A stretch of 64,000 bases of DNA, taken from the IMG/VR virus record IMGVR_UViG_3300004457_000028, positions 1 to 64,000 of that record, one strand, 5' to 3'. This DNA is from a virus. The position numbers and the translations under genes are program-made. A model generated the notes under the pieces. The model was given only the letters and a program-made list of their open reading frames with translations, was not told the origin of the DNA and made no database searches. This document shows, piece after piece, positions 1 through 64,000 of the stretch. Numbering within the stretch: position 1 is the first letter of the stretch; each line of letters begins with the position of its first letter.

Positions 1-3000
1 GCTGACGCTATAGACAGAACAAAACCAGTAGGTGTTGTAGGATGGCATGGTGAGCGTTATTCACATCTTAATTCTTTACAAGTGACTGGAGGTGGAACTA
101 CAAGTTTCAGTGCAGGGCTTGGTGCATGGCACTCAATGTTAGGTTTCTCTCCTTACGGTGGGTCGTCATCCTGTGCTACTATTCTTTCTCACTTACCACA
201 TATTACACCGTTACCAAACTCTCCTGAGAGTATGCCTCCTACGGATATTCCGGGTCGCAGTCTTACTAATTTTCCAAGCGCTGATGATGGGGAGTCAGAC
301 ATTCCTTCTTGGGGTGCTGATGACTCAGTTGGATTCGGAACTTATGTTGTAGGATGGGCTGATGGTGCTCAGTATAACAATCCACCAACAATGAGGAATA
401 CACCTGAGTTACAGAAAGAACTTGTAAACCCACAAGGAACATACGCCCGTTCTCTATTAGTGGTAGCACATGAAGGCGAACTTAGCCTGATAGCAAGAAA
501 GGATAGAAACTCATACACGACTACTGGTGACTATCTTCTCGCTGGAGGAACAACACAGTGGGATGAAAGATTTCACAATCAAGACCGCTTTATCGCACCA
601 GCAAACGCAGGGCCAAACATTGAGGCTTTGATTGTTGATAATACATCTCTCCCTACTGTGGCTAATTATGCAGCAGATGGAGGATTAGATGCTGCTCCTT
701 TCAATGCTCAAATACAATTACACGGCTCAATTTCAGCAGATACGGCTTTGTCTAACGCTGAGCCATGTCGTGCTGAGATAGGTGACTTGTTCTTTGACAT
801 TGATAAAAATGTAGGAATTGTAAATCACGAATCAGACATAGGTAAGCGTAACCTTTCTACTGATTTTATTACAAGTAGCCCGAATCCAAGTGGAACTATG
901 ACTACTAACGATACGCAGTCGCAGATATTTTGGGCTGGTGATGTCAATGCTTACGATGTATTGAAGCGTAGTCCTCACAAAAACTTCAGCACCGAACATG
1001 TAGTTTGGAAAAGAATGGATGGTGGTAGTCTCACTTTACCTGCGTCTAACGCTCGTGGTTTAGGCGCAGTGCCGTGGGTAACTCGTGTAGTAGGTGATAA
1101 CGCCCACACAATGGGTGAGAAACTCTATGGGAATGTCAGGTTCTCTTTTGAAACAACAAACTCCGCTATGATGCCTATTCTACAGGCTCAAGAGATTGCT
1201 CATCCTCAGTTAGCAAAAGAGCATCCTATCGCCTTGCATGGTGTGTTAGAGATTCCTAACGAAGACATTCAGTTTGAAGACATCACAGTAGTAGATGACA
1301 CAGGGCAAATCCATACTTTAGAAGGTGGCTCACCGTTAGGTGTTGTCATACGAGCATATAGACCAGCATCAAAGCGTTCAGCAAGTGGTCTACAACCAAC
1401 ACCAGCAAACAGCGGATTTGGGCCTAACCTTGAGATTCAACTACCTGACCCCGATAGCATCCCCGGTAACATATTGATTCGCAGTGGATTTGACTCTATT
1501 CAAGCCTATCAAAACGAAACCATAGGAGACGGTGGTATGATTCACCCCGACTTGGGTGCAACACACCTCGGTCACCTCTTTGACAATGTGATAAAAGGGC
1601 CAAGAAAAGGGCCAACAATGAACGAAGTTGGATGGGAGCACATATCTCAAGGAGAATCATTCCCTGATTCTACTCGTGACGGTTGGGTAGAAGGAACTGC
1701 TAACAACACACTTCGTAGTTCATACGAGCAACAAGACAGGGCGTTGTATTTTCATATTACTAAGATGGGTCACACTCACACAGAGAAGTTCCCTACGACT
1801 TACACTCACGCCGCTGGTGTAGTCAATCAACCTTACACATTCAGTAGTTTAGTAGGCACAACTTTGACTGCTAATACTACAATTGTCCTTAGAGATGATG
1901 CTGCATCCCCTACGCCTACTGCGTGTATATTTGATGCTGGGTTTGGGACTCAAGAAGTTCTTGATGAGGGTAGTGGTAAGCGTCGTAGATTCCTCCGTAT
2001 AGCAAACCCAGCAGGTGAAAGCGTTGTCGTTTCATATCTTGATATTGTCGGCGCTACATTTACTGGAGTAGTTGGGGATATTGACACTGCTCAATTCCTT
2101 GCCGACAATGCTAACACTACTCTCACCATCACTCCATCATACTATGTCCCTGCTGGTAGCACTCGCATATTTGCAGCACGCCGTTTGCGTGACCACGCTG
2201 AAGTGAGTGGTAACAGTCCTGATATGGCTCACACAGAATACTTTACTGGTGATTCACAAACGACTATTCACTCAAGATACAGTAGACCACAACTCACTCC
2301 TATGCCTATACCTCGTATGGGTCATCACTTCGTCAATGCTACTATGCCTATGATGCCGGGTCATTGGGCGCACCCTTCGTATCAAGGGCTTTACGAAAGG
2401 AGTAACTCTGACAAACTTGCTAAGTTGCGTGATGAAGATTATACGACACTGGCTACTCATCTTGAAGAAGTAGACGGGACAACGAACAATCAAACAACAG
2501 TTAGTTCCGCTGTAACTAAGCGTATTTTCCCTCTTAACCCATCATTGAGAGTTGGTTCGCTAACTGCTAACCCATCAGGGCCAAGTGATATTCACGGTGG
2601 AGGATTTACTCTGATGTTTGAGACTAAAATCAAGTATGATGGTTACGGTATACTCGCATCAAAAGGTGATGCTGGGGGCATAAACAAGGCTGGTGGTCAT
2701 TCCATTGTCCTTGAGGCCGCTGCTAACTACACTCAGACTAATCATTTCCCCGACCCTGCCGAAGTAGGAGCATATCAAATTGTTATTCAACCAAACCTTC
2801 GCCCTCATCAAGTCGCTGGTTTCCATTTGAATAACTCTTCAGTAACTACTCTACCGGATTCTACTCCCGCAAACAATGTCTCTGCTCTTACTGCTCAGCA
2901 AGTCAATCTCGTCGTGGGTATAAAATATGACGAAGAACGACACGCATCACTAACAAATGCTGCAAATGTAGGAGCAGTAACACTCGTCTTAGCAGAAGCA

Positions 3001-6000
3001 ACAATTGCTGATGTAAGGGGTTGTGAGATATTCCTCAACGAAGTGATTCTTGACCACGAGCCTGACCACGGTAGCCAGTTCACCAATGTCCCACCGATGC
3101 TGCTTTATAACCCCCTTGGAGTTCAGGGTAGCGAAAGTCCTTCGTTTACTCGTAGAGGTCACCCATACCATCCTACTACATCTGAAATTACATTCAAAGA
3201 CGCTACACCGGGGCATACTACAAGCATTCCTTGGTGGAGTATTATGCACAAAGACACACCGAATGAACCAAGTTCTGTAGGATTTAGACATCTCGCTCTG
3301 TATCGTATTGATAATTACTACGAGTTTTGCCGAGCAAGTTATGGAGCAGTCGCTGCTCAACTTACTCTCGCTGGCTACCCAAGCATCTACCCCGACATCT
3401 ACTCTAAGATTATGGAGAATGTTAGCCTAACCCCGACTTGTAAAGTTGTAGGGACACACTCTTCTACAAATGCTATACAAGTTGATGATGCTTCACTGTT
3501 CCCTGAAATACCGTATTACAATCAAAAACTACAGTATATTGACGATGCATCGGGGGAAACTGTATCGTTTAGTTACACAACCCGGCAAGGTTTGACTCAT
3601 AGTTCGGCAACTATGAATGAGCCTGATATTTTCCATCTCCCAGCAAACGCCACTATTCCTGACGGGACAAAACTCACTTTGTCCAAACCATACTCTACAA
3701 AACCAATGAGCGACTTATTCAACAAAGACAGCGAGAGTATCTTGACTAAGAATCTTGGACAGACTCTACCCGGAACACGAGACACTAACAGCCTGTTCTT
3801 AGGCGATGCATACCTATGTGCTTGGAGTCCTAATTTGGGTAGACCACATACTTTCTATTCCGATGCGAGTAGAACATGGATTACTGATAATGTAAATCAC
3901 ACCGCTGACAGAGCAGTAAACAAAGCAGCATACAACAGTATGCCTCAACATTTTGAAACAATTCACTACCACGAAGTAAACTACGCAGCGAGTCATGGGC
4001 CGTTTGCTTTGAAGATGAAAACACCTGTCCCCCCTGAACCATTACCGGGTTACATAGCGAGTCACAACGGTGCTACTCCTACAGTGATAACAATGTCTCA
4101 GACAGTTACTGGTGTTGCTCAAGGTGAGATTATCTACAGCGAAGGCCGAGTTCTTGGTAAAGTAAACATTGTTTCAACAAACACAATAACACTATTCACA
4201 AAAATACTTGAGACGAACATACCTGTTGGTGCTGCTACTAACAAGGTGTATGTCCGAGGTAAAGGTATCATTGACACTGCTGCTAATATCCATGCTATGA
4301 GTAACTTTTCAGCACAAGGCGGGACAAGCGCCATGCTCACTAACTTTTGGCCTTGCGGTAGTCGTGGTGGGCCTTTGGTAAGCCGTTTAGATGGGTATGC
4401 TATGACATCGGCAGCGTGGCATTTACCACAGAGTTACGCTCACGCTGGTGCTACTCAATGGGTTGATTCCGATGACGATAGCACCCCTGCTAATTATGCA
4501 GCATCAGGTGGGATAGGGACTGCTGCTTTAAGTTCTACAAGACCATATCCATTCGGTTATCGTTTCGGTCTAAGACAACCGTGGAACAGACCTCAATGGG
4601 GTCACTATGGTATGCGAGCATACCAAGAACATGCTACTCATAATGGGGCGAGCGACTTCGCAGTTGGTTACAAGGCTGGGCCTCTTGTAGAATACGAATC
4701 ACAAAATTGGATTTACGCTGGGGCGCAGCCGGGACAAGGCACAAAGGAATTACCCACAACCTATGTTGGTATTCTTGAGCGTCATACTACCGCTGCTGGT
4801 ATGCTAAACGCAGACAAATACGAGAATCAAGTTCGTTACAGCGATGGGCGAAGAATGACAAGAGGATTTGGATGTGCTATACGCACTATTCGTAACGCTT
4901 CTACTGTCATCAGAGACTGGTGGGGAGACTCTGCTGGTAAGGGTCTAAGTGATTACAAAGATGCAGTTTCGTATTACCTCGTGGACTGGTGGGGTAACAC
5001 TCGTGGTGAAGATGTTAGGCGTATGCCTGTTCGCAGTTTTGGTATCAACCCTTCTTGGGATGCTGGGGATGTCTATGAATATGACAGAACCAACAGTAGA
5101 ACTCCATACGCACGAATATGGAATAATAACAAACCTATCTTTAATCTAAAAGGTATCGCTGCTGACTCAGATACATCAACGGGTGATGTTTTGACTTCTC
5201 CTACCGCTACGATACCAAGATTCGGTGGTCGTAAAAACACTGGTAACAACAACAAAGGCAGTTTACTTGTAGATGTGTTTGCTCCTACCAATGCTTTGCG
5301 TGTGGGTGATATGGGTAATGGTCGTGGTGTGAGATACCCTACTCAATTTAATGAAGACATTCTTGTTGAACTAAGCGCTGTATACGAAAATGCAGGTGTA
5401 GTGCTTTCAGGTAACACGGCAGAGCCTACATTTGGTGAAGGTTTGATACGCCCAAGAGACGACGCACTCCAACCTACTGAAATCGTTAGAGGTATCAGTA
5501 GCCGATTAGAAATTGACGAAGACGGTTTGTTAAAGCCCGAAGCCACTGTGAGTGATAAAGTAGAGACAGTTAGCGGAGTATCGGTGCATAAGGATGCTAT
5601 CTCACGGTCTTCACCAAGAATTGGTATAGATGGAGAAACGCTTGAGTCGCTAACTGGTAGCGATAGTAACATGGTTGCTATCAACTCAGAAGCGCACAGT
5701 CTGCACACTAACAGAGGTGTAGGTCAGCGTGTGATTCTACATGGTGGTATGCAGTCAGGCTCTCAAACTCTTGGTGATTACGACCTAACATCACTATCCT
5801 TTGCTGCTCAACCTCATGGTGGTGTTATGCGGTTTAGCCATACGAGTAACTTCAAACCCATGGGTGGTAACTACATCTTAGAATGTCGTAGTTTTGCTAA
5901 TCCGTTTAACGACTTAGGATGGGGTAGGAGTGGAACTCTTGGGTCAAACAAGACAAGCAATCCATATCAAACGACCACTCTTAACCCAACCTCGGCTCAA

Positions 6001-6531
6001 ACAAACAAAACTGATGACGCTGTTAAGTTCCTTGTTCGCCCTGTTCGTTTGCTTGACAATCAACACATCGCTGTGTTTAGACCTCAACTGGCGTTACACA
6101 GCGGGAGTAAACAGTTTGGTAGCACTGCTTACACAGCAACCGCTGGTGGTAAATACGGACTATATACTTACGAAACTCCGAGTGGTCGTGCTGCAAGCGG
6201 CTCATACATGCGTGCTACTAACCCTAACACATCAGCACCATATCAACCAGTTTACCTTATTGAGTCCAGTAGCGATACAGTCCCTACATCTAAAGGGCCA
6301 AAACTACCGGGAACTGAGGTTACTGGGTTTGATAAAACAACACTCAAGTCAAGTGTAACGAGACTGGTTATCAGCGAAAACACACTGCAACATTACAGAA
6401 GTGATGCTCCAAGAAGAACTGGTCAAGGTAAAGACTACACAGTGAAACCAAGGTTTAGTCAATCGCTTCACGGTAAGGGGCATAAAGAAGATGTGTCGTT
6501 TAATACATCAGACCACAGTGGTGATGCATGA
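1..6531 (+). CDS. Giant virion structural protein, probably tail-associated; 5'-truncated, >2170 aa
   Basis: Frame is open from position 1 (GCT GAC GCT ATA...) to TGA at 6531. Composition is G/T/S/P-rich and beta-type. It heads a co-directional run ending in tail-fibre-like genes. No catalytic motif recognised. Confidence 0.6.
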   Translation, partial: ADAIDRTKPVGVVGWHGERYSHLNSLQVTGGGTTSFSAGLGAWHSMLGFSPYGGSSSCATILSHLPHITPLPNSPESMPPTDIPGRSLTNFPSADDGESDIPSWGADDSVGFGTYVVGWADGAQYNNPPTMRNTPELQKELVNPQGTYARSLLVVAHEGELSLIARKDRNSYTTTGDYLLAGGTTQWDERFHNQDRFIAPANAGPNIEALIVDNTSLPTVANYAADGGLDAAPFNAQIQLHGSISADTALSNAEPCRAEIGDLFFDIDKNVGIVNHESDIGKRNLSTDFITSSPNPSGTMTTNDTQSQIFWAGDVNAYDVLKRSPHKNFSTEHVVWKRMDGGSLTLPASNARGLGAVPWVTRVVGDNAHTMGEKLYGNVRFSFETTNSAMMPILQAQEIAHPQLAKEHPIALHGVLEIPNEDIQFEDITVVDDTGQIHTLEGGSPLGVVIRAYRPASKRSASGLQPTPANSGFGPNLEIQLPDPDSIPGNILIRSGFDSIQAYQNETIGDGGMIHPDLGATHLGHLFDNVIKGPRKGPTMNEVGWEHISQGESFPDSTRDGWVEGTANNTLRSSYEQQDRALYFHITKMGHTHTEKFPTTYTHAAGVVNQPYTFSSLVGTTLTANTTIVLRDDAASPTPTACIFDAGFGTQEVLDEGSGKRRRFLRIANPAGESVVVSYLDIVGATFTGVVGDIDTAQFLADNANTTLTITPSYYVPAGSTRIFAARRLRDHAEVSGNSPDMAHTEYFTGDSQTTIHSRYSRPQLTPMPIPRMGHHFVNATMPMMPGHWAHPSYQGLYERSNSDKLAKLRDEDYTTLATHLEEVDGTTNNQTTVSSAVTKRIFPLNPSLRVGSLTANPSGPSDIHGGGFTLMFETKIKYDGYGILASKGDAGGINKAGGHSIVLEAAANYTQTNHFPDPAEVGAYQIVIQPNLRPHQVAGFHLNNSSVTTLPDSTPANNVSALTAQQVNLVVGIKYDEERHASLTNAANVGAVTLVLAEATIADVRGCEIFLNEVILDHEPDHGSQFTNVPPMLLYNPLGVQGSESPSFTRRGHPYHPTTSEITFKDATPGHTTSIPWWSIMHKDTPNEPSSVGFRHLALYRIDNYYEFCRASYGAVAAQLTLAGYPSIYPDIYSKIMENVSLTPTCKVVGTHSSTNAIQVDDASLFPEIPYYNQKLQYIDDASGETVSFSYTTRQGLTHSSATMNEPDIFHLPANATIPDGTKLTLSKPYSTKPMSDLFNKDSESILTKNLGQTLPGTRDTNSLFLGDAYLCAWSPNLGRPHTFYSDASRTWITDNVNHTADRAVNKAAYNSMPQHFETIHYHEVNYAASHGPFALKMKTPVPPEPLPGYIASHNGATPTVITMSQTVTGVAQGEIIYSEGRVLGKVNIVSTNTITLFTKILETNIPVGAATNKVYVRGKGIIDTAANIHAMSNFSAQGGTSAMLTNFWPCGSRGGPLVSRLDGYAMTSAAWHLPQSYAHAGATQWVDSDDDSTPANYAASGGIGTAALSSTRPYPFGYRFGLRQPWNRPQWGHYGMRAYQEHATHNGASDFAVGYKAGPLVEYESQNWIYAGAQPGQGTKELPTTYVGILERHTTAAGMLNADKYENQVRYSDGRRMTRGFGCAIRTIRNASTVIRDWWGDSAGKGLSDYKDAVSYYLVDWWGNTRGEDVRRMPVRSFGINPSWDAGDVYEYDRTNSRTPYARIWNNNKPIFNLKGIAADSDTSTGDVLTSPTATIPRFGGRKNTGNNNKGSLLVDVFAPTNALRVGDMGNGRGVRYPTQFNEDILVELSAVYENAGVVLSGNTAEPTFGEGLIRPRDDALQPTEIVRGISSRLEIDEDGLLKPEATVSDKVETVSGVSVHKDAISRSSPRIGIDGETLESLTGSDSNMVAINSEAHSLHTNRGVGQRVILHGGMQSGSQTLGDYDLTSLSFAAQPHGGVMRFSHTSNFKPMGGNYILECRSFANPFNDLGWGRSGTLGSNKTSNPYQTTTLNPTSAQTNKTDDAVKFLVRPVRLLDNQHIAVFRPQLALHSGSKQFGSTAYTATAGGKYGLYTYETPSGRAASGSYMRATNPNTSAPYQPVYLIESSSDTVPTSKGPKLPGTEVTGFDKTTLKSSVTRLVISENTLQHYRSDAPRRTGQGKDYTVKPRFSQSLHGKGHKEDVSFNTSDHSGDA

Positions 6532-7946
6532 TGCCGCTTCTTAGTTACAGACGAGTCAGCACTGATAACCCGGTGATTATGAAATCTATTCGTAAACCTA
6601 AGTTCGTAGATAATGCACTCTACCTTGGTGAGTATACTGCACAAAGCGATGTGCTAAACAAGGTCACTGTAAAACAGCGCAAGACTGCAACTTACGGTGT
6701 TGCTACTTCTCGTGCTTACGACATTACTGAGTTACAAGACAGTATGATACTCAAGCAACCTCAAACCCATGGTAGTAACTATCAAGGCTCTGTAGTTTAT
6801 ATGGGGTCGGCAATCACAAGCGATGCGAATAAGAATAAACCAGTTCTGTTGTATGCTAAAAACGCTACACACGAAAGGCTTCGCCCGTCATCAGTGATGA
6901 ACAGTGGAGTAGGGACTACTTTCGCTGTGAAGAATACCAAATCAAAGTCATTTGAAAAACTTGGATTCTCTGCTACTCAAGGACACATAGGACACCCAAT
7001 TGATGCTGGCTTAAGAACCACGGACTTGGCTATTCGTTTGAGTAGAGATATTGCTGACTCTTTGACATCAGTGAATATCGCCTTACCAATGAGCGCAAGT
7101 AACTCAGAGGTAGACAGGAGAAGACATAGCCACGCATTCCTCGGTGCTGATTTTCACGGCATCACTTTGGTAGACGCTTTGCGCTTTATCAGTAGACACG
7201 ATGGTAGAGTGATTCACTTTGACAGATTTGGTAATCTTCTTTATGTTCCGTTCCAATTTGAAGAAGGTAGTAGATTCATAGACCATAACGCACGCACTGG
7301 GCCAGCCGTATCAAATCCAATTGAGAACATTTCTAACAGAGTGATTGTAGAAGGGTTACCCACTGCTGTGAACGACACTGCATTTGCCGAAGTAAACAAC
7401 TCTGAAAAACAAACAAGTGGAGATGTGTTAGAAGAACCACAAGTAGTTGGTGACTTCACTGTTCGTAGTAACGAGCAAGCAAGGGAGATAGGTCGTAACA
7501 TTCTCAAGGCAAACGCAGTCATGCTTGGTAATTTAACAAGCGCTGGTCACCCTAATGCGTGGGATTTGCGACCCGGTATGGTGATTGAATACAACGGTGA
7601 GCGTAAGATTCTCATTGAAGTGAGACATAGAATGGCTCAAAACGCAACTGACCTTGTTTTCCTTAGCGTAGAAAGCGGGGTAGAAGGGGTCTTACAGGGC
7701 ATTCTCCAAGGCACTAAGAACACAGGGGCGCAAGAAGATACCATACAACAAATTGTTGAGAAAAATATGGCCTTGTTTGGTGACATAGAAATCATATCAG
7801 TAATCATAACAGAAGTCCAAGGACACGGAACTTCAGGCGATGGTTTCATCATAGGGAGAGGCATGGGTAGAGGTGTGGTCGGTGCTGCTACTGGTGAAAC
7901 AGTCGGCGGTAGCAAAACAGCAAAGATAACACAGAGGGGTGATTAA
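6528..7946 (+). CDS. Tail/baseplate hub-like structural protein
   Basis: 472 aa, ATGA overlap with the upstream gene. Segments 'DALRFISRHDGRVIHFDRFGNL', 'NRVIVEG' and 'DLRPGMVIEY...IEVRH' resemble phage tail hub proteins. Confidence 0.5.
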   Translation: MMPLLSYRRVSTDNPVIMKSIRKPKFVDNALYLGEYTAQSDVLNKVTVKQRKTATYGVATSRAYDITELQDSMILKQPQTHGSNYQGSVVYMGSAITSDANKNKPVLLYAKNATHERLRPSSVMNSGVGTTFAVKNTKSKSFEKLGFSATQGHIGHPIDAGLRTTDLAIRLSRDIADSLTSVNIALPMSASNSEVDRRRHSHAFLGADFHGITLVDALRFISRHDGRVIHFDRFGNLLYVPFQFEEGSRFIDHNARTGPAVSNPIENISNRVIVEGLPTAVNDTAFAEVNNSEKQTSGDVLEEPQVVGDFTVRSNEQAREIGRNILKANAVMLGNLTSAGHPNAWDLRPGMVIEYNGERKILIEVRHRMAQNATDLVFLSVESGVEGVLQGILQGTKNTGAQEDTIQQIVEKNMALFGDIEIISVIITEVQGHGTSGDGFIIGRGMGRGVVGAATGETVGGSKTAKITQRGD

Positions 7947-8291
7947 ATGCCAGTATCAAATCATGTAAGACGGTTACTCATTGATACTATTGCTAACAAC
8001 ATCAATGAGATGGTTGTCGGTTTTGACGGTAGCCCTGCTACGAAAAGTGACGGCGCTGCTGGTAGACCTGCACAAATTATCAATCCTACTACTCGTATAG
8101 TGAGTGATTCAGCACTCTTAGTTGAAGGGTTCATACCAGCCACAGAGTCTTTTAATGAGAATCTAAAGGAGGTTTTCATACAGTTTAGAGGAGCACTTAG
8201 CACAATACCAATTGCTCGTCACACAATCGCATCGTTTAATAAAACAACATCAAACGAGATACGAATACAGATACTAATTGAGGTGAAATAA
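7947..8291 (+). CDS. Small baseplate/tail-fibre attachment-like protein
   Basis: 114 aa between hub-like and fibre genes. C-terminal 'IARHTIASFNKTTSNEIRIQILIEVK' resembles tail-collar/fibre N-terminal domains. Confidence 0.4.
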   Translation: MPVSNHVRRLLIDTIANNINEMVVGFDGSPATKSDGAAGRPAQIINPTTRIVSDSALLVEGFIPATESFNENLKEVFIQFRGALSTIPIARHTIASFNKTTSNEIRIQILIEVK

Positions 8292-10618
8292 TGGGTGACA
8301 ATCCAATATCAGGGCATACAGCGGGAACAAACGATGGGCTAAGAGACGGTGACCACATCATATCACCTTCATTGACTAACATCTACGAAGGGTTACACGG
8401 TAACGGTGTGCTCAACCCGTATGATACAGCGTATGGTAGCCCTACTGGTGACCGTATCACCCCCGCCAATCTACCCGGTGCAATCAGTAGTAGTGTTGCT
8501 CACCAAGTTATAATCAAGGCTTGTAGTGTCATTCTTGACGGAGTGCCTTACAACATTGACAACGGCTCAGGTGGCGATGTCACTATCAACCTTACCAGCG
8601 GTGGTGATAAACTCACAGGAACAAGCACGACTGTTTTAACAAGCGGTAAAGAATGTCTCTTCGCTATTATAGCAACATCAGAAGGTGCTAAGTTCGTTCA
8701 ATCTAATGTAGTGACTACTGCGCCCGGTGTTTATGCTTCTCTTGCTGGTAGTATCGCTGACTCTTACTTGAAAATGGGAGGTGTTAGTAGTGCTCAAAAC
8801 AAACAAACAATTGTTCTTGCTACAATTAGGGCTGTATTCAACGGTAGTGCTGCTGCTGCGAATGACCTTAAACTCACGCTATCGGAAATTAACGACAAGC
8901 GTGTATTCATTCGCCCATCGCCTTTCTATCTATCACCCGTAACTGATGGGAATGTTGGTTCAACAAGCCATTTGAACACACATACTGCTTTGGAGCAAAT
9001 ACACGGTAGTGGAGAACATGGAGACTTTGGTGCTAACGGTGTGTTATGGATGTCGTATAACGAAGATGACGGGTTACCAAACCTCTACTTCAGCGCTAAG
9101 GATGGTTCAAATCGCCACACACATTTGCTTGGGCCGAATCGCATTAAAACAATTACAGGAATATCAACCCCTCAAACCTTTGACTTTGATGAGGCTCAAG
9201 TGTTTGAATGCAACGCAGGTGGTGCGATTAACCTCAATCCAGCGGGAACATTCCCGCCCGGTCATACGGTCATTGTCAGTGTGCCAAGTGGTAGTGCTGT
9301 AACCTTTGACCAAGGCGGGTTGGGTGCTGCTTTGACTGCTGGCGATGCTGCTTTATTTGTATACAACGGAACTGCTTGGAAAAAGGTCATGGTCAGCGCA
9401 ACTTCAACTACAAACGCAAGTGGTATTGCTGGCTTAGTTCAGTTTTCTGACGGTGCTGGTAACCACTCAAGTGATGCTAAGTTGTTTTGGACTACTGGGA
9501 CTTCTACACTCACTGTTACTGGTAAACTCACAATCACAGGATTGATTGGCTCAGGTGGGCTTCAAATCACACCAGTTGCTGCGAACCCCGGTGTAACTGC
9601 TGCTAACACGCTTTGGATGGACAGTGGTGCGTCTAACGCTTTGAAACATGGAGCAAACACAGTTCTTAACTCAGCATCAAGCGTTGCTGATTTAAGCGAT
9701 GTAACAGGAGTAGGTTCAGGTATTATCATCAGCGGTGCTGAGCGCACTAAACTAACAAACATAGAGACTGCTGCTGATGTCACTGATGCAACGAATGTTA
9801 ATGCTGCTATCACTGGACATGCTTACACAGGAGCAACACTCGCTGCTAACGACAAGGTGCTGATTCAAGATACAGATGACGGTAACGCAGTCAAGACTGT
9901 TACTGCTTCTTCTATAGCAGCATTGGGCGGTGGCGGTGGTGGTGGCTCAAGCATATCAGATGCTGACTCCGATACAAAAATAGATGTTGAGACTTCATCG
10001 GATGCTGATACTATATCCATGCACACAGACGGAACTGAGCGAGTGCTCATTGATACGAATGTCAATCTCGGCGTTGATGTTGATTTGACTTTTGAAGGTT
10101 CTACGGCTGTAGGAAACTTTGAGACTACACTAACTGTAACGAACCCCACTGCTGATAGAACAATCACTCTACCAAACGCTACAGGCACTGTTGCTTTGAC
10201 AAGCGGTGTTCCTTCAATAGCAGGGCTTGTTGATGCAGCAGGTGCGGTTGCTGCTGTCCAAGCCAATTCTACAATAACATTAGCAACTACGGCGACCTTT
10301 AGAGCATCAAGAAGCGTTGTTCTACCCGTTCCCGTTGCGACTCTTAACCTTGATAGAGTAGGTCAAGCGGGAGTGATTGTGTTATGCCCCGGTGGTCAAA
10401 CAGTCAATTTACCCGACCCCGGTGCGGCTATGGATGGAGATACCTATGTTATCATCAATGTCAATGCGCCTTCAACGGGAGCGATTACAATTGATAGAAG
10501 CGGTTTTGGTGGTCAAAACTTGAACGGTGCGGCTACGAATGGTTCGCTCCCGGCGCATGAGGCTGTCACTTTAATTTACACAGGCTTAGGAACAGGTTGG
10601 TATGGAATAGGATTGTGA
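8291..10618 (+). CDS. Tail fibre protein
   Basis: 775 aa, G/T/A-rich. Contains phage fibre segments 'ERTKLTNIETAADVTDATNV', 'ISDADSDTKIDVE' and 'ETTLTVTNPTADRTITLPNATGTVAL', a poly-Gly hinge, and C-terminal 'WYGIGL'. Confidence 0.75.
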   Translation: MGDNPISGHTAGTNDGLRDGDHIISPSLTNIYEGLHGNGVLNPYDTAYGSPTGDRITPANLPGAISSSVAHQVIIKACSVILDGVPYNIDNGSGGDVTINLTSGGDKLTGTSTTVLTSGKECLFAIIATSEGAKFVQSNVVTTAPGVYASLAGSIADSYLKMGGVSSAQNKQTIVLATIRAVFNGSAAAANDLKLTLSEINDKRVFIRPSPFYLSPVTDGNVGSTSHLNTHTALEQIHGSGEHGDFGANGVLWMSYNEDDGLPNLYFSAKDGSNRHTHLLGPNRIKTITGISTPQTFDFDEAQVFECNAGGAINLNPAGTFPPGHTVIVSVPSGSAVTFDQGGLGAALTAGDAALFVYNGTAWKKVMVSATSTTNASGIAGLVQFSDGAGNHSSDAKLFWTTGTSTLTVTGKLTITGLIGSGGLQITPVAANPGVTAANTLWMDSGASNALKHGANTVLNSASSVADLSDVTGVGSGIIISGAERTKLTNIETAADVTDATNVNAAITGHAYTGATLAANDKVLIQDTDDGNAVKTVTASSIAALGGGGGGGSSISDADSDTKIDVETSSDADTISMHTDGTERVLIDTNVNLGVDVDLTFEGSTAVGNFETTLTVTNPTADRTITLPNATGTVALTSGVPSIAGLVDAAGAVAAVQANSTITLATTATFRASRSVVLPVPVATLNLDRVGQAGVIVLCPGGQTVNLPDPGAAMDGDTYVIINVNAPSTGAITIDRSGFGGQNLNGAATNGSLPAHEAVTLIYTGLGTGWYGIGL

Positions 10619-10622
10619 TACT

Positions 10623-11345
10623 ATGTGGGGAATGACAGCCATGGCAAAAGGCACTTCTATGAAAGACAAGAAGAAGCGTGCAGCAGGTGGCGGCGGTGGT
10701 GGTGGTGCGCCATCAACAGGCACATACCCTACTGTTTCCGGCGCAGGTGACATAGGTTGTATGGCATTAGGTCTAAACCCCGCTGGGAATCATTTACATG
10801 CGAGTGTGCTGTTGAGAGAATCGTTTGATGCGGCAGGGTTTCTTCAAATAACAAACGCCGCAGGTGTAAACATAAACTCTCAAGGTGCGCCCGAAGTTGA
10901 AATTGCTGATTTTGTTGCTACGGTGATTCAAGGTGAAACGCCCATCAACGGGGCTATTGTGGGTGGTGGAGGCAACCCTATGCAACCCGGTGTTATCTTT
11001 ACGCAAAACGCTCCCGCTAACGGTGATGTGCAACTTATTTTCCGTATAGGGAATGATAATTCAACAGGTGCTTTTGGTGGTGGTGAGTTCGTTGATGTTG
11101 CGATGGTTCACAACCCAAACGGCGTTGTTATATCAAGAATAAATGGTGCGCCCCCTGCTCAAGTTCCTTTAGGACAAGTGCAACTTCAATTTGACCCGGT
11201 GACAGCAGGTGATAGAATCATCTTAGAGTTCAAAATAACAGGTCATTCAAAAACAGGGAACTTCTCATCGGCTGTAATATCTCCGCCGATAGGAGGTTCA
11301 ACTTTGAAAGTAGGTTCTTGTTATGTTCAAGTGGTATTCAACTGA
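10623..11345 (+). CDS. Putative receptor-binding/adhesin protein partnering the tail fibre
   Basis: 240 aa directly after the fibre gene; poly-Gly linker followed by a beta-rich domain. Confidence 0.45.
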   Translation: MWGMTAMAKGTSMKDKKKRAAGGGGGGGAPSTGTYPTVSGAGDIGCMALGLNPAGNHLHASVLLRESFDAAGFLQITNAAGVNINSQGAPEVEIADFVATVIQGETPINGAIVGGGGNPMQPGVIFTQNAPANGDVQLIFRIGNDNSTGAFGGGEFVDVAMVHNPNGVVISRINGAPPAQVPLGQVQLQFDPVTAGDRIILEFKITGHSKTGNFSSAVISPPIGGSTLKVGSCYVQVVFN

Positions 11346-11354
11346 TGTGATAGA

Positions 11355-11462
11355 ATGAGTTTGTGGATATGGTTTGCTCTCTCTTTTATCGCTGGTTTTG
11401 TTACCATGTGGTTGGTTACGATACCTGAAGAAAAGCCGATGTTCATTTTGCTTGACGAGTGA
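11355..11462 (+). CDS. 35-aa single-pass membrane microprotein (not in ORF track)
   Basis: Manual translation MSLWIWFALSFIAGFVTMWLVTIPEEKPMFILLDE*. Last gene of the + strand block. Confidence 0.45.
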   Translation: MSLWIWFALSFIAGFVTMWLVTIPEEKPMFILLDE

Positions 11463-11619
11463 ACACGCCGTCTTGCCAAATGTGACCGCACTCTTTGCAG
11501 CACCATAGGCTCAAACGCTCACGCTTACCATCAAGGTAGCGTGCTTGTAGTCTACGGGGTATGTGCTCGTGTAGGCAAGCCCTACACTTGACTGTCATCT
11601 TGTCTAACAGTCTACCCAT
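11443..11619 (-). CDS. Small Zn-ribbon protein
   Basis: CRAC...CKECGH cysteine pairs; likely start MGRLLDK at 11619. Confidence 0.6.
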   Translation of the reverse strand: MGRLLDKMTVKCRACLHEHIPRRLQARYLDGKRERLSLWCCKECGHIWQDGVFTRQAK

Positions 11620-12154
11620 GTAATACATCTCCCAAAGTGTCTATTGGGCGCATCAGTTTATCATCTCTCAACCAAATGTTATCACATATTGTAGTGGTCA
11701 TTATACCATGTTCCTCAAGGTCTAATGGGTAATTCCAACCCCTAATCATGACAGTGTTATTGGGTTCAGTTGTAGCCCATACTACCAAGACCTCGTTTTC
11801 AATATATTTCTTTAATTGCTTAGGCGGAATCATTCGCTTTAGATTATCCCAATCGTCTCCTCTAAGACCCTTAACTTCTACACCTTTACCTTTCAAAGTA
11901 ATATCCGTATTTGAAATATCCTCTTTGAAATTAGTATCTAATTTTTGGTATAGGCGGGTCAAGAAACACTCTACGGCGACCTCACATCTCGCTCCTACAA
12001 TAGCGCCCATGAGTCTATTATGAGCGTATTCACCAACACCGTTTTGATTATGATAAGCAACAGTGTTTTTCGCATGTTCTCTACACCATTCAAGATGTGA
12101 GTCTGTGAGATTTACAATCACTTTATCATCGTTATGCTCAATGATTGCTTGCAT
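11612..12154 (-). CDS. PD-(D/E)XK-like nuclease-fold protein
   Basis: 'GARCEVAV...DITLKGKGVEVKG' gives an E...D...ExK pattern; likely start MQAIIEH just downstream of the chaperonin stop. Confidence 0.5.
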   Translation of the reverse strand: MQAIIEHNDDKVIVNLTDSHLEWCREHAKNTVAYHNQNGVGEYAHNRLMGAIVGARCEVAVECFLTRLYQKLDTNFKEDISNTDITLKGKGVEVKGLRGDDWDNLKRMIPPKQLKKYIENEVLVVWATTEPNNTVMIRGWNYPLDLEEHGIMTTTICDNIWLRDDKLMRPIDTLGDVLHG

Positions 12155-12155
12155 A

Positions 12156-13676
12156 TCACTCAGAACCCCTACGACCAATGACATCATCAATTCGTAGGAT
12201 AGCGTTAGCAACTTCTGTAGCACCACTGATGGCACTGCGAATAAGCGATGTTGGTTCAAATACTCCGGTCATGGACTTAACCCCTCCGTTTTCTACATCA
12301 GGGCCGTAGAACTTACCATCAGTTTGATGATTGGCTCTCTTGTGTCTCATCTCTAAGACTGTATCAAGAGCGTCAAACCCTGCATTCTCAGCGATAGTTG
12401 CTGGAATGATTTCAAGGGCATCAGCGAAGGCTTCAATTGCCATTTGCGCTCTACCACCAACGGTAGATGCTTGCTCTCGTAGATGCATAGCAATAGCGAG
12501 GTAAGTAGAACCTCCACCGAATCTTACCGAGTCACCGTTCTTGATTAGAGAGACGACACCGAGCGCATCATCAAAGCCACGCTGGATTTCATCAAGTGTG
12601 GATTGAGTAGCACCGAGTAGAATCAGTGTGGCTTCTTTGTTCTGTGAGTGCATGAATAGATACGAAATATCGTTGTATGTGTTTCTACTGATGAAAACAC
12701 TCCCTGTTGTTGATGAAGCATCAGGGAACATGTGAATAGGAGCACTTATCTCATTAGCAAGACGGCGCATAGTGCTCTCAGGAACACGCTGCACAACAGA
12801 GATACCTTGTTTGCGTAGATAAGCGATAGCAGTATCATGAATAGAGTCTCTACATACTACCACATTAGCACCACTACTAACCACGGCCTTAGCCGATGCG
12901 AGTAGTTTGTCTCTACCCATGGCCTGAACTTGACTGTATGAGTTAGCGTCTTGAACTTGAACGGAAACATTCTCAGTCCCTTTGGTTTCAGTCAGCCCAC
13001 CGTTGATGAGTAGAAGTTCTACCCCGTCGTCGTTTGACCAGTTGTTGAACTCATCTCCTCCCCCGATGAAGTCCTTATTGAGAACCACACCTCGGAACAA
13101 GTAGGAGTCAGATAGAGAGCCACCGGGAGCAGCGAGAGTCTTAACTTCACGAGCGTCACCGACTGCTTCAATGGTTTCAACACACAACTGAGCAACTCTG
13201 TCCTCCGATGCTTCAAGTGATTTACCAGTGATAGCGGTTCTTGCTATCGCTCTAAGGTATACATTCATATCATAATCTTCGTGGTTACCTACAGCGTCAG
13301 GCATTTCTTCCAAGTATTCAACGGCCATGTTTCGTGCGTGAGTGTAACCTTTGTTGATGACATTAGGGTGCAAGCCCTTAGCAAACAAACCTTCGGAGTT
13401 GGATAGCAGTTGGCTGGCAAGCACAACTGTGCTGGTCGTTCCATCGTATGCATTTGCTTCTTGCATCTTTGATACTTCAACTACCATCTTAGCAGCGGGG
13501 TGTGCGGTGTCTACTTCTCGTAGGATAGTAGCGCCGTCGTTTGTTACGATAACATTACCACCACCGTCTACCATCATCTTGTCCATACCTAATGGCCCAA
13601 GTGTCGTTCTTACAGTCTCAGCGATTCGCTTGACTGCTTCTATGTTTAGCCTCTGTGTCGTATTATTATCACTCAT
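12156..13676 (-). CDS. thsA: Group II chaperonin (thermosome subunit)
   Basis: 'RTTLGPLGMDKM', 'TNDGATIL', 'DGTTS', 'AFADALEIIPATIAENAG' and 'ILRIDD' motifs; helical-protrusion segment present. Confidence 0.95.
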   Translation of the reverse strand: MSDNNTTQRLNIEAVKRIAETVRTTLGPLGMDKMMVDGGGNVIVTNDGATILREVDTAHPAAKMVVEVSKMQEANAYDGTTSTVVLASQLLSNSEGLFAKGLHPNVINKGYTHARNMAVEYLEEMPDAVGNHEDYDMNVYLRAIARTAITGKSLEASEDRVAQLCVETIEAVGDAREVKTLAAPGGSLSDSYLFRGVVLNKDFIGGGDEFNNWSNDDGVELLLINGGLTETKGTENVSVQVQDANSYSQVQAMGRDKLLASAKAVVSSGANVVVCRDSIHDTAIAYLRKQGISVVQRVPESTMRRLANEISAPIHMFPDASSTTGSVFISRNTYNDISYLFMHSQNKEATLILLGATQSTLDEIQRGFDDALGVVSLIKNGDSVRFGGGSTYLAIAMHLREQASTVGGRAQMAIEAFADALEIIPATIAENAGFDALDTVLEMRHKRANHQTDGKFYGPDVENGGVKSMTGVFEPTSLIRSAISGATEVANAILRIDDVIGRRGSE

Positions 13677-14283
13677 TCCAATCTACCTCAATTTCAACTA
13701 TAGAACCATTCTCCATGTTACGGCTCTTCACTATACCATTGTCTACGCCATACATGTAGAGGTCGTAGGTCAATTGGCAATCTTTGAGGCAGTAGTCGGC
13801 CACCTCAAGATATTTACCCTCCCGCCATGCGACGGGAGCATCACTGCTCTGCATACTCTTTGACAAGTCAAGAGTAGTGCGAGCGAGAGTGTCAAGTGTG
13901 GTGTGGACTTTACCCACACCTAATGCTGCTTTATCAATCAAGAGTTTGGTATCAATGATACTCTCACTCTTGGACATCAAATCACCAGCAGTCCAGCAGT
14001 CCAGTGCAGCATTTAGCACTGGTAGGTCAAACTTGCGAATGTTATGTCCGAGAATCTTACCGCCGTTATCCACATGCTTCTGTAGATGGTCACCAAGAGT
14101 GCGAGGGTGTAGAGGGTGGACAGTTGCATTAGTCATTTCAATGTCCTCCTTAGAGAATGCGTGACCCTCAGTTCCATCCCATGTGCAAACCACTGTAGGT
14201 TCAAACAGGCTATGCTTATCCCAACCACCTATCTCCCAAGAGTAGTTCCCAGTTTCAATATCCAATGCCATTATGTCGCTCAT
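13669..14283 (-). CDS. DEDDy/RNase H-fold 3'-5' exonuclease (YprB/RNase_H_2-like)
   Basis: ExoI 'LDIET', ExoII 'GHNIRKFDLP', ExoIII 'YCLKD'. Confidence 0.85.
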   Translation of the reverse strand: MSDIMALDIETGNYSWEIGGWDKHSLFEPTVVCTWDGTEGHAFSKEDIEMTNATVHPLHPRTLGDHLQKHVDNGGKILGHNIRKFDLPVLNAALDCWTAGDLMSKSESIIDTKLLIDKAALGVGKVHTTLDTLARTTLDLSKSMQSSDAPVAWREGKYLEVADYCLKDCQLTYDLYMYGVDNGIVKSRNMENGSIVEIEVDWNE

Positions 14284-14368
14284 GTTCAAGCCTCCTTGTA
14301 TTCCCAGTAGATGTATTCGTCTGTCTCAATTTTGACTATGAGATTGTGCTTGTTGTCATCTTCTGTCA

Positions 14369-14533
14369 TCAAGCCCACCATCCTACTTTCTTTTGAATCA
14401 TTCCGTAGTGACCTTCGGCCCTTACTTCATACCCCATATATTCGGCCCAACACCTCTCACTACAAAAGGATTTGACCCCTACAGGGGTATTATCCGTGAA
14501 CTTACCATCCTTTTTACACATGGCGCACTTCAC
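14369..14533 (-). CDS. 54-aa TRASH/YHS-like Zn-binding microprotein (not in ORF track)
   Basis: Manual translation MKCAMCK...SFCSERCWAEY...GWWA*; GTG start overlaps the helicase stop. Confidence 0.55.
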   Translation of the reverse strand: MKCAMCKKDGKFTDNTPVGVKSFCSERCWAEYMGYEVRAEGHYGMIQKKVGWWA

Positions 14534-15936
14534 GGTGATGCCTCCTTCACACGAATGTATACAGTGGATTTGTCTTTAGCAGCATCATAGAGATGAGCAC
14601 CCCACTTTGAGAAGCGACTGAACGCAGTTCCACGAGTGACTTGCTCACTGACACAATACTGCTTGATAACGGCTGCTTTCTTTCGCCAACCCTCACCCTT
14701 CTTATCCAGTTCAACCGAAGAGACAACATTGTATGCAGCCATCCAATTCTTAGCATGGTTAGCCTTCTCGTTCTGCTTAGCACCAACTTCAACTTCGCCT
14801 TCAAGCCACAGAATTAGATTCTTGAACAGGTCGTAGATAATCTCCTTAGCCATGTCAAGGTGGTCACCAGTGATAACCCAAGCCTCATCCATCATAGCGA
14901 TGTGAGTAGCAAGGATAACTGAGTAGTTCTCCATAGCAGGTATGAATGATGCAACTACATTCCCTATTGCGAAGTTGAGTCCGTCTAAGAGAGAATACAA
15001 GTCCTCTACCAAGTCATAGGTAGCGACATAGAACGAGTCGTCTGCTGCAAACATCTCGTGCATGACAGACTGGACTGAATCTTCTTGTTCTTCACGAGAC
15101 ATAGCATCCCACTCAGCGAATGAGATTTCTGTTAGGTTAAGAACACGGTCACGGAGACGCTTCTGTAGACCAGTGAAGTAGTCAATGATTTCGTCGTAGG
15201 ATAACTTTTGCTTTGGTGTCTTTGTGAACGCTCTTTCCATACGCTTCATACTCACACCCATACGCCTCTCCATGTCCCAGTCAGACCAGTAGAGTAAGAC
15301 ACGCTGAAAGATACCCTTTGTCAAGACATACTCTTTCACACCAGCAGGTGGGTAAGTAGTAATCCACAGTGAGACAAGAGATTCAGTCTCAATACGGCGA
15401 CCACTCAAGTGCTTAACGAGAATGTTTGAGTTACTACCAATCGGGTTACATGCTGATTGAAGATAGAGAACAGTCTCTTGTGAGTGCTTGCCGGGATTGA
15501 GGATGATACTCCCTTCGTCAAAGTTGAGTGCCTTCTGTCCAGCAAGCATACCTTCTGTTTGAACTGCTACTTGCTCCTTCTTTCCGTTCTCATCCACGAC
15601 TGTCTCGTTGGTGACACCACCGATTAGTCCAGCATCTGAGCCTGAAGTATACATGTCCTGTTGAAGTCCACAGTCTTTCAGCACATCACCTACAAACTCC
15701 CAAGCAACCGACTTACCAGTTCTTGATGGTTGAATCCAAAAGACATGCACACGAGGGTCAAGATGGCTCGCATCCCAAGGTATACGAACAAATGGCGCTG
15801 CTATCTGTCCTTGAATGTAGAAGAATGAAAGCATCGCTGGTATATCATTGTCAATACTGGTTCGGCTGAACCTCTCTACATACCCCTCAAAGAAGGGATA
15901 TTTCTTCACTGCTAAGTAGTCACTTGCTTCTCTCAT
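14530..15936 (-). CDS. mcm: MCM-like AAA+ replicative helicase
   Basis: Walker A 'QPSRTGKS', MCM-type 'YTSGSDAGLIGG', Walker B 'LNFDEG', Arg finger 'IFQR'; possible C-terminal wHTH. Confidence 0.7.
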   Translation of the reverse strand: MREASDYLAVKKYPFFEGYVERFSRTSIDNDIPAMLSFFYIQGQIAAPFVRIPWDASHLDPRVHVFWIQPSRTGKSVAWEFVGDVLKDCGLQQDMYTSGSDAGLIGGVTNETVVDENGKKEQVAVQTEGMLAGQKALNFDEGSIILNPGKHSQETVLYLQSACNPIGSNSNILVKHLSGRRIETESLVSLWITTYPPAGVKEYVLTKGIFQRVLLYWSDWDMERRMGVSMKRMERAFTKTPKQKLSYDEIIDYFTGLQKRLRDRVLNLTEISFAEWDAMSREEQEDSVQSVMHEMFAADDSFYVATYDLVEDLYSLLDGLNFAIGNVVASFIPAMENYSVILATHIAMMDEAWVITGDHLDMAKEIIYDLFKNLILWLEGEVEVGAKQNEKANHAKNWMAAYNVVSSVELDKKGEGWRKKAAVIKQYCVSEQVTRGTAFSRFSKWGAHLYDAAKDKSTVYIRVKEASP

Positions 15937-15961
15937 CTTACCACATCTTATTCTTCTATTA

Positions 15962-15978
15962 CTGCTTTATATATCAAC
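15962..15978 (-). promoter_or_regulatory. Conserved viral promoter motif copy 1 (GTTGATATATAAAGCAG), upstream of the MCM-like gene
   Basis: Exact 17-mer containing a TATA box, 25 nt before the ATG at 15936. Confidence 0.8.
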
Positions 15979-15989
15979 TTCAATTTGTA

Positions 15990-16097
15990 TTGTCTAAGTT
16001 GTCCGTCGTATTATCCATACAGTATATTTACCATCGTAGCATACCCAGTCTATAAACATACAAGTATAGACAGGACAACGGACATGTTGCACAACAC
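15990..16097. repeat. Inverted-repeat/AT-rich element 1 (origin-like)
   Basis: Left arm TTGTCTAAGTTGTCCGTCGTAT and right arm ACAACGGACATGTTGCACAACAC; homologous to the elements at about 48030 and 56977. Confidence 0.65.
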
Positions 16098-16168
16098 AGA
16101 GATATGTGTCATAATTTACACAAAATCAGGCGCTGAAATAGCCGTATAGGGGGTGCTTTGATGCTGCT

Positions 16169-16885
16169 TTAAGAACCCCTCTTGCGCCTGACAGTTCGTT
16201 GAATGTGAACTGGTGATTCACTTGTCAGCACCTCTACAATCAACTGCCTTCTCTTGTCACCCAAGCCCTTGACTTGCTTCAAAGAATCAGGAAAACACAT
16301 CTCCTCTAAGTTACCACACTTACCAAGTAAGCGCTCGGCTAACTCAGCACCTACACCGGGGATAGAGAGTAACATGTCTACTCTAACATCGTTTGTAGAG
16401 ACTCTTCTAATCGCTTGAGCGCCATGTTTACTGGCTGGTTTGTGTAACTTGTTATGGAGTTTAGTGATGAACATAGCGGCTTCGCTAACATTAGGAGTGA
16501 AGAACACTTGGCAATCAAAGTCGGACATGATACGAGCAATTGTTCCAGTCAATTCATTTTGAACCCTACTGTGTGTGAGTCTTCTATTCTGAGTCTTAGC
16601 GAATGCTACATACTTGGCTATTGAGCCATGCACTACAAGAAAGAAGCGCTCGTAGTTTGCATCCATGTTATCCAGTTGTCGCCACAAGTGACCACTATGA
16701 CTGGATTGGAATAGGTCTGTAACACTCTTCGCTTCTACACAAGCAGCACCTAAGAGATAGTCACCGACAACAAGTGGTTGCCTAACAACATTCAAACCCT
16801 CCTTCTTTGCTCTACGCTCAATTGATTCACAGAGAGAGCCTCTCTCGTTAGAGTCAATGATTAAATCGGGTTTAATAGAAACCAC
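16169..16885 (-). CDS. ERCC4/XPF-family nuclease with tandem HhH (Hef/XPF-like)
   Basis: 'IIDSNE', 'VGDY', 'VEAKSVTDL'; HhH motifs 'IPGVGAELA' and 'VKGLGDKR'. Confidence 0.9.
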   Translation of the reverse strand: MVSIKPDLIIDSNERGSLCESIERRAKKEGLNVVRQPLVVGDYLLGAACVEAKSVTDLFQSSHSGHLWRQLDNMDANYERFFLVVHGSIAKYVAFAKTQNRRLTHSRVQNELTGTIARIMSDFDCQVFFTPNVSEAAMFITKLHNKLHKPASKHGAQAIRRVSTNDVRVDMLLSIPGVGAELAERLLGKCGNLEEMCFPDSLKQVKGLGDKRRQLIVEVLTSESPVHIQRTVRRKRGS

Positions 16886-17213
16886 CTGCGTGTTTGCTGA
16901 AGGAGTGTGTTCTACGCCATGTGGTGTGTTTGTTATTCACTCTATCACTCACAATCATTTCTCTCTCTTTAAGCATCTTCAACACTGCGTTAATTTGATT
17001 GTGAGTTTTAAGTCTGAGTTCGGGTGAGTGCTTAACCATTTGTTGAACTGTCCTCGGTGTCTCGTCAATGAGTAGTAACAACTCTATGAAAGTAGCATCA
17101 AACCACCCCTGTTCGGGTTTGAAAACCTCTACAGTAGTTGTTGTAGTTTCACTTTTGATGCTGGTTAATATACCACCCTTGTTATGTATTGTGTGTGTTG
17201 TTTTCTTACTCAT
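16872..17213 (-). CDS. Winged-helix DNA-binding protein
   Basis: 'PRTVQQM...HNQINAVLKMLKEREMIVSDR...WR' wHTH pattern. Confidence 0.5.
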   Translation of the reverse strand: MSKKTTHTIHNKGGILTSIKSETTTTTVEVFKPEQGWFDATFIELLLLIDETPRTVQQMVKHSPELRLKTHNQINAVLKMLKEREMIVSDRVNNKHTTWRRTHSFSKHAGGFY

Positions 17214-18327
17214 TGTTACCACCTATACTGCCGTCAAAATAGCGGCACTTTCCGACACAAAGCCCATCGTATTCAAGAGTAGCGCACGAGGCTGCTGAGT
17301 AACCATTGTTACCAGCACCACCAAAAACGATGTTCTCCACTTGTTCACGAGTGACTCGTGCATTGTAATCCACCCACCCTTGTTCTTCTATGATACGGCA
17401 AATAAGTTCTACATGCTCTGCTTTCTCTTCGTTACCTATGGCTGCTACTGGGTAGAACCAGCGGAATCTCGCAGCGAGGTATGTAACGAGATGAAACCTC
17501 GCCTTGTGCGTAGGGTTACCCTCACCCAATGCTGCTTGAGAAAGACAAGGTAGAACAATTGTAGAACCCAAAGTGATGTCGGGTAAGTTCTCTACCTTCT
17601 CTACTGTCTTCTTGAATGGGCTTTTACGGTCTGCTACTATGATGTGAGTGTCTTTTTCACCAATTTCTATGTAACCACTAACTGGTGACTGCGCTCTCTC
17701 CATAATATCATCATGCGTCAAGTTGAGTATTGAGTCACTGTCCATGGGTATACTCCAGCATCCTCTCTTACTGTTGTATGAATTAGGAATGCGTATCATA
17801 CCCGATGTATCAAAGGCTACAGTGGGGTCGTTACATGATAGATTGAGTTTCTTATGCCACTGAGTAATCAGTTTCCTACCACCCTCTTTGACTCGTGCTA
17901 CACTGTAACCATCCGATGGAGTGTGCATATCACGAAGAGGAATCCAAAAGTGAAAGCCTCCACCACTGAACCAAACAAAGTGCCGAATGTTTTCATGTAA
18001 CAAAAAACGATGCAGCCTTTTAACCTGAGCGTGCATGAACGGAAAATCAACATCAGCACCACGCTGCTTGAAATCCTTACAATCAAAATCCATAACGAAG
18101 TGACGGATGATAGGGGTATCGTAATCTACTCTGTGGTTTCTTGGAGGCTTAGTCGCACGATAACCATACGCAGTGAAGTATACATTCCCGCTACCGTTCT
18201 TACCTTTCCAGTAGCGCTCTAACTCCGCCCAGTTATTGACGCAGTAACGCCCTCCTTGCTTACCATCGGAGGCTATTTCTAAGACTTCACGAGGAAAGTC
18301 CAAAGAGATGAAGCCCATGTAGTTCAC
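17206..18327 (-). CDS. priS: Archaeo-eukaryotic primase, catalytic domain fused to a PriL-like Fe-S C-terminal domain
   Basis: 'MDFD', 'FSGGGFH', 'DTSGMIRIPNS'; C-terminal 'LPCL...SCATL...GLCVGKC'. Confidence 0.85.
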   Translation of the reverse strand: MNYMGFISLDFPREVLEIASDGKQGGRYCVNNWAELERYWKGKNGSGNVYFTAYGYRATKPPRNHRVDYDTPIIRHFVMDFDCKDFKQRGADVDFPFMHAQVKRLHRFLLHENIRHFVWFSGGGFHFWIPLRDMHTPSDGYSVARVKEGGRKLITQWHKKLNLSCNDPTVAFDTSGMIRIPNSYNSKRGCWSIPMDSDSILNLTHDDIMERAQSPVSGYIEIGEKDTHIIVADRKSPFKKTVEKVENLPDITLGSTIVLPCLSQAALGEGNPTHKARFHLVTYLAARFRWFYPVAAIGNEEKAEHVELICRIIEEQGWVDYNARVTREQVENIVFGGAGNNGYSAASCATLEYDGLCVGKCRYFDGSIGGNNE

Positions 18328-18641
18328 TCCCTTGACTCAAGAATTATTTGTTGTTCCAGTATTTTCCTCTCAACTACAGTGTATGTATCTTCTATCTGTT
18401 CCTTTGTCAATTTAGATGGGTGGAGGGTGATGTAAAAGCAACAGTAACCTGATTCAATATCCTTAGAACCTTCGTAATCACTGAAGTGTTCAAGCAGTGT
18501 TCGTTGCGAGGCGACCTTGACTTGAATGCGTTTACTGCTCGGCACAAGCGCTGTTTCAACAGTGAACTCATACTGAGTCCACCTTCGCTTAAGCGATAAC
18601 TCAAACAGTATCGTAATCGTATCTATGCCTTCTTTATCCAT
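18324..18641 (-). CDS. Hypothetical protein with a PIP-box-like motif
   Basis: Translationally coupled ORF containing 'QRTLLEHF'. Confidence 0.5.
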   Translation of the reverse strand: MDKEGIDTITILFELSLKRRWTQYEFTVETALVPSSKRIQVKVASQRTLLEHFSDYEGSKDIESGYCCFYITLHPSKLTKEQIEDTYTVVERKILEQQIILESRE

Positions 18642-18650
18642 ATCTTCACC

Positions 18651-19634
18651 TCACATATCTTCGGGGTCAATTGCTAACTCACCCATCCATGCTGGACACA
18701 TCTCCATGAAGTCACAATAAGCGCACTTCGCTTCAAAAGGTTCAGCGGGAAAGTCGTCTTTCAAGTGTGCATCAACTACACGAACAAGCCTCTTCTCTAC
18801 GGTCTTAGGAGCATAGCGGCCTCCCGGCCCTTTTACACTCTCGTAGTCCCACATTGGCCCGTCTCCTCCATTGATACCACCGCCGGGGAATTGCCAACCC
18901 CAACCCACTACAGGTAGGAGTTCAATGTGTGGACTGTGTTCTAACATCATACGATAGAACTGCATTTCAGCACGCATACCAGCACGCTTTCGCCCACCTT
19001 TCTCTACCCACTTACCAGTCTTCAACTCCATTAGAATGATACCGCTGCGGGATTCATCTACAAATACACGGTCAATGAACCCCTTCATGTGAATAGGCAC
19101 TTCTGTCCCATCACTCGCCACTACTGTGCGAGTAGCGTGAACTTCAACTTCATTAGCCATAGGTAACCAATCACTTGAGTTATCCTTCATGTGAATGAGC
19201 CTCTCTACTTGCCAGTCACTGTATAGATTCATCTGTGGTTCTTCACCGTAGATGTAAGGAGTAGGAGGTTTAGGCATAGCCTTACGCATGAGTTTCTTCG
19301 CTGACTCAGTAGACCCATCGTTAAGTAAACCGATGACATCAACAATGTAGTCAGGGGCTTGTTTCCAAAACCACTCTACTGCATCGTGAACATTTGAACC
19401 ACGAACATGATAGTCTCTCTCTTCTCCACGCAAGCCCAGTATGTTTTGAAAGTAATACTGCTTAGGACAGAAATCAAAAGTGCCTACTGAGGACTTGGTG
19501 ATACGGAGTATCTTGTCATCCATGCTCGGCATCCAGTTGTAACATGACTTGTCGTAGGAGGCAATCATATCCTTGTGAGTATACTCAGGAGCATCTTCTT
19601 CATTCGGATTGAATCTCAGAATCTTCACCTCCAA
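18651..19634 (-). CDS. Cas4/AddB-like PD-(D/E)XK exonuclease with Fe-S cysteines
   Basis: 'FCPKQYY', 'GSNVH', 'GFIDRV', 'ELKTG', 'QFY' and C-terminal 'CAYCDFMEMC'. Confidence 0.85.
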   Translation of the reverse strand: MEVKILRFNPNEEDAPEYTHKDMIASYDKSCYNWMPSMDDKILRITKSSVGTFDFCPKQYYFQNILGLRGEERDYHVRGSNVHDAVEWFWKQAPDYIVDVIGLLNDGSTESAKKLMRKAMPKPPTPYIYGEEPQMNLYSDWQVERLIHMKDNSSDWLPMANEVEVHATRTVVASDGTEVPIHMKGFIDRVFVDESRSGIILMELKTGKWVEKGGRKRAGMRAEMQFYRMMLEHSPHIELLPVVGWGWQFPGGGINGGDGPMWDYESVKGPGGRYAPKTVEKRLVRVVDAHLKDDFPAEPFEAKCAYCDFMEMCPAWMGELAIDPEDM

Positions 19635-19959
19635 ACTTATTCTTTGTGATGGTTACTACAGGGGCTTCGGCTGCTATTGCTTCTTTGTCCATACTCAAAC
19701 GAAGTAAGATGAAGTAACCTATGAGGTCTTCAATAACATCTGTGTCGCTTTCCATGTCGGCGTTACCACGAAGGAGTCTACTGAGTTTGTCATCAATCCT
19801 TACCCTTAAACCAGCATCAGGCCCAAGTTGGCTGAACATACGAATAGGGTCAAAAGCGCTATCACCATACTGTTGATTCTTAGCATCAAGTAAGTTCAAC
19901 ACATTTGCTGCTATACGAGCACACTGAATCTTAAAAGGCACTTGCTCCTCTTCACTCAT
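19600..19959 (-). CDS. Nucleotide-modification-associated domain protein (DUF1599/Nmad1-like, MazG-related)
   Basis: 'KNQQYGDS...RIDDKLSRL...DLIGYFILL'. Confidence 0.75.
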   Translation of the reverse strand: MSEEEQVPFKIQCARIAANVLNLLDAKNQQYGDSAFDPIRMFSQLGPDAGLRVRIDDKLSRLLRGNADMESDTDVIEDLIGYFILLRLSMDKEAIAAEAPVVTITKNKFGGEDSEIQSE

Positions 19960-20159
19960 TCCTCTTCACCAACCTTAGTTTCACTACTGCTTTTTATATC
20001 AACAGAGTTTTTCTTCAGTAGGTTCTTCAGTTTACCGAGCACACTCTGCTTCTTAGCAGGTGTCTCCAGTGTCATTCCCCATTCATCCAGCGTCGTTTGT
20101 CTTGTGTTATCCATTGTCATTCCCCATTCATCCAGTGTTGTTTGTCTTTCATTATTCAT
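19956..20159 (-). CDS. 67-aa protein with tandem PIP boxes
   Basis: 'RQTTLDEWGMT' occurs twice, encoded by a 45-bp-period tandem repeat; lies directly downstream of polB. Confidence 0.65.
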   Translation of the reverse strand: MNNERQTTLDEWGMTMDNTRQTTLDEWGMTLETPAKKQSVLGKLKNLLKKNSVDIKSSSETKVGEEE

Positions 20160-20170
20160 TTGTGTTCACC

Positions 20171-22585
20171 TCAAAAATATGACTTGGGTATAGTGTCACC
20201 AGCAGCGACATCAAGCCCCCAGTCAAGGCTCTCGTATATTCGCAGTAGTTTAGATTTAACCATCACACTGAGAACTTTCTCCCAGTCTATGGAGTAGTTC
20301 TCCAATTCTGCTTTATCACGGAAAGCAACGAAGTCTACCTTCTTGCGCTCTCCGTTGAGAGTATAATAGTCAGGGGTGTCTCCAACGAAACCGTTCACAT
20401 AAGTCCACGGCACGCTATCACCTTGCCCCCATCTTTCGTCTTTGGTTTTAGCCACATGTTCATTGTAATACATGGCGGCTTTCGCTGGTGCTGGTAGTGA
20501 TTTGTAATCCTTGAAGTTCATAGTGAGTCTTGAAGAGCAAGCCACATCTTCAATTGGTATGTCTCCATTCTTAACAGAGATGCTCACTTCTCTGAGGACA
20601 TCTGTTACGGTTGTCTCATCAGCACCCACGGCAATTAGTTGCATAGCCATGTCTTGAATCTGTTTGGTTAGGCGTGAGGAACTTGATGACTTAATCGCAT
20701 ACCCAGCAATCTTCATCTCACCCTTGCTTTTCTCAGGCCATACCTTGATACCAAAGTATCGGTTCTTTACAGGAGCAGTAGTCCAGTAGTCAAAGTATGC
20801 CTCAAGTTCAACCTCCATCGTTTTGAGTTGAAGTTTTTCTTGAGCAGTCTTGGTCAAGTGCTCGGCCAACAATTCTGCTTTATCAAAGGGAACTTGGATG
20901 AAGGCTGAATCTGTGTGACCATAGAGTGATTTGTAACCAGCCTCTTCACTTTCAGCCAGTAGATGGTGAATACACTCACGGCCTCTGTGTGTAATAGCAG
21001 CAGCGATGTCGTTGTCTACCCACATACCCTGAAGGAACTTCATTCCAGTCATCCCATAGAGAGCATTGACGAGGACTTTGACTGCCGTTTGCATCATGTC
21101 ATACCCCAGTTTCTCATCAGGGTCTGTGGCTTCACGCATAAGTTTCTTGTATTCAGCACGAAGGGCAAGCATCTCTTCTACAACAGAAGGGAGTAAACCC
21201 TTCTCCTTTTGACACCAGTGTGAGCCGTCTCCCAATGTCTTGATACCTTCACCCGGCCCACTACGCTTAGTCTCGTAGGACAGGTTATCGGAGAGAATGA
21301 TGTTGGGGTATAGAGAAGCGTAGTCTACAATGGCTACACCCTCATGTCTACCGGGAATAGGGTTGGGTATGTGTGCAGCAGTCAATGCTTCACGCTGAAC
21401 ATTCATGGCGCTCTTAGCCTTCTTGTCAGTCCTTCTACCGATAAGTCCTCTGAAGTATCGGGTGACCTTGTGTGTGCTCCCAAAGGAAACACCACATAGT
21501 TGCTGAGTAGCAACGAAGAAGTCAATGGCGTGAAGTTTCTTGTCAATGTCACGGAGTAGTGTGGTGTCAAGGAGACAGTAATCTACGAAGTCATCCCAGT
21601 GTTCACGCCATCCGTTGTGAACAGTCATGCCCTCAATCTCCTCAGTGAGTTTACTACCGAGTCCAAGTGACTCTGCTATAGTATTCAACTTGCGGTTAGG
21701 TAGTTGTCCACGACCTGATTTTTGCCAAATGGATTCAAACCCGCTACCCGTTTTCCACCCAGCGGCTGAGTCAAAGCACAACCTACCCTTGATGGGTTGC
21801 TGCGTTTCTTTGTAACTATCCTTACCCTTGAATGGTCTAATCACTTGACCGAGTGGTGAGAGTTGGTCGGGGTCGTTCAACCTACGCATCAAGTGTGGTA
21901 GGTCAGCCCACATGATAGCGTGGGCTACAAGAATATCAGGGTCACGCTCATGTAGGAAATTGATGAAACCGTCGTGCATGGCTTCTTCACTTGAGTATAG
22001 ATTCAACTTGTATGTCTCGTCACGAACATCTCTGTGAACTGCTAAATTATCATTCAAGTGAGCATCATCATAAGGACAATTGGTTCGCTCATCAGCCCAA
22101 GCAAATACAACAGGAGTGTCAAGGTCGCTATCCACTACGGCCATGACTGATGTGAAGTCATCCTTAGTGTCCCACTCTAAATCAAAATACCACACACGAG
22201 GTTTGAACTCAGGTAGTTTCTTTGGGTAGAGTTGCAGTAGCACTTGGTCAAGGTAATTCAAGTCTGCTTCATAAGTAGACATCTCATCCTTGATGTCCCA
22301 AAGGTCAGTAGGTCTGTCTACCTCAACCTTCATCAAAGCCTTCTTGTCAATACCAGTAGCACGAATGTCTCTGCACAACTTAGCACTGGCATGACGAGCA
22401 AACATGCGATTGATTTTCCATTCGGGAGTATCTACAGGAATCCAACAATGCGGCTTTACATACTTCTCATCATGAGGGCCGATGTGCTCTTCTTGCAGTG
22501 TCCCGTTGTTATCACGAGTGCGAAGATACAACCACGGAGCAGTGAAGTTATCTGACTCCGTTGGGTAATACCAATCTACAATCAT
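20171..22585 (-). CDS. polB: Family B DNA polymerase
   Basis: Exo motifs 'FDLEW' and 'YCLLD'; pol motif A 'DYASLYPNII', B 'KVLVNALYG', C 'YGHTDS'; 'KNRYFG'. Confidence 0.97.
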   Translation of the reverse strand: MIVDWYYPTESDNFTAPWLYLRTRDNNGTLQEEHIGPHDEKYVKPHCWIPVDTPEWKINRMFARHASAKLCRDIRATGIDKKALMKVEVDRPTDLWDIKDEMSTYEADLNYLDQVLLQLYPKKLPEFKPRVWYFDLEWDTKDDFTSVMAVVDSDLDTPVVFAWADERTNCPYDDAHLNDNLAVHRDVRDETYKLNLYSSEEAMHDGFINFLHERDPDILVAHAIMWADLPHLMRRLNDPDQLSPLGQVIRPFKGKDSYKETQQPIKGRLCFDSAAGWKTGSGFESIWQKSGRGQLPNRKLNTIAESLGLGSKLTEEIEGMTVHNGWREHWDDFVDYCLLDTTLLRDIDKKLHAIDFFVATQQLCGVSFGSTHKVTRYFRGLIGRRTDKKAKSAMNVQREALTAAHIPNPIPGRHEGVAIVDYASLYPNIILSDNLSYETKRSGPGEGIKTLGDGSHWCQKEKGLLPSVVEEMLALRAEYKKLMREATDPDEKLGYDMMQTAVKVLVNALYGMTGMKFLQGMWVDNDIAAAITHRGRECIHHLLAESEEAGYKSLYGHTDSAFIQVPFDKAELLAEHLTKTAQEKLQLKTMEVELEAYFDYWTTAPVKNRYFGIKVWPEKSKGEMKIAGYAIKSSSSSRLTKQIQDMAMQLIAVGADETTVTDVLREVSISVKNGDIPIEDVACSSRLTMNFKDYKSLPAPAKAAMYYNEHVAKTKDERWGQGDSVPWTYVNGFVGDTPDYYTLNGERKKVDFVAFRDKAELENYSIDWEKVLSVMVKSKLLRIYESLDWGLDVAAGDTIPKSYF

Positions 22586-22589
22586 ACCA

Positions 22590-23357
22590 TCACGCCCTTT
22601 GGTCTACAATAACAAGTAAGTCATCCTCTTTCTCAATGGCGAGGATAGTTGCCTCTCCCATGTGTATGGTTGCTTCACCAGCACCAAGCAGGGCGATGTT
22701 ATCCATCAGCCATGAACCGAATGTAGAGGCTACACTACCACCAGCAGGGCCAGTGGTGTCACGCAACTCAAGTGTAGTGAACAGTTTAGTCTCATGTCGC
22801 TTACCAGCCGAGATGAGAAACTCACCTTCACTGGCATGTGCAGTGACTTTGAAGATAGGACTACTGTTGAGAATACCCCTCATCTTAGATACAGTAGAGA
22901 GTTCATCAAGTGTAATCTTACCCGACACACTCAGGTCGCAGTCATGAAACTTAGTCCACTTAGATGCCACGGCAGCGTCAATCAACTTCTCAAATAATAC
23001 CGCCTTTGAGTGACTGACGATAGTAGAGGTCGTAGGGATGCTGACCTTTGAAGAACCACATGTGATGTTCAAAGTCTTGGCTGAACCAAGTTGAACTATC
23101 CTCACAGTGTCCTCTTTACCAGCCTTCAAGAACTGACGAACCTTAACGAGTTCACTGATGTCAAGTGTCCCTGCATCAACAACCTCCCCTTGCACCTGTT
23201 GCTTCTTCTTGAGATAGTGTGAAATGAATGCTACAGTTGTTTGCATCCATCCTACACCATCCTCCACTGTGAACTTGATGTGTAAGTCCTCAGCGTTCTT
23301 ACCAAAGTCGCTTAGATAGCCAAGTAGTTGTTTTCTGTTTATGTTAATTTTTGTCAT
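22590..23357 (-). CDS. Putative DNA sliding clamp (PCNA-like)
   Basis: 255 aa with a two-domain beta/alpha pattern, adjacent to polB, with RFC in the same block. Sequence is highly diverged. Confidence 0.55.
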   Translation of the reverse strand: MTKININRKQLLGYLSDFGKNAEDLHIKFTVEDGVGWMQTTVAFISHYLKKKQQVQGEVVDAGTLDISELVKVRQFLKAGKEDTVRIVQLGSAKTLNITCGSSKVSIPTTSTIVSHSKAVLFEKLIDAAVASKWTKFHDCDLSVSGKITLDELSTVSKMRGILNSSPIFKVTAHASEGEFLISAGKRHETKLFTTLELRDTTGPAGGSVASTFGSWLMDNIALLGAGEATIHMGEATILAIEKEDDLLVIVDQRA

Positions 23358-23371
23358 AGTATCACCTCAAG

Positions 23372-23462
23372 GTGGGGGAAACGGAACGAGGTGAAAGATA
23401 GAAACCCCGTTAAGAACAGTGCAAGCACTGAGCGAGAAAGTCTTCCGTTTTTTATCCCCCTA
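23372..23462 (-). ncRNA. Structured intergenic/leader RNA ahead of the clamp-like gene
   Basis: Minus strand: GGGGGA..AACGGAA pairs with UUCCGUUUCCCCC; inner hairpins CAGUG/CACUG and AACGGGGU/ACCUCGUU (G.U pair); ends just before the GAGGUGA SD. Confidence 0.4.
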
Positions 23463-23477
23463 AACCCCCATGTTGAA

Positions 23478-24479
23478 TCAAAGTGTTCCGTCGTAGAGTT
23501 CAGGTAGACCATACCACTGTGGCTCTTTACCTGTCTCTGTAACGAGAGTAGTCCTCTTCTGTCCTTGTAATCGTGCATTGGTTTTGCTCTTGTCAAACCG
23601 AACAGTGTATTCGGACTTGACTACTTCACCAGTGGCATCATCAAGTGTATCGTTGCGTTCACAGATTAGGATTTGATAGACGAAGTTGTTGCTCGCCTTC
23701 TCCCAGTCGGGCCTCCAAGTAGATGACCCTTCTTCGTTCTTACCCCAAGAGTAGTTGGTTAGTCGTAGGTGAGTCTCCCAAAAGACACGGACACCAGCCT
23801 TGACAAGTCCACGACACAACCCAGTGAGTTGGTGAAAACGAGTCTTACGGATAGCCCAGTCCCATTGGTGACCGACCTTCTTGTTCCAGTCAGCAGCCTC
23901 AATACCATCTTTAGCGATGTTCAAGTCTACAATACGCATACAGTTGATACACACACTGTCCCACAAATCAACACCAGTCACATGGAATCCCCATAGACGA
24001 GGCCCATTGTAGTCAGGGTCACGCTGTTTCTTAGCGATGTCATTAGCGAACTGTGCTATACCCATAACACGAAGATGAGTGTCGGGATAATTGTAAGCAG
24101 TGCTATCACCCTTCATCATAACCCATGGCTCAAAACATTTAATGTTGTCATTGTCACGATGGAATGCTGACTTGTTAGCAGCGCCTCCGCCTTCAAAGTC
24201 CATAATCCACAACTGCATTTCTTTCTCCTGTTCAGTTCGCTCAGGCATAGCCAACCACTTGGAAAAGGCATCAGTTACGATAGCCGTCTTACCAGTGTTG
24301 TCATGCCCTGCTATACCCATGAACAAGTGAGTCTGTGGAGCATTGTCCATCAAATCAAGTTCCTTCTGTAGAGCAGCGAAGGGGTCAGCGTCGTTACGCT
24401 GAACTGCTGGAGTTTCCTCCAGCACCTTCACTGCCTTTTCTTCTGCTTGTGCTTCTTTTGTTTTTCCGAATCCCGCCAT
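23478..24479 (-). CDS. RecA-superfamily/AAA_24 (Sak4-like) ATPase
   Basis: Walker A 'GHDNTGKT', 'IMDFEGG', 'VFWETH'; sits next to an SSB-like gene. Confidence 0.65.
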   Translation of the reverse strand: MAGFGKTKEAQAEEKAVKVLEETPAVQRNDADPFAALQKELDLMDNAPQTHLFMGIAGHDNTGKTAIVTDAFSKWLAMPERTEQEKEMQLWIMDFEGGGAANKSAFHRDNDNIKCFEPWVMMKGDSTAYNYPDTHLRVMGIAQFANDIAKKQRDPDYNGPRLWGFHVTGVDLWDSVCINCMRIVDLNIAKDGIEAADWNKKVGHQWDWAIRKTRFHQLTGLCRGLVKAGVRVFWETHLRLTNYSWGKNEEGSSTWRPDWEKASNNFVYQILICERNDTLDDATGEVVKSEYTVRFDKSKTNARLQGQKRTTLVTETGKEPQWYGLPELYDGTL

Positions 24480-24490
24480 TGTAAATCACC

Positions 24491-25828
24491 TCAGTTAAAT
24501 TGTCCCTCGCCAGTGTCGCCGCCAGTTTGTCGTCGTCGGATTCTTCGTGAGTCTGCAAAGACACCCATCACCTTGATGCTGGGTATATCTACTCCATCCT
24601 TACGCTTCACCGCAACACGACCACAGACTAATACTGTGGAGCGTTCTGCAAAGGGAATAAGTTCGTCGTCAGTTCGTGCTGAGAACGGTGTAGTCAAGTC
24701 ATGGCAAGCACTACCAATCCAGCCCATAACATCGGCTGAGTCTTTGCTACCATGCTGGCTTTGAAGAGCAGTAGATGTCAGAGTGATTGAGTAACCTCGC
24801 CCATCCTCGTCATACTGATTGTCACGAGACTCAGTAGACATACGATTGACTGTGCCTTTGGTAAGGACAATCGGGCCACTGCGCCCTTGTTCGCCATTGA
24901 TTGTGAAGGTTCGGCTACCAGCCTCAAACGCTTCAACCAAGTCTTCAAGTGCAGCGAAGTGAGAGTGCAAGTCTCCATCAGTCCAAAACTTGAACGGTCT
25001 GAGCAAACCCTTCATACCATCATTTACGAAGGCATCAGTATACTCAATCATCTTAGCCATACCCATGCTTGTAGACAAAACATCTTTCCAGTCAGCCTTG
25101 GCATTCTCGTTTGGAGGGCGAGCCATGATACGACATGGTTCACCAATGAGAACTTCAGCATCAGCATCTTCGCCTTGCATGTCAAGTCGCCATAGTTGAA
25201 TAGCACCATCGTTGGTGAACTCGTCTTCAGGAGCGCCCAAGAAGTGGTAGTTGCGACCATTCATGGTCATACCCTTTGGTCGCCCACTCTTGGCAAGCAA
25301 ACAAATGCGCTCACCATCAGCGACGAATGAATGTTCAGGAATCTCTTGCGACGATGTTTCAGTCACAGTAGTTCCGTTGTTTGAAGAAAGCGACCACAGG
25401 TTATCCTTCTTGATGAAGTGTCCAACCATACCACTGCTGATAGCAGCATTAGGGTCAAGTGTAAAGTCACGCTTAGCACGAGCAACAAGGTTACTACGGC
25501 GGTCACGACGCTTCTCATCAACACCGACAAAGCATCCGACGAATGGGATAGACCCAGCCATCACCATGCCACCGCTACCACGGTTTCTTGTTTCAATGAA
25601 CATCTGTTCAGCCCAGTCAATGAGTAGGTCTTCATCCTCATCAGCAGGGTTGTCACACTGGTGCTCCTTAGCAATCTGCTCAAGGAACTCTGCGACTACT
25701 TGTTGGAGGTCTTGCTTAGTGCGTGAGGCATATTGCCCCAGCCGTTCTAAGACTCCTTCGGGTAGCCCCGTAGTGCTCTGTTCGTCGTTCACTGGCTCAT
25801 CGTTCATATCTTCGTATTCTTCTGTCAT
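24491..25828 (-). CDS. Putative ssDNA-binding protein (RPA/OB-fold)
   Basis: Acidic, about 445 aa, with beta-rich segments ('TKGTVNRM', 'STVLVCGRV'); located between RFC and the recombinase-like ATPase. Confidence 0.45.
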   Translation of the reverse strand: MTEEYEDMNDEPVNDEQSTTGLPEGVLERLGQYASRTKQDLQQVVAEFLEQIAKEHQCDNPADEDEDLLIDWAEQMFIETRNRGSGGMVMAGSIPFVGCFVGVDEKRRDRRSNLVARAKRDFTLDPNAAISSGMVGHFIKKDNLWSLSSNNGTTVTETSSQEIPEHSFVADGERICLLAKSGRPKGMTMNGRNYHFLGAPEDEFTNDGAIQLWRLDMQGEDADAEVLIGEPCRIMARPPNENAKADWKDVLSTSMGMAKMIEYTDAFVNDGMKGLLRPFKFWTDGDLHSHFAALEDLVEAFEAGSRTFTINGEQGRSGPIVLTKGTVNRMSTESRDNQYDEDGRGYSITLTSTALQSQHGSKDSADVMGWIGSACHDLTTPFSARTDDELIPFAERSTVLVCGRVAVKRKDGVDIPSIKVMGVFADSRRIRRRQTGGDTGEGQFN

Positions 25829-26754
25829 ACAGTTACCTCCTTTCGTAGTCGTGCTATCAAGCAATCAACAAAGGAATAAGAACCGATAGGCCACTCATAC
25901 ATGTGGGGTATCATATCACCCAGCACACTCATGACTGTCCATGTGTTGTCTTCATCCATCTCAAAGAACTCGGTTAGGTTCTCATGGAATGTTCGCATGA
26001 TGAAGGTAAGTGATAGCCCTCGGTCAAGCATTGAATAGAATTGCTTTCGCATGTTACCATACTCACCGCTGATAGCAGCAAGTGCGGCCTGTGATGGGTT
26101 GCCCCCATCGGATAGTGAAGCCTCTAAGGATTCAGTGGTATGGTGCATTTCAGCGATAGCGATAGCACTACGCATGTCACCACCAGTGAACTTCATGAGT
26201 TTCATGTATGCATTGGTAAAGTCACGAGGCTCTGTTTTACTGTCACAGAAGATACTCAATAGTCTCTTAGCCCCGTCTTCAGGATTGATAGGCTTGAACT
26301 CATACACAAGACACCTGCTTTGGATAGCAGGTTTGATTTTGCTAATCTCGTTACATGTAAAGATGTAGATAACATTGTCAGCATACTCCTCCATGATGCC
26401 CCTTAGAGCATCTTGAGCAGCGGGGGTGAGGCCGTCAGCCTCGTCTACGATGATACCTCTCCTGTCAGTGCCTACAGCCTTGACAGCGCTCATCTGTTTG
26501 AGTTGATTGCGAATGTAGTCAAGCCCTCTATCATCAGAGGCATTGACAATAATGTAGTTCATGGGGTCAAAGTAGTCGCCCATCTTCTCACGGAGCATAA
26601 CCTTAGCAGCAGTAGACTTACCAGTGCCTTGCATACCGTGGAGGAGAACAGCACGAGGCCACTTACCACCATTACGCCAGCCCAGCGCATCGGAGACGAA
26701 TGCAGTTTGACCTGCTATCTCCTCCAATGTCAGTGGCTCAGTGCTGTTCTCCAT
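25825..26754 (-). CDS. rfcS: Replication factor C small subunit (clamp loader)
   Basis: 'GMQGTGKST', 'NASDDRG', 'DEADGLT..AQDALR', 'IQSRC', 'GDMR'. Confidence 0.93.
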   Translation of the reverse strand: MENSTEPLTLEEIAGQTAFVSDALGWRNGGKWPRAVLLHGMQGTGKSTAAKVMLREKMGDYFDPMNYIIVNASDDRGLDYIRNQLKQMSAVKAVGTDRRGIIVDEADGLTPAAQDALRGIMEEYADNVIYIFTCNEISKIKPAIQSRCLVYEFKPINPEDGAKRLLSIFCDSKTEPRDFTNAYMKLMKFTGGDMRSAIAIAEMHHTTESLEASLSDGGNPSQAALAAISGEYGNMRKQFYSMLDRGLSLTFIMRTFHENLTEFFEMDEDNTWTVMSVLGDMIPHMYEWPIGSYSFVDCLIARLRKEVTV

Positions 26755-26770
26755 GGTATTACCTCTATTA

Positions 26771-26787
26771 CTGCTTTATATATCAAC
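26771..26787 (-). promoter_or_regulatory. Viral promoter motif copy 2, upstream of rfcS
   Basis: Exact GTTGATATATAAAGCAG. Confidence 0.8.
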
Positions 26788-26788
26788 T

Positions 26789-27232
26789 TCAGATTGAGTC
26801 CTCTTCAAGAGACACTTGTTCGTGCTCAGCGTCGTATGCTTCAGCCCATGAGAGAAACATCTCATAGTCATTAGGCGGGGGGTTGTCATACACGAATGTC
26901 CACATGTGGTAGCCTATGCTATCAGCGAAGGCATTGAGTATAGGGTATTCTTTATTGAGGGTCTGTAGGAGAAGATGTAGTCTCTCCTGTGCTCTGTTAG
27001 ATGTGAACCCCTGCATGTCAAACTCGTGAGCAAGAAAATCACCTATGTCTAACACCTGTTGAATGTAAGGGATAACATGTAGCGATGGTTCTGTCCTCCA
27101 TGTGACTGAGCGCCTCACTCTGTAGCCCACCTTTGCTTGTGAGTCTTTACTTACATAGGTGTTGAACTTGAGTTGGCCGAGCATGTAGCCGATACCTATA
27201 CCGAATCCTGTCTTGTCATCTGTGAGCATCAT
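26789..27232 (-). CDS. Hypothetical protein, possibly a degenerate LAGLIDADG fold
   Basis: 'GIGYMLGQLKFNTYVSKDSQAKVGYRVR' resembles the LAGLIDADG helix plus beta-hairpin, but lacks the acidic catalytic residue. Confidence 0.35.
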   Translation of the reverse strand: MMLTDDKTGFGIGIGYMLGQLKFNTYVSKDSQAKVGYRVRRSVTWRTEPSLHVIPYIQQVLDIGDFLAHEFDMQGFTSNRAQERLHLLLQTLNKEYPILNAFADSIGYHMWTFVYDNPPPNDYEMFLSWAEAYDAEHEQVSLEEDSI

Positions 27233-28503
27233 ACCATTCCCCTCTCTACAAGTTCTGTGAATTGAGTGATGTCGGATATACCCAAGTCGTCTCTCCTACG
27301 AACCGCAGTGAAGTTAAGGAGTTGCCCTTTCTCACTGACTCGCACTGCTGCTACTTCTATGACAATACACTCTTCATCCATGTCAGGGTTATATCTCCAG
27401 TCGCCTATTACTTCAGTGGAGGCGACGGTGATGAACTCGTCTACACCATCAATTGCTTGTAGATATGTCGGGCCACTACCCATCGCATCCATCTCGGCTC
27501 TAAGGAATACTTTGGTTCGGTCAGCGTGCATCACATACCCACCAATTGCGTCAGGTTTGAACGAGCCATCCATCGGGATGAGTCTAACACACCTGATTGT
27601 ATCTTCTTGCAGTGCATTGATTAGGTCATCCCAATCCCTGTTGGTTGTCTTCATCGTTTGAGATTGAGTTACCATTCTTTTATCGTAAGTCCACTCAGTA
27701 AAGTTATGCTTGTTCGGGTCTACTGTATCAAGCACCACAGAGTCTATGACATTATTATTCACTACCACTACCTCTCTGTATACACCACTGTCTTTTAACC
27801 AAGAGTCGTTTACACCTGCTTTGCTTATCAGCAACCCGTTTCTGTTACGAGCCTTGTTATCATACACATGTTTGATGTCACCTTCAGGGACAATGACCGC
27901 ATAGTGATTCTCCAATGGTGGGGCGAGTGATGTGTATGCTTTCCATCGCATAGGCGCTGGTGACATACCATACTCCCACCATCTCTCCATACCGTTTACG
28001 CTGTCGGGGTTGTTGAATACCTTAGCAATCATAGTTATGTTCATGTGTGATTGTAGAATGTGAACTGGTAGTGCAAACATACGAGCAAGTGCTCCGAAGA
28101 ATGTCCTCTTAGAAATGACTGGCTTTGAATGCATAGCCCAACGCCATAGCAGTCTCGCCTCTATCTCATTGAACTGCTTTGCTACTTCACTGAACGAACT
28201 TTCTACATTGAGTAAGGCACGAACATAACCACAGTCATAATCCCTTGAACCGTAGTTAGCACTCTCTGATGCGAGGGTCATCCACGGTTGTTCTTCAGGT
28301 AGCATGTCCTTGACTACATCGTAAAACGATGCTGCTTCATTAGCGAGCATTCGGATTGGGTCAGCACCCTTCACTGTCGGGTAGAAGAATTGGTAGAGCA
28401 TGATAGCGTCATCAGCGGTTTCAAGCCTCGCTAATTGTTTGACTCTATCGCCGCCCAGTCTCAACTGCTCATGTATGTCAGCAAGTAATGCAAACTTGGT
28501 CAT
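27229..28503 (-). CDS. ATP-dependent DNA ligase homolog, apparently catalytically degenerate
   Basis: Ligase-like N-terminus ('KFALLADIHEQL', 'IEARLLWR') and C-terminal OB motif 'LNFTAVRRRDDLGISDITQFTEL'; no KxDG motif. Confidence 0.55.
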   Translation of the reverse strand: MTKFALLADIHEQLRLGGDRVKQLARLETADDAIMLYQFFYPTVKGADPIRMLANEAASFYDVVKDMLPEEQPWMTLASESANYGSRDYDCGYVRALLNVESSFSEVAKQFNEIEARLLWRWAMHSKPVISKRTFFGALARMFALPVHILQSHMNITMIAKVFNNPDSVNGMERWWEYGMSPAPMRWKAYTSLAPPLENHYAVIVPEGDIKHVYDNKARNRNGLLISKAGVNDSWLKDSGVYREVVVVNNNVIDSVVLDTVDPNKHNFTEWTYDKRMVTQSQTMKTTNRDWDDLINALQEDTIRCVRLIPMDGSFKPDAIGGYVMHADRTKVFLRAEMDAMGSGPTYLQAIDGVDEFITVASTEVIGDWRYNPDMDEECIVIEVAAVRVSEKGQLLNFTAVRRRDDLGISDITQFTELVERGMV

Positions 28504-28838
28504 AGCCACACCTCCAGCAAATCACCGAATTGTTTTTTCCATGTGTTCGGTCTTGGCTGACACCCTACACCGAATATCTTGAGTGTGAGTTCTCTCACTT
28601 TGATAGCGCTGGTTTTGATACCTACACTCTTAGCGCATAGATACATACAGTCCACCATTAGACCATGAGGGCTACGCTGATTCATCCAACGGTCATCACC
28701 TGATACCTTAACTGCTAACGCTTTAGCAGCAGCATACTGTCCACCTTTCAATCCTATAGCCAACGCTAACTCCATACCTCTATCCACACCAGCATGTGCT
28801 GCTACAGACCGAGCCAATATCTCTGCCTTCTCACTCAT
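28500..28838 (-). CDS. Single TFIIB/TFB cyclin-repeat-like protein
   Basis: 'QRSPHGLMVDCMYLCAKSVGIKTSAIKVRE' matches the TFB repeat pattern G(R/K)SPxGxAAAxxYxAxxxxGxxxTQxEV. Confidence 0.5.
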   Translation of the reverse strand: MSEKAEILARSVAAHAGVDRGMELALAIGLKGGQYAAAKALAVKVSGDDRWMNQRSPHGLMVDCMYLCAKSVGIKTSAIKVRELTLKIFGVGCQPRPNTWKKQFGDLLEVWL

Positions 28839-29079
28839 CTCCTAACACCTTCTTTCTTGTTATCTTCATGTCTCCGAGCACCCAGCGGAGTCCATAGATG
28901 ACTCCTTGTAGTCCTTTGAAATCTCTCATGTGCTGAACCTTCTGCTCTTTAGTAAGCGAGGTATTCCTCAGTGCAATCAAGTGCTTGTTCTGTTTGCGCT
29001 CAGCCTCGTTAAGCATCGTCTCAATGTCCTCCCAACTACGAGAGTAGGAGAAGTTCTCACTGTCTTGATGGTCGTTCAT
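28831..29079 (-). CDS. Hypothetical helical protein
   Basis: Overlap-coupled ORF, 82 aa. Confidence 0.6.
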   Translation of the reverse strand: MNDHQDSENFSYSRSWEDIETMLNEAERKQNKHLIALRNTSLTKEQKVQHMRDFKGLQGVIYGLRWVLGDMKITRKKVLGDE

Positions 29080-29642
29080 TCAATCACCACCTCTTGTTTG
29101 TTCTCCTTGATAGCGGAGACATCCATCATGGCTGTATCTACTGGAGTGACCTTGATGTTGATGAGAGTATCACCAGCACGAGTTGATAGCGTCATGTCCA
29201 TCAGTTTACTGATAGCCTTGTTCAACGCTGGAGAATGTTTCTCGTCTTCAATGCTCCACTCCGAATCGTCAGTAAGCATCTGAGCAATATCCTCAATCGC
29301 TTTATTGACAACTACACTGTAGTAAGCAGGGTCTGTATCTTCGGGAACGAAGTTGCGAATAGCCATACTGAGTAAGCGGCTCATCACTTTCTTTTGAGGG
29401 AACTTAGAAGGCATACGCTGCTGAACCTGAGCACATCTTCGGTAGCCTCTACCATGAGTCTTACCTTTGGTGTTCTCTGTGTCTACTTCAATCAGCACTG
29501 CTGCTCCAGTATTCATGTCCATGACATACACATGAGGGTCGGCATAGTATTCCTCAGTATCAGTGTGTCTACCCTTCTCCTCTTTGTTTAACACAGAGGC
29601 GAGTTTACCCAGTGCCTTTCCTACTCCATCAGTCCATTCCAT
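29076..29642 (-). CDS. Hypothetical protein
   Basis: Likely start MEWT at 29642 with a GGTGA SD; the ORF-track extension runs through the promoter motif. Confidence 0.6.
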   Translation of the reverse strand: MEWTDGVGKALGKLASVLNKEEKGRHTDTEEYYADPHVYVMDMNTGAAVLIEVDTENTKGKTHGRGYRRCAQVQQRMPSKFPQKKVMSRLLSMAIRNFVPEDTDPAYYSVVVNKAIEDIAQMLTDDSEWSIEDEKHSPALNKAISKLMDMTLSTRAGDTLINIKVTPVDTAMMDVSAIKENKQEVVIE

Positions 29643-29659
29643 AGTATCACCATTTATTG

Positions 29660-29676
29660 CTGCTTTATATATCAAC
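29660..29676 (-). promoter_or_regulatory. Viral promoter motif copy 3
   Basis: Exact GTTGATATATAAAGCAG. Confidence 0.8.
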
Positions 29677-29678
29677 AT

Positions 29679-30218
29679 TCAATCCTTAATCTTCGTGCCT
29701 ACTGCACTCCTACTGGGTGCTACACTCCACCCGTTCTTGCTTGCTAAGCGTCGTAAGTCCTTCACCCTTGCAGTAAGAATATCAAGTTCATCTTGAACTT
29801 TCTTCTCGGAGGATATAGCACGAGTGTTTACAGTGGCGAGTAGAGTTTTCATTCTCGCTTCATGCTCGCTCTGCTGCGCTTCAATATCAGCCTTCAGGTC
29901 TATGAACTCTTGACTGTGCTCCAATGCTGCTTTATCAGCAACCACCTTCATGGTAGCGTTGAGTGCTTTGGTGAGACGCTCTTCAATGACAGTAGCAACC
30001 GTAGCATCAAACTCCTTCAACTTCTTATCCATGCGGTCAAGTTTGTTTAGAATCTGTTTCTTACTAAGTTCGTTGTTAGCAAGGGCTGCGTGAGCATTTC
30101 TACTCCTACTGTATACATCACTGTAAAGACAATCATGACATTGGGTTTCAGTAGAGCCGTTAGATGATTTAGTGAATGTCTTACCACACTTGTTACAAGG
30201 TATTGAGTAAGCCATCAA
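29679..30218 (-). CDS. Zn-finger plus coiled-coil protein
   Basis: 'CNKC...CHDC' followed by a long heptad region. Confidence 0.6.
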   Translation of the reverse strand: MMAYSIPCNKCGKTFTKSSNGSTETQCHDCLYSDVYSRSRNAHAALANNELSKKQILNKLDRMDKKLKEFDATVATVIEERLTKALNATMKVVADKAALEHSQEFIDLKADIEAQQSEHEARMKTLLATVNTRAISSEKKVQDELDILTARVKDLRRLASKNGWSVAPSRSAVGTKIKD

Positions 30219-30505
30219 GCACCCCTCCTGTAGTCACTAACAACTGTGCGAGTGTTCGGTATAGGGGCTGGTCTTTCCATGTCAGGTGACTTACCTACAC
30301 GGTCACCACCAGCCATACGCCGACTCATCTCTTTCTTCATAGTAGTCTTTACTTCTTCACAGTCCTCGCATAGAGGTAGACTCCTTGCGAACTTGTCAGT
30401 CATCCACTTCTCATGCCATGACCCTGACTGCTTGTTACCACATAGGTATCTGATGCCATCTATGCTTGTGTGTAGCGATGTTGGTTTGTATGTTCTATCG
30501 TTCAC
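30215..30505 (-). CDS. Hypothetical Zn-binding protein
   Basis: GTG start after a GGAGGTGA SD; 'H..YLCG...LCEDC'. Confidence 0.5.
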   Translation of the reverse strand: MNDRTYKPTSLHTSIDGIRYLCGNKQSGSWHEKWMTDKFARSLPLCEDCEEVKTTMKKEMSRRMAGGDRVGKSPDMERPAPIPNTRTVVSDYRRGA

Positions 30506-30730
30506 GCCGTCACCTCCACCTTTTGACATCTCTCCCATAGGTAATCCATCGCCCAGTCTATGTCTTCAACTGTGCAAATAATGGGTCTGCCGAAAGTGTC
30601 CATGCCGTCATTGTATGTCTTGAACCAATCTTTTTCACTACCCTCAATACAGGTGTATTGCATAATGCAAATGTTCAATGCCTGTATTTTTGCTTTTGAT
30701 TTAGGGAATCTCTTCACGCCGTCACCTCCA
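30501..30730. repeat. 18-bp direct repeat (TTCACGCCGTCACCTCCA) bracketing ORF 30502-30717
   Basis: Exact copies at 30501-30518 and 30713-30730. Confidence 0.85.
30502..30717 (-). CDS. Hypothetical protein
   Basis: 71 aa, coupled on both sides through identical SD/stop-start junctions. Confidence 0.6.
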   Translation of the reverse strand: MKRFPKSKAKIQALNICIMQYTCIEGSEKDWFKTYNDGMDTFGRPIICTVEDIDWAMDYLWERCQKVEVTA

Positions 30731-31262
30731 GTTCAGGTTCAACCCACCATGTAGGAGTAGGCGACCTATCCCATCGTGGTGGCCCATTAGCGAATCGCTT
30801 AGTGTGGTAGTATAGACGGTATGCTTCAACGGCGGTATACTTGTCCTCTTCATACCACTCATCATGGTCGGGGTTGGTCTTGTCAAAGGCTCTACCAAAT
30901 GGAGTAAGGTCACCTTCGGGAATCACTTCACTCATCTCAGCCAAGTGACGAATACCTTTCTCACAGAAGTGAGTCTTACCAAACCTACGAGTATACTCTT
31001 CACACAACTCTACGGCATGACGAGAAGCCCATACATAGTTGGCTCTTGAATCACCACACCAGCGAGTGCAAGGGTGGTGGTGGTAACCTCCTTTGAGTGG
31101 AGTGCCTTTCTTGGTCAGCGGCATCATGTCAGGTGTAGCACCGTGACGAATCACTGCACTACCAAGTTGTTGTAATAATTCTACTACCATCTTAGGTGAA
31201 TGCTTGTCGCAATACATTCGTGCTGCTATGACTGGGTTATGATGTAGAATAAATATATTCAT
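30714..31262 (-). CDS. denV: Pyrimidine-dimer DNA glycosylase / endonuclease V-family protein
   Basis: 'MNIFILH..P..AA..YCDKH..KM..E..Q.L', 'HHPCTRW', 'EYTRRFGKTH', 'AVEAYRLYY'. Confidence 0.8.
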   Translation of the reverse strand: MNIFILHHNPVIAARMYCDKHSPKMVVELLQQLGSAVIRHGATPDMMPLTKKGTPLKGGYHHHPCTRWCGDSRANYVWASRHAVELCEEYTRRFGKTHFCEKGIRHLAEMSEVIPEGDLTPFGRAFDKTNPDHDEWYEEDKYTAVEAYRLYYHTKRFANGPPRWDRSPTPTWWVEPELEVTA

Positions 31263-31393
31263 TGTTTATCTCTCCCAACCAAAAACATTCTTGCTTCTAT
31301 AGACTTTGTAACACATGGGTCACACACCTTGTATTTACCGCAGCGCATTCCTCTGTTCTCAGCATTGTCTTCTCTACACATTTCACACTTCAT
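31259..31393 (-). CDS. 44-aa Zn-finger microprotein (not in ORF track)
   Basis: MKCEMC...VCDPC; ATGA overlaps at both ends. Confidence 0.5.
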   Translation of the reverse strand: MKCEMCREDNAENRGMRCGKYKVCDPCVTKSIEARMFLVGRDKQ

Positions 31394-31620
31394 TGTTTCA
31401 CCTTCTCTTGATATTCGGAATGAGTCTTAGGTAACTTATGTGTTCGTCTACTACACATGTTGTCCAGTAGTTCACAAACATTGGCTACTCCAGTAGTCCA
31501 ACGCTTTTCTGTTACCTTGTCATCTACCATGGCTTGCTTCAACGAAGCGAGGTCTATGTTATCACGAAGCCAAATGATGACTTCGTATTCAACATGGCTG
31601 ACTGATGCTGCTCTTTCCAT
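31390..31620 (-). CDS. Hypothetical protein
   Basis: First ORF behind promoter copy 4. Confidence 0.6.
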   Translation of the reverse strand: MERAASVSHVEYEVIIWLRDNIDLASLKQAMVDDKVTEKRWTTGVANVCELLDNMCSRRTHKLPKTHSEYQEKVKQ

Positions 31621-31636
31621 AGACTATACTATATTG

Positions 31637-31653
31637 CTGCTTTATATATCAAC
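31637..31653 (-). promoter_or_regulatory. Viral promoter motif copy 4
   Basis: Exact GTTGATATATAAAGCAG. Confidence 0.8.
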
Positions 31654-31654
31654 A

Positions 31655-31915
31655 TCAAGAATCGTCTTTCCGTTCTGCTTTCTCGGCATCAGCCTGTGCT
31701 TGTTCAAGCACTTCTACAAGTCGTGGTAACATCTCAGTGGCCTGTTCTATAGACAAGCGAACTCCGTGTCTTGTGTGTTGCTTACCGTCACGGAGGATGC
31801 GTAAATCTATCCACTGCTTACCATAGAAGTCTACAGATGCAAGGCGAACATCGCCTCTACCATCTTTCCATTTAGCCTCAAGGCTGCTTGAAGTCCACAC
31901 TGTTTTTTCTGTCAT
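31655..31915 (-). CDS. PC4/Sub1-family ssDNA-binding protein
   Basis: 'VRLASVDFYGKQWIDLR...TRHGVRLSIEQ' is the PC4 signature. Confidence 0.8.
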   Translation of the reverse strand: MTEKTVWTSSSLEAKWKDGRGDVRLASVDFYGKQWIDLRILRDGKQHTRHGVRLSIEQATEMLPRLVEVLEQAQADAEKAERKDDS

Positions 31916-31917
31916 GT

Positions 31918-32145
31918 CTATTCCTCCTCGTCTATCGGTTCGTTACCTATGTGTTGCCAGTGCCTATGCAAATCATGAGCACTCCACCTTTGATTCTCAA
32001 TAAGAGTAGAGTAGAACTCACCAGTGTCAGGGTTTTCTCGCCACCTCTTACCAAGGTAGCGTAGTTCAAAGACTCCAACAAGTGGTTCGCTAACTATCTC
32101 TGCTGCGTGAAATGTGTGAATGTTTTCCCAGTAACTACCAATCAC
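31918..32145 (-). CDS. Hypothetical protein
   Basis: Coupled ORF with SD. Confidence 0.5.
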   Translation of the reverse strand: MIGSYWENIHTFHAAEIVSEPLVGVFELRYLGKRWRENPDTGEFYSTLIENQRWSAHDLHRHWQHIGNEPIDEEE

Positions 32146-32867
32146 TCTTCTTCACCTAATGATTTGATGAAAAGTTCTGCTACAGGAACACGCTTACAGT
32201 ATGAACCCCACATCCATGGAGGAACTTTTGCTCCACTATCAGGACACTCAGACCCAACCAGCACACCGAGTTCACCAGTTTGAGCAGTGTCATACATTTG
32301 CTGACGAGTCATGGCAACCATGTAAGTATCTTCATCCGACTTGTAACGCATGAACAATGAGTCACCAGCGAGAAGATTAAAGTCGTCAGGGTTCATGACT
32401 ATGGTTGCTTCTGAGTTAGAAGAAGGCACGCTCACACCCCAGTCTTCAACAGTATGAGTTTCACCATCTTCAAGTAGCACTTCTCTTTCACCAAGATACA
32501 CAGGTTCTGCGAGTTCAAGTGGTAGAGAAGACAGAGGCTCGCCTTCTTCGTTAGTCCAAGAAGCAGCAACTGCTTGTCGCTCTTGCATCTCTTGCATGAA
32601 CGCTTCTTCTGCTGATAAAGCAGCACTGGTAACCATAGGCTTGTCGTCAATCATGTCAATGTTCACCGATGCAAACAACCCAGCGATACGCTCGTGATGG
32701 TTCGTTGAATCAGGATGGTCTACTCGGTGTTCAAGTTCAAGCGTCTGCTCGTCTATCTTACGGTATCGGCATCCAGTTCCTTCAGGTCGCCACACGGCCT
32801 TCTCAGCCATTTGGTTAAAGTGTTCAAGCGCCCATACTTTCAATTCAGGTTCGTATTCTTCAGTCAT
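32142..32867 (-). CDS. Hypothetical acidic protein
   Basis: 241-aa coupled ORF. Confidence 0.65.
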   Translation of the reverse strand: MTEEYEPELKVWALEHFNQMAEKAVWRPEGTGCRYRKIDEQTLELEHRVDHPDSTNHHERIAGLFASVNIDMIDDKPMVTSAALSAEEAFMQEMQERQAVAASWTNEEGEPLSSLPLELAEPVYLGEREVLLEDGETHTVEDWGVSVPSSNSEATIVMNPDDFNLLAGDSLFMRYKSDEDTYMVAMTRQQMYDTAQTGELGVLVGSECPDSGAKVPPWMWGSYCKRVPVAELFIKSLGEEE

Positions 32868-32871
32868 AATT

Positions 32872-33195
32872 TCACATCCATATATCCAAGTTTATCTTTT
32901 GGTTTTGATAGAGGAGTAGTTTGTCGCAGCAGCGCACCACCAAGTAATGATGCTTCTCCATGATGATAACCATACCTTGCTCAAGTTCTCCATCGCACGA
33001 GGGGCATACTTCGTAGATTCCCTCCGACGATAGTATGACACCCAGCACCCACTCCTCACCCCTCCCATCGGGGAGTTGTAATTGAACATGTCGGAGGTCA
33101 CAGGTGTGACCATCGGGTAGTTCCCACATACCATCAGCAGTGATGGAGGATGCAGTCAGTGATGCGTGTCTATACTTGTCCTCTTCTACCATCAC
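32872..33195 (-). CDS. Hypothetical Zn-binding protein
   Basis: 'CPSC...RCC'. Confidence 0.55.
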   Translation of the reverse strand: MMVEEDKYRHASLTASSITADGMWELPDGHTCDLRHVQLQLPDGRGEEWVLGVILSSEGIYEVCPSCDGELEQGMVIIMEKHHYLVVRCCDKLLLYQNQKINLDIWM

Positions 33196-34742
33196 TCGTC
33201 ACCCTCTGTCTTTGGAGGGGCTTGTTTAACAGTGTATGATGGAGCAATCTCAAAGTTGCTCCTGTGTTCAGCGAGAACAGCAGGTGCTCCTTGTCGCCAC
33301 ATAGCAACGACCTCTTGAGGAGTCAAGTAATCATCAGGGTCAATACGACCATGCATGACCATGTTGATAGTCAAAGAGCGAATGCTCCACTCACCGTTCT
33401 CGGTCTTCTCAAGACCATCGTGGGTTCGGTCAGAGTAGTGTCCACCGTTGTCAAGATGGGCTTGACTGACCGCAGCCATGAACTCAATACACTGTTGCTT
33501 GGTAGAGAAGCGGAGCGTGTTCAAAACACCACTCGCACTCCAGTCGGATGGCTCTTTACGACCACATAGATAGTCCTTGATTTCTTCAATTGGTCGCCAT
33601 ACGAAGTCAGCAATCTCGTGACCAAAGGACTTACGAGAGCGAACTTTGGTGTATGCCCAACCGTTCTCAGTGTCACCTGCTTTACGGTTCTTACTGCTGG
33701 TGTTCTTGACATAGGCACTCATCTCAGCGAGCCAGCCCCAGTCAGACCAAGAGTGTAGAGAGTTCTTACCACGACCCTCCTTAGACACGATGTTGTCTTC
33801 ACGCTTCATCATACGAGCCAAAGACTCACGAATAGACTTGACGACATCTACTTCGGGGATGCTCTGAGACATACCACGACGCATCTCATCCCATGCTACC
33901 ACTTGAGCAGGTTTGAAATCGCTGATACTCCACTGATGATGGTTACCGCCACTGTGAGTTGGTTGTCTACGCCAAGCGGTGTAGAAGTTAGTGTCCCCCT
34001 CATCAGTAGACCGTCTAATCATTGACCAAATATGAGAGGTAGGTCTGTCGTGATGTCGGCAGGTCTTGGTAGAGTCATCAGCCCACTTACAGTCACCGTA
34101 AGTGTGTTTTGTGTTCTTGAGTATGCTGGAGGTATGGTTACCAGCAAGTTCCGTGTTCACACCGAATACTTTCTGTAAAAGTGCTACAAGGTCAGCGAAG
34201 AATGAATCTTGCATGAGTGTCAGGTAAGTGATTGCGACCGTCTCGCTCAAACGAATGGGGCAATACTTAGCAGTCAGCGCAGCGCATTCCTGTTCAGTGA
34301 TGGTTTCAGCCCCTTGTAGTCCTGCAAACCAATTTGAGAGTGTAGACGAACCGTAGCCAGTCTTGAAGACGATATGGTTGCTACTATTGAGCACTGGCAT
34401 ACCGATGGTGTGGTTGTAAGCAGCCACTTCATCATGACCACATGAGGGAGTAGATGGAGTAGGAACTTCGCCCCAACCAACTTTACCAGTCATCATAACA
34501 GCAGCAGCACGAGTGTAGGTATTCACCATGTCAGCCCACTTGAGAGGCTGGTTTGGCCCAGCCTTCATGAGAGTGTAGGCAACTGCTGCATCCATAGGCC
34601 AGCACTTACCAATAGCCCTCTTCGTTCTACCAACAGCGTGGTCTACGATAATCGCTTCTTCGCTGAAGTCTACCGAGTCCTCCACGATACCTGCTTTCTC
34701 AAATGTGCTCCATGTCTGCCATCCTTTCCATTCTCCACTCAT
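33192..34742 (-). CDS. Hypothetical protein (516 aa)
   Basis: Long coupled ORF; no motif recognised. Confidence 0.7.
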   Translation of the reverse strand: MSGEWKGWQTWSTFEKAGIVEDSVDFSEEAIIVDHAVGRTKRAIGKCWPMDAAVAYTLMKAGPNQPLKWADMVNTYTRAAAVMMTGKVGWGEVPTPSTPSCGHDEVAAYNHTIGMPVLNSSNHIVFKTGYGSSTLSNWFAGLQGAETITEQECAALTAKYCPIRLSETVAITYLTLMQDSFFADLVALLQKVFGVNTELAGNHTSSILKNTKHTYGDCKWADDSTKTCRHHDRPTSHIWSMIRRSTDEGDTNFYTAWRRQPTHSGGNHHQWSISDFKPAQVVAWDEMRRGMSQSIPEVDVVKSIRESLARMMKREDNIVSKEGRGKNSLHSWSDWGWLAEMSAYVKNTSSKNRKAGDTENGWAYTKVRSRKSFGHEIADFVWRPIEEIKDYLCGRKEPSDWSASGVLNTLRFSTKQQCIEFMAAVSQAHLDNGGHYSDRTHDGLEKTENGEWSIRSLTINMVMHGRIDPDDYLTPQEVVAMWRQGAPAVLAEHRSNFEIAPSYTVKQAPPKTEGDE

Positions 34743-35320
34743 ATAATCATCTCCTGTATTTTGTTGCTCTGTTGTATTGGTTTGTTCTTCTTCGCTTGTG
34801 AAATCTGTTTGATGTCCTTACACCCTTTTTGGAGGACTTCAGTGACCTCCATGATGGGGCTGAAGTCGCCTTTAGCCATGTAGTTGTTACCATCCATGAT
34901 GTAAAACACAGTGAAAGAATCCACAAACTGTGACTTGACATTCATCTTGACAACATCCCAGTTCTTGCGCTTACTGTCAATTGCATCCATCTCTGATAGC
35001 ATGTCGGCAAAGCCTGAGTATTGTGATGGGTCACCCCATGTAATACTGAGTGACTCAGTGCCGTCAAGGAGGAATGTCCTGTTACCTACAGGGCCACTTC
35101 GTTGTTCTTGAAGCATGAATATCACACCAGTTGGGTTGTGTTTGTAACCAATGAAGTCAGTCACACCTCTACTACTGTTGAATGTGTAGTAGCAAGTGCC
35201 ACCACGCCAACTACGCATAGTGCCGTAGGCACTGAACTCCTTCGTTATCTGCTCGTTAGTCATCTCTTTAGGCACTGTAGTGTTACTACGGCCAATTATC
35301 TCCACATCGTTATCTGTCAT
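34739..35320 (-). CDS. Hypothetical protein
   Basis: First ORF behind promoter copy 5. Confidence 0.65.
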   Translation of the reverse strand: MTDNDVEIIGRSNTTVPKEMTNEQITKEFSAYGTMRSWRGGTCYYTFNSSRGVTDFIGYKHNPTGVIFMLQEQRSGPVGNRTFLLDGTESLSITWGDPSQYSGFADMLSEMDAIDSKRKNWDVVKMNVKSQFVDSFTVFYIMDGNNYMAKGDFSPIMEVTEVLQKGCKDIKQISQAKKNKPIQQSNKIQEMII

Positions 35321-35353
35321 CTGTTTCTCTCCTTCTTGCTTCTTACTATATTG

Positions 35354-35370
35354 CTGCTTTATATATCAAC
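35354..35370 (-). promoter_or_regulatory. Viral promoter motif copy 5
   Basis: Exact GTTGATATATAAAGCAG. Confidence 0.8.
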
Positions 35371-35380
35371 TATCCTCAGT

Positions 35381-35647
35381 TCATCGGTTCTCATTGTAAT
35401 CTCGCATGAGGTCATCCATGTCATGCATAGATTCCATGCACTGCTTGCACCATGCGTCTCCGTTTGGTGCATCGTAAGTCTGTTCGCAGTGCTTCTCGCA
35501 TCCGTCACATTTCGGACACTCTTGACAAGCACCCTCGTTCTCGTTATCATACGGCATCTCGCAACACTCGCATTCTTTGAACCCGTATGTGTCATACACA
35601 TACTGTAGTTTCTCTTTGAGTAGTTTCAGTTCCTTGCTTTCGCTCAT
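35381..35647 (-). CDS. Cys-rich Zn-finger protein
   Basis: Four CxxC pairs in 88 aa; GGTGA SD. Confidence 0.6.
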   Translation of the reverse strand: MSESKELKLLKEKLQYVYDTYGFKECECCEMPYDNENEGACQECPKCDGCEKHCEQTYDAPNGDAWCKQCMESMHDMDDLMRDYNENR

Positions 35648-35679
35648 GGTATCACCTTCGTATAGAGACTATCATGCTT

Positions 35680-36303
35680 TCAAGCGAGGGTCACATCGTC
35701 TCCCGCTTGTGTCTCTAAGACCACTTCAAGGAATGAAGGTGGCGTTGAATCTATACCCATGCCTTGAAAGACATGCTTCACCATATCATCAAAGGAGGTC
35801 ATGTCATCAGGCGAGAGTGCGAGGGCTGGTGGTCTGAGTTCAGTCAAATCCCACTCCAGTTCTTCAGCAAGACGATTAGCCAAAGCAACATACTCAGGGG
35901 TCGTCTTGTCTTCAACCAGTGCTGGCTTAAGTCCTTTGACTTTGATGTAGGGGTTAGCAGGGTCGCTTGACATAGCCATCTCAATGCAGTTCAATGCTTC
36001 TACAGTTGTTGAGTAAGTAGTTGCTAACTCCTTGTATGCGAGTTCCCATGCAACCATATCAATGAGTGGAGTTTCATCAGCCATCTGTTGATGATACTGC
36101 ATCCATGTAAGATGTATGCTCACTGTATCTTGTGCTCGCACTGATGCATCGGATAGTGCATTCCTACGATGTGCTATGTATGAGTTAGCAGCGAGAGGGA
36201 TATGAAGACGAGACGATGTATGCTCACCGAATGCAACCTTATCAAAGGACTCGTAGAGTTCCTGTAGGTGCGCTTGCATAGAGGAGTAGATAGTCAAGTT
36301 CAT
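35680..36303 (-). CDS. Hypothetical protein
   Basis: Coupled ORF. Confidence 0.6.
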   Translation of the reverse strand: MNLTIYSSMQAHLQELYESFDKVAFGEHTSSRLHIPLAANSYIAHRRNALSDASVRAQDTVSIHLTWMQYHQQMADETPLIDMVAWELAYKELATTYSTTVEALNCIEMAMSSDPANPYIKVKGLKPALVEDKTTPEYVALANRLAEELEWDLTELRPPALALSPDDMTSFDDMVKHVFQGMGIDSTPPSFLEVVLETQAGDDVTLA

Positions 36304-36716
36304 TCCTCCTCGGTTGAGAATAGTTCTCCGCCCTCAAGCACAAGTCCTGACTTGCTCTCCTTGACGAATGAGATAAGAGTAGCCACGGCAGTTGAGTCAT
36401 CCTTGACATCAAGCATAGCACCCTTGGGGTGGTTGAGTTCTTCACCTTCAATGAGAATCTGCACCGAGCCTTCATGTTCTACATAAGACACCACAGACAT
36501 AGGAGCATAAAGAACAGAGCCACTTGCTGGGCTTGCCAGTGTAGGTTCTTGTTCCGCCAACCAATCAGTCAGTGCTGGTGGTGCTCGTAGTTCAATAGCG
36601 ATACCATACTTACGATTCACTGTAGGGTCACCTACACCTTGAATGTGTATTCGGTTAGTATCAAACTGTGTTCTCACTTGTAGTCTTGTCTCTCCATGTT
36701 CTGTCATCTGTTTCAT
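36300..36716 (-). CDS. Hypothetical protein
   Basis: First ORF behind promoter copy 6. Confidence 0.6.
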   Translation of the reverse strand: MKQMTEHGETRLQVRTQFDTNRIHIQGVGDPTVNRKYGIAIELRAPPALTDWLAEQEPTLASPASGSVLYAPMSVVSYVEHEGSVQILIEGEELNHPKGAMLDVKDDSTAVATLISFVKESKSGLVLEGGELFSTEEE

Positions 36717-36740
36717 CTCCTGTTGTTTGTTTACTTATTG

Positions 36741-36757
36741 CTGCTTTATATATCAAC
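36741..36757 (-). promoter_or_regulatory. Viral promoter motif copy 6
   Basis: Exact GTTGATATATAAAGCAG. Confidence 0.8.
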
Positions 36758-36766
36758 TGTTCATCT

Positions 36767-37984
36767 TCACGCCCAGTCATCCAAGTTCATACCATACTTA
36801 CCATCGCCCTTCTTGGCGGGGTAGTGCTCGGCCTTGTCCTTGGGTTGCTTACCCTTGCCCTTCTTCTTGTCAGCCTTCTTCTTCTTGGCCGCTTCTTGCT
36901 TGAGTCTCTTAAGTCGTGTAACCTCATGGGATGTCCATGAGTCTGTGTCAATGAACTCAGGTAGGTAGAACCCTCTGTCCCCTTTAGACTGCACGAACCC
37001 ATCACGAGTCTTGATACCAGCCTCTTCAGCGGCACAGATAATACAGTGTCCATCCTTGTGCATACCGAAGTGTGATACAGTGTTGTCACACTTAGGACAA
37101 ATGCCTGACATGTCATACAGACCATCAGTAGCATTAGCCATCTCAGGTGCTCCGCACTCGTCGCAACACTCAAGGTTAGCATCATCAATGTGTGACCACT
37201 GTGAATGATTGCATACCTCACAAGCATAGAGTCTCCATGTGGAGGGGAAACCATCGCCGTCATCTCCATCCTCTATCAAGCCTTCATCCATCCAGTAGTC
37301 AGCCTTGGGTTGCTTACCCTTGCCCTTACCCTTGCCCTTGCCCTTGCCCTTACCCTTGTTGGTTGGATAGTCAGAGGTGTCTGTGAATGTGAAGTTGCTC
37401 TTGGCCTTAGCGATGCTCTTGAACAATGACTCACCTTCGGGTATCTGTAAGACCTCAGCGATGTAAGTCTGTTGTGACTTACCTTCTACTGCATGGTGAC
37501 AGTAGATGCTACGAACATACTCAGTTAGAGTAGCAGCGTCGGGTTGCTTGAGACACTCAGCATCACCCATAAGGTAACCAAGAATACACAACTGCACACC
37601 AGTTCTACCATGACCACCTACACACTGAGTGGAGACTGTCTTGATACCAAGTCGCTTGATGTCATCAACAAGAGCAAGCCAAAACTCACGACCCACATCT
37701 TGAGGGATAGAGAAGTCAGGCCAGTCAATGCTAATTATCTGAGCAGTGTGCCAACCTATATATTCTTGACAAGTAAACCCATCAGGCACTACAGTGGACT
37801 GACTGTTTCTATCCATCACTTGTGCTGGGCCAAGAGCGAGGTCAGGCAGTGGTGACATACGATGCCACCCACCGTTGCGGCTATGACCACCAGCGTGTAT
37901 TGCTACACCATCAATCGTAAACACAACTGGGTTACCAGTGTGACATCCAGCCTTACTTCCATATCCTTGCATCCAATCATTCAT
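36767..37984 (-). CDS. CX5R (PTP/dual-specificity) phosphatase with GK repeat and C-terminal Zn fingers
   Basis: WPD loop 'DWPDF', P-loop 'QCVGGHGRTG', Q-loop 'VEGKSQ'; KG dipeptide run and four CxxC pairs. Confidence 0.85.
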   Translation of the reverse strand: MNDWMQGYGSKAGCHTGNPVVFTIDGVAIHAGGHSRNGGWHRMSPLPDLALGPAQVMDRNSQSTVVPDGFTCQEYIGWHTAQIISIDWPDFSIPQDVGREFWLALVDDIKRLGIKTVSTQCVGGHGRTGVQLCILGYLMGDAECLKQPDAATLTEYVRSIYCHHAVEGKSQQTYIAEVLQIPEGESLFKSIAKAKSNFTFTDTSDYPTNKGKGKGKGKGKGKGKQPKADYWMDEGLIEDGDDGDGFPSTWRLYACEVCNHSQWSHIDDANLECCDECGAPEMANATDGLYDMSGICPKCDNTVSHFGMHKDGHCIICAAEEAGIKTRDGFVQSKGDRGFYLPEFIDTDSWTSHEVTRLKRLKQEAAKKKKADKKKGKGKQPKDKAEHYPAKKGDGKYGMNLDDWA

Positions 37985-40388
37985 TGTTCTCACCTTCTTT
38001 TGTTTCTTCATCTGTGGTCATGTCCTTGAGGAATTGCTCAAGTCCATCACCTTGCTTGGAGAGATACTTGTTGAGTATCAGCACCATCTCAGGAGTGTCA
38101 GGGTCTGTAGGGTCAAGCGCCTCGTATAACACATTGAACTCCTTAGCAGTAGGAGTGAACTCCTTAGCCTTGATGAGTGCAATCTGTTCCTTGATGCTGG
38201 CTCTTGTCTCGCTCTGTGAGCCGACCAACCACACATCAACAGGTGGTGGGGCAATCATGAGAGCAGCACTGTGCTCATCAAACAGAGACTTGAGTTCAAC
38301 CAACTGTGAGGCTGGGACAGAGTGAGGATTGTTAGCAGCCCATGTCAAGTGAGTAGCACAGAGAGAACAAGTGGAGACACCACACATGATGAAGTCCTTG
38401 TTCTGTGGAGAGTTATGTGAGCCTCGCTCACCGTGTCGCCAACCGACTGGTAGAATCTCCATGGTCTTACGCAGTGCCTCGTGAACATTCTTGCTTGAAG
38501 CGATAGGAGTCTTGCGCCAGTAGGCTGGAGTCTTCTTCGCCACATAGTCAAGTATCTCTCCCCAGTTATTCTCAGGTGGTTGTGCTGCATTCTCAAACAT
38601 CACATCTATTCTCTTGTCAGCATACTCGTCTGTGTCATCAAGGAACTCACGAGCCATCTCGTAAGTAGAAGCCATCGCCTCCATGTCTCTTCGTGGGTTG
38701 AAGCCAGTAGTCCCAGCATCAAAGGCATACTTACTCAGCCACTTGTTGAACAGCGCACCGTTGTTGTGAACTGCATTCTCTGCCGTGTTCACTGCAACAA
38801 TGAGTTCACCCAATGTTGCTTCATTAGCATCAGCAGTGAAGGCTTGCAGTGCATCACATAGGTCAGCACCCATCAGCATAGAGTCTCCCCACTTGACACC
38901 ACCGTAGGATGAAGACCACCCTTTGCGGTAGTGCTTGTTCAAGAAGCGCAACATCTTAGCAGCGTCACCCCAGTCAAGTTCAATGTGACCGATAGCAGCG
39001 TAGTAGTGACCACGAGAGGAATCAAGATGGGGTGTGTTGTTAATCTGTTTCCACACACCACTACCAATACAGGCAGTCATGGTAGCAAACAGTTCAGCAT
39101 TAGCATTGGACTTGAGGCCACGAGCGTGTCGCATCTCACCAAGACCAAGAGCAAGCATAGCCTTCGGTAACCAAGCAGCAAACATACCAGCAAGGAACGC
39201 CACATCCTGTGGCTTGCTCATAGGGAGGCTGACCCACTGGTGGAAGAAGGTAGAGAACCATCCTTGTTGCTTGCGCCAATACCTGTTACCACAATTAAGA
39301 CCACGCTTGAAGTCAGCAAGGTAAGCATGAGGAGCATACGGCTTAGGTTCAAAGTTGCTATCGTTGTCAAGCACAACCCAACCAGCAGCCGCCTCAACCC
39401 AGCGGTCACCAACAGTCACTGAGGGAGTGATAGCATAAGGAACTCCAACACCACGGCAGTGAGCATAGATGTGAGAGAGACGAGAGCCGCTTGGTTCTAC
39501 AACCATGTAACCATCAGGACACTTCTCTTTGGTAATGTTCTCTTCAAGCCAAGCGACTTCTTCAAGTCCACTCATAGTGATGAAGTCTTGAATGACTACC
39601 TCACCTTGCGGAATCATACCGATAGTATCTACACCTTCAGGTGGAGGCATGACTGGAGTGTGAGAAGGAGCACCACGAATCTGTGTGAGACTGTGGTTCA
39701 TCTTAGGTAAGTCCATCACACCTCGGTCACGGTTCTCACTCTCAGTAGTGAATACGAACTCAAGTTCGTGACGAGTAGGGGAGTAGGATAGAGCATTCAT
39801 AATCATGTTGTCCTTACTGTAGTCCCCAACTCGTAGAGGGAATGCAAGGTTGAACCCATGACCAGCAGTGACACCATCGTGTCCTACTCCCATGATGTTG
39901 TAGCCTTGAAACATAACTGGCTTGTCAAGCCCAGTCTCTTCATCAGTCATCATGACAATGTTACCAGTGTCATCTACTTCGGGGTGAGACAGAGCCATGA
40001 CTGAGGAGGAGGTAGCATCAATGAAAGGCATGAGTAGCATACAACCATCGGGGTCTTCAGTCTTCATGACACCTGAAAGATATGTGAAGTTCTTGAGCAA
40101 AGCAATCTCGTCGTTACAACGAATGGATTCAATGACACCATGCCGAGGAGACTCAGGGCAAGCCCTCAAGAAACAAGGGTAGCCAGTGTGCTCTGCTGCT
40201 GATGTCAAGTGGAGTGGTGTGTCAGTAAGGTGGACTGCTACCATATCAAGTGGTGACCAGTCCTTGGGGATAGCATACTGAGTGTGTGCTGACCGATGGG
40301 TAAACAAAGCCTTAGCCTTCTGTGACTTGATAGCCTTGATACGGTCTGTGCTGTTGAGTTGTTCAAGTGTTAGTGTCTTCATGTTCAT
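37977..40388 (-). CDS. PEP-utilising-enzyme (PPDK/PEP-synthase-like) phosphotransferase: ATP-grasp-like domain, His swivel and unknown C-terminal domain
   Basis: Swivel motif 'GSRLSHIYAHCRGVGVPY'; ATP-grasp-like 'FLRAC', 'LMPFI' and 'ELEFV...LTQIR'; no pyruvate TIM barrel. Confidence 0.65.
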   Translation of the reverse strand: MNMKTLTLEQLNSTDRIKAIKSQKAKALFTHRSAHTQYAIPKDWSPLDMVAVHLTDTPLHLTSAAEHTGYPCFLRACPESPRHGVIESIRCNDEIALLKNFTYLSGVMKTEDPDGCMLLMPFIDATSSSVMALSHPEVDDTGNIVMMTDEETGLDKPVMFQGYNIMGVGHDGVTAGHGFNLAFPLRVGDYSKDNMIMNALSYSPTRHELEFVFTTESENRDRGVMDLPKMNHSLTQIRGAPSHTPVMPPPEGVDTIGMIPQGEVVIQDFITMSGLEEVAWLEENITKEKCPDGYMVVEPSGSRLSHIYAHCRGVGVPYAITPSVTVGDRWVEAAAGWVVLDNDSNFEPKPYAPHAYLADFKRGLNCGNRYWRKQQGWFSTFFHQWVSLPMSKPQDVAFLAGMFAAWLPKAMLALGLGEMRHARGLKSNANAELFATMTACIGSGVWKQINNTPHLDSSRGHYYAAIGHIELDWGDAAKMLRFLNKHYRKGWSSSYGGVKWGDSMLMGADLCDALQAFTADANEATLGELIVAVNTAENAVHNNGALFNKWLSKYAFDAGTTGFNPRRDMEAMASTYEMAREFLDDTDEYADKRIDVMFENAAQPPENNWGEILDYVAKKTPAYWRKTPIASSKNVHEALRKTMEILPVGWRHGERGSHNSPQNKDFIMCGVSTCSLCATHLTWAANNPHSVPASQLVELKSLFDEHSAALMIAPPPVDVWLVGSQSETRASIKEQIALIKAKEFTPTAKEFNVLYEALDPTDPDTPEMVLILNKYLSKQGDGLEQFLKDMTTDEETKEGENNE

Positions 40389-40417
40389 TCCTCTCTTGGT
40401 TGGTTCATACTATATTG

Positions 40418-40434
40418 CTGCTTTATATATCAAC
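40418..40434 (-). promoter_or_regulatory. Viral promoter motif copy 7
   Basis: Exact GTTGATATATAAAGCAG. Confidence 0.8.
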
Positions 40435-40435
40435 A

Positions 40436-40819
40436 TCATTCAGTGATTGCTTTAGGGTTGAGTCTTGTGGTGCTTGCATTCGTAGTGCTCACTATGTATC
40501 GCTTGCGTGGGTTACCCTGTGGGGTATAGAATGTGATGAGGACTTCGGGTAGCATGTTCGTTCTACCTGCGTTGATGTCAAGTGCTTGTAAGTCTAAGTG
40601 ATGTGCTATCTCCATCTCAGCACGACCACTTGCTACTACATCAGCGAGCGCTTTCTCTTTGACTTCATACCATTCGTAGATGTATTGGCGTATTGATTCT
40701 ATAGAAGTGAATGCGTCGGGGTTAGTATACTCTTCACGCCAAACGAAATCGTCATGACTACCACTGGGGTATGGTCGCTGCTCCTTGATACTGAATAGAT
40801 AGATACTCTCACTCGTCAT
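40436..40819 (-). CDS. Hypothetical protein
   Basis: Likely start MTSESI after a GGAGG SD. Confidence 0.5.
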   Translation of the reverse strand: MTSESIYLFSIKEQRPYPSGSHDDFVWREEYTNPDAFTSIESIRQYIYEWYEVKEKALADVVASGRAEMEIAHHLDLQALDINAGRTNMLPEVLITFYTPQGNPRKRYIVSTTNASTTRLNPKAITE

Positions 40820-41150
40820 TGGTAACCGCCTCCCCATTGGTGTGTGTGAATCCCATACCAGCAACGACATACATAGTGTCACCAATAGTTATGGTGTCAC
40901 CCATAGATGTAGAGCGAAGCCCAAGTCTACCAGTCAAGTCTACCAAGCAGGTGACTCGCTCGTGTCCATCATGCTCCATGTTCTTAGACCAACTATCCTG
41001 TAGGTTCTGTGTCCATCGGTAAGCGAACTCCAAGTTCTCAAGCAGTGGAGCGAAGTAATCAAACTCAATTGATGCTGCTTCGTAGGGTTGTGTCCCACTG
41101 TTCTCATTCTCAAATGCTCTGTGTGTTACAATCATATCACTCATCTTCAA
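40809..41150 (-). CDS. YodL-like domain protein
   Basis: 'LEFAYRWTQN...LRSTSMGD.I...YVVAGMGF'. Confidence 0.55.
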   Translation of the reverse strand: MKMSDMIVTHRAFENENSGTQPYEAASIEFDYFAPLLENLEFAYRWTQNLQDSWSKNMEHDGHERVTCLVDLTGRLGLRSTSMGDTITIGDTMYVVAGMGFTHTNGEAVTNDE

Positions 41151-41362
41151 GCACCTCGCATAATCGCAGTAACAATCTTCACTGCTTGTCCAATACTCTC
41201 ACAGTCTATGAAGGTCGGCCCAAAGCGTGAGGGTATCTTGAACCAAGGCCCACATTCAACCATCATGTCAGCAAACTGAAAGCATCTACCGTTACATCGT
41301 AGTTGAACTACGCCCTTCATCCCATCATGTGCTTCAATCGTTATCGTAAGTTCTTGTTCCAT
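41147..41362 (-). CDS. Hypothetical protein
   Basis: First ORF behind promoter copy 8. Confidence 0.55.
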   Translation of the reverse strand: MEQELTITIEAHDGMKGVVQLRCNGRCFQFADMMVECGPWFKIPSRFGPTFIDCESIGQAVKIVTAIMRGA

Positions 41363-41386
41363 CTTTCTTCACCTTCTTATTTAGTG

Positions 41387-41403
41387 CTGCTTTATATATC
41401 AAC
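41387..41403 (-). promoter_or_regulatory. Viral promoter motif copy 8
   Basis: Exact GTTGATATATAAAGCAG. Confidence 0.8.
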
Positions 41404-41440
41404 TTGTCAATTACTATAGACCGAGAAGCGTTTTCGTTTG

Positions 41441-41692
41441 TCACTCCTCCTCGGAGTGGTATTCGTATTCTACATGACAGTGTGATGGTAAACGATAGCG
41501 TGGTCTTGTTGCATTGACATCGGAGTAAGCAGTAAGCATACCGCTGCGTCTGTCTTGTCTAACCATGTCGCCGTCTTTGACTTGAGGACACCTGTGTGAT
41601 TTAATCACTTGATAGAGTATGTCGTTGGCGTGTTGCCCTAAGCGTTCTGTTAGTAGCCATTGGTTCTGTCCTATGCTTATCCTGTATGTCAT
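41441..41692 (-). CDS. Hypothetical protein
   Basis: Coupled ORF. Confidence 0.5.
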   Translation of the reverse strand: MTYRISIGQNQWLLTERLGQHANDILYQVIKSHRCPQVKDGDMVRQDRRSGMLTAYSDVNATRPRYRLPSHCHVEYEYHSEEE

Positions 41693-42048
41693 TGTTCATC
41701 ACCTTCTAATTGATTAGCGAACTCTTCACGATGGTGTTCCAATCTCATGTCAAGTGCAGCACTATCAATGCTCAACCCCATGCTCTCTTCAAACCATTCA
41801 AGAACATAGTCAAGAAACTCTCCGTCGCTGATGTAGTCATCAGGAATTACTTGAGGTATCATAGCCAAGCCTTCGCCATCACTGTGCTTAGGGTCGGCGT
41901 TCATCTTCAACCAGTTCCATACCCAAGCACGCTGTGCTTCAAGTGCATCAATAATTCTGTCGTGGCGTTCACACAAACAACGGTCGTCTGTGCAAGTTGC
42001 TTCGTCTCGTAGTTCTCGTAGTTCTTTTATCATGTCATCAATTTTCAT
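41689..42048 (-). CDS. Hypothetical protein
   Basis: Coupled ORF with SD. Confidence 0.55.
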   Translation of the reverse strand: MKIDDMIKELRELRDEATCTDDRCLCERHDRIIDALEAQRAWVWNWLKMNADPKHSDGEGLAMIPQVIPDDYISDGEFLDYVLEWFEESMGLSIDSAALDMRLEHHREEFANQLEGDEQ

Positions 42049-42154
42049 ACTGTCATCTCCTGTATCTGTTGTTCAAGTTCTACGATGCGAGCCTCAAGTT
42101 CTTTCACCTTTGCTCGCTCTCTTCGTAGAGCGAATACCATTCCTTGTGACTTAC

Positions 42155-42523
42155 TCATGCTGACTCCTCCATTGTATCATCAGTCTTTGGTATACGACCC
42201 CACTGCTTACCTCTTGGGTCAGGGTTGTATACAATATCCCAGTCACCATCCCACTCCTCATCATGGAGATACCATGTGTGGTTTCGTTGGTAGATACTTA
42301 CATGTGGTAGTGCGTTGAGTCTGTCCTTAGTTGTCATTGTTGCATACCCACTGTGAGTTATCTTGAGTGTGCCGTCAGCCTCGTGACAAGCGATAGTGTT
42401 ACCGAAGAGTTTCAAGTAAGCAGCACCATCACTGTCTACCTCTACCCTTGTGTTACCTCGCTTGAACTTCTTGTGAGACATCAATGCCTTAGATGCTAAC
42501 CTACCTACCTCTGTTCTACTCAT
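42155..42523 (-). CDS. Conserved viral hypothetical protein
   Basis: 'LFGNTIA...GYATMTTKDRLNAL..V.IYQRNHTWY' resembles a recurring phage family of unknown function. Confidence 0.6.
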   Translation of the reverse strand: MSRTEVGRLASKALMSHKKFKRGNTRVEVDSDGAAYLKLFGNTIACHEADGTLKITHSGYATMTTKDRLNALPHVSIYQRNHTWYLHDEEWDGDWDIVYNPDPRGKQWGRIPKTDDTMEESA

Positions 42524-43482
42524 GCTATCACCTCTTCTTCTATGCTACAGTTGTTAAGGATGAAGTCAGCCGCTGCTTGTGCTTGACTGAACGCCTTGTC
42601 CAATGCACTGTCCTGATTCTTACATGCATCAAGCCAGTGCTTGAGGTAAGCCTGAGAGTTAGCGTGCTCCTCTTGAAGAACATAAGGATTGAACTCACCA
42701 CCAAGGGAGAGTGTGACAATCAATGCACCAAGTTCAGCAACCAGTTCTTCATAGGCATACTCAGGTGAGCCAAACTTAGAGGCAAGGTTACGCTCTGCTC
42801 TCTTGGGGTGACCAGTGCTATGCACTGCTTCGTGCATGGCCGTCATGACTTCACCAAGTTGAGTCTCAAAGTCAGCGTGTGCTGGTAGCCTAATGAGGTC
42901 ACCACTTAATCTATAGAAGGCACGACTGCCTTGACGCTCAAGAGTAAGAGTGTCTTGTGAATCAACATACCCATAGAAGGAGTCCATCATATCAGACTCA
43001 GGAGTAACAGACAAGTCTTCGTCTTTCACTTCGGGTGCTTCGTAGTCTTCGCACTGCTCAACACAGAACACTTCATACCAACGAGTGACAAAGCCTGAAC
43101 GCATAGTCTCTTCACCAGTGTCCTTGTCCTCTACCTTGTAGTTGGATGTCTTAGCGAACTTGATGAGACAACCTTCACCATTGGATAGACCCTTGATGTT
43201 GTAGCCCTTCTCAATGAGTTGCTTACGAGTAGCAAAGCGGAGGTCAGTGTAGCCACGACTCAATCCCCAAAACCACAGTGAGACAATGTTACCACCACGG
43301 TATGTCTTCTTGCTCTTCAAGTTGCGAGGCATAGTAGCACCACCTTTCCATGGCTTACGCCAAGGAACATTGTTGTCCTTGATACCTGCTGCGAGGTTCT
43401 CATACCAAGTAGCCTTGCTTGCTTCTGTCTTGGCCTTGCCGTATGCTGCCTTCTTCTCCTTACTCCAACTCATCTTTCTCAT
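42520..43482 (-). CDS. ardC: ArdC-family ssDNA-binding antirestriction protein with zincin domain
   Basis: 'PWRKPW', 'YRGGN', 'AFYR..D.I.LP', 'HEAVHSTGH', 'YAYEELVAELG'. Confidence 0.9.
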   Translation of the reverse strand: MRKMSWSKEKKAAYGKAKTEASKATWYENLAAGIKDNNVPWRKPWKGGATMPRNLKSKKTYRGGNIVSLWFWGLSRGYTDLRFATRKQLIEKGYNIKGLSNGEGCLIKFAKTSNYKVEDKDTGEETMRSGFVTRWYEVFCVEQCEDYEAPEVKDEDLSVTPESDMMDSFYGYVDSQDTLTLERQGSRAFYRLSGDLIRLPAHADFETQLGEVMTAMHEAVHSTGHPKRAERNLASKFGSPEYAYEELVAELGALIVTLSLGGEFNPYVLQEEHANSQAYLKHWLDACKNQDSALDKAFSQAQAAADFILNNCSIEEEVIA

Positions 43483-43497
43483 CTCCTATCTTTAGTG

Positions 43498-43514
43498 CTG
43501 CTTTATATATCAAC
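43498..43514 (-). promoter_or_regulatory. Viral promoter motif copy 9
   Basis: Exact GTTGATATATAAAGCAG. Confidence 0.8.
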
Positions 43515-43515
43515 T

Positions 43516-43641
43516 TCATTCTTCTTCTTGCTTTCGCTTCTGTGGTGTGTTGCCTCTCATGCATTCAGCGCAGCGCCTGAACCCAGCGGGTGTAGGGTTG
43601 TTGCACCTTCGTTGATGACATAGATGTGCAGTGAATCTCAA
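43516..43641 (-). CDS. 41-aa Zn-finger microprotein (not in ORF track)
   Basis: MRFTAHLCHQRRCNN...RCAECM...*; TTG start overlaps the helicase stop. Confidence 0.4.
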   Translation of the reverse strand: MRFTAHLCHQRRCNNPTPAGFRRCAECMRGNTPQKRKQEEE

Positions 43642-46232
43642 GCACTCACCCCCAAGTCTCGTAGCAAGTCTGCTGGTATGTCACCTGAGTCTACCATGGA
43701 CTTGAGTAGTGCTGATGCAATACCCTTACGCTCCACTGCATCCCCACCATCAAGCACCGACTTGATGACTGCTCGCTTCTCCTCTACTACAGAGTTGAAC
43801 TTCTCATCAATCGTTCCCTTGACTGAGAGGTAGACTGCGTGAACTGTCTCAGCGTCTTGTCCAATACGGTTCACTCTGTCCTCGGCTTGCTCCTCCCATG
43901 CTGGTGACCACTCACGCTCAATGAACACTACAGTATCAGCAGCAGTGAGGGTGAGTCCCTCCTTCGCAGCAACAGTGGAGCAAATCATAACATCAATGTC
44001 GCCACGCTGGAATGCATCTACTCTCTCTTGTCTCTTCTCTGCTGCAACTGAACCAGTGATGAGTCCAAGTGTGAACTCATCCTTGAGTTCATCAACCAAC
44101 CCATCCACTACATCCTTGTGGTGTGCAAAGATAATCGTAGGCTTACCAGTGACTTCACGATACTCACGAACCCAGTTAGCAGTAGCAGTAATCTTCAGTA
44201 TACCACAGTGGTGTCGTAGTTCAGTGAGCATGTTCAAGACAAACCCAGCAGGTAGTGAGCCTTGTGCCTTGTGCATCTCATACTGGTTCAACCATGTAGC
44301 CTGAGCATTGTTGTATGCCTTCTTCTCGGCAGGGGTAGGCACGACATCAACCACTTGACGAATCTTGTCGGGTAGTTCATCCATGACCTCCTTCTTGAGT
44401 CGGCGGATAGTGAATGCTCTTGTCCTCTCGTGCAACTCTGCCTCGTTAGATGAACCCTTGAAGTCCCAGCCCCAACCAGTGTGGTGAGCATCACAGTATT
44501 GCTTACCGTATGCAAAGAAGTTACCGAACTCAACAGGCCGAAGCAGGTTCAGTGTAGTGAAGAACTCAATGGGTCTGTTAGTGATAGCAGTCCCCGACAA
44601 ACAGATGATGTCCTTGCTGGTGTTGGCTACTTCAAGTGAAGCCTGAGTGCGCTGAGCCTTACTGTTCTTGAGGTAGTGTGACTCGTCAAAGATAACGATG
44701 TTGAACCCAGCATCTTCAAGCGCAAGTTGTTGCTTCTTCATGAGGTCGTAGTTGATGACGACAACATCAGTGTCAGGTATGTCCGACTTACCATTCTTCA
44801 CAGCCTCAACTGTGAGGTTGGGTAGCCAAGTGCTGAACTCCTTGACCCAGTTATACTTGACATTCGCAGGGGCAACGACAAGGACTGGGTGGTTCTCAGG
44901 GTGCAGTGCTGCATAGGCAAGGGCTTGGATAGTCTTACCCACACCCATGTCATCACCAATCAAAGCACGACCACCAGCAAGTTCACAGAAACGAACACCG
45001 ACATACTGGAAGGGGTAGAGTTCACGACCTTCGGGGAACTGCTCAGCCAAACGACCACGCATCTCCTCAATCTTATCCTCGTCATGTAATGAAGCAGCAC
45101 TGGACAGAGCGATGCGCTCAGCCTGAGACTCAATCACAGTAGACATACCATCAACAGTAGCGATAGCATCAGCGAGTGGTTGATAGATACCATCAAGTCT
45201 ACCCTTCAAGAACGCACCTTGAGAGACAGGCACTTTCCATGCCTTGCGACTACCATCCCACTTACGACCCATGACTCCCTTGACAATGCTCATGACCTTG
45301 GTTCGTAGGTCAGCGTCTTGAAGCCAAGGCCACTTGAGCACAAGGACATCAGCCTCAATGGTGGCTGATACATTCTTGTCAGTGACAGCAGTGCTGGTGT
45401 CAGGAGTTGGGGCTTTCACTACGAGAGCAGTGAGTTGGTCAGCGAAGAAGCCATGCTTCTCAAAGATAGCAGCAGCCTTAGTGAGTAGGTCAGCAGTGTA
45501 TGTGAGTGACCAAAACTCTCCGTTCCACTTGAGTGCAGGGAAAGGACAACCCGACTTGAGTTCATCCTTGACCGCAGTGTGGCGAGGGAATCTAAGTGAG
45601 ACACGGCGAGACTTCTTCGGCCAGCGTCGTGCTGAATCGTTCTTACCATACCATACATCCTCGTAGACCTCAGCCTTGACAGTGTTCCTCAAGCGAGCCT
45701 CAGTCTCAGTGACAATGTAAGAAGCAAGTGTCTCCTCATACAACTGCTTGAGTTCGTTGGGTTGGTTGATAGTATCTCCATGCTCAGTCATGAACTCCAT
45801 GCACATAGCCATGACTTCTTCATCAAAGGACATGACATCTCGTAGAGACGCTGGCTTCTTACCAGTCTCCTTGAAGAACTTACGAAGGCGGCTTGCTAAC
45901 TTGGATTGGTATGCTGCCTTGGCCTTAGCCTTGACACCAATCTCAGTCATGTCCTTGAGGAAAGACTGGACATCAACATGCTCAGGAATACCACACCACT
46001 TCATCAGTGTAGGAATCTGTGTCTGACTATACTTGTAGAAGCGCTCCGCTGCTTCTTGATACATAGTCTCAGGTATCTCTGCGTGGCCCTCCAGTCTCTT
46101 GAAGAACGGAGCATCACCAGCATTCGGGCCGATGTAATCCTTCTCTCCATCAACATGCACTTCACAGAACTTGTCAATGAGTTGCCTCATCACTTCTCTT
46201 GTCACTAACTTCTTGCTCTTCATCTCAATCAC
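43638..46232 (-). CDS. SNF2-family helicase, SMARCAL1/HARP-like
   Basis: 'DDMGVGKT', 'DESH', 'LSGT', 'IRRLK', 'GLTLT', 'QAEDRVNRIGQ'; HARP-like 'KWDGSRKAW'. Confidence 0.92.
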   Translation of the reverse strand: MIEMKSKKLVTREVMRQLIDKFCEVHVDGEKDYIGPNAGDAPFFKRLEGHAEIPETMYQEAAERFYKYSQTQIPTLMKWCGIPEHVDVQSFLKDMTEIGVKAKAKAAYQSKLASRLRKFFKETGKKPASLRDVMSFDEEVMAMCMEFMTEHGDTINQPNELKQLYEETLASYIVTETEARLRNTVKAEVYEDVWYGKNDSARRWPKKSRRVSLRFPRHTAVKDELKSGCPFPALKWNGEFWSLTYTADLLTKAAAIFEKHGFFADQLTALVVKAPTPDTSTAVTDKNVSATIEADVLVLKWPWLQDADLRTKVMSIVKGVMGRKWDGSRKAWKVPVSQGAFLKGRLDGIYQPLADAIATVDGMSTVIESQAERIALSSAASLHDEDKIEEMRGRLAEQFPEGRELYPFQYVGVRFCELAGGRALIGDDMGVGKTIQALAYAALHPENHPVLVVAPANVKYNWVKEFSTWLPNLTVEAVKNGKSDIPDTDVVVINYDLMKKQQLALEDAGFNIVIFDESHYLKNSKAQRTQASLEVANTSKDIICLSGTAITNRPIEFFTTLNLLRPVEFGNFFAYGKQYCDAHHTGWGWDFKGSSNEAELHERTRAFTIRRLKKEVMDELPDKIRQVVDVVPTPAEKKAYNNAQATWLNQYEMHKAQGSLPAGFVLNMLTELRHHCGILKITATANWVREYREVTGKPTIIFAHHKDVVDGLVDELKDEFTLGLITGSVAAEKRQERVDAFQRGDIDVMICSTVAAKEGLTLTAADTVVFIEREWSPAWEEQAEDRVNRIGQDAETVHAVYLSVKGTIDEKFNSVVEEKRAVIKSVLDGGDAVERKGIASALLKSMVDSGDIPADLLRDLGVSA

Positions 46233-46246
46233 CTTCTCTTATTATG

Positions 46247-46263
46247 CTGCTTTATATATCAAC
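46247..46263 (-). promoter_or_regulatory. Viral promoter motif copy 10
   Basis: Exact GTTGATATATAAAGCAG. Confidence 0.8.
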
Positions 46264-46356
46264 AGTCATCCTCTTCTACATCTGTGCAGTTAGTGCAGTC
46301 TCTTCGGCTACACAATCCATCGTGTGCCATCAAGCACAACTCTTCAATCGTGAAAC

Positions 46357-46761
46357 TCATTCTTGCTCACACTCCGCATCAAAGGCCGCTTGCCCAGCCT
46401 CAATGTCTTGTTCTTTCATGAGCATGTTAGCAAGGGTGAGTAGGAGAGACAGGGCCATCCCAGTCTTCGCCTTGCTCATGCCCTTACGAACACCATACTC
46501 TCGCTTGACAATCGCTGAGGCTGGTGGCTGCTTAGCAGTCAAGCGAATCCCCTGCTGCTCAAGGGTGATACCACGCTGAAGCATACCGAACCTGATACCG
46601 ATAGTGGGTATGGTGCGGAACTCCTCAACAATCTTACGCACTGCAACACCGACACCAGTAGTGCCTTCTTGCATGGCTTGTGAGAGAATGAACTCCTTAC
46701 CCTCAAGTTCGGTAGTGACACAGTAGCCATCGCTACCATCGGAGAACATGTGTGTGTTCAT
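46357..46761 (-). CDS. Hypothetical protein
   Basis: Coupled ORF. Confidence 0.55.
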   Translation of the reverse strand: MNTHMFSDGSDGYCVTTELEGKEFILSQAMQEGTTGVGVAVRKIVEEFRTIPTIGIRFGMLQRGITLEQQGIRLTAKQPPASAIVKREYGVRKGMSKAKTGMALSLLLTLANMLMKEQDIEAGQAAFDAECEQE

Positions 46762-47000
46762 TCACTCACCACCTTTGCGAAACCAGTCCGAACCTCACGC
46801 TTGATGATATGATACTCGGTATCACCACTGTAGACTCGTGGGGTAGACCACAAATCATACAGGCAGTAGACTGCCGACTGCATGTTGGAGTAGACTCCGT
46901 AGATGTGTGTCGGCACTGCATCCTCAGCCATGTTGGAGAACAGGTAGGCCGAGTCCTTGGGTAAGGACATGACGAGGTAGATGAACTTGCGTTCAGACAT
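46758..47000 (-). CDS. Hypothetical protein
   Basis: Likely start MSERKF at 47000. Confidence 0.45.
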   Translation of the reverse strand: MSERKFIYLVMSLPKDSAYLFSNMAEDAVPTHIYGVYSNMQSAVYCLYDLWSTPRVYSGDTEYHIIKREVRTGFAKVVSE

Positions 47001-47169
47001 CAAGCCACCACCCAGTTGCGAGTATAGCACCACGATATGTTCAGTGGGTTGAGTGCATCAGTGAGGTAGTTGAGTTGCTCATCCAACTCCTCTTCAGTGG
47101 GGAACTCCCATGAGACTGTAGGCTCACCCAGTTGTGCGCCGAAGTTAATGACTGCTTCAAGCCTCCACA

Positions 47170-47520
47170 TCAAGCATCAACTCCTTCATCACCATCGTTG
47201 AACTCATACATGAGCAAGTCAGCAGGTGAGTCCCAAGGAGCACGAATCTGTATGACCTTGGCCTCATCAACCATAGCCACAGGCTCAGGCTGAGGTGAGG
47301 ATGTGTAAGCCCACTCAGGGACATCAGGTTCAATCGGTGTCATGCTTGGGGGAATGATAGGCTGCAAGTCAGGGTAGACAGAAGCACACTCAAGTGAACA
47401 GACCAAGTGGGCTGTCATCTCCACGGTGTCTACCACATCAACACCATCACTGATGTCTATACCACAGGAGGCACAGTGGTGGTCATAGTCAGGCTGCAAG
47501 TTCATGGTGTCGGTTTCCAT
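47170..47520 (-). CDS. Hypothetical Zn-binding, Pro-rich protein
   Basis: 'CASC...CSLEC'; likely start METDT behind promoter copy 11. Confidence 0.5.
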   Translation of the reverse strand: METDTMNLQPDYDHHCASCGIDISDGVDVVDTVEMTAHLVCSLECASVYPDLQPIIPPSMTPIEPDVPEWAYTSSPQPEPVAMVDEAKVIQIRAPWDSPADLLMYEFNDGDEGVDA

Positions 47521-47537
47521 GTTGATGCTCTTTAATG

Positions 47538-47554
47538 CTGCTTCATATATCAAT
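47538..47554 (-). promoter_or_regulatory. Viral promoter motif copy 11 (variant ATTGATATATGAAGCAG)
   Basis: Two mismatches to the consensus, same position relative to the ORF. Confidence 0.65.
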
Positions 47555-47628
47555 GAAGTTCAGTTCACCGATTAGTTCTCAGCAATACCGCACGCTGATG
47601 TCACGCAGTAGAGTTAGTAAGCACTGGC

Positions 47629-47949
47629 TTACTCAAGCCCACAGAACTTGCACGATTCTGTATGCGCTTCGTTGAATTGTATGTCATTGTTCTTGACATA
47701 GGAGTGCATGTATGTTCCTTCATCCCACAATCCATTAGCAGCGCAGCCACACTTACAGAAGTGTATGAGTAAACCTTCAATGTATTCGTAGTCCATCTGT
47801 GAGTTCCACAAGACCGAGAGCATAGCCTCTGCTAACTCACCCTCTTGTTCGTTTGCATACGCTGCTACAATATCGTAAGCCTCACCCTTGTCCATCAGTT
47901 CTATCTTTACAGGCTCGTAGTCATCGGGTTTACCATCATCGTCTACCAT
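47629..47949 (-). CDS. Hypothetical protein
   Basis: 106 aa; TTTAAG TATA-like box about 25 nt upstream. Confidence 0.55.
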   Translation of the reverse strand: MVDDDGKPDDYEPVKIELMDKGEAYDIVAAYANEQEGELAEAMLSVLWNSQMDYEYIEGLLIHFCKCGCAANGLWDEGTYMHSYVKNNDIQFNEAHTESCKFCGLE

Positions 47950-48028
47950 ATCTACCCATCTACATACGAGACTTAAACCTACTGAGTGTTCTTCGCAGTC
48001 ATGCGTTTAGGATAGCGTGCTCGTGAAC

Positions 48029-48132
48029 CAGTCCAACTTGTCCGACTAATCCGATGTCTTGTTTAGACTATGTATTGTATGATATTGTATTGTATATTGT
48101 CTTGATAATACAACGGACTACTTAGACAACAC
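48029..48132. repeat. Inverted-repeat/AT-rich element 2 (origin-like)
   Basis: Left arm GTCCAACTTGTCCGA..TCCGATGTCTTGTTTA, TATTG-rich core, right arm ATACAACGGACTACTTAGACAACAC. Confidence 0.65.
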
Positions 48133-48284
48133 TCTACCCTTTCGCTACCGCATCTACACGATAGATGTCTATGCAAACTATGCGTTCTATGCGTATACTA
48201 TAGGGGCGTGCTGAAAAGCATGGCTGAATCAGGGCATCCGAATGACAGGCGAGGGGTATATATCAAGCAGCACTGGTGCTGGCT

Positions 48285-48435
48285 CTCGCTCGGAGTGAAG
48301 GTGATTTATTTTCAACGAGCGAGGTCACTCGTGGGGTTATCCCCAACCGTATGGATGGAAGATGGAACGAACAGGGGCAACGCATCCCCCGCCGAAGGCG
48401 GGGAAGGACTGCGCTTAGCAGTCCCTGCGAAGCAG
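48285..48435. other. Cluster of GC-rich hairpins (ncRNA or ssDNA structure)
   Basis: Stems CTCGCTCG/CGAGCGAG, TGGGG/CCCCA, CCCCGC-CGAA-G-GCGGGG, GGACTGC/GCAGTCC and CTGC-GAA-GCAG. Confidence 0.5.
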
Positions 48436-48463
48436 TCGCTCCGCTGGCGTGCGTAACAAGGCC

Positions 48464-48512
48464 AAAAAGCCAAAAAAAAAGCCCCCCACGCCGCCGAAGC
48501 GGTGTGAGGGGC
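48464..48512 (-). terminator. Hairpin plus oligo-U terminator for the 48569-49405 gene
   Basis: Minus strand GCCCCUCACACCGC-UUCG-GCGGCGUGGGGGGC followed by U9GGCU5. Confidence 0.65.
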
Positions 48513-48568
48513 GGCTACCCAGTGAGTGAGTCACTGGTGGGGGTGCGCTGAGTGGCTCAGTGGCCTAC

Positions 48569-49405
48569 TCAGAGGTTCGCAAGCACTGCGATGGTTGCCT
48601 CAAGGCGAGACATGTTCATCTTCTGTGCCTTGGTCTTGGTCATGCCGAGAGCGACTGCTTGCTTCACGAGGTCGGCCTTGCTGACCTTCGCAGGTGTGGA
48701 CTTGACCGCTGCAACTGGTGCAGGTGCAACTGGTGCAGGTCGGAGTGCAGCAGCAGCATCACGGCCATCCTGTGCAGTTGGTGCATCAGTTGCACCTTGA
48801 CGGACAAAGGCAAGAGCGCTGTCCTTGAGAGCACCCTTGTTGGCTCGTGTGCTCCAGTCAGCACCAACGGTCAGTTGCAGGTAAGCGGAAACAGCCTTGC
48901 GACGAGACACAAGAGGGCGAGGTTGCCCTGCAAGTTCGTGGGTGTCGGCATAGACAACGCCATCAGCGAACCAGTTCGTGCCAGCAGCGACAGCAGCGTT
49001 CAAGCGAGTTGCCTTGCGAGCAATCTTGAGTTCACGGCGGTAAGCGTTGAGCGTCTTGATGACGATGTGCTTGCTCACCTTGTCGTGGGTGGACTTGGCC
49101 TCAAAGAACTTGGCGAGGGCAACCTTGCCCATGCTGGATGGCTCAGGCATGTCCTTGCAGTCCTTGCGAGCAGCGGCAAGGTCAAGCACATCAACGGCGA
49201 AAGCGGTGACTTGAGCACGAGTGTAGGTCAGCGGTGTTGGGCTGAGGTTCATGCCGTCAGCGAGAACGAACATGCAGGTGAAGTCCTTCGTGGACTTGCC
49301 CCGTAGGTAGGTGGCGATGAGTGGCACAACGGCGGTTGCTTGCTCACCCCAAGTAGCAGTGGCGGTCACAGGTCGGGCTGGGGTCGGGTTCATGTTGTTA
49401 GACAT
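48569..49405 (-). CDS. Ala/Lys-rich protein with Pro-Ala linker and C-terminal HeH/Rho-N-like motif
   Basis: Own promoter (copy 12), SD and terminator; 'KADLVKQAVALGM....KMNMSRLEATI'; PAPVA tandem repeat. Confidence 0.65.
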   Translation of the reverse strand: MSNNMNPTPARPVTATATWGEQATAVVPLIATYLRGKSTKDFTCMFVLADGMNLSPTPLTYTRAQVTAFAVDVLDLAAARKDCKDMPEPSSMGKVALAKFFEAKSTHDKVSKHIVIKTLNAYRRELKIARKATRLNAAVAAGTNWFADGVVYADTHELAGQPRPLVSRRKAVSAYLQLTVGADWSTRANKGALKDSALAFVRQGATDAPTAQDGRDAAAALRPAPVAPAPVAAVKSTPAKVSKADLVKQAVALGMTKTKAQKMNMSRLEATIAVLANL

Positions 49406-49436
49406 CTTTCTCTCTCCTTCACGGTGTAGTATAATG

Positions 49437-49453
49437 CCGCTTTATATATCAAC
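49437..49453 (-). promoter_or_regulatory. Viral promoter motif copy 12 (GTTGATATATAAAGCGG)
   Basis: One mismatch to the consensus. Confidence 0.75.
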
Positions 49454-49481
49454 TCCAAGCAGTGATGCGTTCTTGCCACTT

Positions 49482-49996
49482 GTTACGGGGCGTATGCTAC
49501 GGCGCAAGGAGGGTGGCTTAGTTGCCACCCATACGGGTGGGGGTCAAGGGGCGTGGCTTGAGGCTTAACGCTGGACTGAGAGGCGAAGCGTTACGCTGCC
49601 CTACGAATCGGCAGGTGGCGTAACCTAAACGCTGCACTGAGCAGCATAAGGCTTAGCAGTGTAGCGGTCTATAGAAGTTGAAGCCTGAAGCCCCTACTCG
49701 TGGTGCGTGATGCAAGCCCTGCTCGCAGCGCCACGCTGCTACGCAGCGTTGTGCTGCTCCCTTGTTACGGCAAGGCTACTCAGCCGAGCGCCACGCTTGC
49801 GAGGCCAGCAGCAAACAGCGCCGCAGTGCCTTGTTACGCCCCTTAGTTACGCCCCCCTTAGGCGGAGGCATAGTAGTTACGCCCTGTAGTTACGCTTCTT
49901 TGGTCACACGCAGAGTTCCAGCAAAAAAAAATTGAAAATAAAAATTGACCTCGCCGTAGTCCTTTGATTTTCCGCATAATTCATAGAGTAGTTACG
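49482..49996. repeat. GTTACG repeat array at the strand-divergence point
   Basis: GTTACG at 49482, 49590, 49764, 49833, 49846, 49876, 49889 and 49991; inverted copy at 49619; A-tract at 49923-49944. Confidence 0.7.
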
Positions 49997-50009
49997 CATC
50001 AGATGGGAT

Positions 50010-50729
50010 ATGTCGGATGCTTTTTCAGATGCTTTCTCTCTTCTGAAGGCCACTCCTTACAAGAAAAAAGTATTGGCTGATATGCAAGCGGGAAAGCGTG
50101 AACACGCTCAGCGTCGTATGCAAACTGGGCCTACTGAAGACCCTGATGACGAGTTTCAATACGACACCGAAGACGGGTCAAAGAAACCAATTGGTGAAGA
50201 CGAAGACACCGGGTATGACATGCGACCTACCGAAGAGCGCCGCAGAGAAAGCGACAACCCTTTTCATCACGATGCCTTAGACACAGTAGACAAGTCTGCA
50301 TTTGACTTGGCTTTGAAGGCTTTGCAGCCATCGCCTCATCACATGGATGAAGGGCTTGATGAAAAGCAGATGCGTCACTTCGGAAACATGCAGGGAATGA
50401 AGCAACGCTTTAGCGGCAGTCCTTCTTTTGCTCACGGTATGGAAACATTACCACCAGCACCTATGATGCCTCAAAGTAGTGGTCAGCGAAACTCTAACAC
50501 AACGGGAACTTTCCCTCCTAACCCACCGCCACAGCATCCAATGGCTGGTTCTCCGAACACTCAAGAGATGCCGAGAAACATTGAACAGCAAGCAAGACCT
50601 CTTAGCGAATCCAACCCATACGGGAGAATCAAAGAGTCGGAACTACAACGACTCGCTGACGAGTTTGGTATACCATTCGCAAAGGCTTGGACTATGTTAA
50701 ACCCTACTCAAGAAGAAATAAGAGGCTGA
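50010..50729 (+). CDS. Tagged low-complexity protein (AFxxAxxLLK family)
   Basis: N-terminal 'MSDAFSDAFSLLKA'; internal 'SAFDLALKA' and 'PFAKAWTML'. Confidence 0.7.
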   Translation: MSDAFSDAFSLLKATPYKKKVLADMQAGKREHAQRRMQTGPTEDPDDEFQYDTEDGSKKPIGEDEDTGYDMRPTEERRRESDNPFHHDALDTVDKSAFDLALKALQPSPHHMDEGLDEKQMRHFGNMQGMKQRFSGSPSFAHGMETLPPAPMMPQSSGQRNSNTTGTFPPNPPPQHPMAGSPNTQEMPRNIEQQARPLSESNPYGRIKESELQRLADEFGIPFAKAWTMLNPTQEEIRG

Positions 50730-50735
50730 TTTGAT

Positions 50736-52280
50736 GTGTCAGCGTTTGATACTGCGTGGTTTTTGATTAAAGCACCCATGTGGTATGGAGACGATGAAGA
50801 AAAACCACCTGCTAATCCTCGTTATGACATGCTTGAGCACATGTCGTGGGGATTAGACCCAAACTCATGGCAGCAAGCGTGGGAATCCGAAGACGGAAAC
50901 GCTCGTGCTATTGTCAAACCTGACCATAACGAAGGTAACTGGCTTATCTCTCATTACGAAATCAAAGATAATGAGTCTGCACAGGGACATGGTAGAGGAA
51001 CTCAGTATCTTCAAGAATTAAAATCTACACTTAGACCCGACGAAGAGCCTGAGATTCATGAGCACCCTTACGATTTTCATGTGACTCATGTAGAACCATC
51101 AGCCGTAGGATTTTGGGAAAAAATGGTAGACAGAGGCGTAATTGACGGGGCGCACGAAACATCATGGGTGCGAAAAACTCCTGACGGTGATGAGCATTTT
51201 ACCCACCCCTACAACCACGAATCAAAGAAACCATACAAACCTCAAATGATTGCTAAAGATGATAGGACAATGGATGTTTGGAAGCGGCGAGCACGCAATA
51301 TGGGTTTAGGAGATGTCCCATACGATTTCTTAGACAGGGACAGCAGTTCAGTGCAAAACTGGAAAGGAGATAGAGAGGGCAAAATAGGTCACGGTGCTAA
51401 CCGATATGCATTAGTTGGTGACAAAACTGTAGAAAAGATTCCTAACACCTTTGGTAGAGGACAGGACAAATCTTCGTTGGCTATGATAAACGCTCTTGCT
51501 TCACTCGGTTATCCTATTATTCCTGAGACACCAATCGGCACAGACAACCCTCGCTTTTTCCCGACTGAGCAAGCCAAAGTAGACAGGAGTGATAATCTAA
51601 TACCAAATCATCTTGTTGAACCTGATGATATAGATGAGTTTAACAGAATAAAAGGTAAGTTTGACCAAGACCTACTTGACCTTGATTTTGAAGTTGCTCA
51701 AGAATCTCCACTCGGACAGGCGTTAGATGTAGGGGACATTTACGAAAATGAAGACAATGTTGGCTACAAAGATGGTAAACTCATGGCGATTGACCCATAT
51801 ATAGGTCACTTACATGACCTAAACAGGTTTGGACAAGATTTGAGTCAAATGACTGGGCCAATTTCTTCTAAAAATACAATTTATCAAAACAGACAAATGC
51901 CGAGTAGACACTCAAATTACGGTGGCACAGAGCGACGAGAATACAAGAACAATAAATTGTATCAAGGATTTCAAAATGTAGACCCGATGCAGTTTAATTC
52001 TTTTAATCAACTCTATCATGACAAAGAACAATTCAAACCGTGGGATGCTGTTGAAGAAAAACTGTTTAGTGACCCTCAATCATTTGGTCAATACGCTCCT
52101 AATTCTAATCAAATGCAACAATTAACTCAACACATGGATAAAGATAATGCAAACTACAAAAATGTAGGCGCTGCGTTAGATTGGATGAACACCCCTCCTG
52201 AGCAAAAGCGCTTGTTTGAGTTTGGTGATGACACTCACGCACGAAGATACCGTAACATGTTGGCATCTTTGAATTACTGA
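50736..52280 (+). CDS. Tagged protein with GNAT-like and protein-kinase-like domains
   Basis: 'MSAFDTAWFLIKA'; GNAT-like 'QGHGRGTQYL...AVGFWEKM'; kinase-like 'IGHGANRYA..VEK', 'GDIYENEDNVG', 'MAID'. Confidence 0.6.
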   Translation: MSAFDTAWFLIKAPMWYGDDEEKPPANPRYDMLEHMSWGLDPNSWQQAWESEDGNARAIVKPDHNEGNWLISHYEIKDNESAQGHGRGTQYLQELKSTLRPDEEPEIHEHPYDFHVTHVEPSAVGFWEKMVDRGVIDGAHETSWVRKTPDGDEHFTHPYNHESKKPYKPQMIAKDDRTMDVWKRRARNMGLGDVPYDFLDRDSSSVQNWKGDREGKIGHGANRYALVGDKTVEKIPNTFGRGQDKSSLAMINALASLGYPIIPETPIGTDNPRFFPTEQAKVDRSDNLIPNHLVEPDDIDEFNRIKGKFDQDLLDLDFEVAQESPLGQALDVGDIYENEDNVGYKDGKLMAIDPYIGHLHDLNRFGQDLSQMTGPISSKNTIYQNRQMPSRHSNYGGTERREYKNNKLYQGFQNVDPMQFNSFNQLYHDKEQFKPWDAVEEKLFSDPQSFGQYAPNSNQMQQLTQHMDKDNANYKNVGAALDWMNTPPEQKRLFEFGDDTHARRYRNMLASLNY

Positions 52281-52318
52281 CCGCTACTCTTTTATCAAGC
52301 AACATCGTGGGATGAACG

Positions 52319-53206
52319 ATGACCGCTTTCTCCGATGCCTTTTACATCTTGAAAAATGAGCACTTTTTTGATATTGCATACAACGATTTAGTTGAAAAAG
52401 GTAAAGCAGAGGAGTTTATTCAACTTCAACAGCGAAGACAATTTGTTCTTGATAATGAAAACTCACCTGACCCTGCTATGCGTCAAGCGGCTGAAGACGA
52501 ATATCAGAAACTCATGCAAGAAATGAGTGCGAGAAGGGGACAACAACCAATGGGTGGCCCTGAAGGGCCAGTCGGTGAAGGCGCTGCTATGGGCCAAATG
52601 TCTCAACCACCAATGTCTCAAGCCAGTCCATTAGAGAAGGCTTGGGGATTCTTGAAAAAGAATGTAGTTGGTCATCAAGATGGTCAAGAATACAATATGC
52701 CTGACCCTATCTCATCAATGGCTCAACGCCAACAAGTGCCTGAGACGATGACTCAAACTACACAAACACCTGCTCCGGGTATGTTTGGTCGTTTCAAACA
52801 ACCAGTAACTAACACGGCTGAAATCCCAACTGGTCAAATGTCTCTCGGTCAAAGAGAAGGCCCAGTTCAACCAAATGCACCTCACCCAATGGGAGGGACA
52901 AATATAGGACAAGCACCGGGCGCAGAAGTAACTCGTGCTCCACGCCCCGGCCCTTTCAAACCCACCAGCAGTGACCCGATGGGACATGAAGGCCCATCTT
53001 TTCAAACAAGTCTTTCAGGACAAGGCTACTACACTAACGAACAGGGCGAAGCGGTAACTGACAATGTATATGACAGAAAAAACATGTCACGGATGGGGAA
53101 TGACGACTTTGACCTACCCGTTGGGCAAGCGCCAAGATGGATGAGTAGTCAAGATACACCCGATGGTTCGTATGGCGACCAGTTTAACCCAAACCGACAG
53201 TTTTGA
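52319..53206 (+). CDS. Tagged Q/P/G-rich protein
   Basis: 'MTAFSDAFYILKN', 'FFDIAYNDLVEKG', 'PLEKAWGFLKK'. Confidence 0.7.
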   Translation: MTAFSDAFYILKNEHFFDIAYNDLVEKGKAEEFIQLQQRRQFVLDNENSPDPAMRQAAEDEYQKLMQEMSARRGQQPMGGPEGPVGEGAAMGQMSQPPMSQASPLEKAWGFLKKNVVGHQDGQEYNMPDPISSMAQRQQVPETMTQTTQTPAPGMFGRFKQPVTNTAEIPTGQMSLGQREGPVQPNAPHPMGGTNIGQAPGAEVTRAPRPGPFKPTSSDPMGHEGPSFQTSLSGQGYYTNEQGEAVTDNVYDRKNMSRMGNDDFDLPVGQAPRWMSSQDTPDGSYGDQFNPNRQF

Positions 53207-53258
53207 TGTCGCTTCTTAAGCGATATGCTTTTGTTTAGGTATGACTTGGCGTTAGTTA

Positions 53259-54446
53259 ATGCCGAGTGAGAACTATGACTTTGTGCCGTGGGATTCTCCC
53301 GACGACATTGAGAAGTTTGTTCCGGCTCTTTTAGCGGGAGCAAGAGCGTTAGCACCAAAAATAGCAGGTAAACTTGGTGGTATGAAAACAGCAACTGGTG
53401 GTTTTTTACAAGGCGCAAAAAAGAAAATAGGCGATGTCGCCAGTAAAGTTGGTATCAAAGGTGGTGGCGCAGCAACAATTGCTACTGAGGGTGCGGCCAG
53501 TGCTACTAAAACAGCGGCCAGTGCTGCGAATGAAGCAGTAGCGTCTGCTGCCCCTAAACCTGACTTGGGAACAAAGATGCCAACTGCTGAGGTTTCTACT
53601 CCTGAACCACCTGCTGCTGAACCAGCAGTTGAAACTCCTGAACCTACAGAACCAAGTGGGAGTGCTGGTAAGAAGAACGATTACAAAAAAGTCGGTATGC
53701 AATTGGCTCAACAAATGCAAGCAGGTGCTGCTCAAAGAAAACAAGCGCAAGAGCAAAGGGCGGCTGATATGGCTCGCCGTGGTGCATCAGTGCAAACTGG
53801 TGAGGCGATGGATATTGCTTGGCGGTTGTTGAAGCGTGATTTGTCCGAGATGACAGATTATGAAATAGACCGAGCAAGGTTCGCTAATGATAATCCGGAA
53901 CTTCAAAGTGAAGAAAGAACAAGGGCTATGGACAGAATGGCAGAGTTTGCTCGTCAAAATGTCACACCGTTTGATTACGGAGATGAAGTTGAAGAAGCGT
54001 ATGACGATATAGGCGACCAAGACCATTCGGATTATTTCGGTGAAGACATAGACTCTAATGAGTTGTATCAGTATATTTTAGAAAATGCAGGTCAAGAAGC
54101 GGCGCAAAACTATGTTCAACAATACAAAGACGCTCGTGCAAAGTATGGAGGTAATGCCGCAACTATGGGTCAGTTGGATAACTACGGAATAAGTAACCAA
54201 GGTGATGCAAACGACTTCATAGAAAGTCGTGAAAGAATGACAGGTGACATGCGTAACATCATGCCGAATGACGAAACTGTATTTGACGCTTATCCTTATC
54301 CCGAAGGAGTAGTGTATAACAATAAGTTGTCACCTCCGTTTACCACCACTCCTGAAAACGAATCTAATTTTCAAATGAAATATACAGGCGAACCAATGGA
54401 CATCGCCTATCAGTTGTTGAAAAACTGGGAGGGGACTACACAATGA
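53259..54446 (+). CDS. Tagged multi-module protein (Ala/Gly/Lys amphipathic module plus acidic module)
   Basis: 'DDIEK|FVPALLAG', 'GEAMDIAWRLLKR', 'GEPMDIAYQLLKN'. Confidence 0.7.
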   Translation: MPSENYDFVPWDSPDDIEKFVPALLAGARALAPKIAGKLGGMKTATGGFLQGAKKKIGDVASKVGIKGGGAATIATEGAASATKTAASAANEAVASAAPKPDLGTKMPTAEVSTPEPPAAEPAVETPEPTEPSGSAGKKNDYKKVGMQLAQQMQAGAAQRKQAQEQRAADMARRGASVQTGEAMDIAWRLLKRDLSEMTDYEIDRARFANDNPELQSEERTRAMDRMAEFARQNVTPFDYGDEVEEAYDDIGDQDHSDYFGEDIDSNELYQYILENAGQEAAQNYVQQYKDARAKYGGNAATMGQLDNYGISNQGDANDFIESRERMTGDMRNIMPNDETVFDAYPYPEGVVYNNKLSPPFTTTPENESNFQMKYTGEPMDIAYQLLKNWEGTTQ

Positions 54447-54619
54447 CAGCATTTGACAACGCTTGGGATTACCTTGAAAAGAAACTATGCCCGAAAGGTA
54501 AAGCAGCAGCAAAGCGTAAGTTTGATGTTTACCCATCAGCGTATGCAAATGGATATGCTGTGCAAGTTTGTCAAGGTAAAATTGGCGTAGGTAAGAAAAA
54601 GAAGGGGAAAAAGAAATGA
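54443..54619 (+). CDS. 58-aa tagged basic protein (DUF5872-like; not in ORF track)
   Basis: MTAFDNAWDYLEKKLCPKGKAAAKRKFDVYPSAYANGYAVQVCQGK...KKK*; ATGA overlaps at both ends. Confidence 0.75.
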   Translation: MTAFDNAWDYLEKKLCPKGKAAAKRKFDVYPSAYANGYAVQVCQGKIGVGKKKKGKKK

Positions 54620-54927
54620 CACGCTGCACTTGTCATGATGTTCTCATTGTCAAAGACCTGAAAAGGTGGTTTGATGAAAAGTGGGTTGATGTCAGTCGTA
54701 AAGACAAAGACGGTAAACACCCACCATGCGGTAGGAACAAAGCAAAGAAATCCAGTAAGGGTTATCCAAAATGCAGACCAAGTGTAAAGGTCAGCAATAA
54801 AACTCCAAAAACTTCAGGCTCAATGTCAGAAGGACAAAAATCCGCTGCTACAAAACGCAAGCGCTCAAAGAAACAAGGCGTAGGTGGAAAGCCTACTATA
54901 GTCAAAATGGTTGGAGTGATACGATGA
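54616..54927 (+). CDS. Basic phage protein (DUF5872-related 'LKRWFxEKWVD' type)
   Basis: 'LKRWFDEKWVDV...PPCGR...YPKCRP'; highly Lys-rich. Confidence 0.7.
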   Translation: MTRCTCHDVLIVKDLKRWFDEKWVDVSRKDKDGKHPPCGRNKAKKSSKGYPKCRPSVKVSNKTPKTSGSMSEGQKSAATKRKRSKKQGVGGKPTIVKMVGVIR

Positions 54928-55238
54928 CGGCATTTGAGACAGCATGGGATGTTATTGAAAAGGGCAAAAAAAAGTCCAAACCATTCCACGGTTACAATCC
55001 AAACAAGCATAGTAAAAAAGGTGGACTAAATGCCAAAGGTCGTGCTACTGCTAAGCGTGAAACAGGTGCAAACCTCAAACCCCCTGTTACTAAAAAACCA
55101 AGTTCACTCAAACCCGGTAGTAAGTCGGCAAAGCGTCGTAAATCATTTTGTGCTCGTATGAGTGGAATGAAAGGTGCAACTTCTAAAAAGGGCAAACTCA
55201 CTCCTAAAGGTGCATCATTAAAGAGGTGGAACTGTTGA
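54924..55238 (+). CDS. Tagged basic protein (DUF6321-like)
   Basis: 'MTAFETAWDVIEKG'; 'GGLNAKGR...NLKPPV...RRKSFCARM...RWNC'. Confidence 0.75.
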   Translation: MTAFETAWDVIEKGKKKSKPFHGYNPNKHSKKGGLNAKGRATAKRETGANLKPPVTKKPSSLKPGSKSAKRRKSFCARMSGMKGATSKKGKLTPKGASLKRWNC

Positions 55239-55393
55239 AAGATAAATGCTGCTGTGGGGCTACAAAAAGCACTCCTTGTGAGTGTATGAAGAAAGATATT
55301 CAGTGCTCGGCTAAAGCCCCCAAGTGTCCTTGTTACAAACTTTTAGACAAGCAAACTGGGAAAACAAAAGTAGCGGTGAAGAAATATGCCTAA
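55235..55393 (+). CDS. 52-aa Cys/Lys-rich metallothionein-like microprotein (not in ORF track)
   Basis: MKDKCCCGATKSTPCECMKKDIQCSAKAPKCPCYK...; TTG start with GAGGTGG SD; fills the gap between its neighbours. Confidence 0.55.
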   Translation: MKDKCCCGATKSTPCECMKKDIQCSAKAPKCPCYKLLDKQTGKTKVAVKKYA

Positions 55394-56975
55394 CATTGGT
55401 GTCATTCGTAAAGGCCCAGTATACCCAGCCTTTGGGTTGGATAACTTCAATCAATATATTGCACCGCTTGGTCAGGCAATCAACCAAGGACACGATAGTT
55501 TTGAGCATGTAAACCCCAATGGTGGTGATAGAACTTATTTGAATCAACAAATTAGCAGTAGAATTAACGCAGGTGTTACTGGGAATATACCTGTTTTTGA
55601 TAACCTCTCTCTTCAACACGATGCAGATGAGAAAAAACAATTTGAAATGAACTCTCATTATCAATTAGAACATCTAATGAGAACTGCTCCGCACATGTTT
55701 AGTGATATAGGAGTAAACCAAAGAATGTTTTTACAAACAGGTGTAATACCTCAAGGTTGGAATAGTAACCCTGCTATGTCATTACCATTTGAAGACAAAA
55801 AGCGTGTTCGTAATACTAAAACTGGAACTTATGATTTTCACAGTCAAAGAAATATACCTGAACGACGACACCCACTGGTAGTAAAACCACACGATATAGG
55901 AATGGTTTACGAGCGAGGCCGTGACAATAGATTTTCACCAGTTACCTCTACACCCACTCCTATGTGGCTTGCTGGTGCAAAGTCAAAACATCTTACAGCA
56001 AGACCATTAGGAGTTGAACAAAACTCAATGCCAAAACATCACGAACTGGAAATCTATGACCGCCATAATAGACATAACACAGCGAATGGTTTCAAACCCG
56101 GAATGACAATGCCTATACAAGCACAAGTTTTGAGACATTCTCATAAGAAACCTGAAGTTCGTGAAGAAGTAGAGCCAGCAGAGCCAGTAGAGTTAGAAGA
56201 AGGAAAGAGACTGAGTGGGGATTTACCTATTTCACTAAAGACTCATTTCAAAACTGGTAAGAATAGCGTTGGAGTAAAAGGCAAGATTCCGGCTAAGTGG
56301 GCTAATGAGGGTAATCCAAACAGTTTACCTCGTAGAATCGCAAACATAAATGATGCACATGATGCTGAAATGATTAGTGATGAAGATAAAAAAACTCTTT
56401 TGACCTTTCTCTTACAACATTCTATAGAAAGTGGACACTTAAACATGCAAGATTTAACAGGTCAATTTAATCGTAAAAAATGGAATGTCGCTGACGATGA
56501 TGCATACAGTGCTGCTCTTATGGAGATACAAAAGGCTCGTTTTGAAAGAATTACAGACTTGCTATTGAAGGAGCGTAAATCACCTGAAGCCATGCGTCGT
56601 AAGAAAGAATACGATACCAAATACGAGGCTTCTCCTGATAGAGTCAAGTATAGAGAGGATTTGAATAGAGAGCGACACAAGCGTGGTATGTATGGCGACC
56701 ACTCTCACCGTGACATTTCACACACCGAAGGTGGTAAATTGACAGTAGAAGACGAGCATAAGAACAGAGCAAGACATTTCAAAGACAAAGGGACACTACG
56801 ACCTATCACAAAAGGAATCAAGCAAGACCTTGAATTGCTTAGAAACTTAATGGCTGGGCCTATGGATGAGCAAGATAAATCAATAGCACAGGCTTTACTG
56901 ACTTCTTTAGACGACTACCATCAAGAAGAAAATGTAGAAAGTAGAAAAGAATTGATGCATCCTTATCCATTCTAA
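55386..56975 (+). CDS. Multi-module protein with a C-terminal HNH-like domain
   Basis: After 'ARFERITDLLLKE' comes 'KKEYDTKY...RDISH..GGKL...KNRARH', an HNH-like motif. Confidence 0.6.
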   Translation: MPNIGVIRKGPVYPAFGLDNFNQYIAPLGQAINQGHDSFEHVNPNGGDRTYLNQQISSRINAGVTGNIPVFDNLSLQHDADEKKQFEMNSHYQLEHLMRTAPHMFSDIGVNQRMFLQTGVIPQGWNSNPAMSLPFEDKKRVRNTKTGTYDFHSQRNIPERRHPLVVKPHDIGMVYERGRDNRFSPVTSTPTPMWLAGAKSKHLTARPLGVEQNSMPKHHELEIYDRHNRHNTANGFKPGMTMPIQAQVLRHSHKKPEVREEVEPAEPVELEEGKRLSGDLPISLKTHFKTGKNSVGVKGKIPAKWANEGNPNSLPRRIANINDAHDAEMISDEDKKTLLTFLLQHSIESGHLNMQDLTGQFNRKKWNVADDDAYSAALMEIQKARFERITDLLLKERKSPEAMRRKKEYDTKYEASPDRVKYREDLNRERHKRGMYGDHSHRDISHTEGGKLTVEDEHKNRARHFKDKGTLRPITKGIKQDLELLRNLMAGPMDEQDKSIAQALLTSLDDYHQEENVESRKELMHPYPF

Positions 56976-56976
56976 C

Positions 56977-57070
56977 TTGTCTAACTTGTCCGATGTATTG
57001 TTTACACAATATACTGTATTTACTATTCTTCTAAATGTATAGACTATACAACGGACAACAAGGACAACAC
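56977..57070. repeat. Inverted-repeat/AT-rich element 3 (origin-like)
   Basis: Left arm TTGTCTAACTTGTCCGATGTAT, AT-rich core, right arm ATACAACGGACAACAAGGACAACAC. Confidence 0.7.
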
Positions 57071-57084
57071 CCCCAGTAACCTTT

Positions 57085-57702
57085 ATGATGACCCCCGCAG
57101 TGGACAGACCAGTGGACATTATGGATAATCAAGACCATCACGATGCAGAAATACGCCTCATGGGACTAATTTTGGCTCAAAGCACACTGGTTGGAGTAGC
57201 GGTTGGAATCTTTGACGCAAGGGTTTGGCTAACACAAGACAGTGTTTGGATAAATGGTTTCACTTATGCGATGGGTGCATTCTTTGTTCAAGGTATAGCA
57301 TACTACTTCTTTAAGATGTTCTTTGAGCAAAACCTACAAGAAAAGGTAAGACATGGTAACATGGAAAAGCAAAGGAATAATCAATACAGGAGTATGCAAA
57401 CTCAATTTGATAATCGTAGAGCCGACATGGAAATGCGTATGCAAGAAGCACAACTTGAGCGTGAATTACGCTGGATGGAAAATAACCCCGGTAAGATGCC
57501 GCCAAGTTGGGGTGTTCAGGGTGGTGCTCAATCTATGGTAGGTTTTTACGACCAACAAGGTGGGGCTGCTGCTTCTTTTGACGGTAGTAGGATTCCTACT
57601 CATGAGGCTAAGATTTTACAACCACTTACTCTTGGAGTAGAAGAAGACATACCATTGAAGAAAGATGGCACGCCTGATAAAAGATTTGAAAAGAAATCTT
57701 GA
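57085..57702 (+). CDS. Membrane protein (2 TM helices plus coiled coil)
   Basis: Hydrophobic 'LMGLILAQSTLVGVAVGIF' and 'GFTYAMGAFFVQGIAYYFF', then Q/E/R heptads. True start may be 57109 or 57121. Confidence 0.7.
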   Translation: MMTPAVDRPVDIMDNQDHHDAEIRLMGLILAQSTLVGVAVGIFDARVWLTQDSVWINGFTYAMGAFFVQGIAYYFFKMFFEQNLQEKVRHGNMEKQRNNQYRSMQTQFDNRRADMEMRMQEAQLERELRWMENNPGKMPPSWGVQGGAQSMVGFYDQQGGAAASFDGSRIPTHEAKILQPLTLGVEEDIPLKKDGTPDKRFEKKS

Positions 57703-57715
57703 GTGAGGTTTACTC

Positions 57716-57973
57716 ATGGGCCGAATCTTTCGCACTCCTTCTGATGATGCTACTGAAAGCACGCTGCGTGCTATTCACATAGCAAATACCGTTGATAATG
57801 CATACGAAAGAACTTGGGGTTGGGTAAAGACTATCCTTGCCTCCGGTATTACATGTGTAGTAGTAAGTGGTATTGAGTTTTACAATCCTGAGTTCAGTAT
57901 ATACGAAAATACAGTAGACTGGGCCGTTGAAAAACTTGAAGACTTAATCAATTGGTTAAAGTGGTGGGATTGA
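57716..57973 (+). CDS. Small single-pass membrane protein
   Basis: 'WGWVKTILASGITCVVVSGIEF'; amphipathic Trp-rich C-terminus; GAGGT SD. Confidence 0.65.
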   Translation: MGRIFRTPSDDATESTLRAIHIANTVDNAYERTWGWVKTILASGITCVVVSGIEFYNPEFSIYENTVDWAVEKLEDLINWLKWWD

Positions 57974-57976
57974 TTC

Positions 57977-58699
57977 ATGGTAGACCCCGGTGGCACTGCA
58001 TTGGTAGGTGCAGCGATGTGGGGTCAGCATATTTACAATTCATATAAACCAAGAAGAGTCGGTATCTACGGAGCACCTCTCGTTGGTAAAACAACTCTTG
58101 ACCGCTATCTTACTACTCCGGGTGAAATGGAAGAGATAGAAGAAGAAGATAGAACTACTCATAGTCGTATACTGAAATTAGGTAATTACAGAATGCCTAA
58201 ACCAACAAGAAAAAGAATTGGTTGGAATGGTGAGAAGAGAGTCGTATATTCATCAGACATAGGTGGACAAGAGAGGTTTTGGAATCTTTGGATTGAAGAC
58301 ATGGTAACTCGTGGAGTAGAAGCCGTAGTTTACATTTTTGACGATAGGGCTTTCAAAGGTGGAGATGAAAGCATAAAACAAATTGCTGGTTTTCGTTATC
58401 TTGTAGATTGTTTAATACAAAGAAATTATCGCTATCGTTCAGTATGGGCGAGATTCAAAGGTAGAAAGTATCACCCAAGAGTGGTTATGCTTGTAGCGAA
58501 TAAAGCAGATAGATTCTTTGATGAAACCGCATCTAAACTTTGGCATGAGGGTCGTATAGGTGAACATAAGATTTTTGACCCATTTAGAGATGACTTAATC
58601 AGGCTACAAAAAGCAGGTATTCCTACTCGTAGGTCATTCATGGCTACAAGGATTGGATGGAATGTAGAAAAGACAATGGTGAGCCTTTTAACATCTTGA
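57977..58699 (+). CDS. Ras-superfamily small GTPase (Arf/Sar/Rab-like)
   Basis: G1 'GAPLVGKTT', G3 'DIGGQERFWNLW', 'AVVYIFD', G4 'ANKAD', G5-like 'MATRIGWNVE'; hydrophobic N-terminal helix. Confidence 0.9.
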   Translation: MVDPGGTALVGAAMWGQHIYNSYKPRRVGIYGAPLVGKTTLDRYLTTPGEMEEIEEEDRTTHSRILKLGNYRMPKPTRKRIGWNGEKRVVYSSDIGGQERFWNLWIEDMVTRGVEAVVYIFDDRAFKGGDESIKQIAGFRYLVDCLIQRNYRYRSVWARFKGRKYHPRVVMLVANKADRFFDETASKLWHEGRIGEHKIFDPFRDDLIRLQKAGIPTRRSFMATRIGWNVEKTMVSLLTS

Positions 58700-58754
58700 C
58701 CAAAAAAGTGACCCCATAGGTAGCCTTTTGAATAACAACTCTTTCGGTGTAAAT

Positions 58755-58952
58755 ATGTCAAGCAAGAAATCGTCTACTACTTTGGTGTCCACTGGTGGTG
58801 GGAGTCGTAGCCTAAGAACAACTGTTCCTATGTTTATTGTAGAACATTTTGGTCTTACTGCTGGAGATGATGTTAATTGGAGATTTACTGTTCAAGAGGG
58901 ACAGATTGTAGTAGTCATGACACCTACGGCTGAGCAGGTCGTGGTAGAATGA
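58755..58952 (+). CDS. AbrB/SpoVT-type swapped-hairpin DNA-binding protein
   Basis: 'SRSLRTTVPMFIVEHFGLTAGDDVNW'; likely start MSSKK. Confidence 0.75.
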   Translation: MSSKKSSTTLVSTGGGSRSLRTTVPMFIVEHFGLTAGDDVNWRFTVQEGQIVVVMTPTAEQVVVE

Positions 58953-59884
58953 TGATGTTTAACAGACAACCCCAACAAAATCTAAATGAGGCTCAATTGT
59001 CTACTTTGGCTATGCAAGGTAATGAACAACTTACTCAGGCTGCACTTCAAGAAATGTTGATGGCTCAACAAGGAATGCAAGAAGCAGCACAGGCTGGTAA
59101 CATAGAAGTTCCTAAAGTTAATTTTTACCCAAGTCGCCATGCTGACCCACGAAAGGCTCGTAAAAAAGACATCAAGCAAGCATACAAATTACTTCAACCA
59201 GCAAAGCGTTCTATATTCAATCCTATGAGATGGGTATTTGGTCGTAAGTATCGTTACAACAAAGATACAGGAACTTGCGTTGTAGACGGAGCAAATGTTG
59301 CTGAATTGATGAAACATGATAATCTCTATATGCGTATCTGTGACGATGAAACAGGTCGCTCTCTTTGGGAAATGTATTGGCAAAACCCAGTTACTGGTCA
59401 GCCTGAAGCGTTTATTGCTCTTGACAAAGTGACCAGTGGTAAGAAAATGCGAGGGACATACTGCCCTGAACATCTTCATTTGTATCATCTACTCTGTAAA
59501 TGGGAGGCCGAAGAAGACAAACAGAATGAAATGAACCCAAGTCGTCTCCGTGATAAAGTGAAAAGAGGAGTCTCAATTGTTACTGTCCCTGTATCTTCTG
59601 TAAAAAAGAAAGACCCTACACCTGCTATGCTAACAAAATACGAACCGTTCTTTGCTGAACTTGAAAGAGATGCTGGTAGAACAAAGGGAATCAATCTAAT
59701 CCATTATGCTAACCCAGCCACTGGTCAAAACGATATTACCATGGTTGTATTTGACCTTCGTATATTTCAATTAGAACTTCAACAAATGAACATGCCAACG
59801 CAAGCGTTTCAAGAATTACTTAATGTTGAGAATACCAAAATGCAACAGAACCTTGATGGTGCAGTAGCGGTTGGGGAGGCATGA
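58949..59884 (+). CDS. Hypothetical protein (Q-rich N-terminus, Cys/His core)
   Basis: 311-aa coupled ORF; 'CPEHLH'. Confidence 0.7.
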   Translation: MMMFNRQPQQNLNEAQLSTLAMQGNEQLTQAALQEMLMAQQGMQEAAQAGNIEVPKVNFYPSRHADPRKARKKDIKQAYKLLQPAKRSIFNPMRWVFGRKYRYNKDTGTCVVDGANVAELMKHDNLYMRICDDETGRSLWEMYWQNPVTGQPEAFIALDKVTSGKKMRGTYCPEHLHLYHLLCKWEAEEDKQNEMNPSRLRDKVKRGVSIVTVPVSSVKKKDPTPAMLTKYEPFFAELERDAGRTKGINLIHYANPATGQNDITMVVFDLRIFQLELQQMNMPTQAFQELLNVENTKMQQNLDGAVAVGEA

Positions 59885-59888
59885 TACG

Positions 59889-60560
59889 ATGTTCAATCTT
59901 GGCGCACAACAACAACAACCAAACGGATTAAATCTCTCAGCAACTGGGGGAGGAATGGGTTACGGTATGCAGCAACCGCAAAGCGGATTTAGTCTTGGAG
60001 CACAACCGATGCAACAACAAATGCAGCAGCAGAATCAAGGATTTATGGCTGGTATGATGGGTAGTGCGGGGATGACACCTCAGCAACAAATGATGATGCA
60101 GAACGGACAAGTCACTCCTCCATCAGAAATGGAACTTATGAATGCTCTATTACAATCTCAAAATCCTATTCATCGTTTTATCAAAGACGGAGGGCTTGGT
60201 AGTTTGATAGATTTGATTGCAGCGACAACCAGCCTAAGTATGCTAAACATTCTTAAAAACGCCACATTCGTTATTGATGAAGACGAGGGTGGTATGAAAC
60301 TTGACCCTGCAACATTATCTTCTGACTTACAAACCCTAAGCATTGAAAATGTGAGTATGGTCTTGAATAACATGGTTGCTCAAAGCAATCAAAAGTTCCA
60401 AGAGGCTGAAATGCAAAGACAACAGATTATTGCTATGTCTCAACAATCAATGATGGGTGGGGCGTTAAGTGCTGCTTTACAAGATGAAGGTATGATGAAC
60501 AAAATGGGCGGCGGAATTGGTAGCGTTGCTCGTGGGCTTATAGGACTACCAAGAAACTGA
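59889..60560 (+). CDS. Q/M/G-rich low-complexity protein with a helical core
   Basis: Likely start MFNLGAQQQQ after a GGAGG SD. Confidence 0.7.
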   Translation: MFNLGAQQQQPNGLNLSATGGGMGYGMQQPQSGFSLGAQPMQQQMQQQNQGFMAGMMGSAGMTPQQQMMMQNGQVTPPSEMELMNALLQSQNPIHRFIKDGGLGSLIDLIAATTSLSMLNILKNATFVIDEDEGGMKLDPATLSSDLQTLSIENVSMVLNNMVAQSNQKFQEAEMQRQQIIAMSQQSMMGGALSAALQDEGMMNKMGGGIGSVARGLIGLPRN

Positions 60561-60569
60561 GGCGATATA

Positions 60570-60821
60570 ATGGTGCAATCGGGTAGTATGAAAGATTACG
60601 GAATGAGAGTAAGTGAAGCGAGTAGTAGTATTTTTGCTCCAAGTAGAAACATCATTACTGAAATGATTATGGTTCAGTTTATTGCAGTAATTATGGCTTG
60701 CACAGGTATTCTAATTTTCAAAGGTGACGAAATGAGCAGCGGGGATGTAAGCGTCTTTGTTGTAGGTATTTTTGGAGCGTTTATTTTCTTAACCACTCTT
60801 TACTCAAGAATCACTCGCTGA
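60570..60821 (+). CDS. Small 2-TM membrane protein (holin-like topology)
   Basis: 'MIMVQFIAVIMACTGILIF' and 'VSVFVVGIFGAFIFLTTLY', ending in a basic tail. Confidence 0.65.
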   Translation: MVQSGSMKDYGMRVSEASSSIFAPSRNIITEMIMVQFIAVIMACTGILIFKGDEMSSGDVSVFVVGIFGAFIFLTTLYSRITR

Positions 60822-61064
60822 CCACTTGTTTATCGGGCATGAAACTGATGGCGCAAGAGCCTTAATTTTCATGACGCAACTACACAGTCGGCAAGTCCCC
60901 ATTCTTTTTTGCATGTAAGGACATTGATAACACTCATCAAGTCTCGCCATGTATAGTTTTTTAGAGACTCTGTTGCCTTTCAGTGCATCTTTTGATGCTT
61001 TGATTAAATCTTTACCACGCTCTTTGAGAGGTTGCTTTGGAACTCTCTCGTAAGGTGGGAGCAT
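60804..61064 (-). CDS. DUF6171-like Cys-rich protein
   Basis: 'RLDECYQC...CRLCSC.MKIK....SCPINKW'; partial promoter motif TTAAAGCAGCA at about 61106-61116. Confidence 0.65.
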   Translation of the reverse strand: MLPPYERVPKQPLKERGKDLIKASKDALKGNRVSKKLYMARLDECYQCPYMQKRMGTCRLCSCVMKIKALAPSVSCPINKWSASDS

Positions 61065-61123
61065 GTTCCTCCGAGTAGGTTTTCATGAAAAAGGATTATG
61101 GGTAATGCTGCTTTAAGCCAATC

Positions 61124-61807
61124 ATGGCGGAGGGTAACCCAGTATCAAAACGGTCTTGCCCTTTGTGTCAGCACCCAAGTCGTGAAGACTTAGAGAAGGG
61201 ACTCCTTGATGGTGAAATCTCTTCTAAACAATTAGACAAAGACATGGGCTGGAGGCTGAACACAACAGACCGTCATTTTCGTAATCACATGGGTCAGTTC
61301 CACATGGCTTCTAATCCTCAGTGCAAAGTTTGTGCTGATGTAGGTAGGGCTGATTTTGAGCGTCGTTATTTTGAAGATGGCTCTCAGTCAGAAACAATTG
61401 CTGAAGAACTTGGTATTGCTGAGTCATCTGTTTATCATCACATGAAACATCACTTTCAACCGTTAGTTCAAAGAAGTGCGGCTGCTGAGATTACATTAGT
61501 CGTAGGAGAAGAGGTTAATGCGCTCAGGTCAAATGTTGAACTCCTCAATGTTAAATTGTCTGAATTGCTCAATGAGGGTAGTGTCCATGAAGATGGGTTT
61601 GTTAGAGATGCGGTGTCACTGCACAAAGAAGTCAGAGAATCAATAAAGGACTTGTTAAAGATGAACGAACAGTGGAGTCCTACATCTGAAAACAGTCAAG
61701 TCAATAATACAATTAACATCCTCAAGGTTGAACTTGGTAAAGAAAGCCCTGACTCTTGGGCGAGGATTCGTAACTCTTTGTTAGAACATGCGGGTGACAT
61801 AAATTGA
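61124..61807 (+). CDS. Zn-finger/HTH plus coiled-coil protein, terminase-small-subunit-like
   Basis: Two repeats of 'CxxC...HTH...H..H' ('CPLCQHP', 'CKVC', 'IAEELGIAESSVYHHMKHH'), then helices and 'NNTINI'. Confidence 0.45.
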   Translation: MAEGNPVSKRSCPLCQHPSREDLEKGLLDGEISSKQLDKDMGWRLNTTDRHFRNHMGQFHMASNPQCKVCADVGRADFERRYFEDGSQSETIAEELGIAESSVYHHMKHHFQPLVQRSAAAEITLVVGEEVNALRSNVELLNVKLSELLNEGSVHEDGFVRDAVSLHKEVRESIKDLLKMNEQWSPTSENSQVNNTINILKVELGKESPDSWARIRNSLLEHAGDIN

Positions 61808-62205
61808 TGCCAGTTCCTGTTCCTGATTTGCTACAAATGACCCATCCGGGTTATGCGCTGGTAGAGCGTGACTCGCCTGTATCAGCGTATAATGTTCCAA
61901 TCTATCTTGATTTTTGTCGTTGTATTACAATGAGATTTGAGCACTACGGTGAGTTAGAGATTACTCCACCTGACCTTTTCAAATTACTCACAAAGTCTTT
62001 TGAAACTGTTTTTGAAGATGATGACCCCGTTACATTTTTCCCAGCATATCATCTTATACCTCGTTTACTTGAAGAGTTTGAGCACACCATAAAAAATATG
62101 ACATCTGCATTTGAAGATAGTCCGAGAATTATGTTGTTCTATAGAAAAATAAGTCAAAAACTGCGACAGTGTTTTGAACATCATATACAGGGGGATAACA
62201 CATGA
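61804..62205 (+). CDS. Hypothetical protein
   Basis: Coupled ORF. Confidence 0.55.
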   Translation: MMPVPVPDLLQMTHPGYALVERDSPVSAYNVPIYLDFCRCITMRFEHYGELEITPPDLFKLLTKSFETVFEDDDPVTFFPAYHLIPRLLEEFEHTIKNMTSAFEDSPRIMLFYRKISQKLRQCFEHHIQGDNT

Positions 62206-63710
62206 CGGGTGGTATGATGGGGCGAACCTCCGACACGAGGATATACAATCCTCGCTCCGAGTCCTCTGAAATGTTCAGGGCTAATCATGAAGATGAAAGG
62301 CCACCAAGCGGTATGGAGGATGGCCGAGACAAAGAAGCACGCAAAGATAAGCGTCAAGCCAAGAAAGAGGCTGAGGAAAAAGAGGATAAAAAAATCCGTC
62401 ACATCAAAGTCCGTTCACATCACCTTGGCCTTGACAGTGAAAAATCTATTGAGGATAAAGACGAGGTAGATGAAGAAGAAGAGAAGTTCAAACCTCGTGG
62501 TTCAGTTGATAACCCATCTGACCAAACTATGCCAAGCGGCACTGGTGGATTCATGACGAGCCTCGCTATGGGTGCTAAAGGGCCGGGTGCTGCTCGTGGT
62601 GAAATGATTCAGATGTCTGAGCCTATGCAAATGGCTAATCAGTTGTTGAAAGAAGTTACTCCTTACAACGAGTCGCCATTTCCTCATGGAGTTGCACCTT
62701 TAGAGGATGTTTCATGTCCTCATTGTGGGGATAAACTTGAAGGAACATATAGAGAACTTCATACTAACGACCCATTGGTTGAACTCTATTGTAGGACTTG
62801 TGATATTTACGATGATTCTTCTGTGGATAATTATAGTAGTAGTTCACTAAAGTTAAATCCACCAATTATCCAAAAAGGTGAACCAATGGACATCGCTTGG
62901 CAACTATTGAAATCAAAAAAAACGACTGCTAAACGCAGAAAAGAAGAAGGGTATTCAAAGTGGCGACCATCTACAGGACAATTTGAACGCCCAAAAGGAG
63001 GCGGTGACCCTCGTAACGCCACATCAAGGCGTGCAAAGAACATCAGTCGTAATCTCCCGTTAGGTAGAAAGACTGGACTCATGAGGCCGCATCTTTCAGT
63101 TGAGTTTTCTCACCGAGGTCTTGCGAGTAAACAACCAATGAGTAAAGACCCACAAAAATACGGTGCTTATCTTGCATCTCAAGAGGCTCGTAAACTACAA
63201 GGTGGTGTAAGAAGCACTACGACACCACACATGAGACACAGCCAACGCTCATTCATATCAGGTCAAACTGGTGGTGGTCGTTTGACAAACACTCTACAAT
63301 ACCCTCGTGTCCCAAGACCACGACTACACGCAGTTCGTGCTCCAAGTATTCAACCACCTAAAATGAAGATGCCCCACTTAGCACGACCTAAGATGCCGGG
63401 TATGGTGACAATGAGTGAAGATATTCCTCAACACAGTGATATTCTCAAAGCAGGTAATGCATATCAAGCAGCATTGATGCGAATTGCTCTCAAAGAGATT
63501 CGTGAATTGATGCGTGAAAAGAAAGACAAGGATAAGAAAACAAAGGGAAAGGGGAATCCTGATGTTGCTGGTGCTGCGAGTAGTCTACCAAATTACGAAG
63601 CAAATAATCCTAAGACAGCAACTCGCCCCGAAGGTGGCACTGAAGATGAAAACGACTCACGCCTTTGGGGATTAGCCCCCGGCGATATTGCGGGGAGTGG
63701 GCGGATTTGA
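62202..63710 (+). CDS. Tagged multi-module protein (charged module, Zn-ribbon module, basic modules)
   Basis: 'SEPMQMANQLLKE' - CPHC..CRTC - 'GEPMDIAWQLLKS' - basic region - 'HSDILKA'. Confidence 0.7.
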   Translation: MTGGMMGRTSDTRIYNPRSESSEMFRANHEDERPPSGMEDGRDKEARKDKRQAKKEAEEKEDKKIRHIKVRSHHLGLDSEKSIEDKDEVDEEEEKFKPRGSVDNPSDQTMPSGTGGFMTSLAMGAKGPGAARGEMIQMSEPMQMANQLLKEVTPYNESPFPHGVAPLEDVSCPHCGDKLEGTYRELHTNDPLVELYCRTCDIYDDSSVDNYSSSSLKLNPPIIQKGEPMDIAWQLLKSKKTTAKRRKEEGYSKWRPSTGQFERPKGGGDPRNATSRRAKNISRNLPLGRKTGLMRPHLSVEFSHRGLASKQPMSKDPQKYGAYLASQEARKLQGGVRSTTTPHMRHSQRSFISGQTGGGRLTNTLQYPRVPRPRLHAVRAPSIQPPKMKMPHLARPKMPGMVTMSEDIPQHSDILKAGNAYQAALMRIALKEIRELMREKKDKDKKTKGKGNPDVAGAASSLPNYEANNPKTATRPEGGTEDENDSRLWGLAPGDIAGSGRI

Positions 63711-64000
63711 ATATCTTAGTTCGTAAGTCAATTATTCTCAAAGGTGACGGTGTATATGGTTACTACAACCATCACGAAACAGGACAACTTCAGCCTTTTC
63801 TAAAAACATCTCCTCCACCCGAAGCATTTCATCCTGACCCTAATGTTCCTGATGTCCCAGCATTCGCTCATTATGGTGCTGCGAAACCTCATCCTTCGGG
63901 TCATCCCGGTATGGGAGAGTTGATTCCCGGTAATTTTACAAAAGGTAAACACGGTGAACATGTTTACCTTGACGAAAATGGTGAGACTCATCATCACGGT
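63707..64000 (+). CDS. 5' part of a further ORF, truncated by the window end
   Basis: TTG start overlaps the previous stop, with a GGGGAG SD; open to the end (MNILVRKSIILKGDG...). Confidence 0.6.
   Translation, partial: MNILVRKSIILKGDGVYGYYNHHETGQLQPFLKTSPPPEAFHPDPNVPDVPAFAHYGAAKPHPSGHPGMGELIPGNFTKGKHGEHVYLDENGETHHHG

Follow-up and report, generated by a model that had tools for sequence, protein, structure and literature searches.

A lysine-terminated peptide tag shared by unrelated magrovirus protein modules, a candidate signal for cargo loading into the prohead

We describe a short peptide tag that accompanies otherwise unrelated protein modules in a magrovirus, a member of a group that ranks with the most abundant viruses of archaea in surface ocean waters. 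From its sequence, and by analogy with the capsid targeting sequence (CTS) of phage T4, we read the tag as a portable docking helix joined to a prohead-protease site, an interpretation that we consider probable, if only narrowly. The window analysed is the first 64 kb (64,000 nucleotides) of a genome that is 103,294 bp in full. Magrovirus hosts are without culture and the majority of magrovirus genes are without annotation.

Tag copies in the genome

A profile built from 11 copies of the tag was searched against the complete genome translated in six frames. All 11 strong copies (13.1-21.8 bits) are + strand features within 50,010-62,912, and the best profile match outside them scored 5.5 bits; a simple motif pattern gave 10 matches in the block against one weak match elsewhere. 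The preliminary description, which had placed the tag at the start of five ORFs and at internal positions, holds at every place it named. Its further remark that the tag is missing from the - strand is correct for this genome but does not extend to the relatives, some of which have tagged ORFs on the opposite strand. The DNA coding for the tag varies among copies chiefly at synonymous positions, and the peptide is thus the conserved level.

Seven consecutive ORFs (50010..55238, + strand, as are all the features below) are either tagged or part of a tagged pair. ORF1 (50010-50729) starts with a tag at 50010..50048 (13.1 bits) having its L-L-K end at residue 13, and ORF2 (50736-52280, GTG start) with one at 50736..50771 (14.6 bits). 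ORF3 (52319-53206) has an N-terminal tag (52319..52354, 15.4 bits), a second in tandem with it that ends in V-E-K (52358..52399, 14.2 bits) and an internal one (52622..52657, 14.2 bits). Within ORF4 (53259-54446) the internal tag G-E-A-M-D-I-A-W-R-L-L-K (53799..53834, 18.3 bits) separates a basic half (pI 9.0) from an acidic half (pI 4.1), and a C-terminal tag (54387..54422, 19.8 bits) is followed by the stop 7 residues on. N-terminal tags are also carried by ORF5 (54443-54619; tag at 54443..54481, 21.8 bits) and ORF7 (54924-55238; tag at 54924..54962, 17.8 bits). Farther downstream, ORF20 (62202-63710) contains a diverged internal tag, S-E-P-M-Q-M-A-N-Q-L-L-K (62616..62651, 14.1 bits), and a canonical one (62877..62912, 20.1 bits) after which comes a very basic module (pI 11.6). 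The Zn-ribbon-like cassette of this ORF (62652..62876), with a tag on either side, is missing from most orthologues, and over residues 151-225 the conservation among 34 orthologous segments drops to about 0.

Three weak instances that had also been claimed as tags, S-A-F-D-L-A-L-K, A-R-F-E-R-I-T-D-L-L-L-K and H-S-D-I-L-K, score under the profile threshold. Orthology nevertheless indicates that they are genuine degenerate tags, because orthologues have, at the matching position ahead of the corresponding downstream module, a canonical tag or a conserved variant that ends in [IL]-L-K. The first (ORF1, 50295..50318) precedes a module starting A-L-Q-P-S-P-H-H-M, and in relatives this module has a canonical N-terminal tag immediately before it. 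The second lies at 56535..56570 in ORF9 (55386-56975), and of the canonical form only L-L-L-K is kept there; an HNH-like module starting E-R-K-S-P-E-A-M-R comes next, and canonical or tag-derived segments with a hydrophobic-hydrophobic-K end precede that module in relatives. The third is a variant of canonical length in ORF20 (63411..63449), consisting of M-S-E, seven residues and I-L-K, of which orthologues keep M-S-[ED]...S-[DE]-[IL]-L-K. Degenerate tags have lost the helix residues and retained the hydrophobic-hydrophobic-K end.

The tagged block at 50010..55238 is the start of a + strand unit in which the terminase, portal, protease and major capsid protein (MCP) genes follow outside the window. 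Since it lies beside a divergent junction with the replication module and has regulator-like genes (AbrB/MazE-like, HTH) inside, the block could be an early region.

Modules attached to the tag

The payload identities given in the preliminary description stand to different degrees. Two have Pfam matches: the ORF7 payload (pI 11.6) is DUF6321 (E 8.2e-18, residues 29-102), and ORF6 (54616-54927) matches positions 55-114 of the DUF5872 profile (E 1.7e-11). The small, basic ORF5 has no Pfam match of its own, and we read it and ORF6 as the two halves of a split DUF5872, N-terminal and C-terminal respectively. The modules resembling ORF6 and DUF6321 are separate ORFs here and are joined through an internal tag in some relatives. 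The GNAT-like assignment of the ORF2 payload and the HNH-like assignment of the ORF9 module (phrog_6437) are ESM Atlas leads only (0.88 in both cases), and the Zn ribbon of ORF20 is named from its CxxC...CxxC pattern only. In relatives the ORF2 payload is found behind an N-terminal tag or fused after an internal one. The charge of the payloads spans very basic to very acidic.

The tag in related viruses and in cellular genomes

Across 80 related loci the profile search gave 271 tag matches scoring 10 bits or more, with 257 on the + strand and up to 6 tags in one ORF. The modules after these tags fall into at least 104 families unrelated to one another, and several families follow N-terminal as well as internal tags; this bears out the claim that the tag is portable before, between and after unrelated modules. 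N-terminal tags have a minimal fixed length, the K being at residue 12-13 in 91 of 114, and C-terminal tags are placed 2-7 residues from the protein end. Modules are shuffled among relatives, and some of them have small tagged ORFs among the head genes, on the downstream side of the MCP gene at a distance of about 1.7 kb. The tag was not found in the cultured relative HVTV-1, and other viruses that share only DUF6321 gave one match in 61 loci. We also considered whether the tag is a cellular sorting or docking signal of the host lineage. When 185,579 species genomes were scanned with one stringent variant of the motif, 30 single matches resulted, none in an archaeal genome, against a chance estimate of about 35, and this explanation was rejected for that variant; two convincing matches probably sit on mis-binned viral contigs. 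Judged by this distribution, the tag is virus-specific. No mention of it was found in the papers searched.

Sequence constraints on the tag

The consensus has a Ser/Thr/Gly-x-Pro/Ala cap and a helix part, [FM]-[DE]-x-A-[WFY]-x-[LV]-L; counted from the K, P is at -9, [FM] at -8, A at -5, [WFY] at -4 and L at -2 and -1. The hydrophobic residues are spaced i, i+4, i+7, which is the form of a groove-binding amphipathic helix, a likeness of form only. The terminal Lys is conserved in 270 of 271 matches, the exception being Arg. The ending had earlier been given as hydrophobic-x-K, and its Lys is confirmed, while the usual form is more exactly hydrophobic-Leu-Lys, with L-E-K, I-E-K or V-E-K in three copies. 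Information content drops from about 4.3 bits at the K to about 1 bit at the next position and then to about 0.4 bits. Residues at +1 were counted over 203 unique tags with a profile that ended at K. Pro occurs at this position in none of the 203, compared with 9.1% at +2 to +8 (p = 4e-9), and L, V and W are likewise missing; with the full profile and one tag per module family, Pro at +1 was found in 0 of 104. The lack of Pro after the K is as expected of a cleavage site.

Prohead protease and capsid protein

An S78 (HK97-type) prohead protease gene lies beside the MCP gene (L001:16938-18293; PF04586, E 9.6e-10; phrog head maturation protease, E 5e-14), and 42 homologues all keep its His61 and Ser119. 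In 67 relatives the sequence and the length of the protease leader are hypervariable, but its end, directly before the conserved catalytic domain, is always [LIV]-[LI]-K and then A, G or S. Another candidate site in the protease, F-x-I-L-K at residue 166, could be no more than the final helix of the fold. The MCP has a junction at residue 34, E-L-L-K then S-D, with a length-variable linker upstream and the conserved core downstream. Among 120 homologues (31-57% identity), 89 have K in the junction column and 103 have K or R, and about 80% have L, I, V or F two residues before it; the HVTV-1 MCP reads M-S-K then A-D at the aligned spot. The residue preceding the K shows no co-variation between MCP and protease across lineages (L277). 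The full tag had been expected in the MCP, scaffold or portal, and this expectation failed: the profile did not detect it in the MCP, portal or protease-scaffold protein, and no more than the terminal hydrophobic-x-Lys is shared. The protease-scaffold protein has a distinct C-terminal motif of its own, S-W-[DE]-E-[IV]-H-x-[LM]-A. The likeness of the tag to the MCP and protease junctions, which are the presumed points where the protease would trim the capsid protein and itself, is one of a three-residue ending, weak on its own. The proposed analogy with a Lys-cutting head protease agrees with the encoded S78 protease, the similar junctions and the lack of Pro at +1, but the absence of the full tag from the MCP, portal and protease-scaffold protein counts against it.

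Discussion

From the existence, distribution, modular use and sequence constraints of the tag we infer a model in which modules are docked, cut by a particular enzyme, packaged and delivered, as follows. The amphipathic helix part would dock the attached module onto a component of the assembling prohead, and the hydrophobic-Leu-Lys end would be a site at which the S78 prohead protease of the virus cuts after the Lys. HK97-type prohead proteases act within the closed prohead, so a module cut by such an enzyme would already be inside. Single-module proteins would lose a leader of 12-13 residues; multi-module proteins would be split into separate products and kept in the head with the DNA, and these products may enter the host alongside it. 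A more general form of this model, in which the tag is a position-independent address code such that any tagged module is loaded into the prohead, freed by the cut after Lys and delivered by the virion as part of an arsenal, is put forward tentatively on the sequence evidence. It is conceivable, though we would not yet call it probable, that this arsenal comprises at least 100 families across relatives, with rapid turnover, and is delivered with the DNA into Marine Group II archaea. That it includes very basic proteins of DNA-binding type together with GNAT-like and HNH-like enzymes is a suggestion of similarly modest strength.

If the tag were only a linker to be cut, a protease (the prohead protease or another one of viral or host origin) would divide precursors and remove leaders at it, the helix would load nothing, and the products would act in the cytoplasm. 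Such a linker accounts for the sharp end of conservation at the K, the exclusion of Pro at +1, the position of tags at module junctions and the survival of the hydrophobic-hydrophobic-K end alone in degenerate tags, and it suits a block with regulator-like genes beside the replication module. A bare site, however, has no need of nine more conserved residues with helical periodicity, nor of a place 2-7 residues from the C-terminus or at the very start of single-module proteins, from which the cut would free only a 12-residue peptide; also, the only protease domain found near the tagged genes is that of the prohead protease, which in HK97-type systems is active inside the prohead. We regard this account as unlikely. 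A little less likely still is that the helix, without any cleavage, recruits effector modules to one common partner outside the capsid, which could be a host protein or a viral chaperonin or GTPase-like protein. The F-x-x-x-W-x-x-L spacing is typical of groove-binding helices, of which the p53 transactivation helix is a classic case, the tag is position-independent, and a thermosome-type chaperonin is encoded by the virus. But docking alone leaves unexplained why the Lys is invariant and conservation breaks off abruptly, why Pro, Leu, Val and Trp are excluded at +1, why degenerate copies hold on to nothing but L-L-K, and why the tag resembles the protease-leader and MCP junctions; and since the motif, in the one variant scanned, was not seen in cellular genomes, it is no mimic of a host motif of that form.

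We also weighed whether the tag DNA is mainly a recombination site for cassette swaps, with the peptide as a by-product. The Zn-ribbon cassette placed exactly between two tags, the 68-81% DNA identity of four internal copies over 37 nt and the shuffling of modules point that way. Against this, differences between copies mainly preserve the amino acids, N-terminal and internal forms have a common peptide pattern with little common DNA, and single-residue constraints such as the K and the lack of Pro at +1 are features of the protein level, which makes this origin very improbable. If recombination takes place at tags, as it well may, it would follow from the common peptide and not be its purpose.

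The reading as a docking helix with a prohead-protease site finds its nearest parallel in T4, where a leader of ~10 residues, common to unrelated proteins, is thought to address the head core and to end in a protease site; its payloads are diverse and fast-evolving, and the internal proteins are uniformly basic. This CTS of the internal proteins IPI-III and Alt is reportedly removed by the prohead protease gp21, as Mullaney and Black are said to have described in 1996. Both the CTS and the tag are short leaders on otherwise unrelated, diverse proteins. There is no sequence likeness between them, the T4 site being L/I-x-E and that of the tag hydrophobic-L-K, and gp21 belongs to a different family from the magrovirus protease. 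The magrovirus system is an analogue and not a member of the T4 system, because its tag ends in Lys and its protease is PF04586. The CTS is N-terminal only, whereas the tag is also internal, tandem and C-terminal, with several in one ORF, so polyprotein-like precursors would be divided too. T4 has a handful of payload families compared with the at least 104 counted here, its basic internal proteins contrast with the wide range of charge in magrovirus payloads, and the host here is archaeal.

Other systems share single features with the tag. For HK97 the only substrates known to us are the capsid protein and the protease itself, and we know of no family of tagged cargo. Its protease gp4 is said to be carried into the prohead by a C-terminal tail (reportedly the work of Duda et al. 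in 2013); a short terminal peptide thus suffices for encapsidation, to which the tag may be likened, though the counterpart motif at the C-terminus of the magrovirus protease-scaffold protein is not the tag. The protease family, PF04586, is the same in both, and HK97 gp5 is cut at K103/S104 by gp4 (PMC10275583), after a Lys such as ends the magrovirus tag. Encapsulin cargo-loading peptides, as distinct from the tag, are usually C-terminal, have another consensus, involve no proteolysis and are non-viral. They are short and dock unrelated cargo on the inner face of an HK97-fold shell. In phage phiKZ the cleavage consensus has three residues with Glu last, compared with the 12-residue helix of the magrovirus. 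Two reports on the giant phages phiKZ and SPN3US describe one prohead protease that cuts many head-internal proteins, some of them at more than one site, and cleavage products that are packaged and ejected (PMC7411985, PMC10052503). These are bacterial jumbo myoviruses with a T4-type protease and, unlike the magrovirus, are without a portable leader on unrelated single-domain genes.

If the general form of the model is true, archaeal viruses would gain their first described capsid cargo-loading system, and it would be more modular than any other known from tailed viruses. For packaging, 12 residues able to bring arbitrary proteins into an HK97-fold shell would make a useful handle, and magrovirus head genes can be expressed without virus culture. 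A label for head entry and cutting would show, for dozens of orphan genes in each genome, where the products go and how they are processed, and would mark the proteins that are first to meet the host as candidate anti-defence or take-over factors. It would also show that archaeal viruses, building on an HK97-type protease, came independently of T4 to cargo addressing by a clipped-off leader, and to a form of it more modular and polyprotein-capable than that of T4.

The tag in this genome

Every one of the ORF starts and internal copies quoted in the preliminary description of the tag, an amphipathic helix of about 12 residues ending in hydrophobic-Leu-Lys, is present in the sequence; the ORFs that are tagged or form part of a tagged pair are those of the ORF1-ORF7 block (50010-55238, + strand), ORF9 (55386-56975) and ORF20 (62202-63710). 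At ORF starts the tag takes the form M-x-[AP]-F-[DES]-x-A-[WF]-x-x-[LI]-(E)-K and internally the form [GS]-E-[PA]-M-[DQ]-x-A-[WYN]-x-L-L-K. A profile HMM made from 11 copies scores them at 13.1-21.8 bits, with all 11 on the + strand between 50,010 and 62,912, and the next best match in six frames of the whole genome reaches 5.5 bits. The observation that no tag was seen in - strand proteins is thus borne out in this genome. Three weaker copies are also real though they fall under the profile threshold, as their orthologues place a canonical tag or a conserved variant before the same downstream modules, and degenerate copies retain the hydrophobic-hydrophobic-Lys end. It may be noted that the DNA copies of the tag differ mostly at synonymous positions, and therefore selection acts on the peptide and the possibility of a repeated DNA element was rejected. 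The tagged block also contains regulator-like genes, and the pI of the payloads spans 4.1-11.6. Almost nothing on payload function was obtained from Pfam and PHROGs, and no RNA runs with the tagged block were listed.

The tag in relatives

With the GTPase-like gene at 57,977, which is untagged, as bait, we collected 80 IMG/VR loci (1.30 Mb in total), in which 271 tag matches of at least 10 bits were found, 257 of them on the strand of the bait. Information is high from the Pro/Ala cap through the Lys (P, [MF], [DE], A, [WFY], L, L, K) and drops across these loci from 4.3 bits at the Lys to about 1 bit at the residue after it (+1) and 0.4 bits beyond. The terminal Lys, which had been described as nearly constant, is conserved in 270 of the 271 matches, the sole exception having Arg. 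When the ORFs were divided at each tag and the downstream pieces clustered, at least 104 unrelated module families were obtained, which bears out the observation that what follows the tags is unrelated. Several of these families follow N-terminal as well as internal tags, for example a 45-member family (8 N-terminal, 37 internal), the DUF6321 module (6 and 3) and the N-half of DUF5872 (13 and 2). The ORF2 payload is found in relatives either as a separate ORF or fused behind an internal tag, and the ORF6-like module and DUF6321, which are separate genes here, form a single protein via an internal tag in some relatives. The number of tags per ORF in the relatives varies from one to six, and of 114 N-terminal tags, 91 have their Lys at residue 12 or 13. 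The Zn-ribbon-like cassette of ORF20 is exactly bracketed by two tags, and most of 34 orthologous segments lack it.

DUF5872 itself seems to be split over two ORFs (54443-54927 of the window), which overlap by ATGA at 54616-54619. The C-half ORF matches profile positions 55-114; certain relatives have it joined to DUF6321 with an internal tag between the two. The tagged N-half gives no Pfam match by itself and finishes in a Lys-rich, A-rich stretch. A sequencing error does not account for the split, because the short N-half (40-44 residues past the tag) recurs in 15 relatives.

Distribution outside the tagged block

We scanned 185,579 species genomes with a degenerate DNA pattern encoding P-M-[DE]-x-A-W-x-L-L-K, which gave 30 single matches, close to our own chance estimate of about 35; no archaeal genome is among them, and the majority fall in spurious frames of 20-40 codons. 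Only two are convincing, in real ORFs on two contigs (NZQM01000026.1 and NZQM01000134.1) of the marine alphaproteobacterial MAG 'Parvibaculum sp. EAC60', and these are probably mis-binned magrovirus contigs. Other viruses, with only the DUF6321 domain in common, gave a single match in 61 loci. The haloarchaeal siphovirus HVTV-1 has no tag (best score 6.4 bits) and lacks the gene block ahead of its terminase. In the head-gene neighbourhoods of the 80 relatives (3 kb on either side of the major capsid protein, MCP) there are 6 matches in 0.50 Mb, as against 271 in 1.30 Mb at the tagged block, and the 6 correspond to small tagged ORFs that some relatives carry as insertions about 1.7 kb downstream of the MCP. 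Taken together, these counts argue that the tag is a magrovirus add-on to cargo genes, neither a part of the payload families nor a cellular signal. A separate 'C-x-C-C' dialect of the tag in another lineage was considered and rejected, since the Cys cluster occurs once per locus and only on the DUF6321 gene; behind it lies a canonical-like tag part, P-x-[ED]-x-A-x-x-[VL]-[LM]-K.

Genome layout and head genes

The window covers the first 64 kb of one contig of 103,294 bp. The replication module (11.6-49.4 kb, - strand) comprises a family B DNA polymerase, an RFC-like clamp loader, a thermosome-type chaperonin, a PD-(D/E)XK nuclease, an SNF2 helicase and an ArdC/zincin protein, and from 50.0 kb up to the contig end the + strand is uninterrupted. 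Beyond the window this strand carries the large terminase (67.2-68.7 kb), the portal (71.0-72.8 kb), an S78/HK97-type prohead protease with a long helical C-terminal part (79,938-81,296; L001:16938-18293, L001 being a stretch fetched beyond the window) and an HK97-fold MCP (81,339-82,508; L001:18339-19505). The MCP shares about 32-33% identity with its counterparts in the haloarchaeal siphoviruses HVTV-1, HCTV-1 and HCTV-5, a relation that has been reported for magroviruses (PMC5434244). The overall gene layout is also common to this genome and HVTV-1.

Between the portal and the protease lies an ORF of 1809 aa (L001:11467-16896, genome 74,467-79,896, + strand), syntenic with HVTV-1 gp115, a 1313-aa 'zeta toxin' gene, and having a sub-threshold match to ATP-dependent DNA ligase (E 6.8e-4). 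In its N-terminal part D-L-L-K stands at residue 18, and residues 52-61 (as numbered on the printed sequence) read L-D-D-V-C-Y-S-I-L-K, which resembles the tag; the 5 close relatives found are too few to judge conservation, and the ORF is a candidate for a large internal virion protein. An HMGL-like gene (pyruvate carboxyltransferase-type, PF00682, E 2e-28) at L001:5845-6756 (genome 68,845-69,759), between terminase and portal and adjoining a 410-aa ORF with an HNH endonuclease part, is unusual as a metabolic gene within a head module. The GC content is 55% at 48001-50000 of the window, as opposed to about 41-50% elsewhere; this region spans the divergent junction of the replication module and the tagged block and takes in an Ala/Thr/Pro-rich ORF (48569-49405, - strand). 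At either end the contig stops within a very long open frame that has no Pfam match (window 1-6531, 2,176 codons; genome 92,658-103,292, 3,545 codons, on fetched stretches L002, from 9658 onward, and L003). The two frames do not match across a simple circular join, and so the contig is probably not closed, and they may be parts of one giant tail/fibre-type gene.

The residue after Lys and junctions in the head proteins

As the residues following the tag could bias its selection, the 80 loci were re-scanned with a profile ending at the Lys. Among 203 unique tags, Pro is never found at +1, whereas it makes up 9.1% of the residues at +2 to +8 (p = 4e-9). Nor do Leu, Val or Trp occur at +1, which is mostly Ala, Glu, Met, Ser or Gly. 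When the full profile was used and each module family was counted once, Pro at +1 was again found in 0 of 104 cases (p = 2e-5). Since Pro otherwise often follows a helix, its exclusion agrees better with an S1' pocket than with a helix end.

The small residues after Lys are the same in the tags, at the protease-leader junction and at the MCP junction. The protease, whose His61 and Ser119 are invariant in 42 homologues, opens with a 13-residue leader ending in S-L-L-K and followed by the catalytic domain; in 67 relatives this leader is free in sequence and length, yet its end is always [LIV]-[LI]-K and then A, G or S. The S78 domain ends in an invariant F-x-I-L-K (K166) with a variable linker after it, which might be no more than the final helix of the fold and is given little weight as a site. 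A third conserved site, [IL]-[AT]-K and then S/G/A, lies about 35 residues before the C-terminus. In the MCP we found E-L-L-K followed by S-D-S-P at residue 34. Close MCP relatives being too alike to inform, 120 representatives of 31-57% identity were used instead, of which 89 have K at the junction column and 103 have either K or R; two residues earlier, about 80% have L, I, V or F. The part upstream of the junction varies from 15 to 107 residues, and downstream is the conserved core A-D-A-P-x-L-T-T-T-G. HVTV-1 has M-S-K and then A-D at the aligned place, and the HK97 capsid protein is cleaved at K103/S104 (PMC10275583).

The residue before the Lys (P2) matches between MCP and protease in this virus (L-L-K, I-L-K) and in HVTV-1 (M-S-K, V-S-K). 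A co-variation of the two was rejected, as the one MCP/protease pair of a diverged lineage sampled via IMG/VR (L277) has I-A-K against V-L-K. The AlphaFold2 model of the protease-scaffold (mean pLDDT 40) was too low for use, the residue numbering being from alignment A2, and a three-chain complex prediction of MCP, protease-scaffold and the tagged DUF6321 protein, made with alignments, scored 0.00, which is evidence neither way.

Another motif, S-W-[DE]-E-[IV]-H-x-[LM]-A, has exactly two copies in six frames of the whole genome, one in a 120-aa ORF after the portal (L001:10493-10519, genome 73,493) and one in the protease-scaffold (L001:18246-18272, genome 81,246), each of these head-module proteins carrying it 7-10 residues before its C-terminus. 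In L277 the scaffold and a small upstream protein also end in this motif, which probably serves scaffold-type proteins as a coat-binding tail. The motif has only a loose small-W-x-x-hydrophobic-basic core in common with the tag.

Relation to known systems and proposed mechanism

The closest analogue of the tag is the capsid targeting sequence of the T4 internal proteins, but the site chemistry and the protease family differ, and so the tag system is not a member of that class. In HK97 the known substrates are the capsid protein and the protease only, unlike the tagged cargo here, and in phiKZ/SPN3US the site is a short consensus without the portable helix that the magrovirus tag has. The magrovirus papers PMC5434244 and PMC11706807 make no mention of such a motif. 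The tag as a feature is beyond doubt and can be tested directly, and its function is inferred.

We lean towards reading the tag as a head-docking helix joined to a prohead-protease site. Its C-terminal hydrophobic-Leu-Lys would be the substrate site of the S78 protease, and the helix ahead of it, with hydrophobic positions at i, i+4 and i+7 as in classic groove-binding helices, would dock the module onto a prohead component before the shell closes. Labour may be divided such that each precursor needs one docking helix and each junction one cut site; the degenerate tags at junctions, which have kept the Lys end alone, are consistent with this. To be set beside this mechanism are the heterogeneous payloads, the presence of regulator-like genes in the block and the different signal on the scaffold/protease. 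HK97-type proteases co-assemble into the prohead and act inside it; cutting of the tags by the S78 protease would therefore imply that the magrovirus modules are encapsidated.

Follow-up and report, generated by a model that had tools for sequence, protein, structure and literature searches.

The locus and its genes

Here, we describe a cassette of seven co-oriented ORFs in the genome of a tailed, 103-kb virus that infects the abundant marine group II archaea (IMG/VR record IMGVR_UViG_3300004457_000028, 95% complete by CheckV). The window analysed is the stretch from position 1 to 64,000 of that record, and the features of the cassette are listed in Table 1. ORF coordinates and hydropathy agree with the initial annotation, which had read the locus as a seven-gene, co-oriented operon with transmembrane (TM) proteins. 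Median intergenic gaps within the cassette are 0-9 nt across 80 loci, and the 1-TM gene and the start of the GTPase gene are separated by a median of 3 nt (range -8 to 12; 80 loci).

Table 1. Coordinates of the cassette and its features in the window
Feature	Coordinates	Strand	Basis
Whole cassette, seven co-oriented ORFs	57085-60821	+	All seven ORFs at the coordinates given below
Intergenic leader, candidate promoter/operator	56976-57084	+	AT-rich core between inverted TTGTCC / GGACAA-type repeats, read directly
2-TM coiled-coil protein, 205 aa	57085-57702	+	Hydropathy, alignment A5
1-TM protein, 85 aa	57716-57973	+	Hydropathy, alignment A4
Small GTPase, Arf-like, 240 aa	57977-58699	+	Motifs, conservation, AlphaFold model, fold and PDB profile matches
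SpoVT/AbrB-like small protein, accessory member	58728-58952, probable start 58755	+	PF04014
Orphan p311, 311 aa	58949-59884	+	Alignment A3
Gln/Met/Gly-rich protein, 229 aa	59871-60560, probable start 59889	+	Composition
2-TM protein, 83 aa, short basic C-terminus	60570-60821	+	Hydropathy

Two membrane protein genes precede the GTPase gene. The 205-aa protein has TM peaks at residues 25-43 (KD 2.05) and 62-80 (KD 1.26), and its cytoplasmic part consists of an Arg/Gln/Met-rich helix and then a disordered tail with the end LKKDGTPDKRY. The 85-aa protein, with a predicted N-in, C-out topology, has a conserved soluble N-terminus (residues 1-36), a TM helix (37-55, KD 1.58) and an acidic, Trp-rich C-terminal tail; residues M1, F5, T7, E14, N24, E31, G35 and W36 are invariant in its alignment.

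Downstream of the GTPase gene, the AbrB regulator named in the initial annotation is supported at the level of the family, in which 12 of 16 relatives match PF04014 (E ≤0.01, best 4.1e-6); the single protein scores below the Pfam cut-off (E 2.4e-4, 21.4 bits vs 24.7) and is matched weakly by AbrB structures (E 0.7). Sequence and fold searches with p311 returned no match, and no host homologue was found in 301 genomes; the protein combines two helices, one N-terminal and Gln/Met-rich and the other basic, with a Cys...Cys-Pro-x-His-x-His-x-x-His motif and an alpha/beta unit at the C-terminus. The 229-aa protein runs from a low-complexity N-terminal third (residues 1-90: Q 22%, M 17%, G 17%) through a globular central part to a C-terminal tail rich in Gly and Met, and it contains the most Q+M-rich 50-aa stretch among the 108 ORFs of the genome. 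This shared composition may be a habit of the genome, since Gln/Met-rich disorder and tails also occur in other same-strand proteins, the portal included. The 83-aa protein has TM peaks at residues 32-50 (KD 2.5) and 60-78 (KD 2.22), matches no Pfam or PHROG family and no described holin family, and could be called holin-like by its architecture only. An HTH protein adjoins the cassette, and the proteins flanking it in the window share a short helical tag, of which no cassette protein has a clear copy.

The GTPase and its relatives

All five G motifs, identified in the sequence itself and shared by relatives, are present in the GTPase in Ras-superfamily (P-loop, TRAFAC class) order (GxxxxGK[ST], Thr, DxxG, NKxD, SA-type), as the complete G-domain of the initial annotation requires: G1 is GAPLVGKT (residues 32-39), G2 is Thr60 within an RTxH motif, G3/switch II is DIGGQERFWNLW (94-105), G4 is NKAD (175-178) and G5 is MATRIGWNVE (222-231, with the SA-type position at 222-224). 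These motifs are invariant among relatives that are 23-94% identical, and G32, G37, K38, D94, G97, N175 and K176 among members that are 23-84% identical; the switch II Gln is replaced by His, Ala or Phe in distant lineages. Inserts are found in switch I (about 19 extra residues), before beta5 and after G4. The AF2 model (pLDDT 63.7, pTM 0.71) has the order b1-a1-b2-b3-a2-b4-a3-b5-a4-b6-a5 plus two extra helices, which is the canonical six-strand, five-helix small-GTPase fold, and it matches Rab, Rho and Ras (Foldseek E ~2e-7) and solved small GTPases (VIA Z 12-13 over 154-175 residues, rmsd 3.0-4.3). Rag, Arf6, Gs-alpha, SRbeta (Z 12.6), Arl13B, Arl2 and Sar1 (12.1) tie as top structural matches, with Rabs about 1 below.

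An N-terminal hydrophobic or amphipathic extension of 23-38 residues precedes the G-domain in every GTPase lineage, although its sequence changes. The hydrophobic helix described initially is clear in distant relatives, whose segments are plainly hydrophobic or amphipathic; P0202 alone reaches TM-helix hydropathy (best 19-residue KD 1.78). It is moderate in the protein of the window, where the 25-residue extension has a best 12-residue KD of 1.0 and a weak moment (0.2-0.45) and is left disordered by the model (pLDDT <50). The N-terminal segment suggests that the GTPase may bind membranes.

Arf proteins are probably the nearest known relatives of this very divergent GTPase. When the family profile was compared with the PDB, the best solved structure was Asgard GerdArfR1 (E 1.8e-8, with the N-terminal helix included in the alignment), followed by Arl8A/B (E 1e-5 to 4e-4; the alignment spans the switch II stretch) and by Rab33 and KRas (~1e-3). 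The viral GTPase resembles the Arf family (Asgard ArfR1, PDB 8OUN/8OUM; bioRxiv 10.1101/2024.02.28.582541; eukaryotic Arl8) in the GKTT end of G1, in the DxGGQ..F/R..W switch II, in an ATxxGxxVxE-type G5 and in an N-terminal extension of similar length that aligns with the GerdArfR1 helix. It differs in scoring below the PF00025 gathering score, in the extra switch I residues and two further inserts, in lacking the Trp before the G3 Asp, in a switch II Gln that varies in distant lineages, in having no known GEF or GAP neighbours, and in being encoded only in viruses of a euryarchaeal host. Pfam searches gave no PF00025 match to the GTPase of the window at E up to 1 and matches at E 0.005 or worse, all under the gathering score, to 7 of 13 family members; MMR_HSR1 (9/13), Roc (8/13) and PF09439, SRP receptor beta (2/13), also matched weakly. 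The original Arf-like assignment is supported by its switch II and GKTT. The accompanying statement that such GTPases are typical of eukaryotes and Asgard archaea went too far: among named protein-language-model clusters, the closest consist of G-domain proteins from bacteria, whose PF00025 also speaks for Arf kinship, and Euryarchaeota have ArvA of their own (PMC10927574).

In Euryarchaeota, membrane vesiculation is driven by ArvA, a small GTPase whose N-terminal helix is amphipathic (PMC10927574). Its gene, like that of the viral GTPase, lies in an operon, there with two small partner genes for ArvB and ArvC, and ArvA acts at the cell membrane (PMC10927574). With seven ArvA sequences and genuine arvABC operons recovered from the phylum of the host for comparison, hhalign aligned the viral family (alignment A2) to ArvA at 95% probability and E 3e-8, over 51 columns (P-loop and switch I). 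The G3 of ArvA is DTPG, in contrast to the viral DxGGQ, and no neighbour of the GTPase in the cassette matched ArvB/OapB (PF09846) or the ArvC/OapC Zn-ribbon DUF2072 at E up to 1; the viral partners are instead integral membrane proteins and two orphans. The cassette was therefore rejected as an ArvA system, with no ArvB/ArvC partners, no full-length similarity and a different G3. An MglA-MglB polarity switch was likewise rejected: Roadblock/LC7 (PF03259) is absent from the entire 103-kb record, while controls responded, which extends to the whole record an absence already reported for the window.

Sar1-Sec12-COPII and SRbeta-SRalpha follow the same logic as proposed here, with a membrane protein beside an Arf-like GTPase that is anchored by a TM segment or helix at its N-terminus and recruits soluble partners; the neighbours of the viral GTPase have no sequence or fold similarity to Sec12, Sec23/24 or SRX. 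The small GTPases of giant viruses are recognisably captured from eukaryotic host families, whereas the present family, from a tailed archaeal virus, has no detectable cellular source. Structurally, the model matches the mimivirus Rab GTPase (PDB 5XC5), likewise a virus-encoded Ras-superfamily member, at Z 11.6.

Conservation and genomic context

All 82 representatives of the GTPase family found among 1.84 billion proteins are viral, and no homologue was detected in 301 genomes of the host order, Poseidoniales. With a virus-only family and no homologue in these host-order genomes, the GTPase is not a recent host capture, one of two outcomes that would have weakened the earlier interpretation. 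The other was a loss of synteny with the TM genes, and the GTPase gene is syntenic with them in 80/80 close loci as well as in three distant lineages. Cassette order and strand are identical in all 80 IMG/VR loci, in which the 1-TM and Gln/Met-rich genes are always present, with the 83-aa 2-TM gene in 79, the 205-aa 2-TM gene in 78 and the AbrB-like gene in 67.

Four virus lineages, with GTPase identity as low as 32%, share a five-gene core (2-TM, 1-TM, GTPase, p311, Gln/Met-rich), the distant ones being L082/L083 (38%), L174 and L096 (32%). The 205-aa 2-TM protein keeps its architecture and position in L082, L083, L096 and L174, and the Gln/Met-rich protein has counterparts in all four; in L096, the homology of the two TM proteins is without statistical support (hhalign E 0.022 and 0.35), and p311 has a homologue there (hhalign probability 95%, E 4.7e-8). 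The His residues of the p311 motif are lost in L174. None of L082, L083, L096 and L174 has an AbrB-like ORF between the GTPase and p311 genes, and the 83-aa 2-TM gene, also found in L082 and L083, has no counterpart directly after the Gln/Met-rich gene in L096 or L174. Every cassette gene has a dN/dS of 0.07-0.13, and the GTPase gene (~0.07, strong purifying selection) is the most conserved of the core. Taken as a real, conserved, virus-specific GTPase operon, the cassette is very probably read correctly.

The location of the core differs among lineages, and its surroundings are late or structural wherever neighbouring genes could be identified. In the genome of the window, the large terminase gene follows on the same strand ~6 kb downstream of it; in L174, the core comes next after a thermosome gene; and in L096, it lies 1.2 kb past the major capsid gene, placed between that gene and a phrog_17057 gene (connector region); in the genome of the window, the phrog_17057 gene comes after the capsid gene region.

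Possible roles of the cassette

Motifs, hydropathy and synteny suggest that this virus-specific operon is built around an Arf/Sar/SRbeta-like small GTPase, which, with a little less than even confidence, would act as a membrane-anchored GTP switch. In our best reading, the switch would act late in infection, and egress would be one possibility among others; an egress role for the cassette is itself doubtful. Holin-based lysis cassettes of tailed phages are likewise compact, with small 1-2 TM proteins that have charged tails, and the lambda lysis genes lie shortly before the packaging genes, as does the cassette in the genome of the window. Known holin cassettes, in contrast, have no GTPase, and the magrovirus host has no murein wall; to our knowledge, tailed-phage lysis requires no NTPase, which counts against a membrane GTP switch and against egress. 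Pfam and PHROG searches of the cassette and flanks matched no holin, endolysin or spanin family, and for these ORFs, the only ones covered, the initial report of no recognisable lysis gene in the window stands.

The positions beside capsid and connector genes in L096 and after the thermosome gene in L174 fit a morphogenesis role as well as egress. Such a module, in which the cassette would anchor the assembly of capsids or the packaging of DNA at the membrane, or its membrane proteins would be virion components such as ejection or channel proteins, loaded under control of the GTPase, is also in keeping with the tagged proteins on either side of the cassette and with the Gln/Met-rich tails shared with the portal and other same-strand proteins. 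We consider it unlikely: cassette proteins match no PHROG structural family and carry no clear copy of the tag, the cassette shifts position between lineages while the core head gene order is fixed, and we know of no small GTPase in tailed-virus assembly.

A takeover of the host membrane for something other than release (superinfection exclusion, induction or blocking of vesicles, or a membrane-bound replication or assembly compartment) would have the GTPase provide a function missing from the host. Exclusion factors are typically small membrane proteins, the ArvB marker occurs in 95/201 genomes of the phylum of the host vs 0/61 Poseidoniales, and the local P-loop and switch I similarity to ArvA points the same way. 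Identified neighbours are late or structural rather than early, however, exclusion genes are usually variable whereas the cassette is deeply conserved under purifying selection, and ArvB and ArvC homologues are missing from it, making this explanation quite improbable. Least of all do we favour a soluble regulator of translation, transcription or another viral enzyme that merely shares the operon and uses its N-terminal segment as a protein-binding peptide, for which the probability seems very low. The weak Pfam matches, which fall on MMR_HSR1 or Roc as often as on Arf, the modest hydrophobicity of the segment in the window and the AbrB-like DNA binder and HTH protein adjoining the GTPase gene are consistent with it; against it stand the co-inheritance of the same two membrane proteins in four lineages at three genomic positions, the 3-nt coupling to the 1-TM gene, the TM-like N-terminal hydropathy of the distant member P0202 and an AbrB gene that is dispensable in three lineages.

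If the GTPase is a membrane-anchored switch, its GTP state would be attached to the host membrane on the cytoplasmic side through the N-terminal segment, as in Arf, Sar1 and ArvA, and the two upstream membrane proteins may serve as a platform or receptor for it. The likeliest contact would be the 1-TM protein, through its conserved cytoplasmic N-terminus, because its gene is translationally coupled to that of the GTPase. Once bound to GTP, the GTPase may recruit p311 together with the Gln/Met-rich protein, forming an assembly at the membrane. Most speculatively, this assembly would time or drive a late membrane event, most plausibly the release of progeny, in which the 83-aa 2-TM protein, which two of the four lineages possess, would be a holin-like candidate.

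How tailed archaeal viruses leave the cell has yet to be characterised (PMC10791045), and the literature searched does not mention the cassette. It is improbable, on our estimate, that the cassette is a minimal, self-contained Arf/Sar-type remodelling machine that deforms or ruptures the archaeal membrane to free tailed virions; its parts would be receptors in the membrane, a GTPase whose helix can insert, p311 as adaptor and a self-associating Gln/Met-rich protein. If true, tailed archaeal viruses would have their first known egress system, and coat-driven membrane scission would have an analogue in a prokaryotic virus. The cassette is a previously undescribed candidate for the means by which tailed viruses of marine group II archaea may affect the host membrane or exit through it.

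Organization and conservation of the GTPase cassette

Seven plus-strand ORFs lie nearly end to end at 57085-60821 of the 103,294-bp record (95% complete by CheckV; the window is its first 64 kb), and form an operon, specific to viruses and under selection, in which an Arf-like GTPase is linked with small membrane proteins and two orphans. Gene order and strand are identical in 80 of 80 close IMG/VR loci, all of which carry the one-TM protein, the 311-aa orphan (p311) and the Gln/Met/Gly-rich (Q/M-rich) protein, with the downstream two-TM protein in 79, the upstream two-TM protein in 78 and the AbrB-like gene in 67. Along the cassette, the median gaps between genes are 9, 3, 28, 2, 0 and 4 nt, the 3-nt step from the end of the one-TM gene to the GTPase start ranging from -8 to 12, and dN/dS is 0.07-0.13 for all cassette genes.

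Features of the cassette, its flanks and the remainder of the virus record
Feature	Position	Strand	Description
Leader	56976-57084		109 bp; AT-rich core with inverted repeats on both sides, TTGTCTAACTTGTCCG left and CGGACAACAAGGACAA right
Upstream two-TM protein	57085-57702	+	205 aa; two TM helices and a long Arg/Gln/Met-rich helix
One-TM protein	57716-57973	+	85 aa; one TM helix
GTPase	57977-58699	+	240 aa
AbrB-like protein		+	74 aa
p311	58949-59884	+	311 aa; orphan
Q/M-rich protein	59871-60560	+	229 aa; Gln/Met/Gly-rich
Downstream two-TM protein	60570-60821	+	83 aa; two TM helices
DUF6171 / phrog_13558	60804-61064	-	Cys-rich; convergent, closes the cassette block
HTH protein	61124-61807		227 aa; two Cys pairs and HTH (weak GerE/HTH_20 matches)
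Large terminase	67.2-68.7 kb	+
Portal	71.0-72.8 kb (71013-72794)	+
Prohead protease	79.9-81.3 kb	+
Major capsid protein	81.3-82.5 kb	+
Thermosome-type chaperonin, family B DNA polymerase, SNF2 helicase	within window

A core of five genes (the two-TM coiled-coil protein, one-TM protein, GTPase, p311 and Q/M-rich protein) recurs in three distant lineages, so that the synteny of the GTPase with TM genes, on which the initial annotation had staked its reading, holds well beyond close relatives. Contigs L082 and L083 (GTPase identity 38%) have the core without the AbrB gene, L174 has it directly 3' of a thermosome gene, and L096 (GTPase identity 32%) has it 1.2 kb downstream of the major capsid gene. 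Homology of p311 in L096 is supported by an hhalign probability of 95%, and both L096 membrane proteins match by architecture and position only. Because the core occupies differing sites in these lineages, the cassette moves as a block; its surroundings are late or structural genes wherever neighbors could be identified.

The repeat-flanked leader may, from its sequence, serve as a shared promoter/operator. At the other end, the DUF6171 gene, which is present in 44 of 80 related loci, overlaps the final 18 nt of the downstream two-TM gene. The HTH protein that follows is present in 80 of 80 loci, as well as in L082 and L083, and has the lowest dN/dS in the neighborhood (0.047) and a faint small-terminase PHROG match (E 0.09); possible identities are a late regulator and the small terminase. 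Proteins flanking the cassette (53259-55238 and 62202-63710) repeat a short helix (MTAFDNAWDYLEKK, GEPMDIAWQLLKSKK and similar), with no clear copy in any cassette protein.

A divergent Arf-like GTPase

The GTPase has all five G motifs (G1 32-39, Thr60, G3 94-97, G4 175-178, G5 222-224), with key residues invariant across an alignment reaching down to 23% identity. Its AlphaFold model, of intermediate confidence (pLDDT 63.7, pTM 0.71), has the canonical strand and helix order of small GTPases, bearing out the complete G-domain first proposed from sequence. Three features are added to that order: switch I is long, and additional helices precede beta5 and follow G4. Foldseek matched the model to Rab, Rho and Ras structures (E ~2e-7), and an exhaustive structural comparison gave Z 12-13. 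Measured against the 13 closest relatives, dN/dS is ~0.07, an approximate value since synonymous sites are near saturation.

Single GTPase sequences fell below every Pfam threshold, with weak matches scattered across MMR_HSR1, Roc and Arf. Searched against solved structures, the family profile gave the Asgard Arf-related GerdArfR1 as top match (E 1.8e-8, the alignment starting within the N-terminal helix), followed by Arl8A/B (1e-5 to 4e-4), then Rab33 and KRas (~1e-3). Rag, Arf6, Gs-alpha, SRbeta, Arl13B, Arl2 and Sar1 were joint top in the structural search, with Rabs about one Z unit lower. By protein-language-model features, the nearest named clusters are bacterial G-domain proteins, for which Arf is the commonest Pfam label. 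Both the GKTT end of the P-loop and the switch II sequence DxGGQ..F..W fit Arf kinship. Some family members carry the JGI automatic label 'GTPase SAR1 family protein'. From these profile and model comparisons, we would call the GTPase Arf-like, yet a separate family, because it falls below the Arf family's own threshold and its inserts are large.

Every lineage has an N-terminal segment of 23-38 residues ahead of beta1, in which a hydrophobic stretch leads into an amphipathic turn of aromatic and basic residues; the residues themselves are not conserved. In P0202, a distant family member, this segment reaches the hydropathy of a TM helix. Of the hydrophobic N-terminal helix in the initial annotation, the hydrophobic stretch holds for every lineage, and it is softened for the window's own protein, whose segment is only mildly hydrophobic; membrane binding by the GTPase is for that reason a prediction from sequence.

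A further comparison is with ArvA, a small GTPase of Euryarchaeota that carries an N-terminal amphipathic helix, is required for vesicles to form and shares its operon with ArvB and ArvC (PMC10927574). Genuine arvABC operons were recovered from the host's phylum (for example L177:822-2275, with relatives L176-L183) and used for profile comparison. ArvA resembles the viral GTPase in its N-terminal helix, P-loop and switch I (IPHETRR, against the viral IPEEERT region), but differs at G3. No ArvB or ArvC homologs were found within the cassette, and the reported lack of a Roadblock/MglB gene was upheld for the virus. The ArvB marker was found in 95 of 201 genomes of the host's phylum and in 0 of 61 Poseidoniales genomes.

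Viral distribution and host

The gene content of the record is that described for magroviruses, which are tailed viruses infecting marine group II archaea (PMC5434244). A 38%-identical GTPase copy lies on L083, a 106,262-bp contig of virus length that carries the cassette within the Poseidoniales single-cell assembly AG-422-I20; since this is a genome of the presumed host order, it directly supports the virus-host link. Two short cassette contigs, L081 and L082, are listed as part of metagenome-assembled genomes of Maricaulis and Parvibaculum, and are almost certainly mis-binned viral contigs.

A word-indexed search returned 473 GTPase relatives, the best 120 of which are 72-94% identical; their sources are marine metagenomes, with contigs of up to 107 kb. 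A full HMMER scan covering 1.84 billion representatives yielded no more than 82 proteins at E 0.001 or better; where the records include long contigs, the full-length distant members lie on ones of 59-98 kb. IMG/VR contains 155 contigs with the close GTPase type and 140 with the 32%-identical type. Among 301 Poseidoniales genomes, a GTPase or p311 homolog occurs only on L083, the contig of viral length, so this is not a recent host capture, the origin the initial annotation had set against its own proposal. The profile of the most divergent members matched four proteins only, none of them cellular. Scans of viral or metagenome contigs found nothing for the family members P0202, P0157 and P0128, and the GenBank phage collection, where near relatives may be missing, gave no match to the GTPase, p311 or two-TM protein. 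No longer fused GTPase forms were found (weak evidence), and the searchable literature on magroviruses and Poseidoniales viruses mentions no GTPase.

Partner proteins and proposed role

In the one-TM protein, the first 36 residues are the most conserved part and are predicted from charge distribution to be cytoplasmic. The AbrB-like assignment of the 74-aa protein holds at family level. For p311, no match was found in PDB sequences, Atlas or Foldseek, and a VIA structural comparison gave helical bundles at Z <=6.2, considered noise. Its Cys/His motif, invariant in three lineages, was first read as marking a zinc protein; this is weakened, as the histidines are absent in L174 and a zinc site is therefore no family constant. 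Gln/Met-rich segments occur in three cassette proteins, ranking within the top six of 108 genome ORFs. Such richness extends more widely among the proteins of the cassette's strand, and its reading as an interaction code was downgraded since other same-strand proteins are similarly rich. The portal's C-terminal tail is rich in Pro, Gln, Met and Gly, and a 793-aa protein upstream of the terminase (63665-66046) has a Gln/Met-rich segment near its C-terminus.

A defense or toxin-antitoxin role was dropped, PADLOC having given no defense family match. Most likely, we infer, the GTPase would dock on the membrane in a nucleotide-dependent manner by means of its N-terminal segment together with the upstream membrane proteins, and in its GTP-bound form would recruit p311 and the Q/M-rich protein, leading to a late membrane event. 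How tailed archaeal viruses exit their hosts is an acknowledged open question, with no holin or other player identified (PMC10791045); because no egress system is known for them, progeny release is the most appealing outcome. The cassette's positions after the major capsid gene in L096 and after the thermosome gene in L174 suit a role in morphogenesis about as well.

ArvA now has a viral counterpart beside it, in viruses whose host order lacked the ArvB marker in the genomes searched, and the Arf-like GTPases appear to gain a virus-only branch beyond eukaryotes and Asgard archaea. The cassette is a conserved, virus-specific module among late genes in which small membrane proteins surround a nucleotide switch, an arrangement that lends itself to direct tests.
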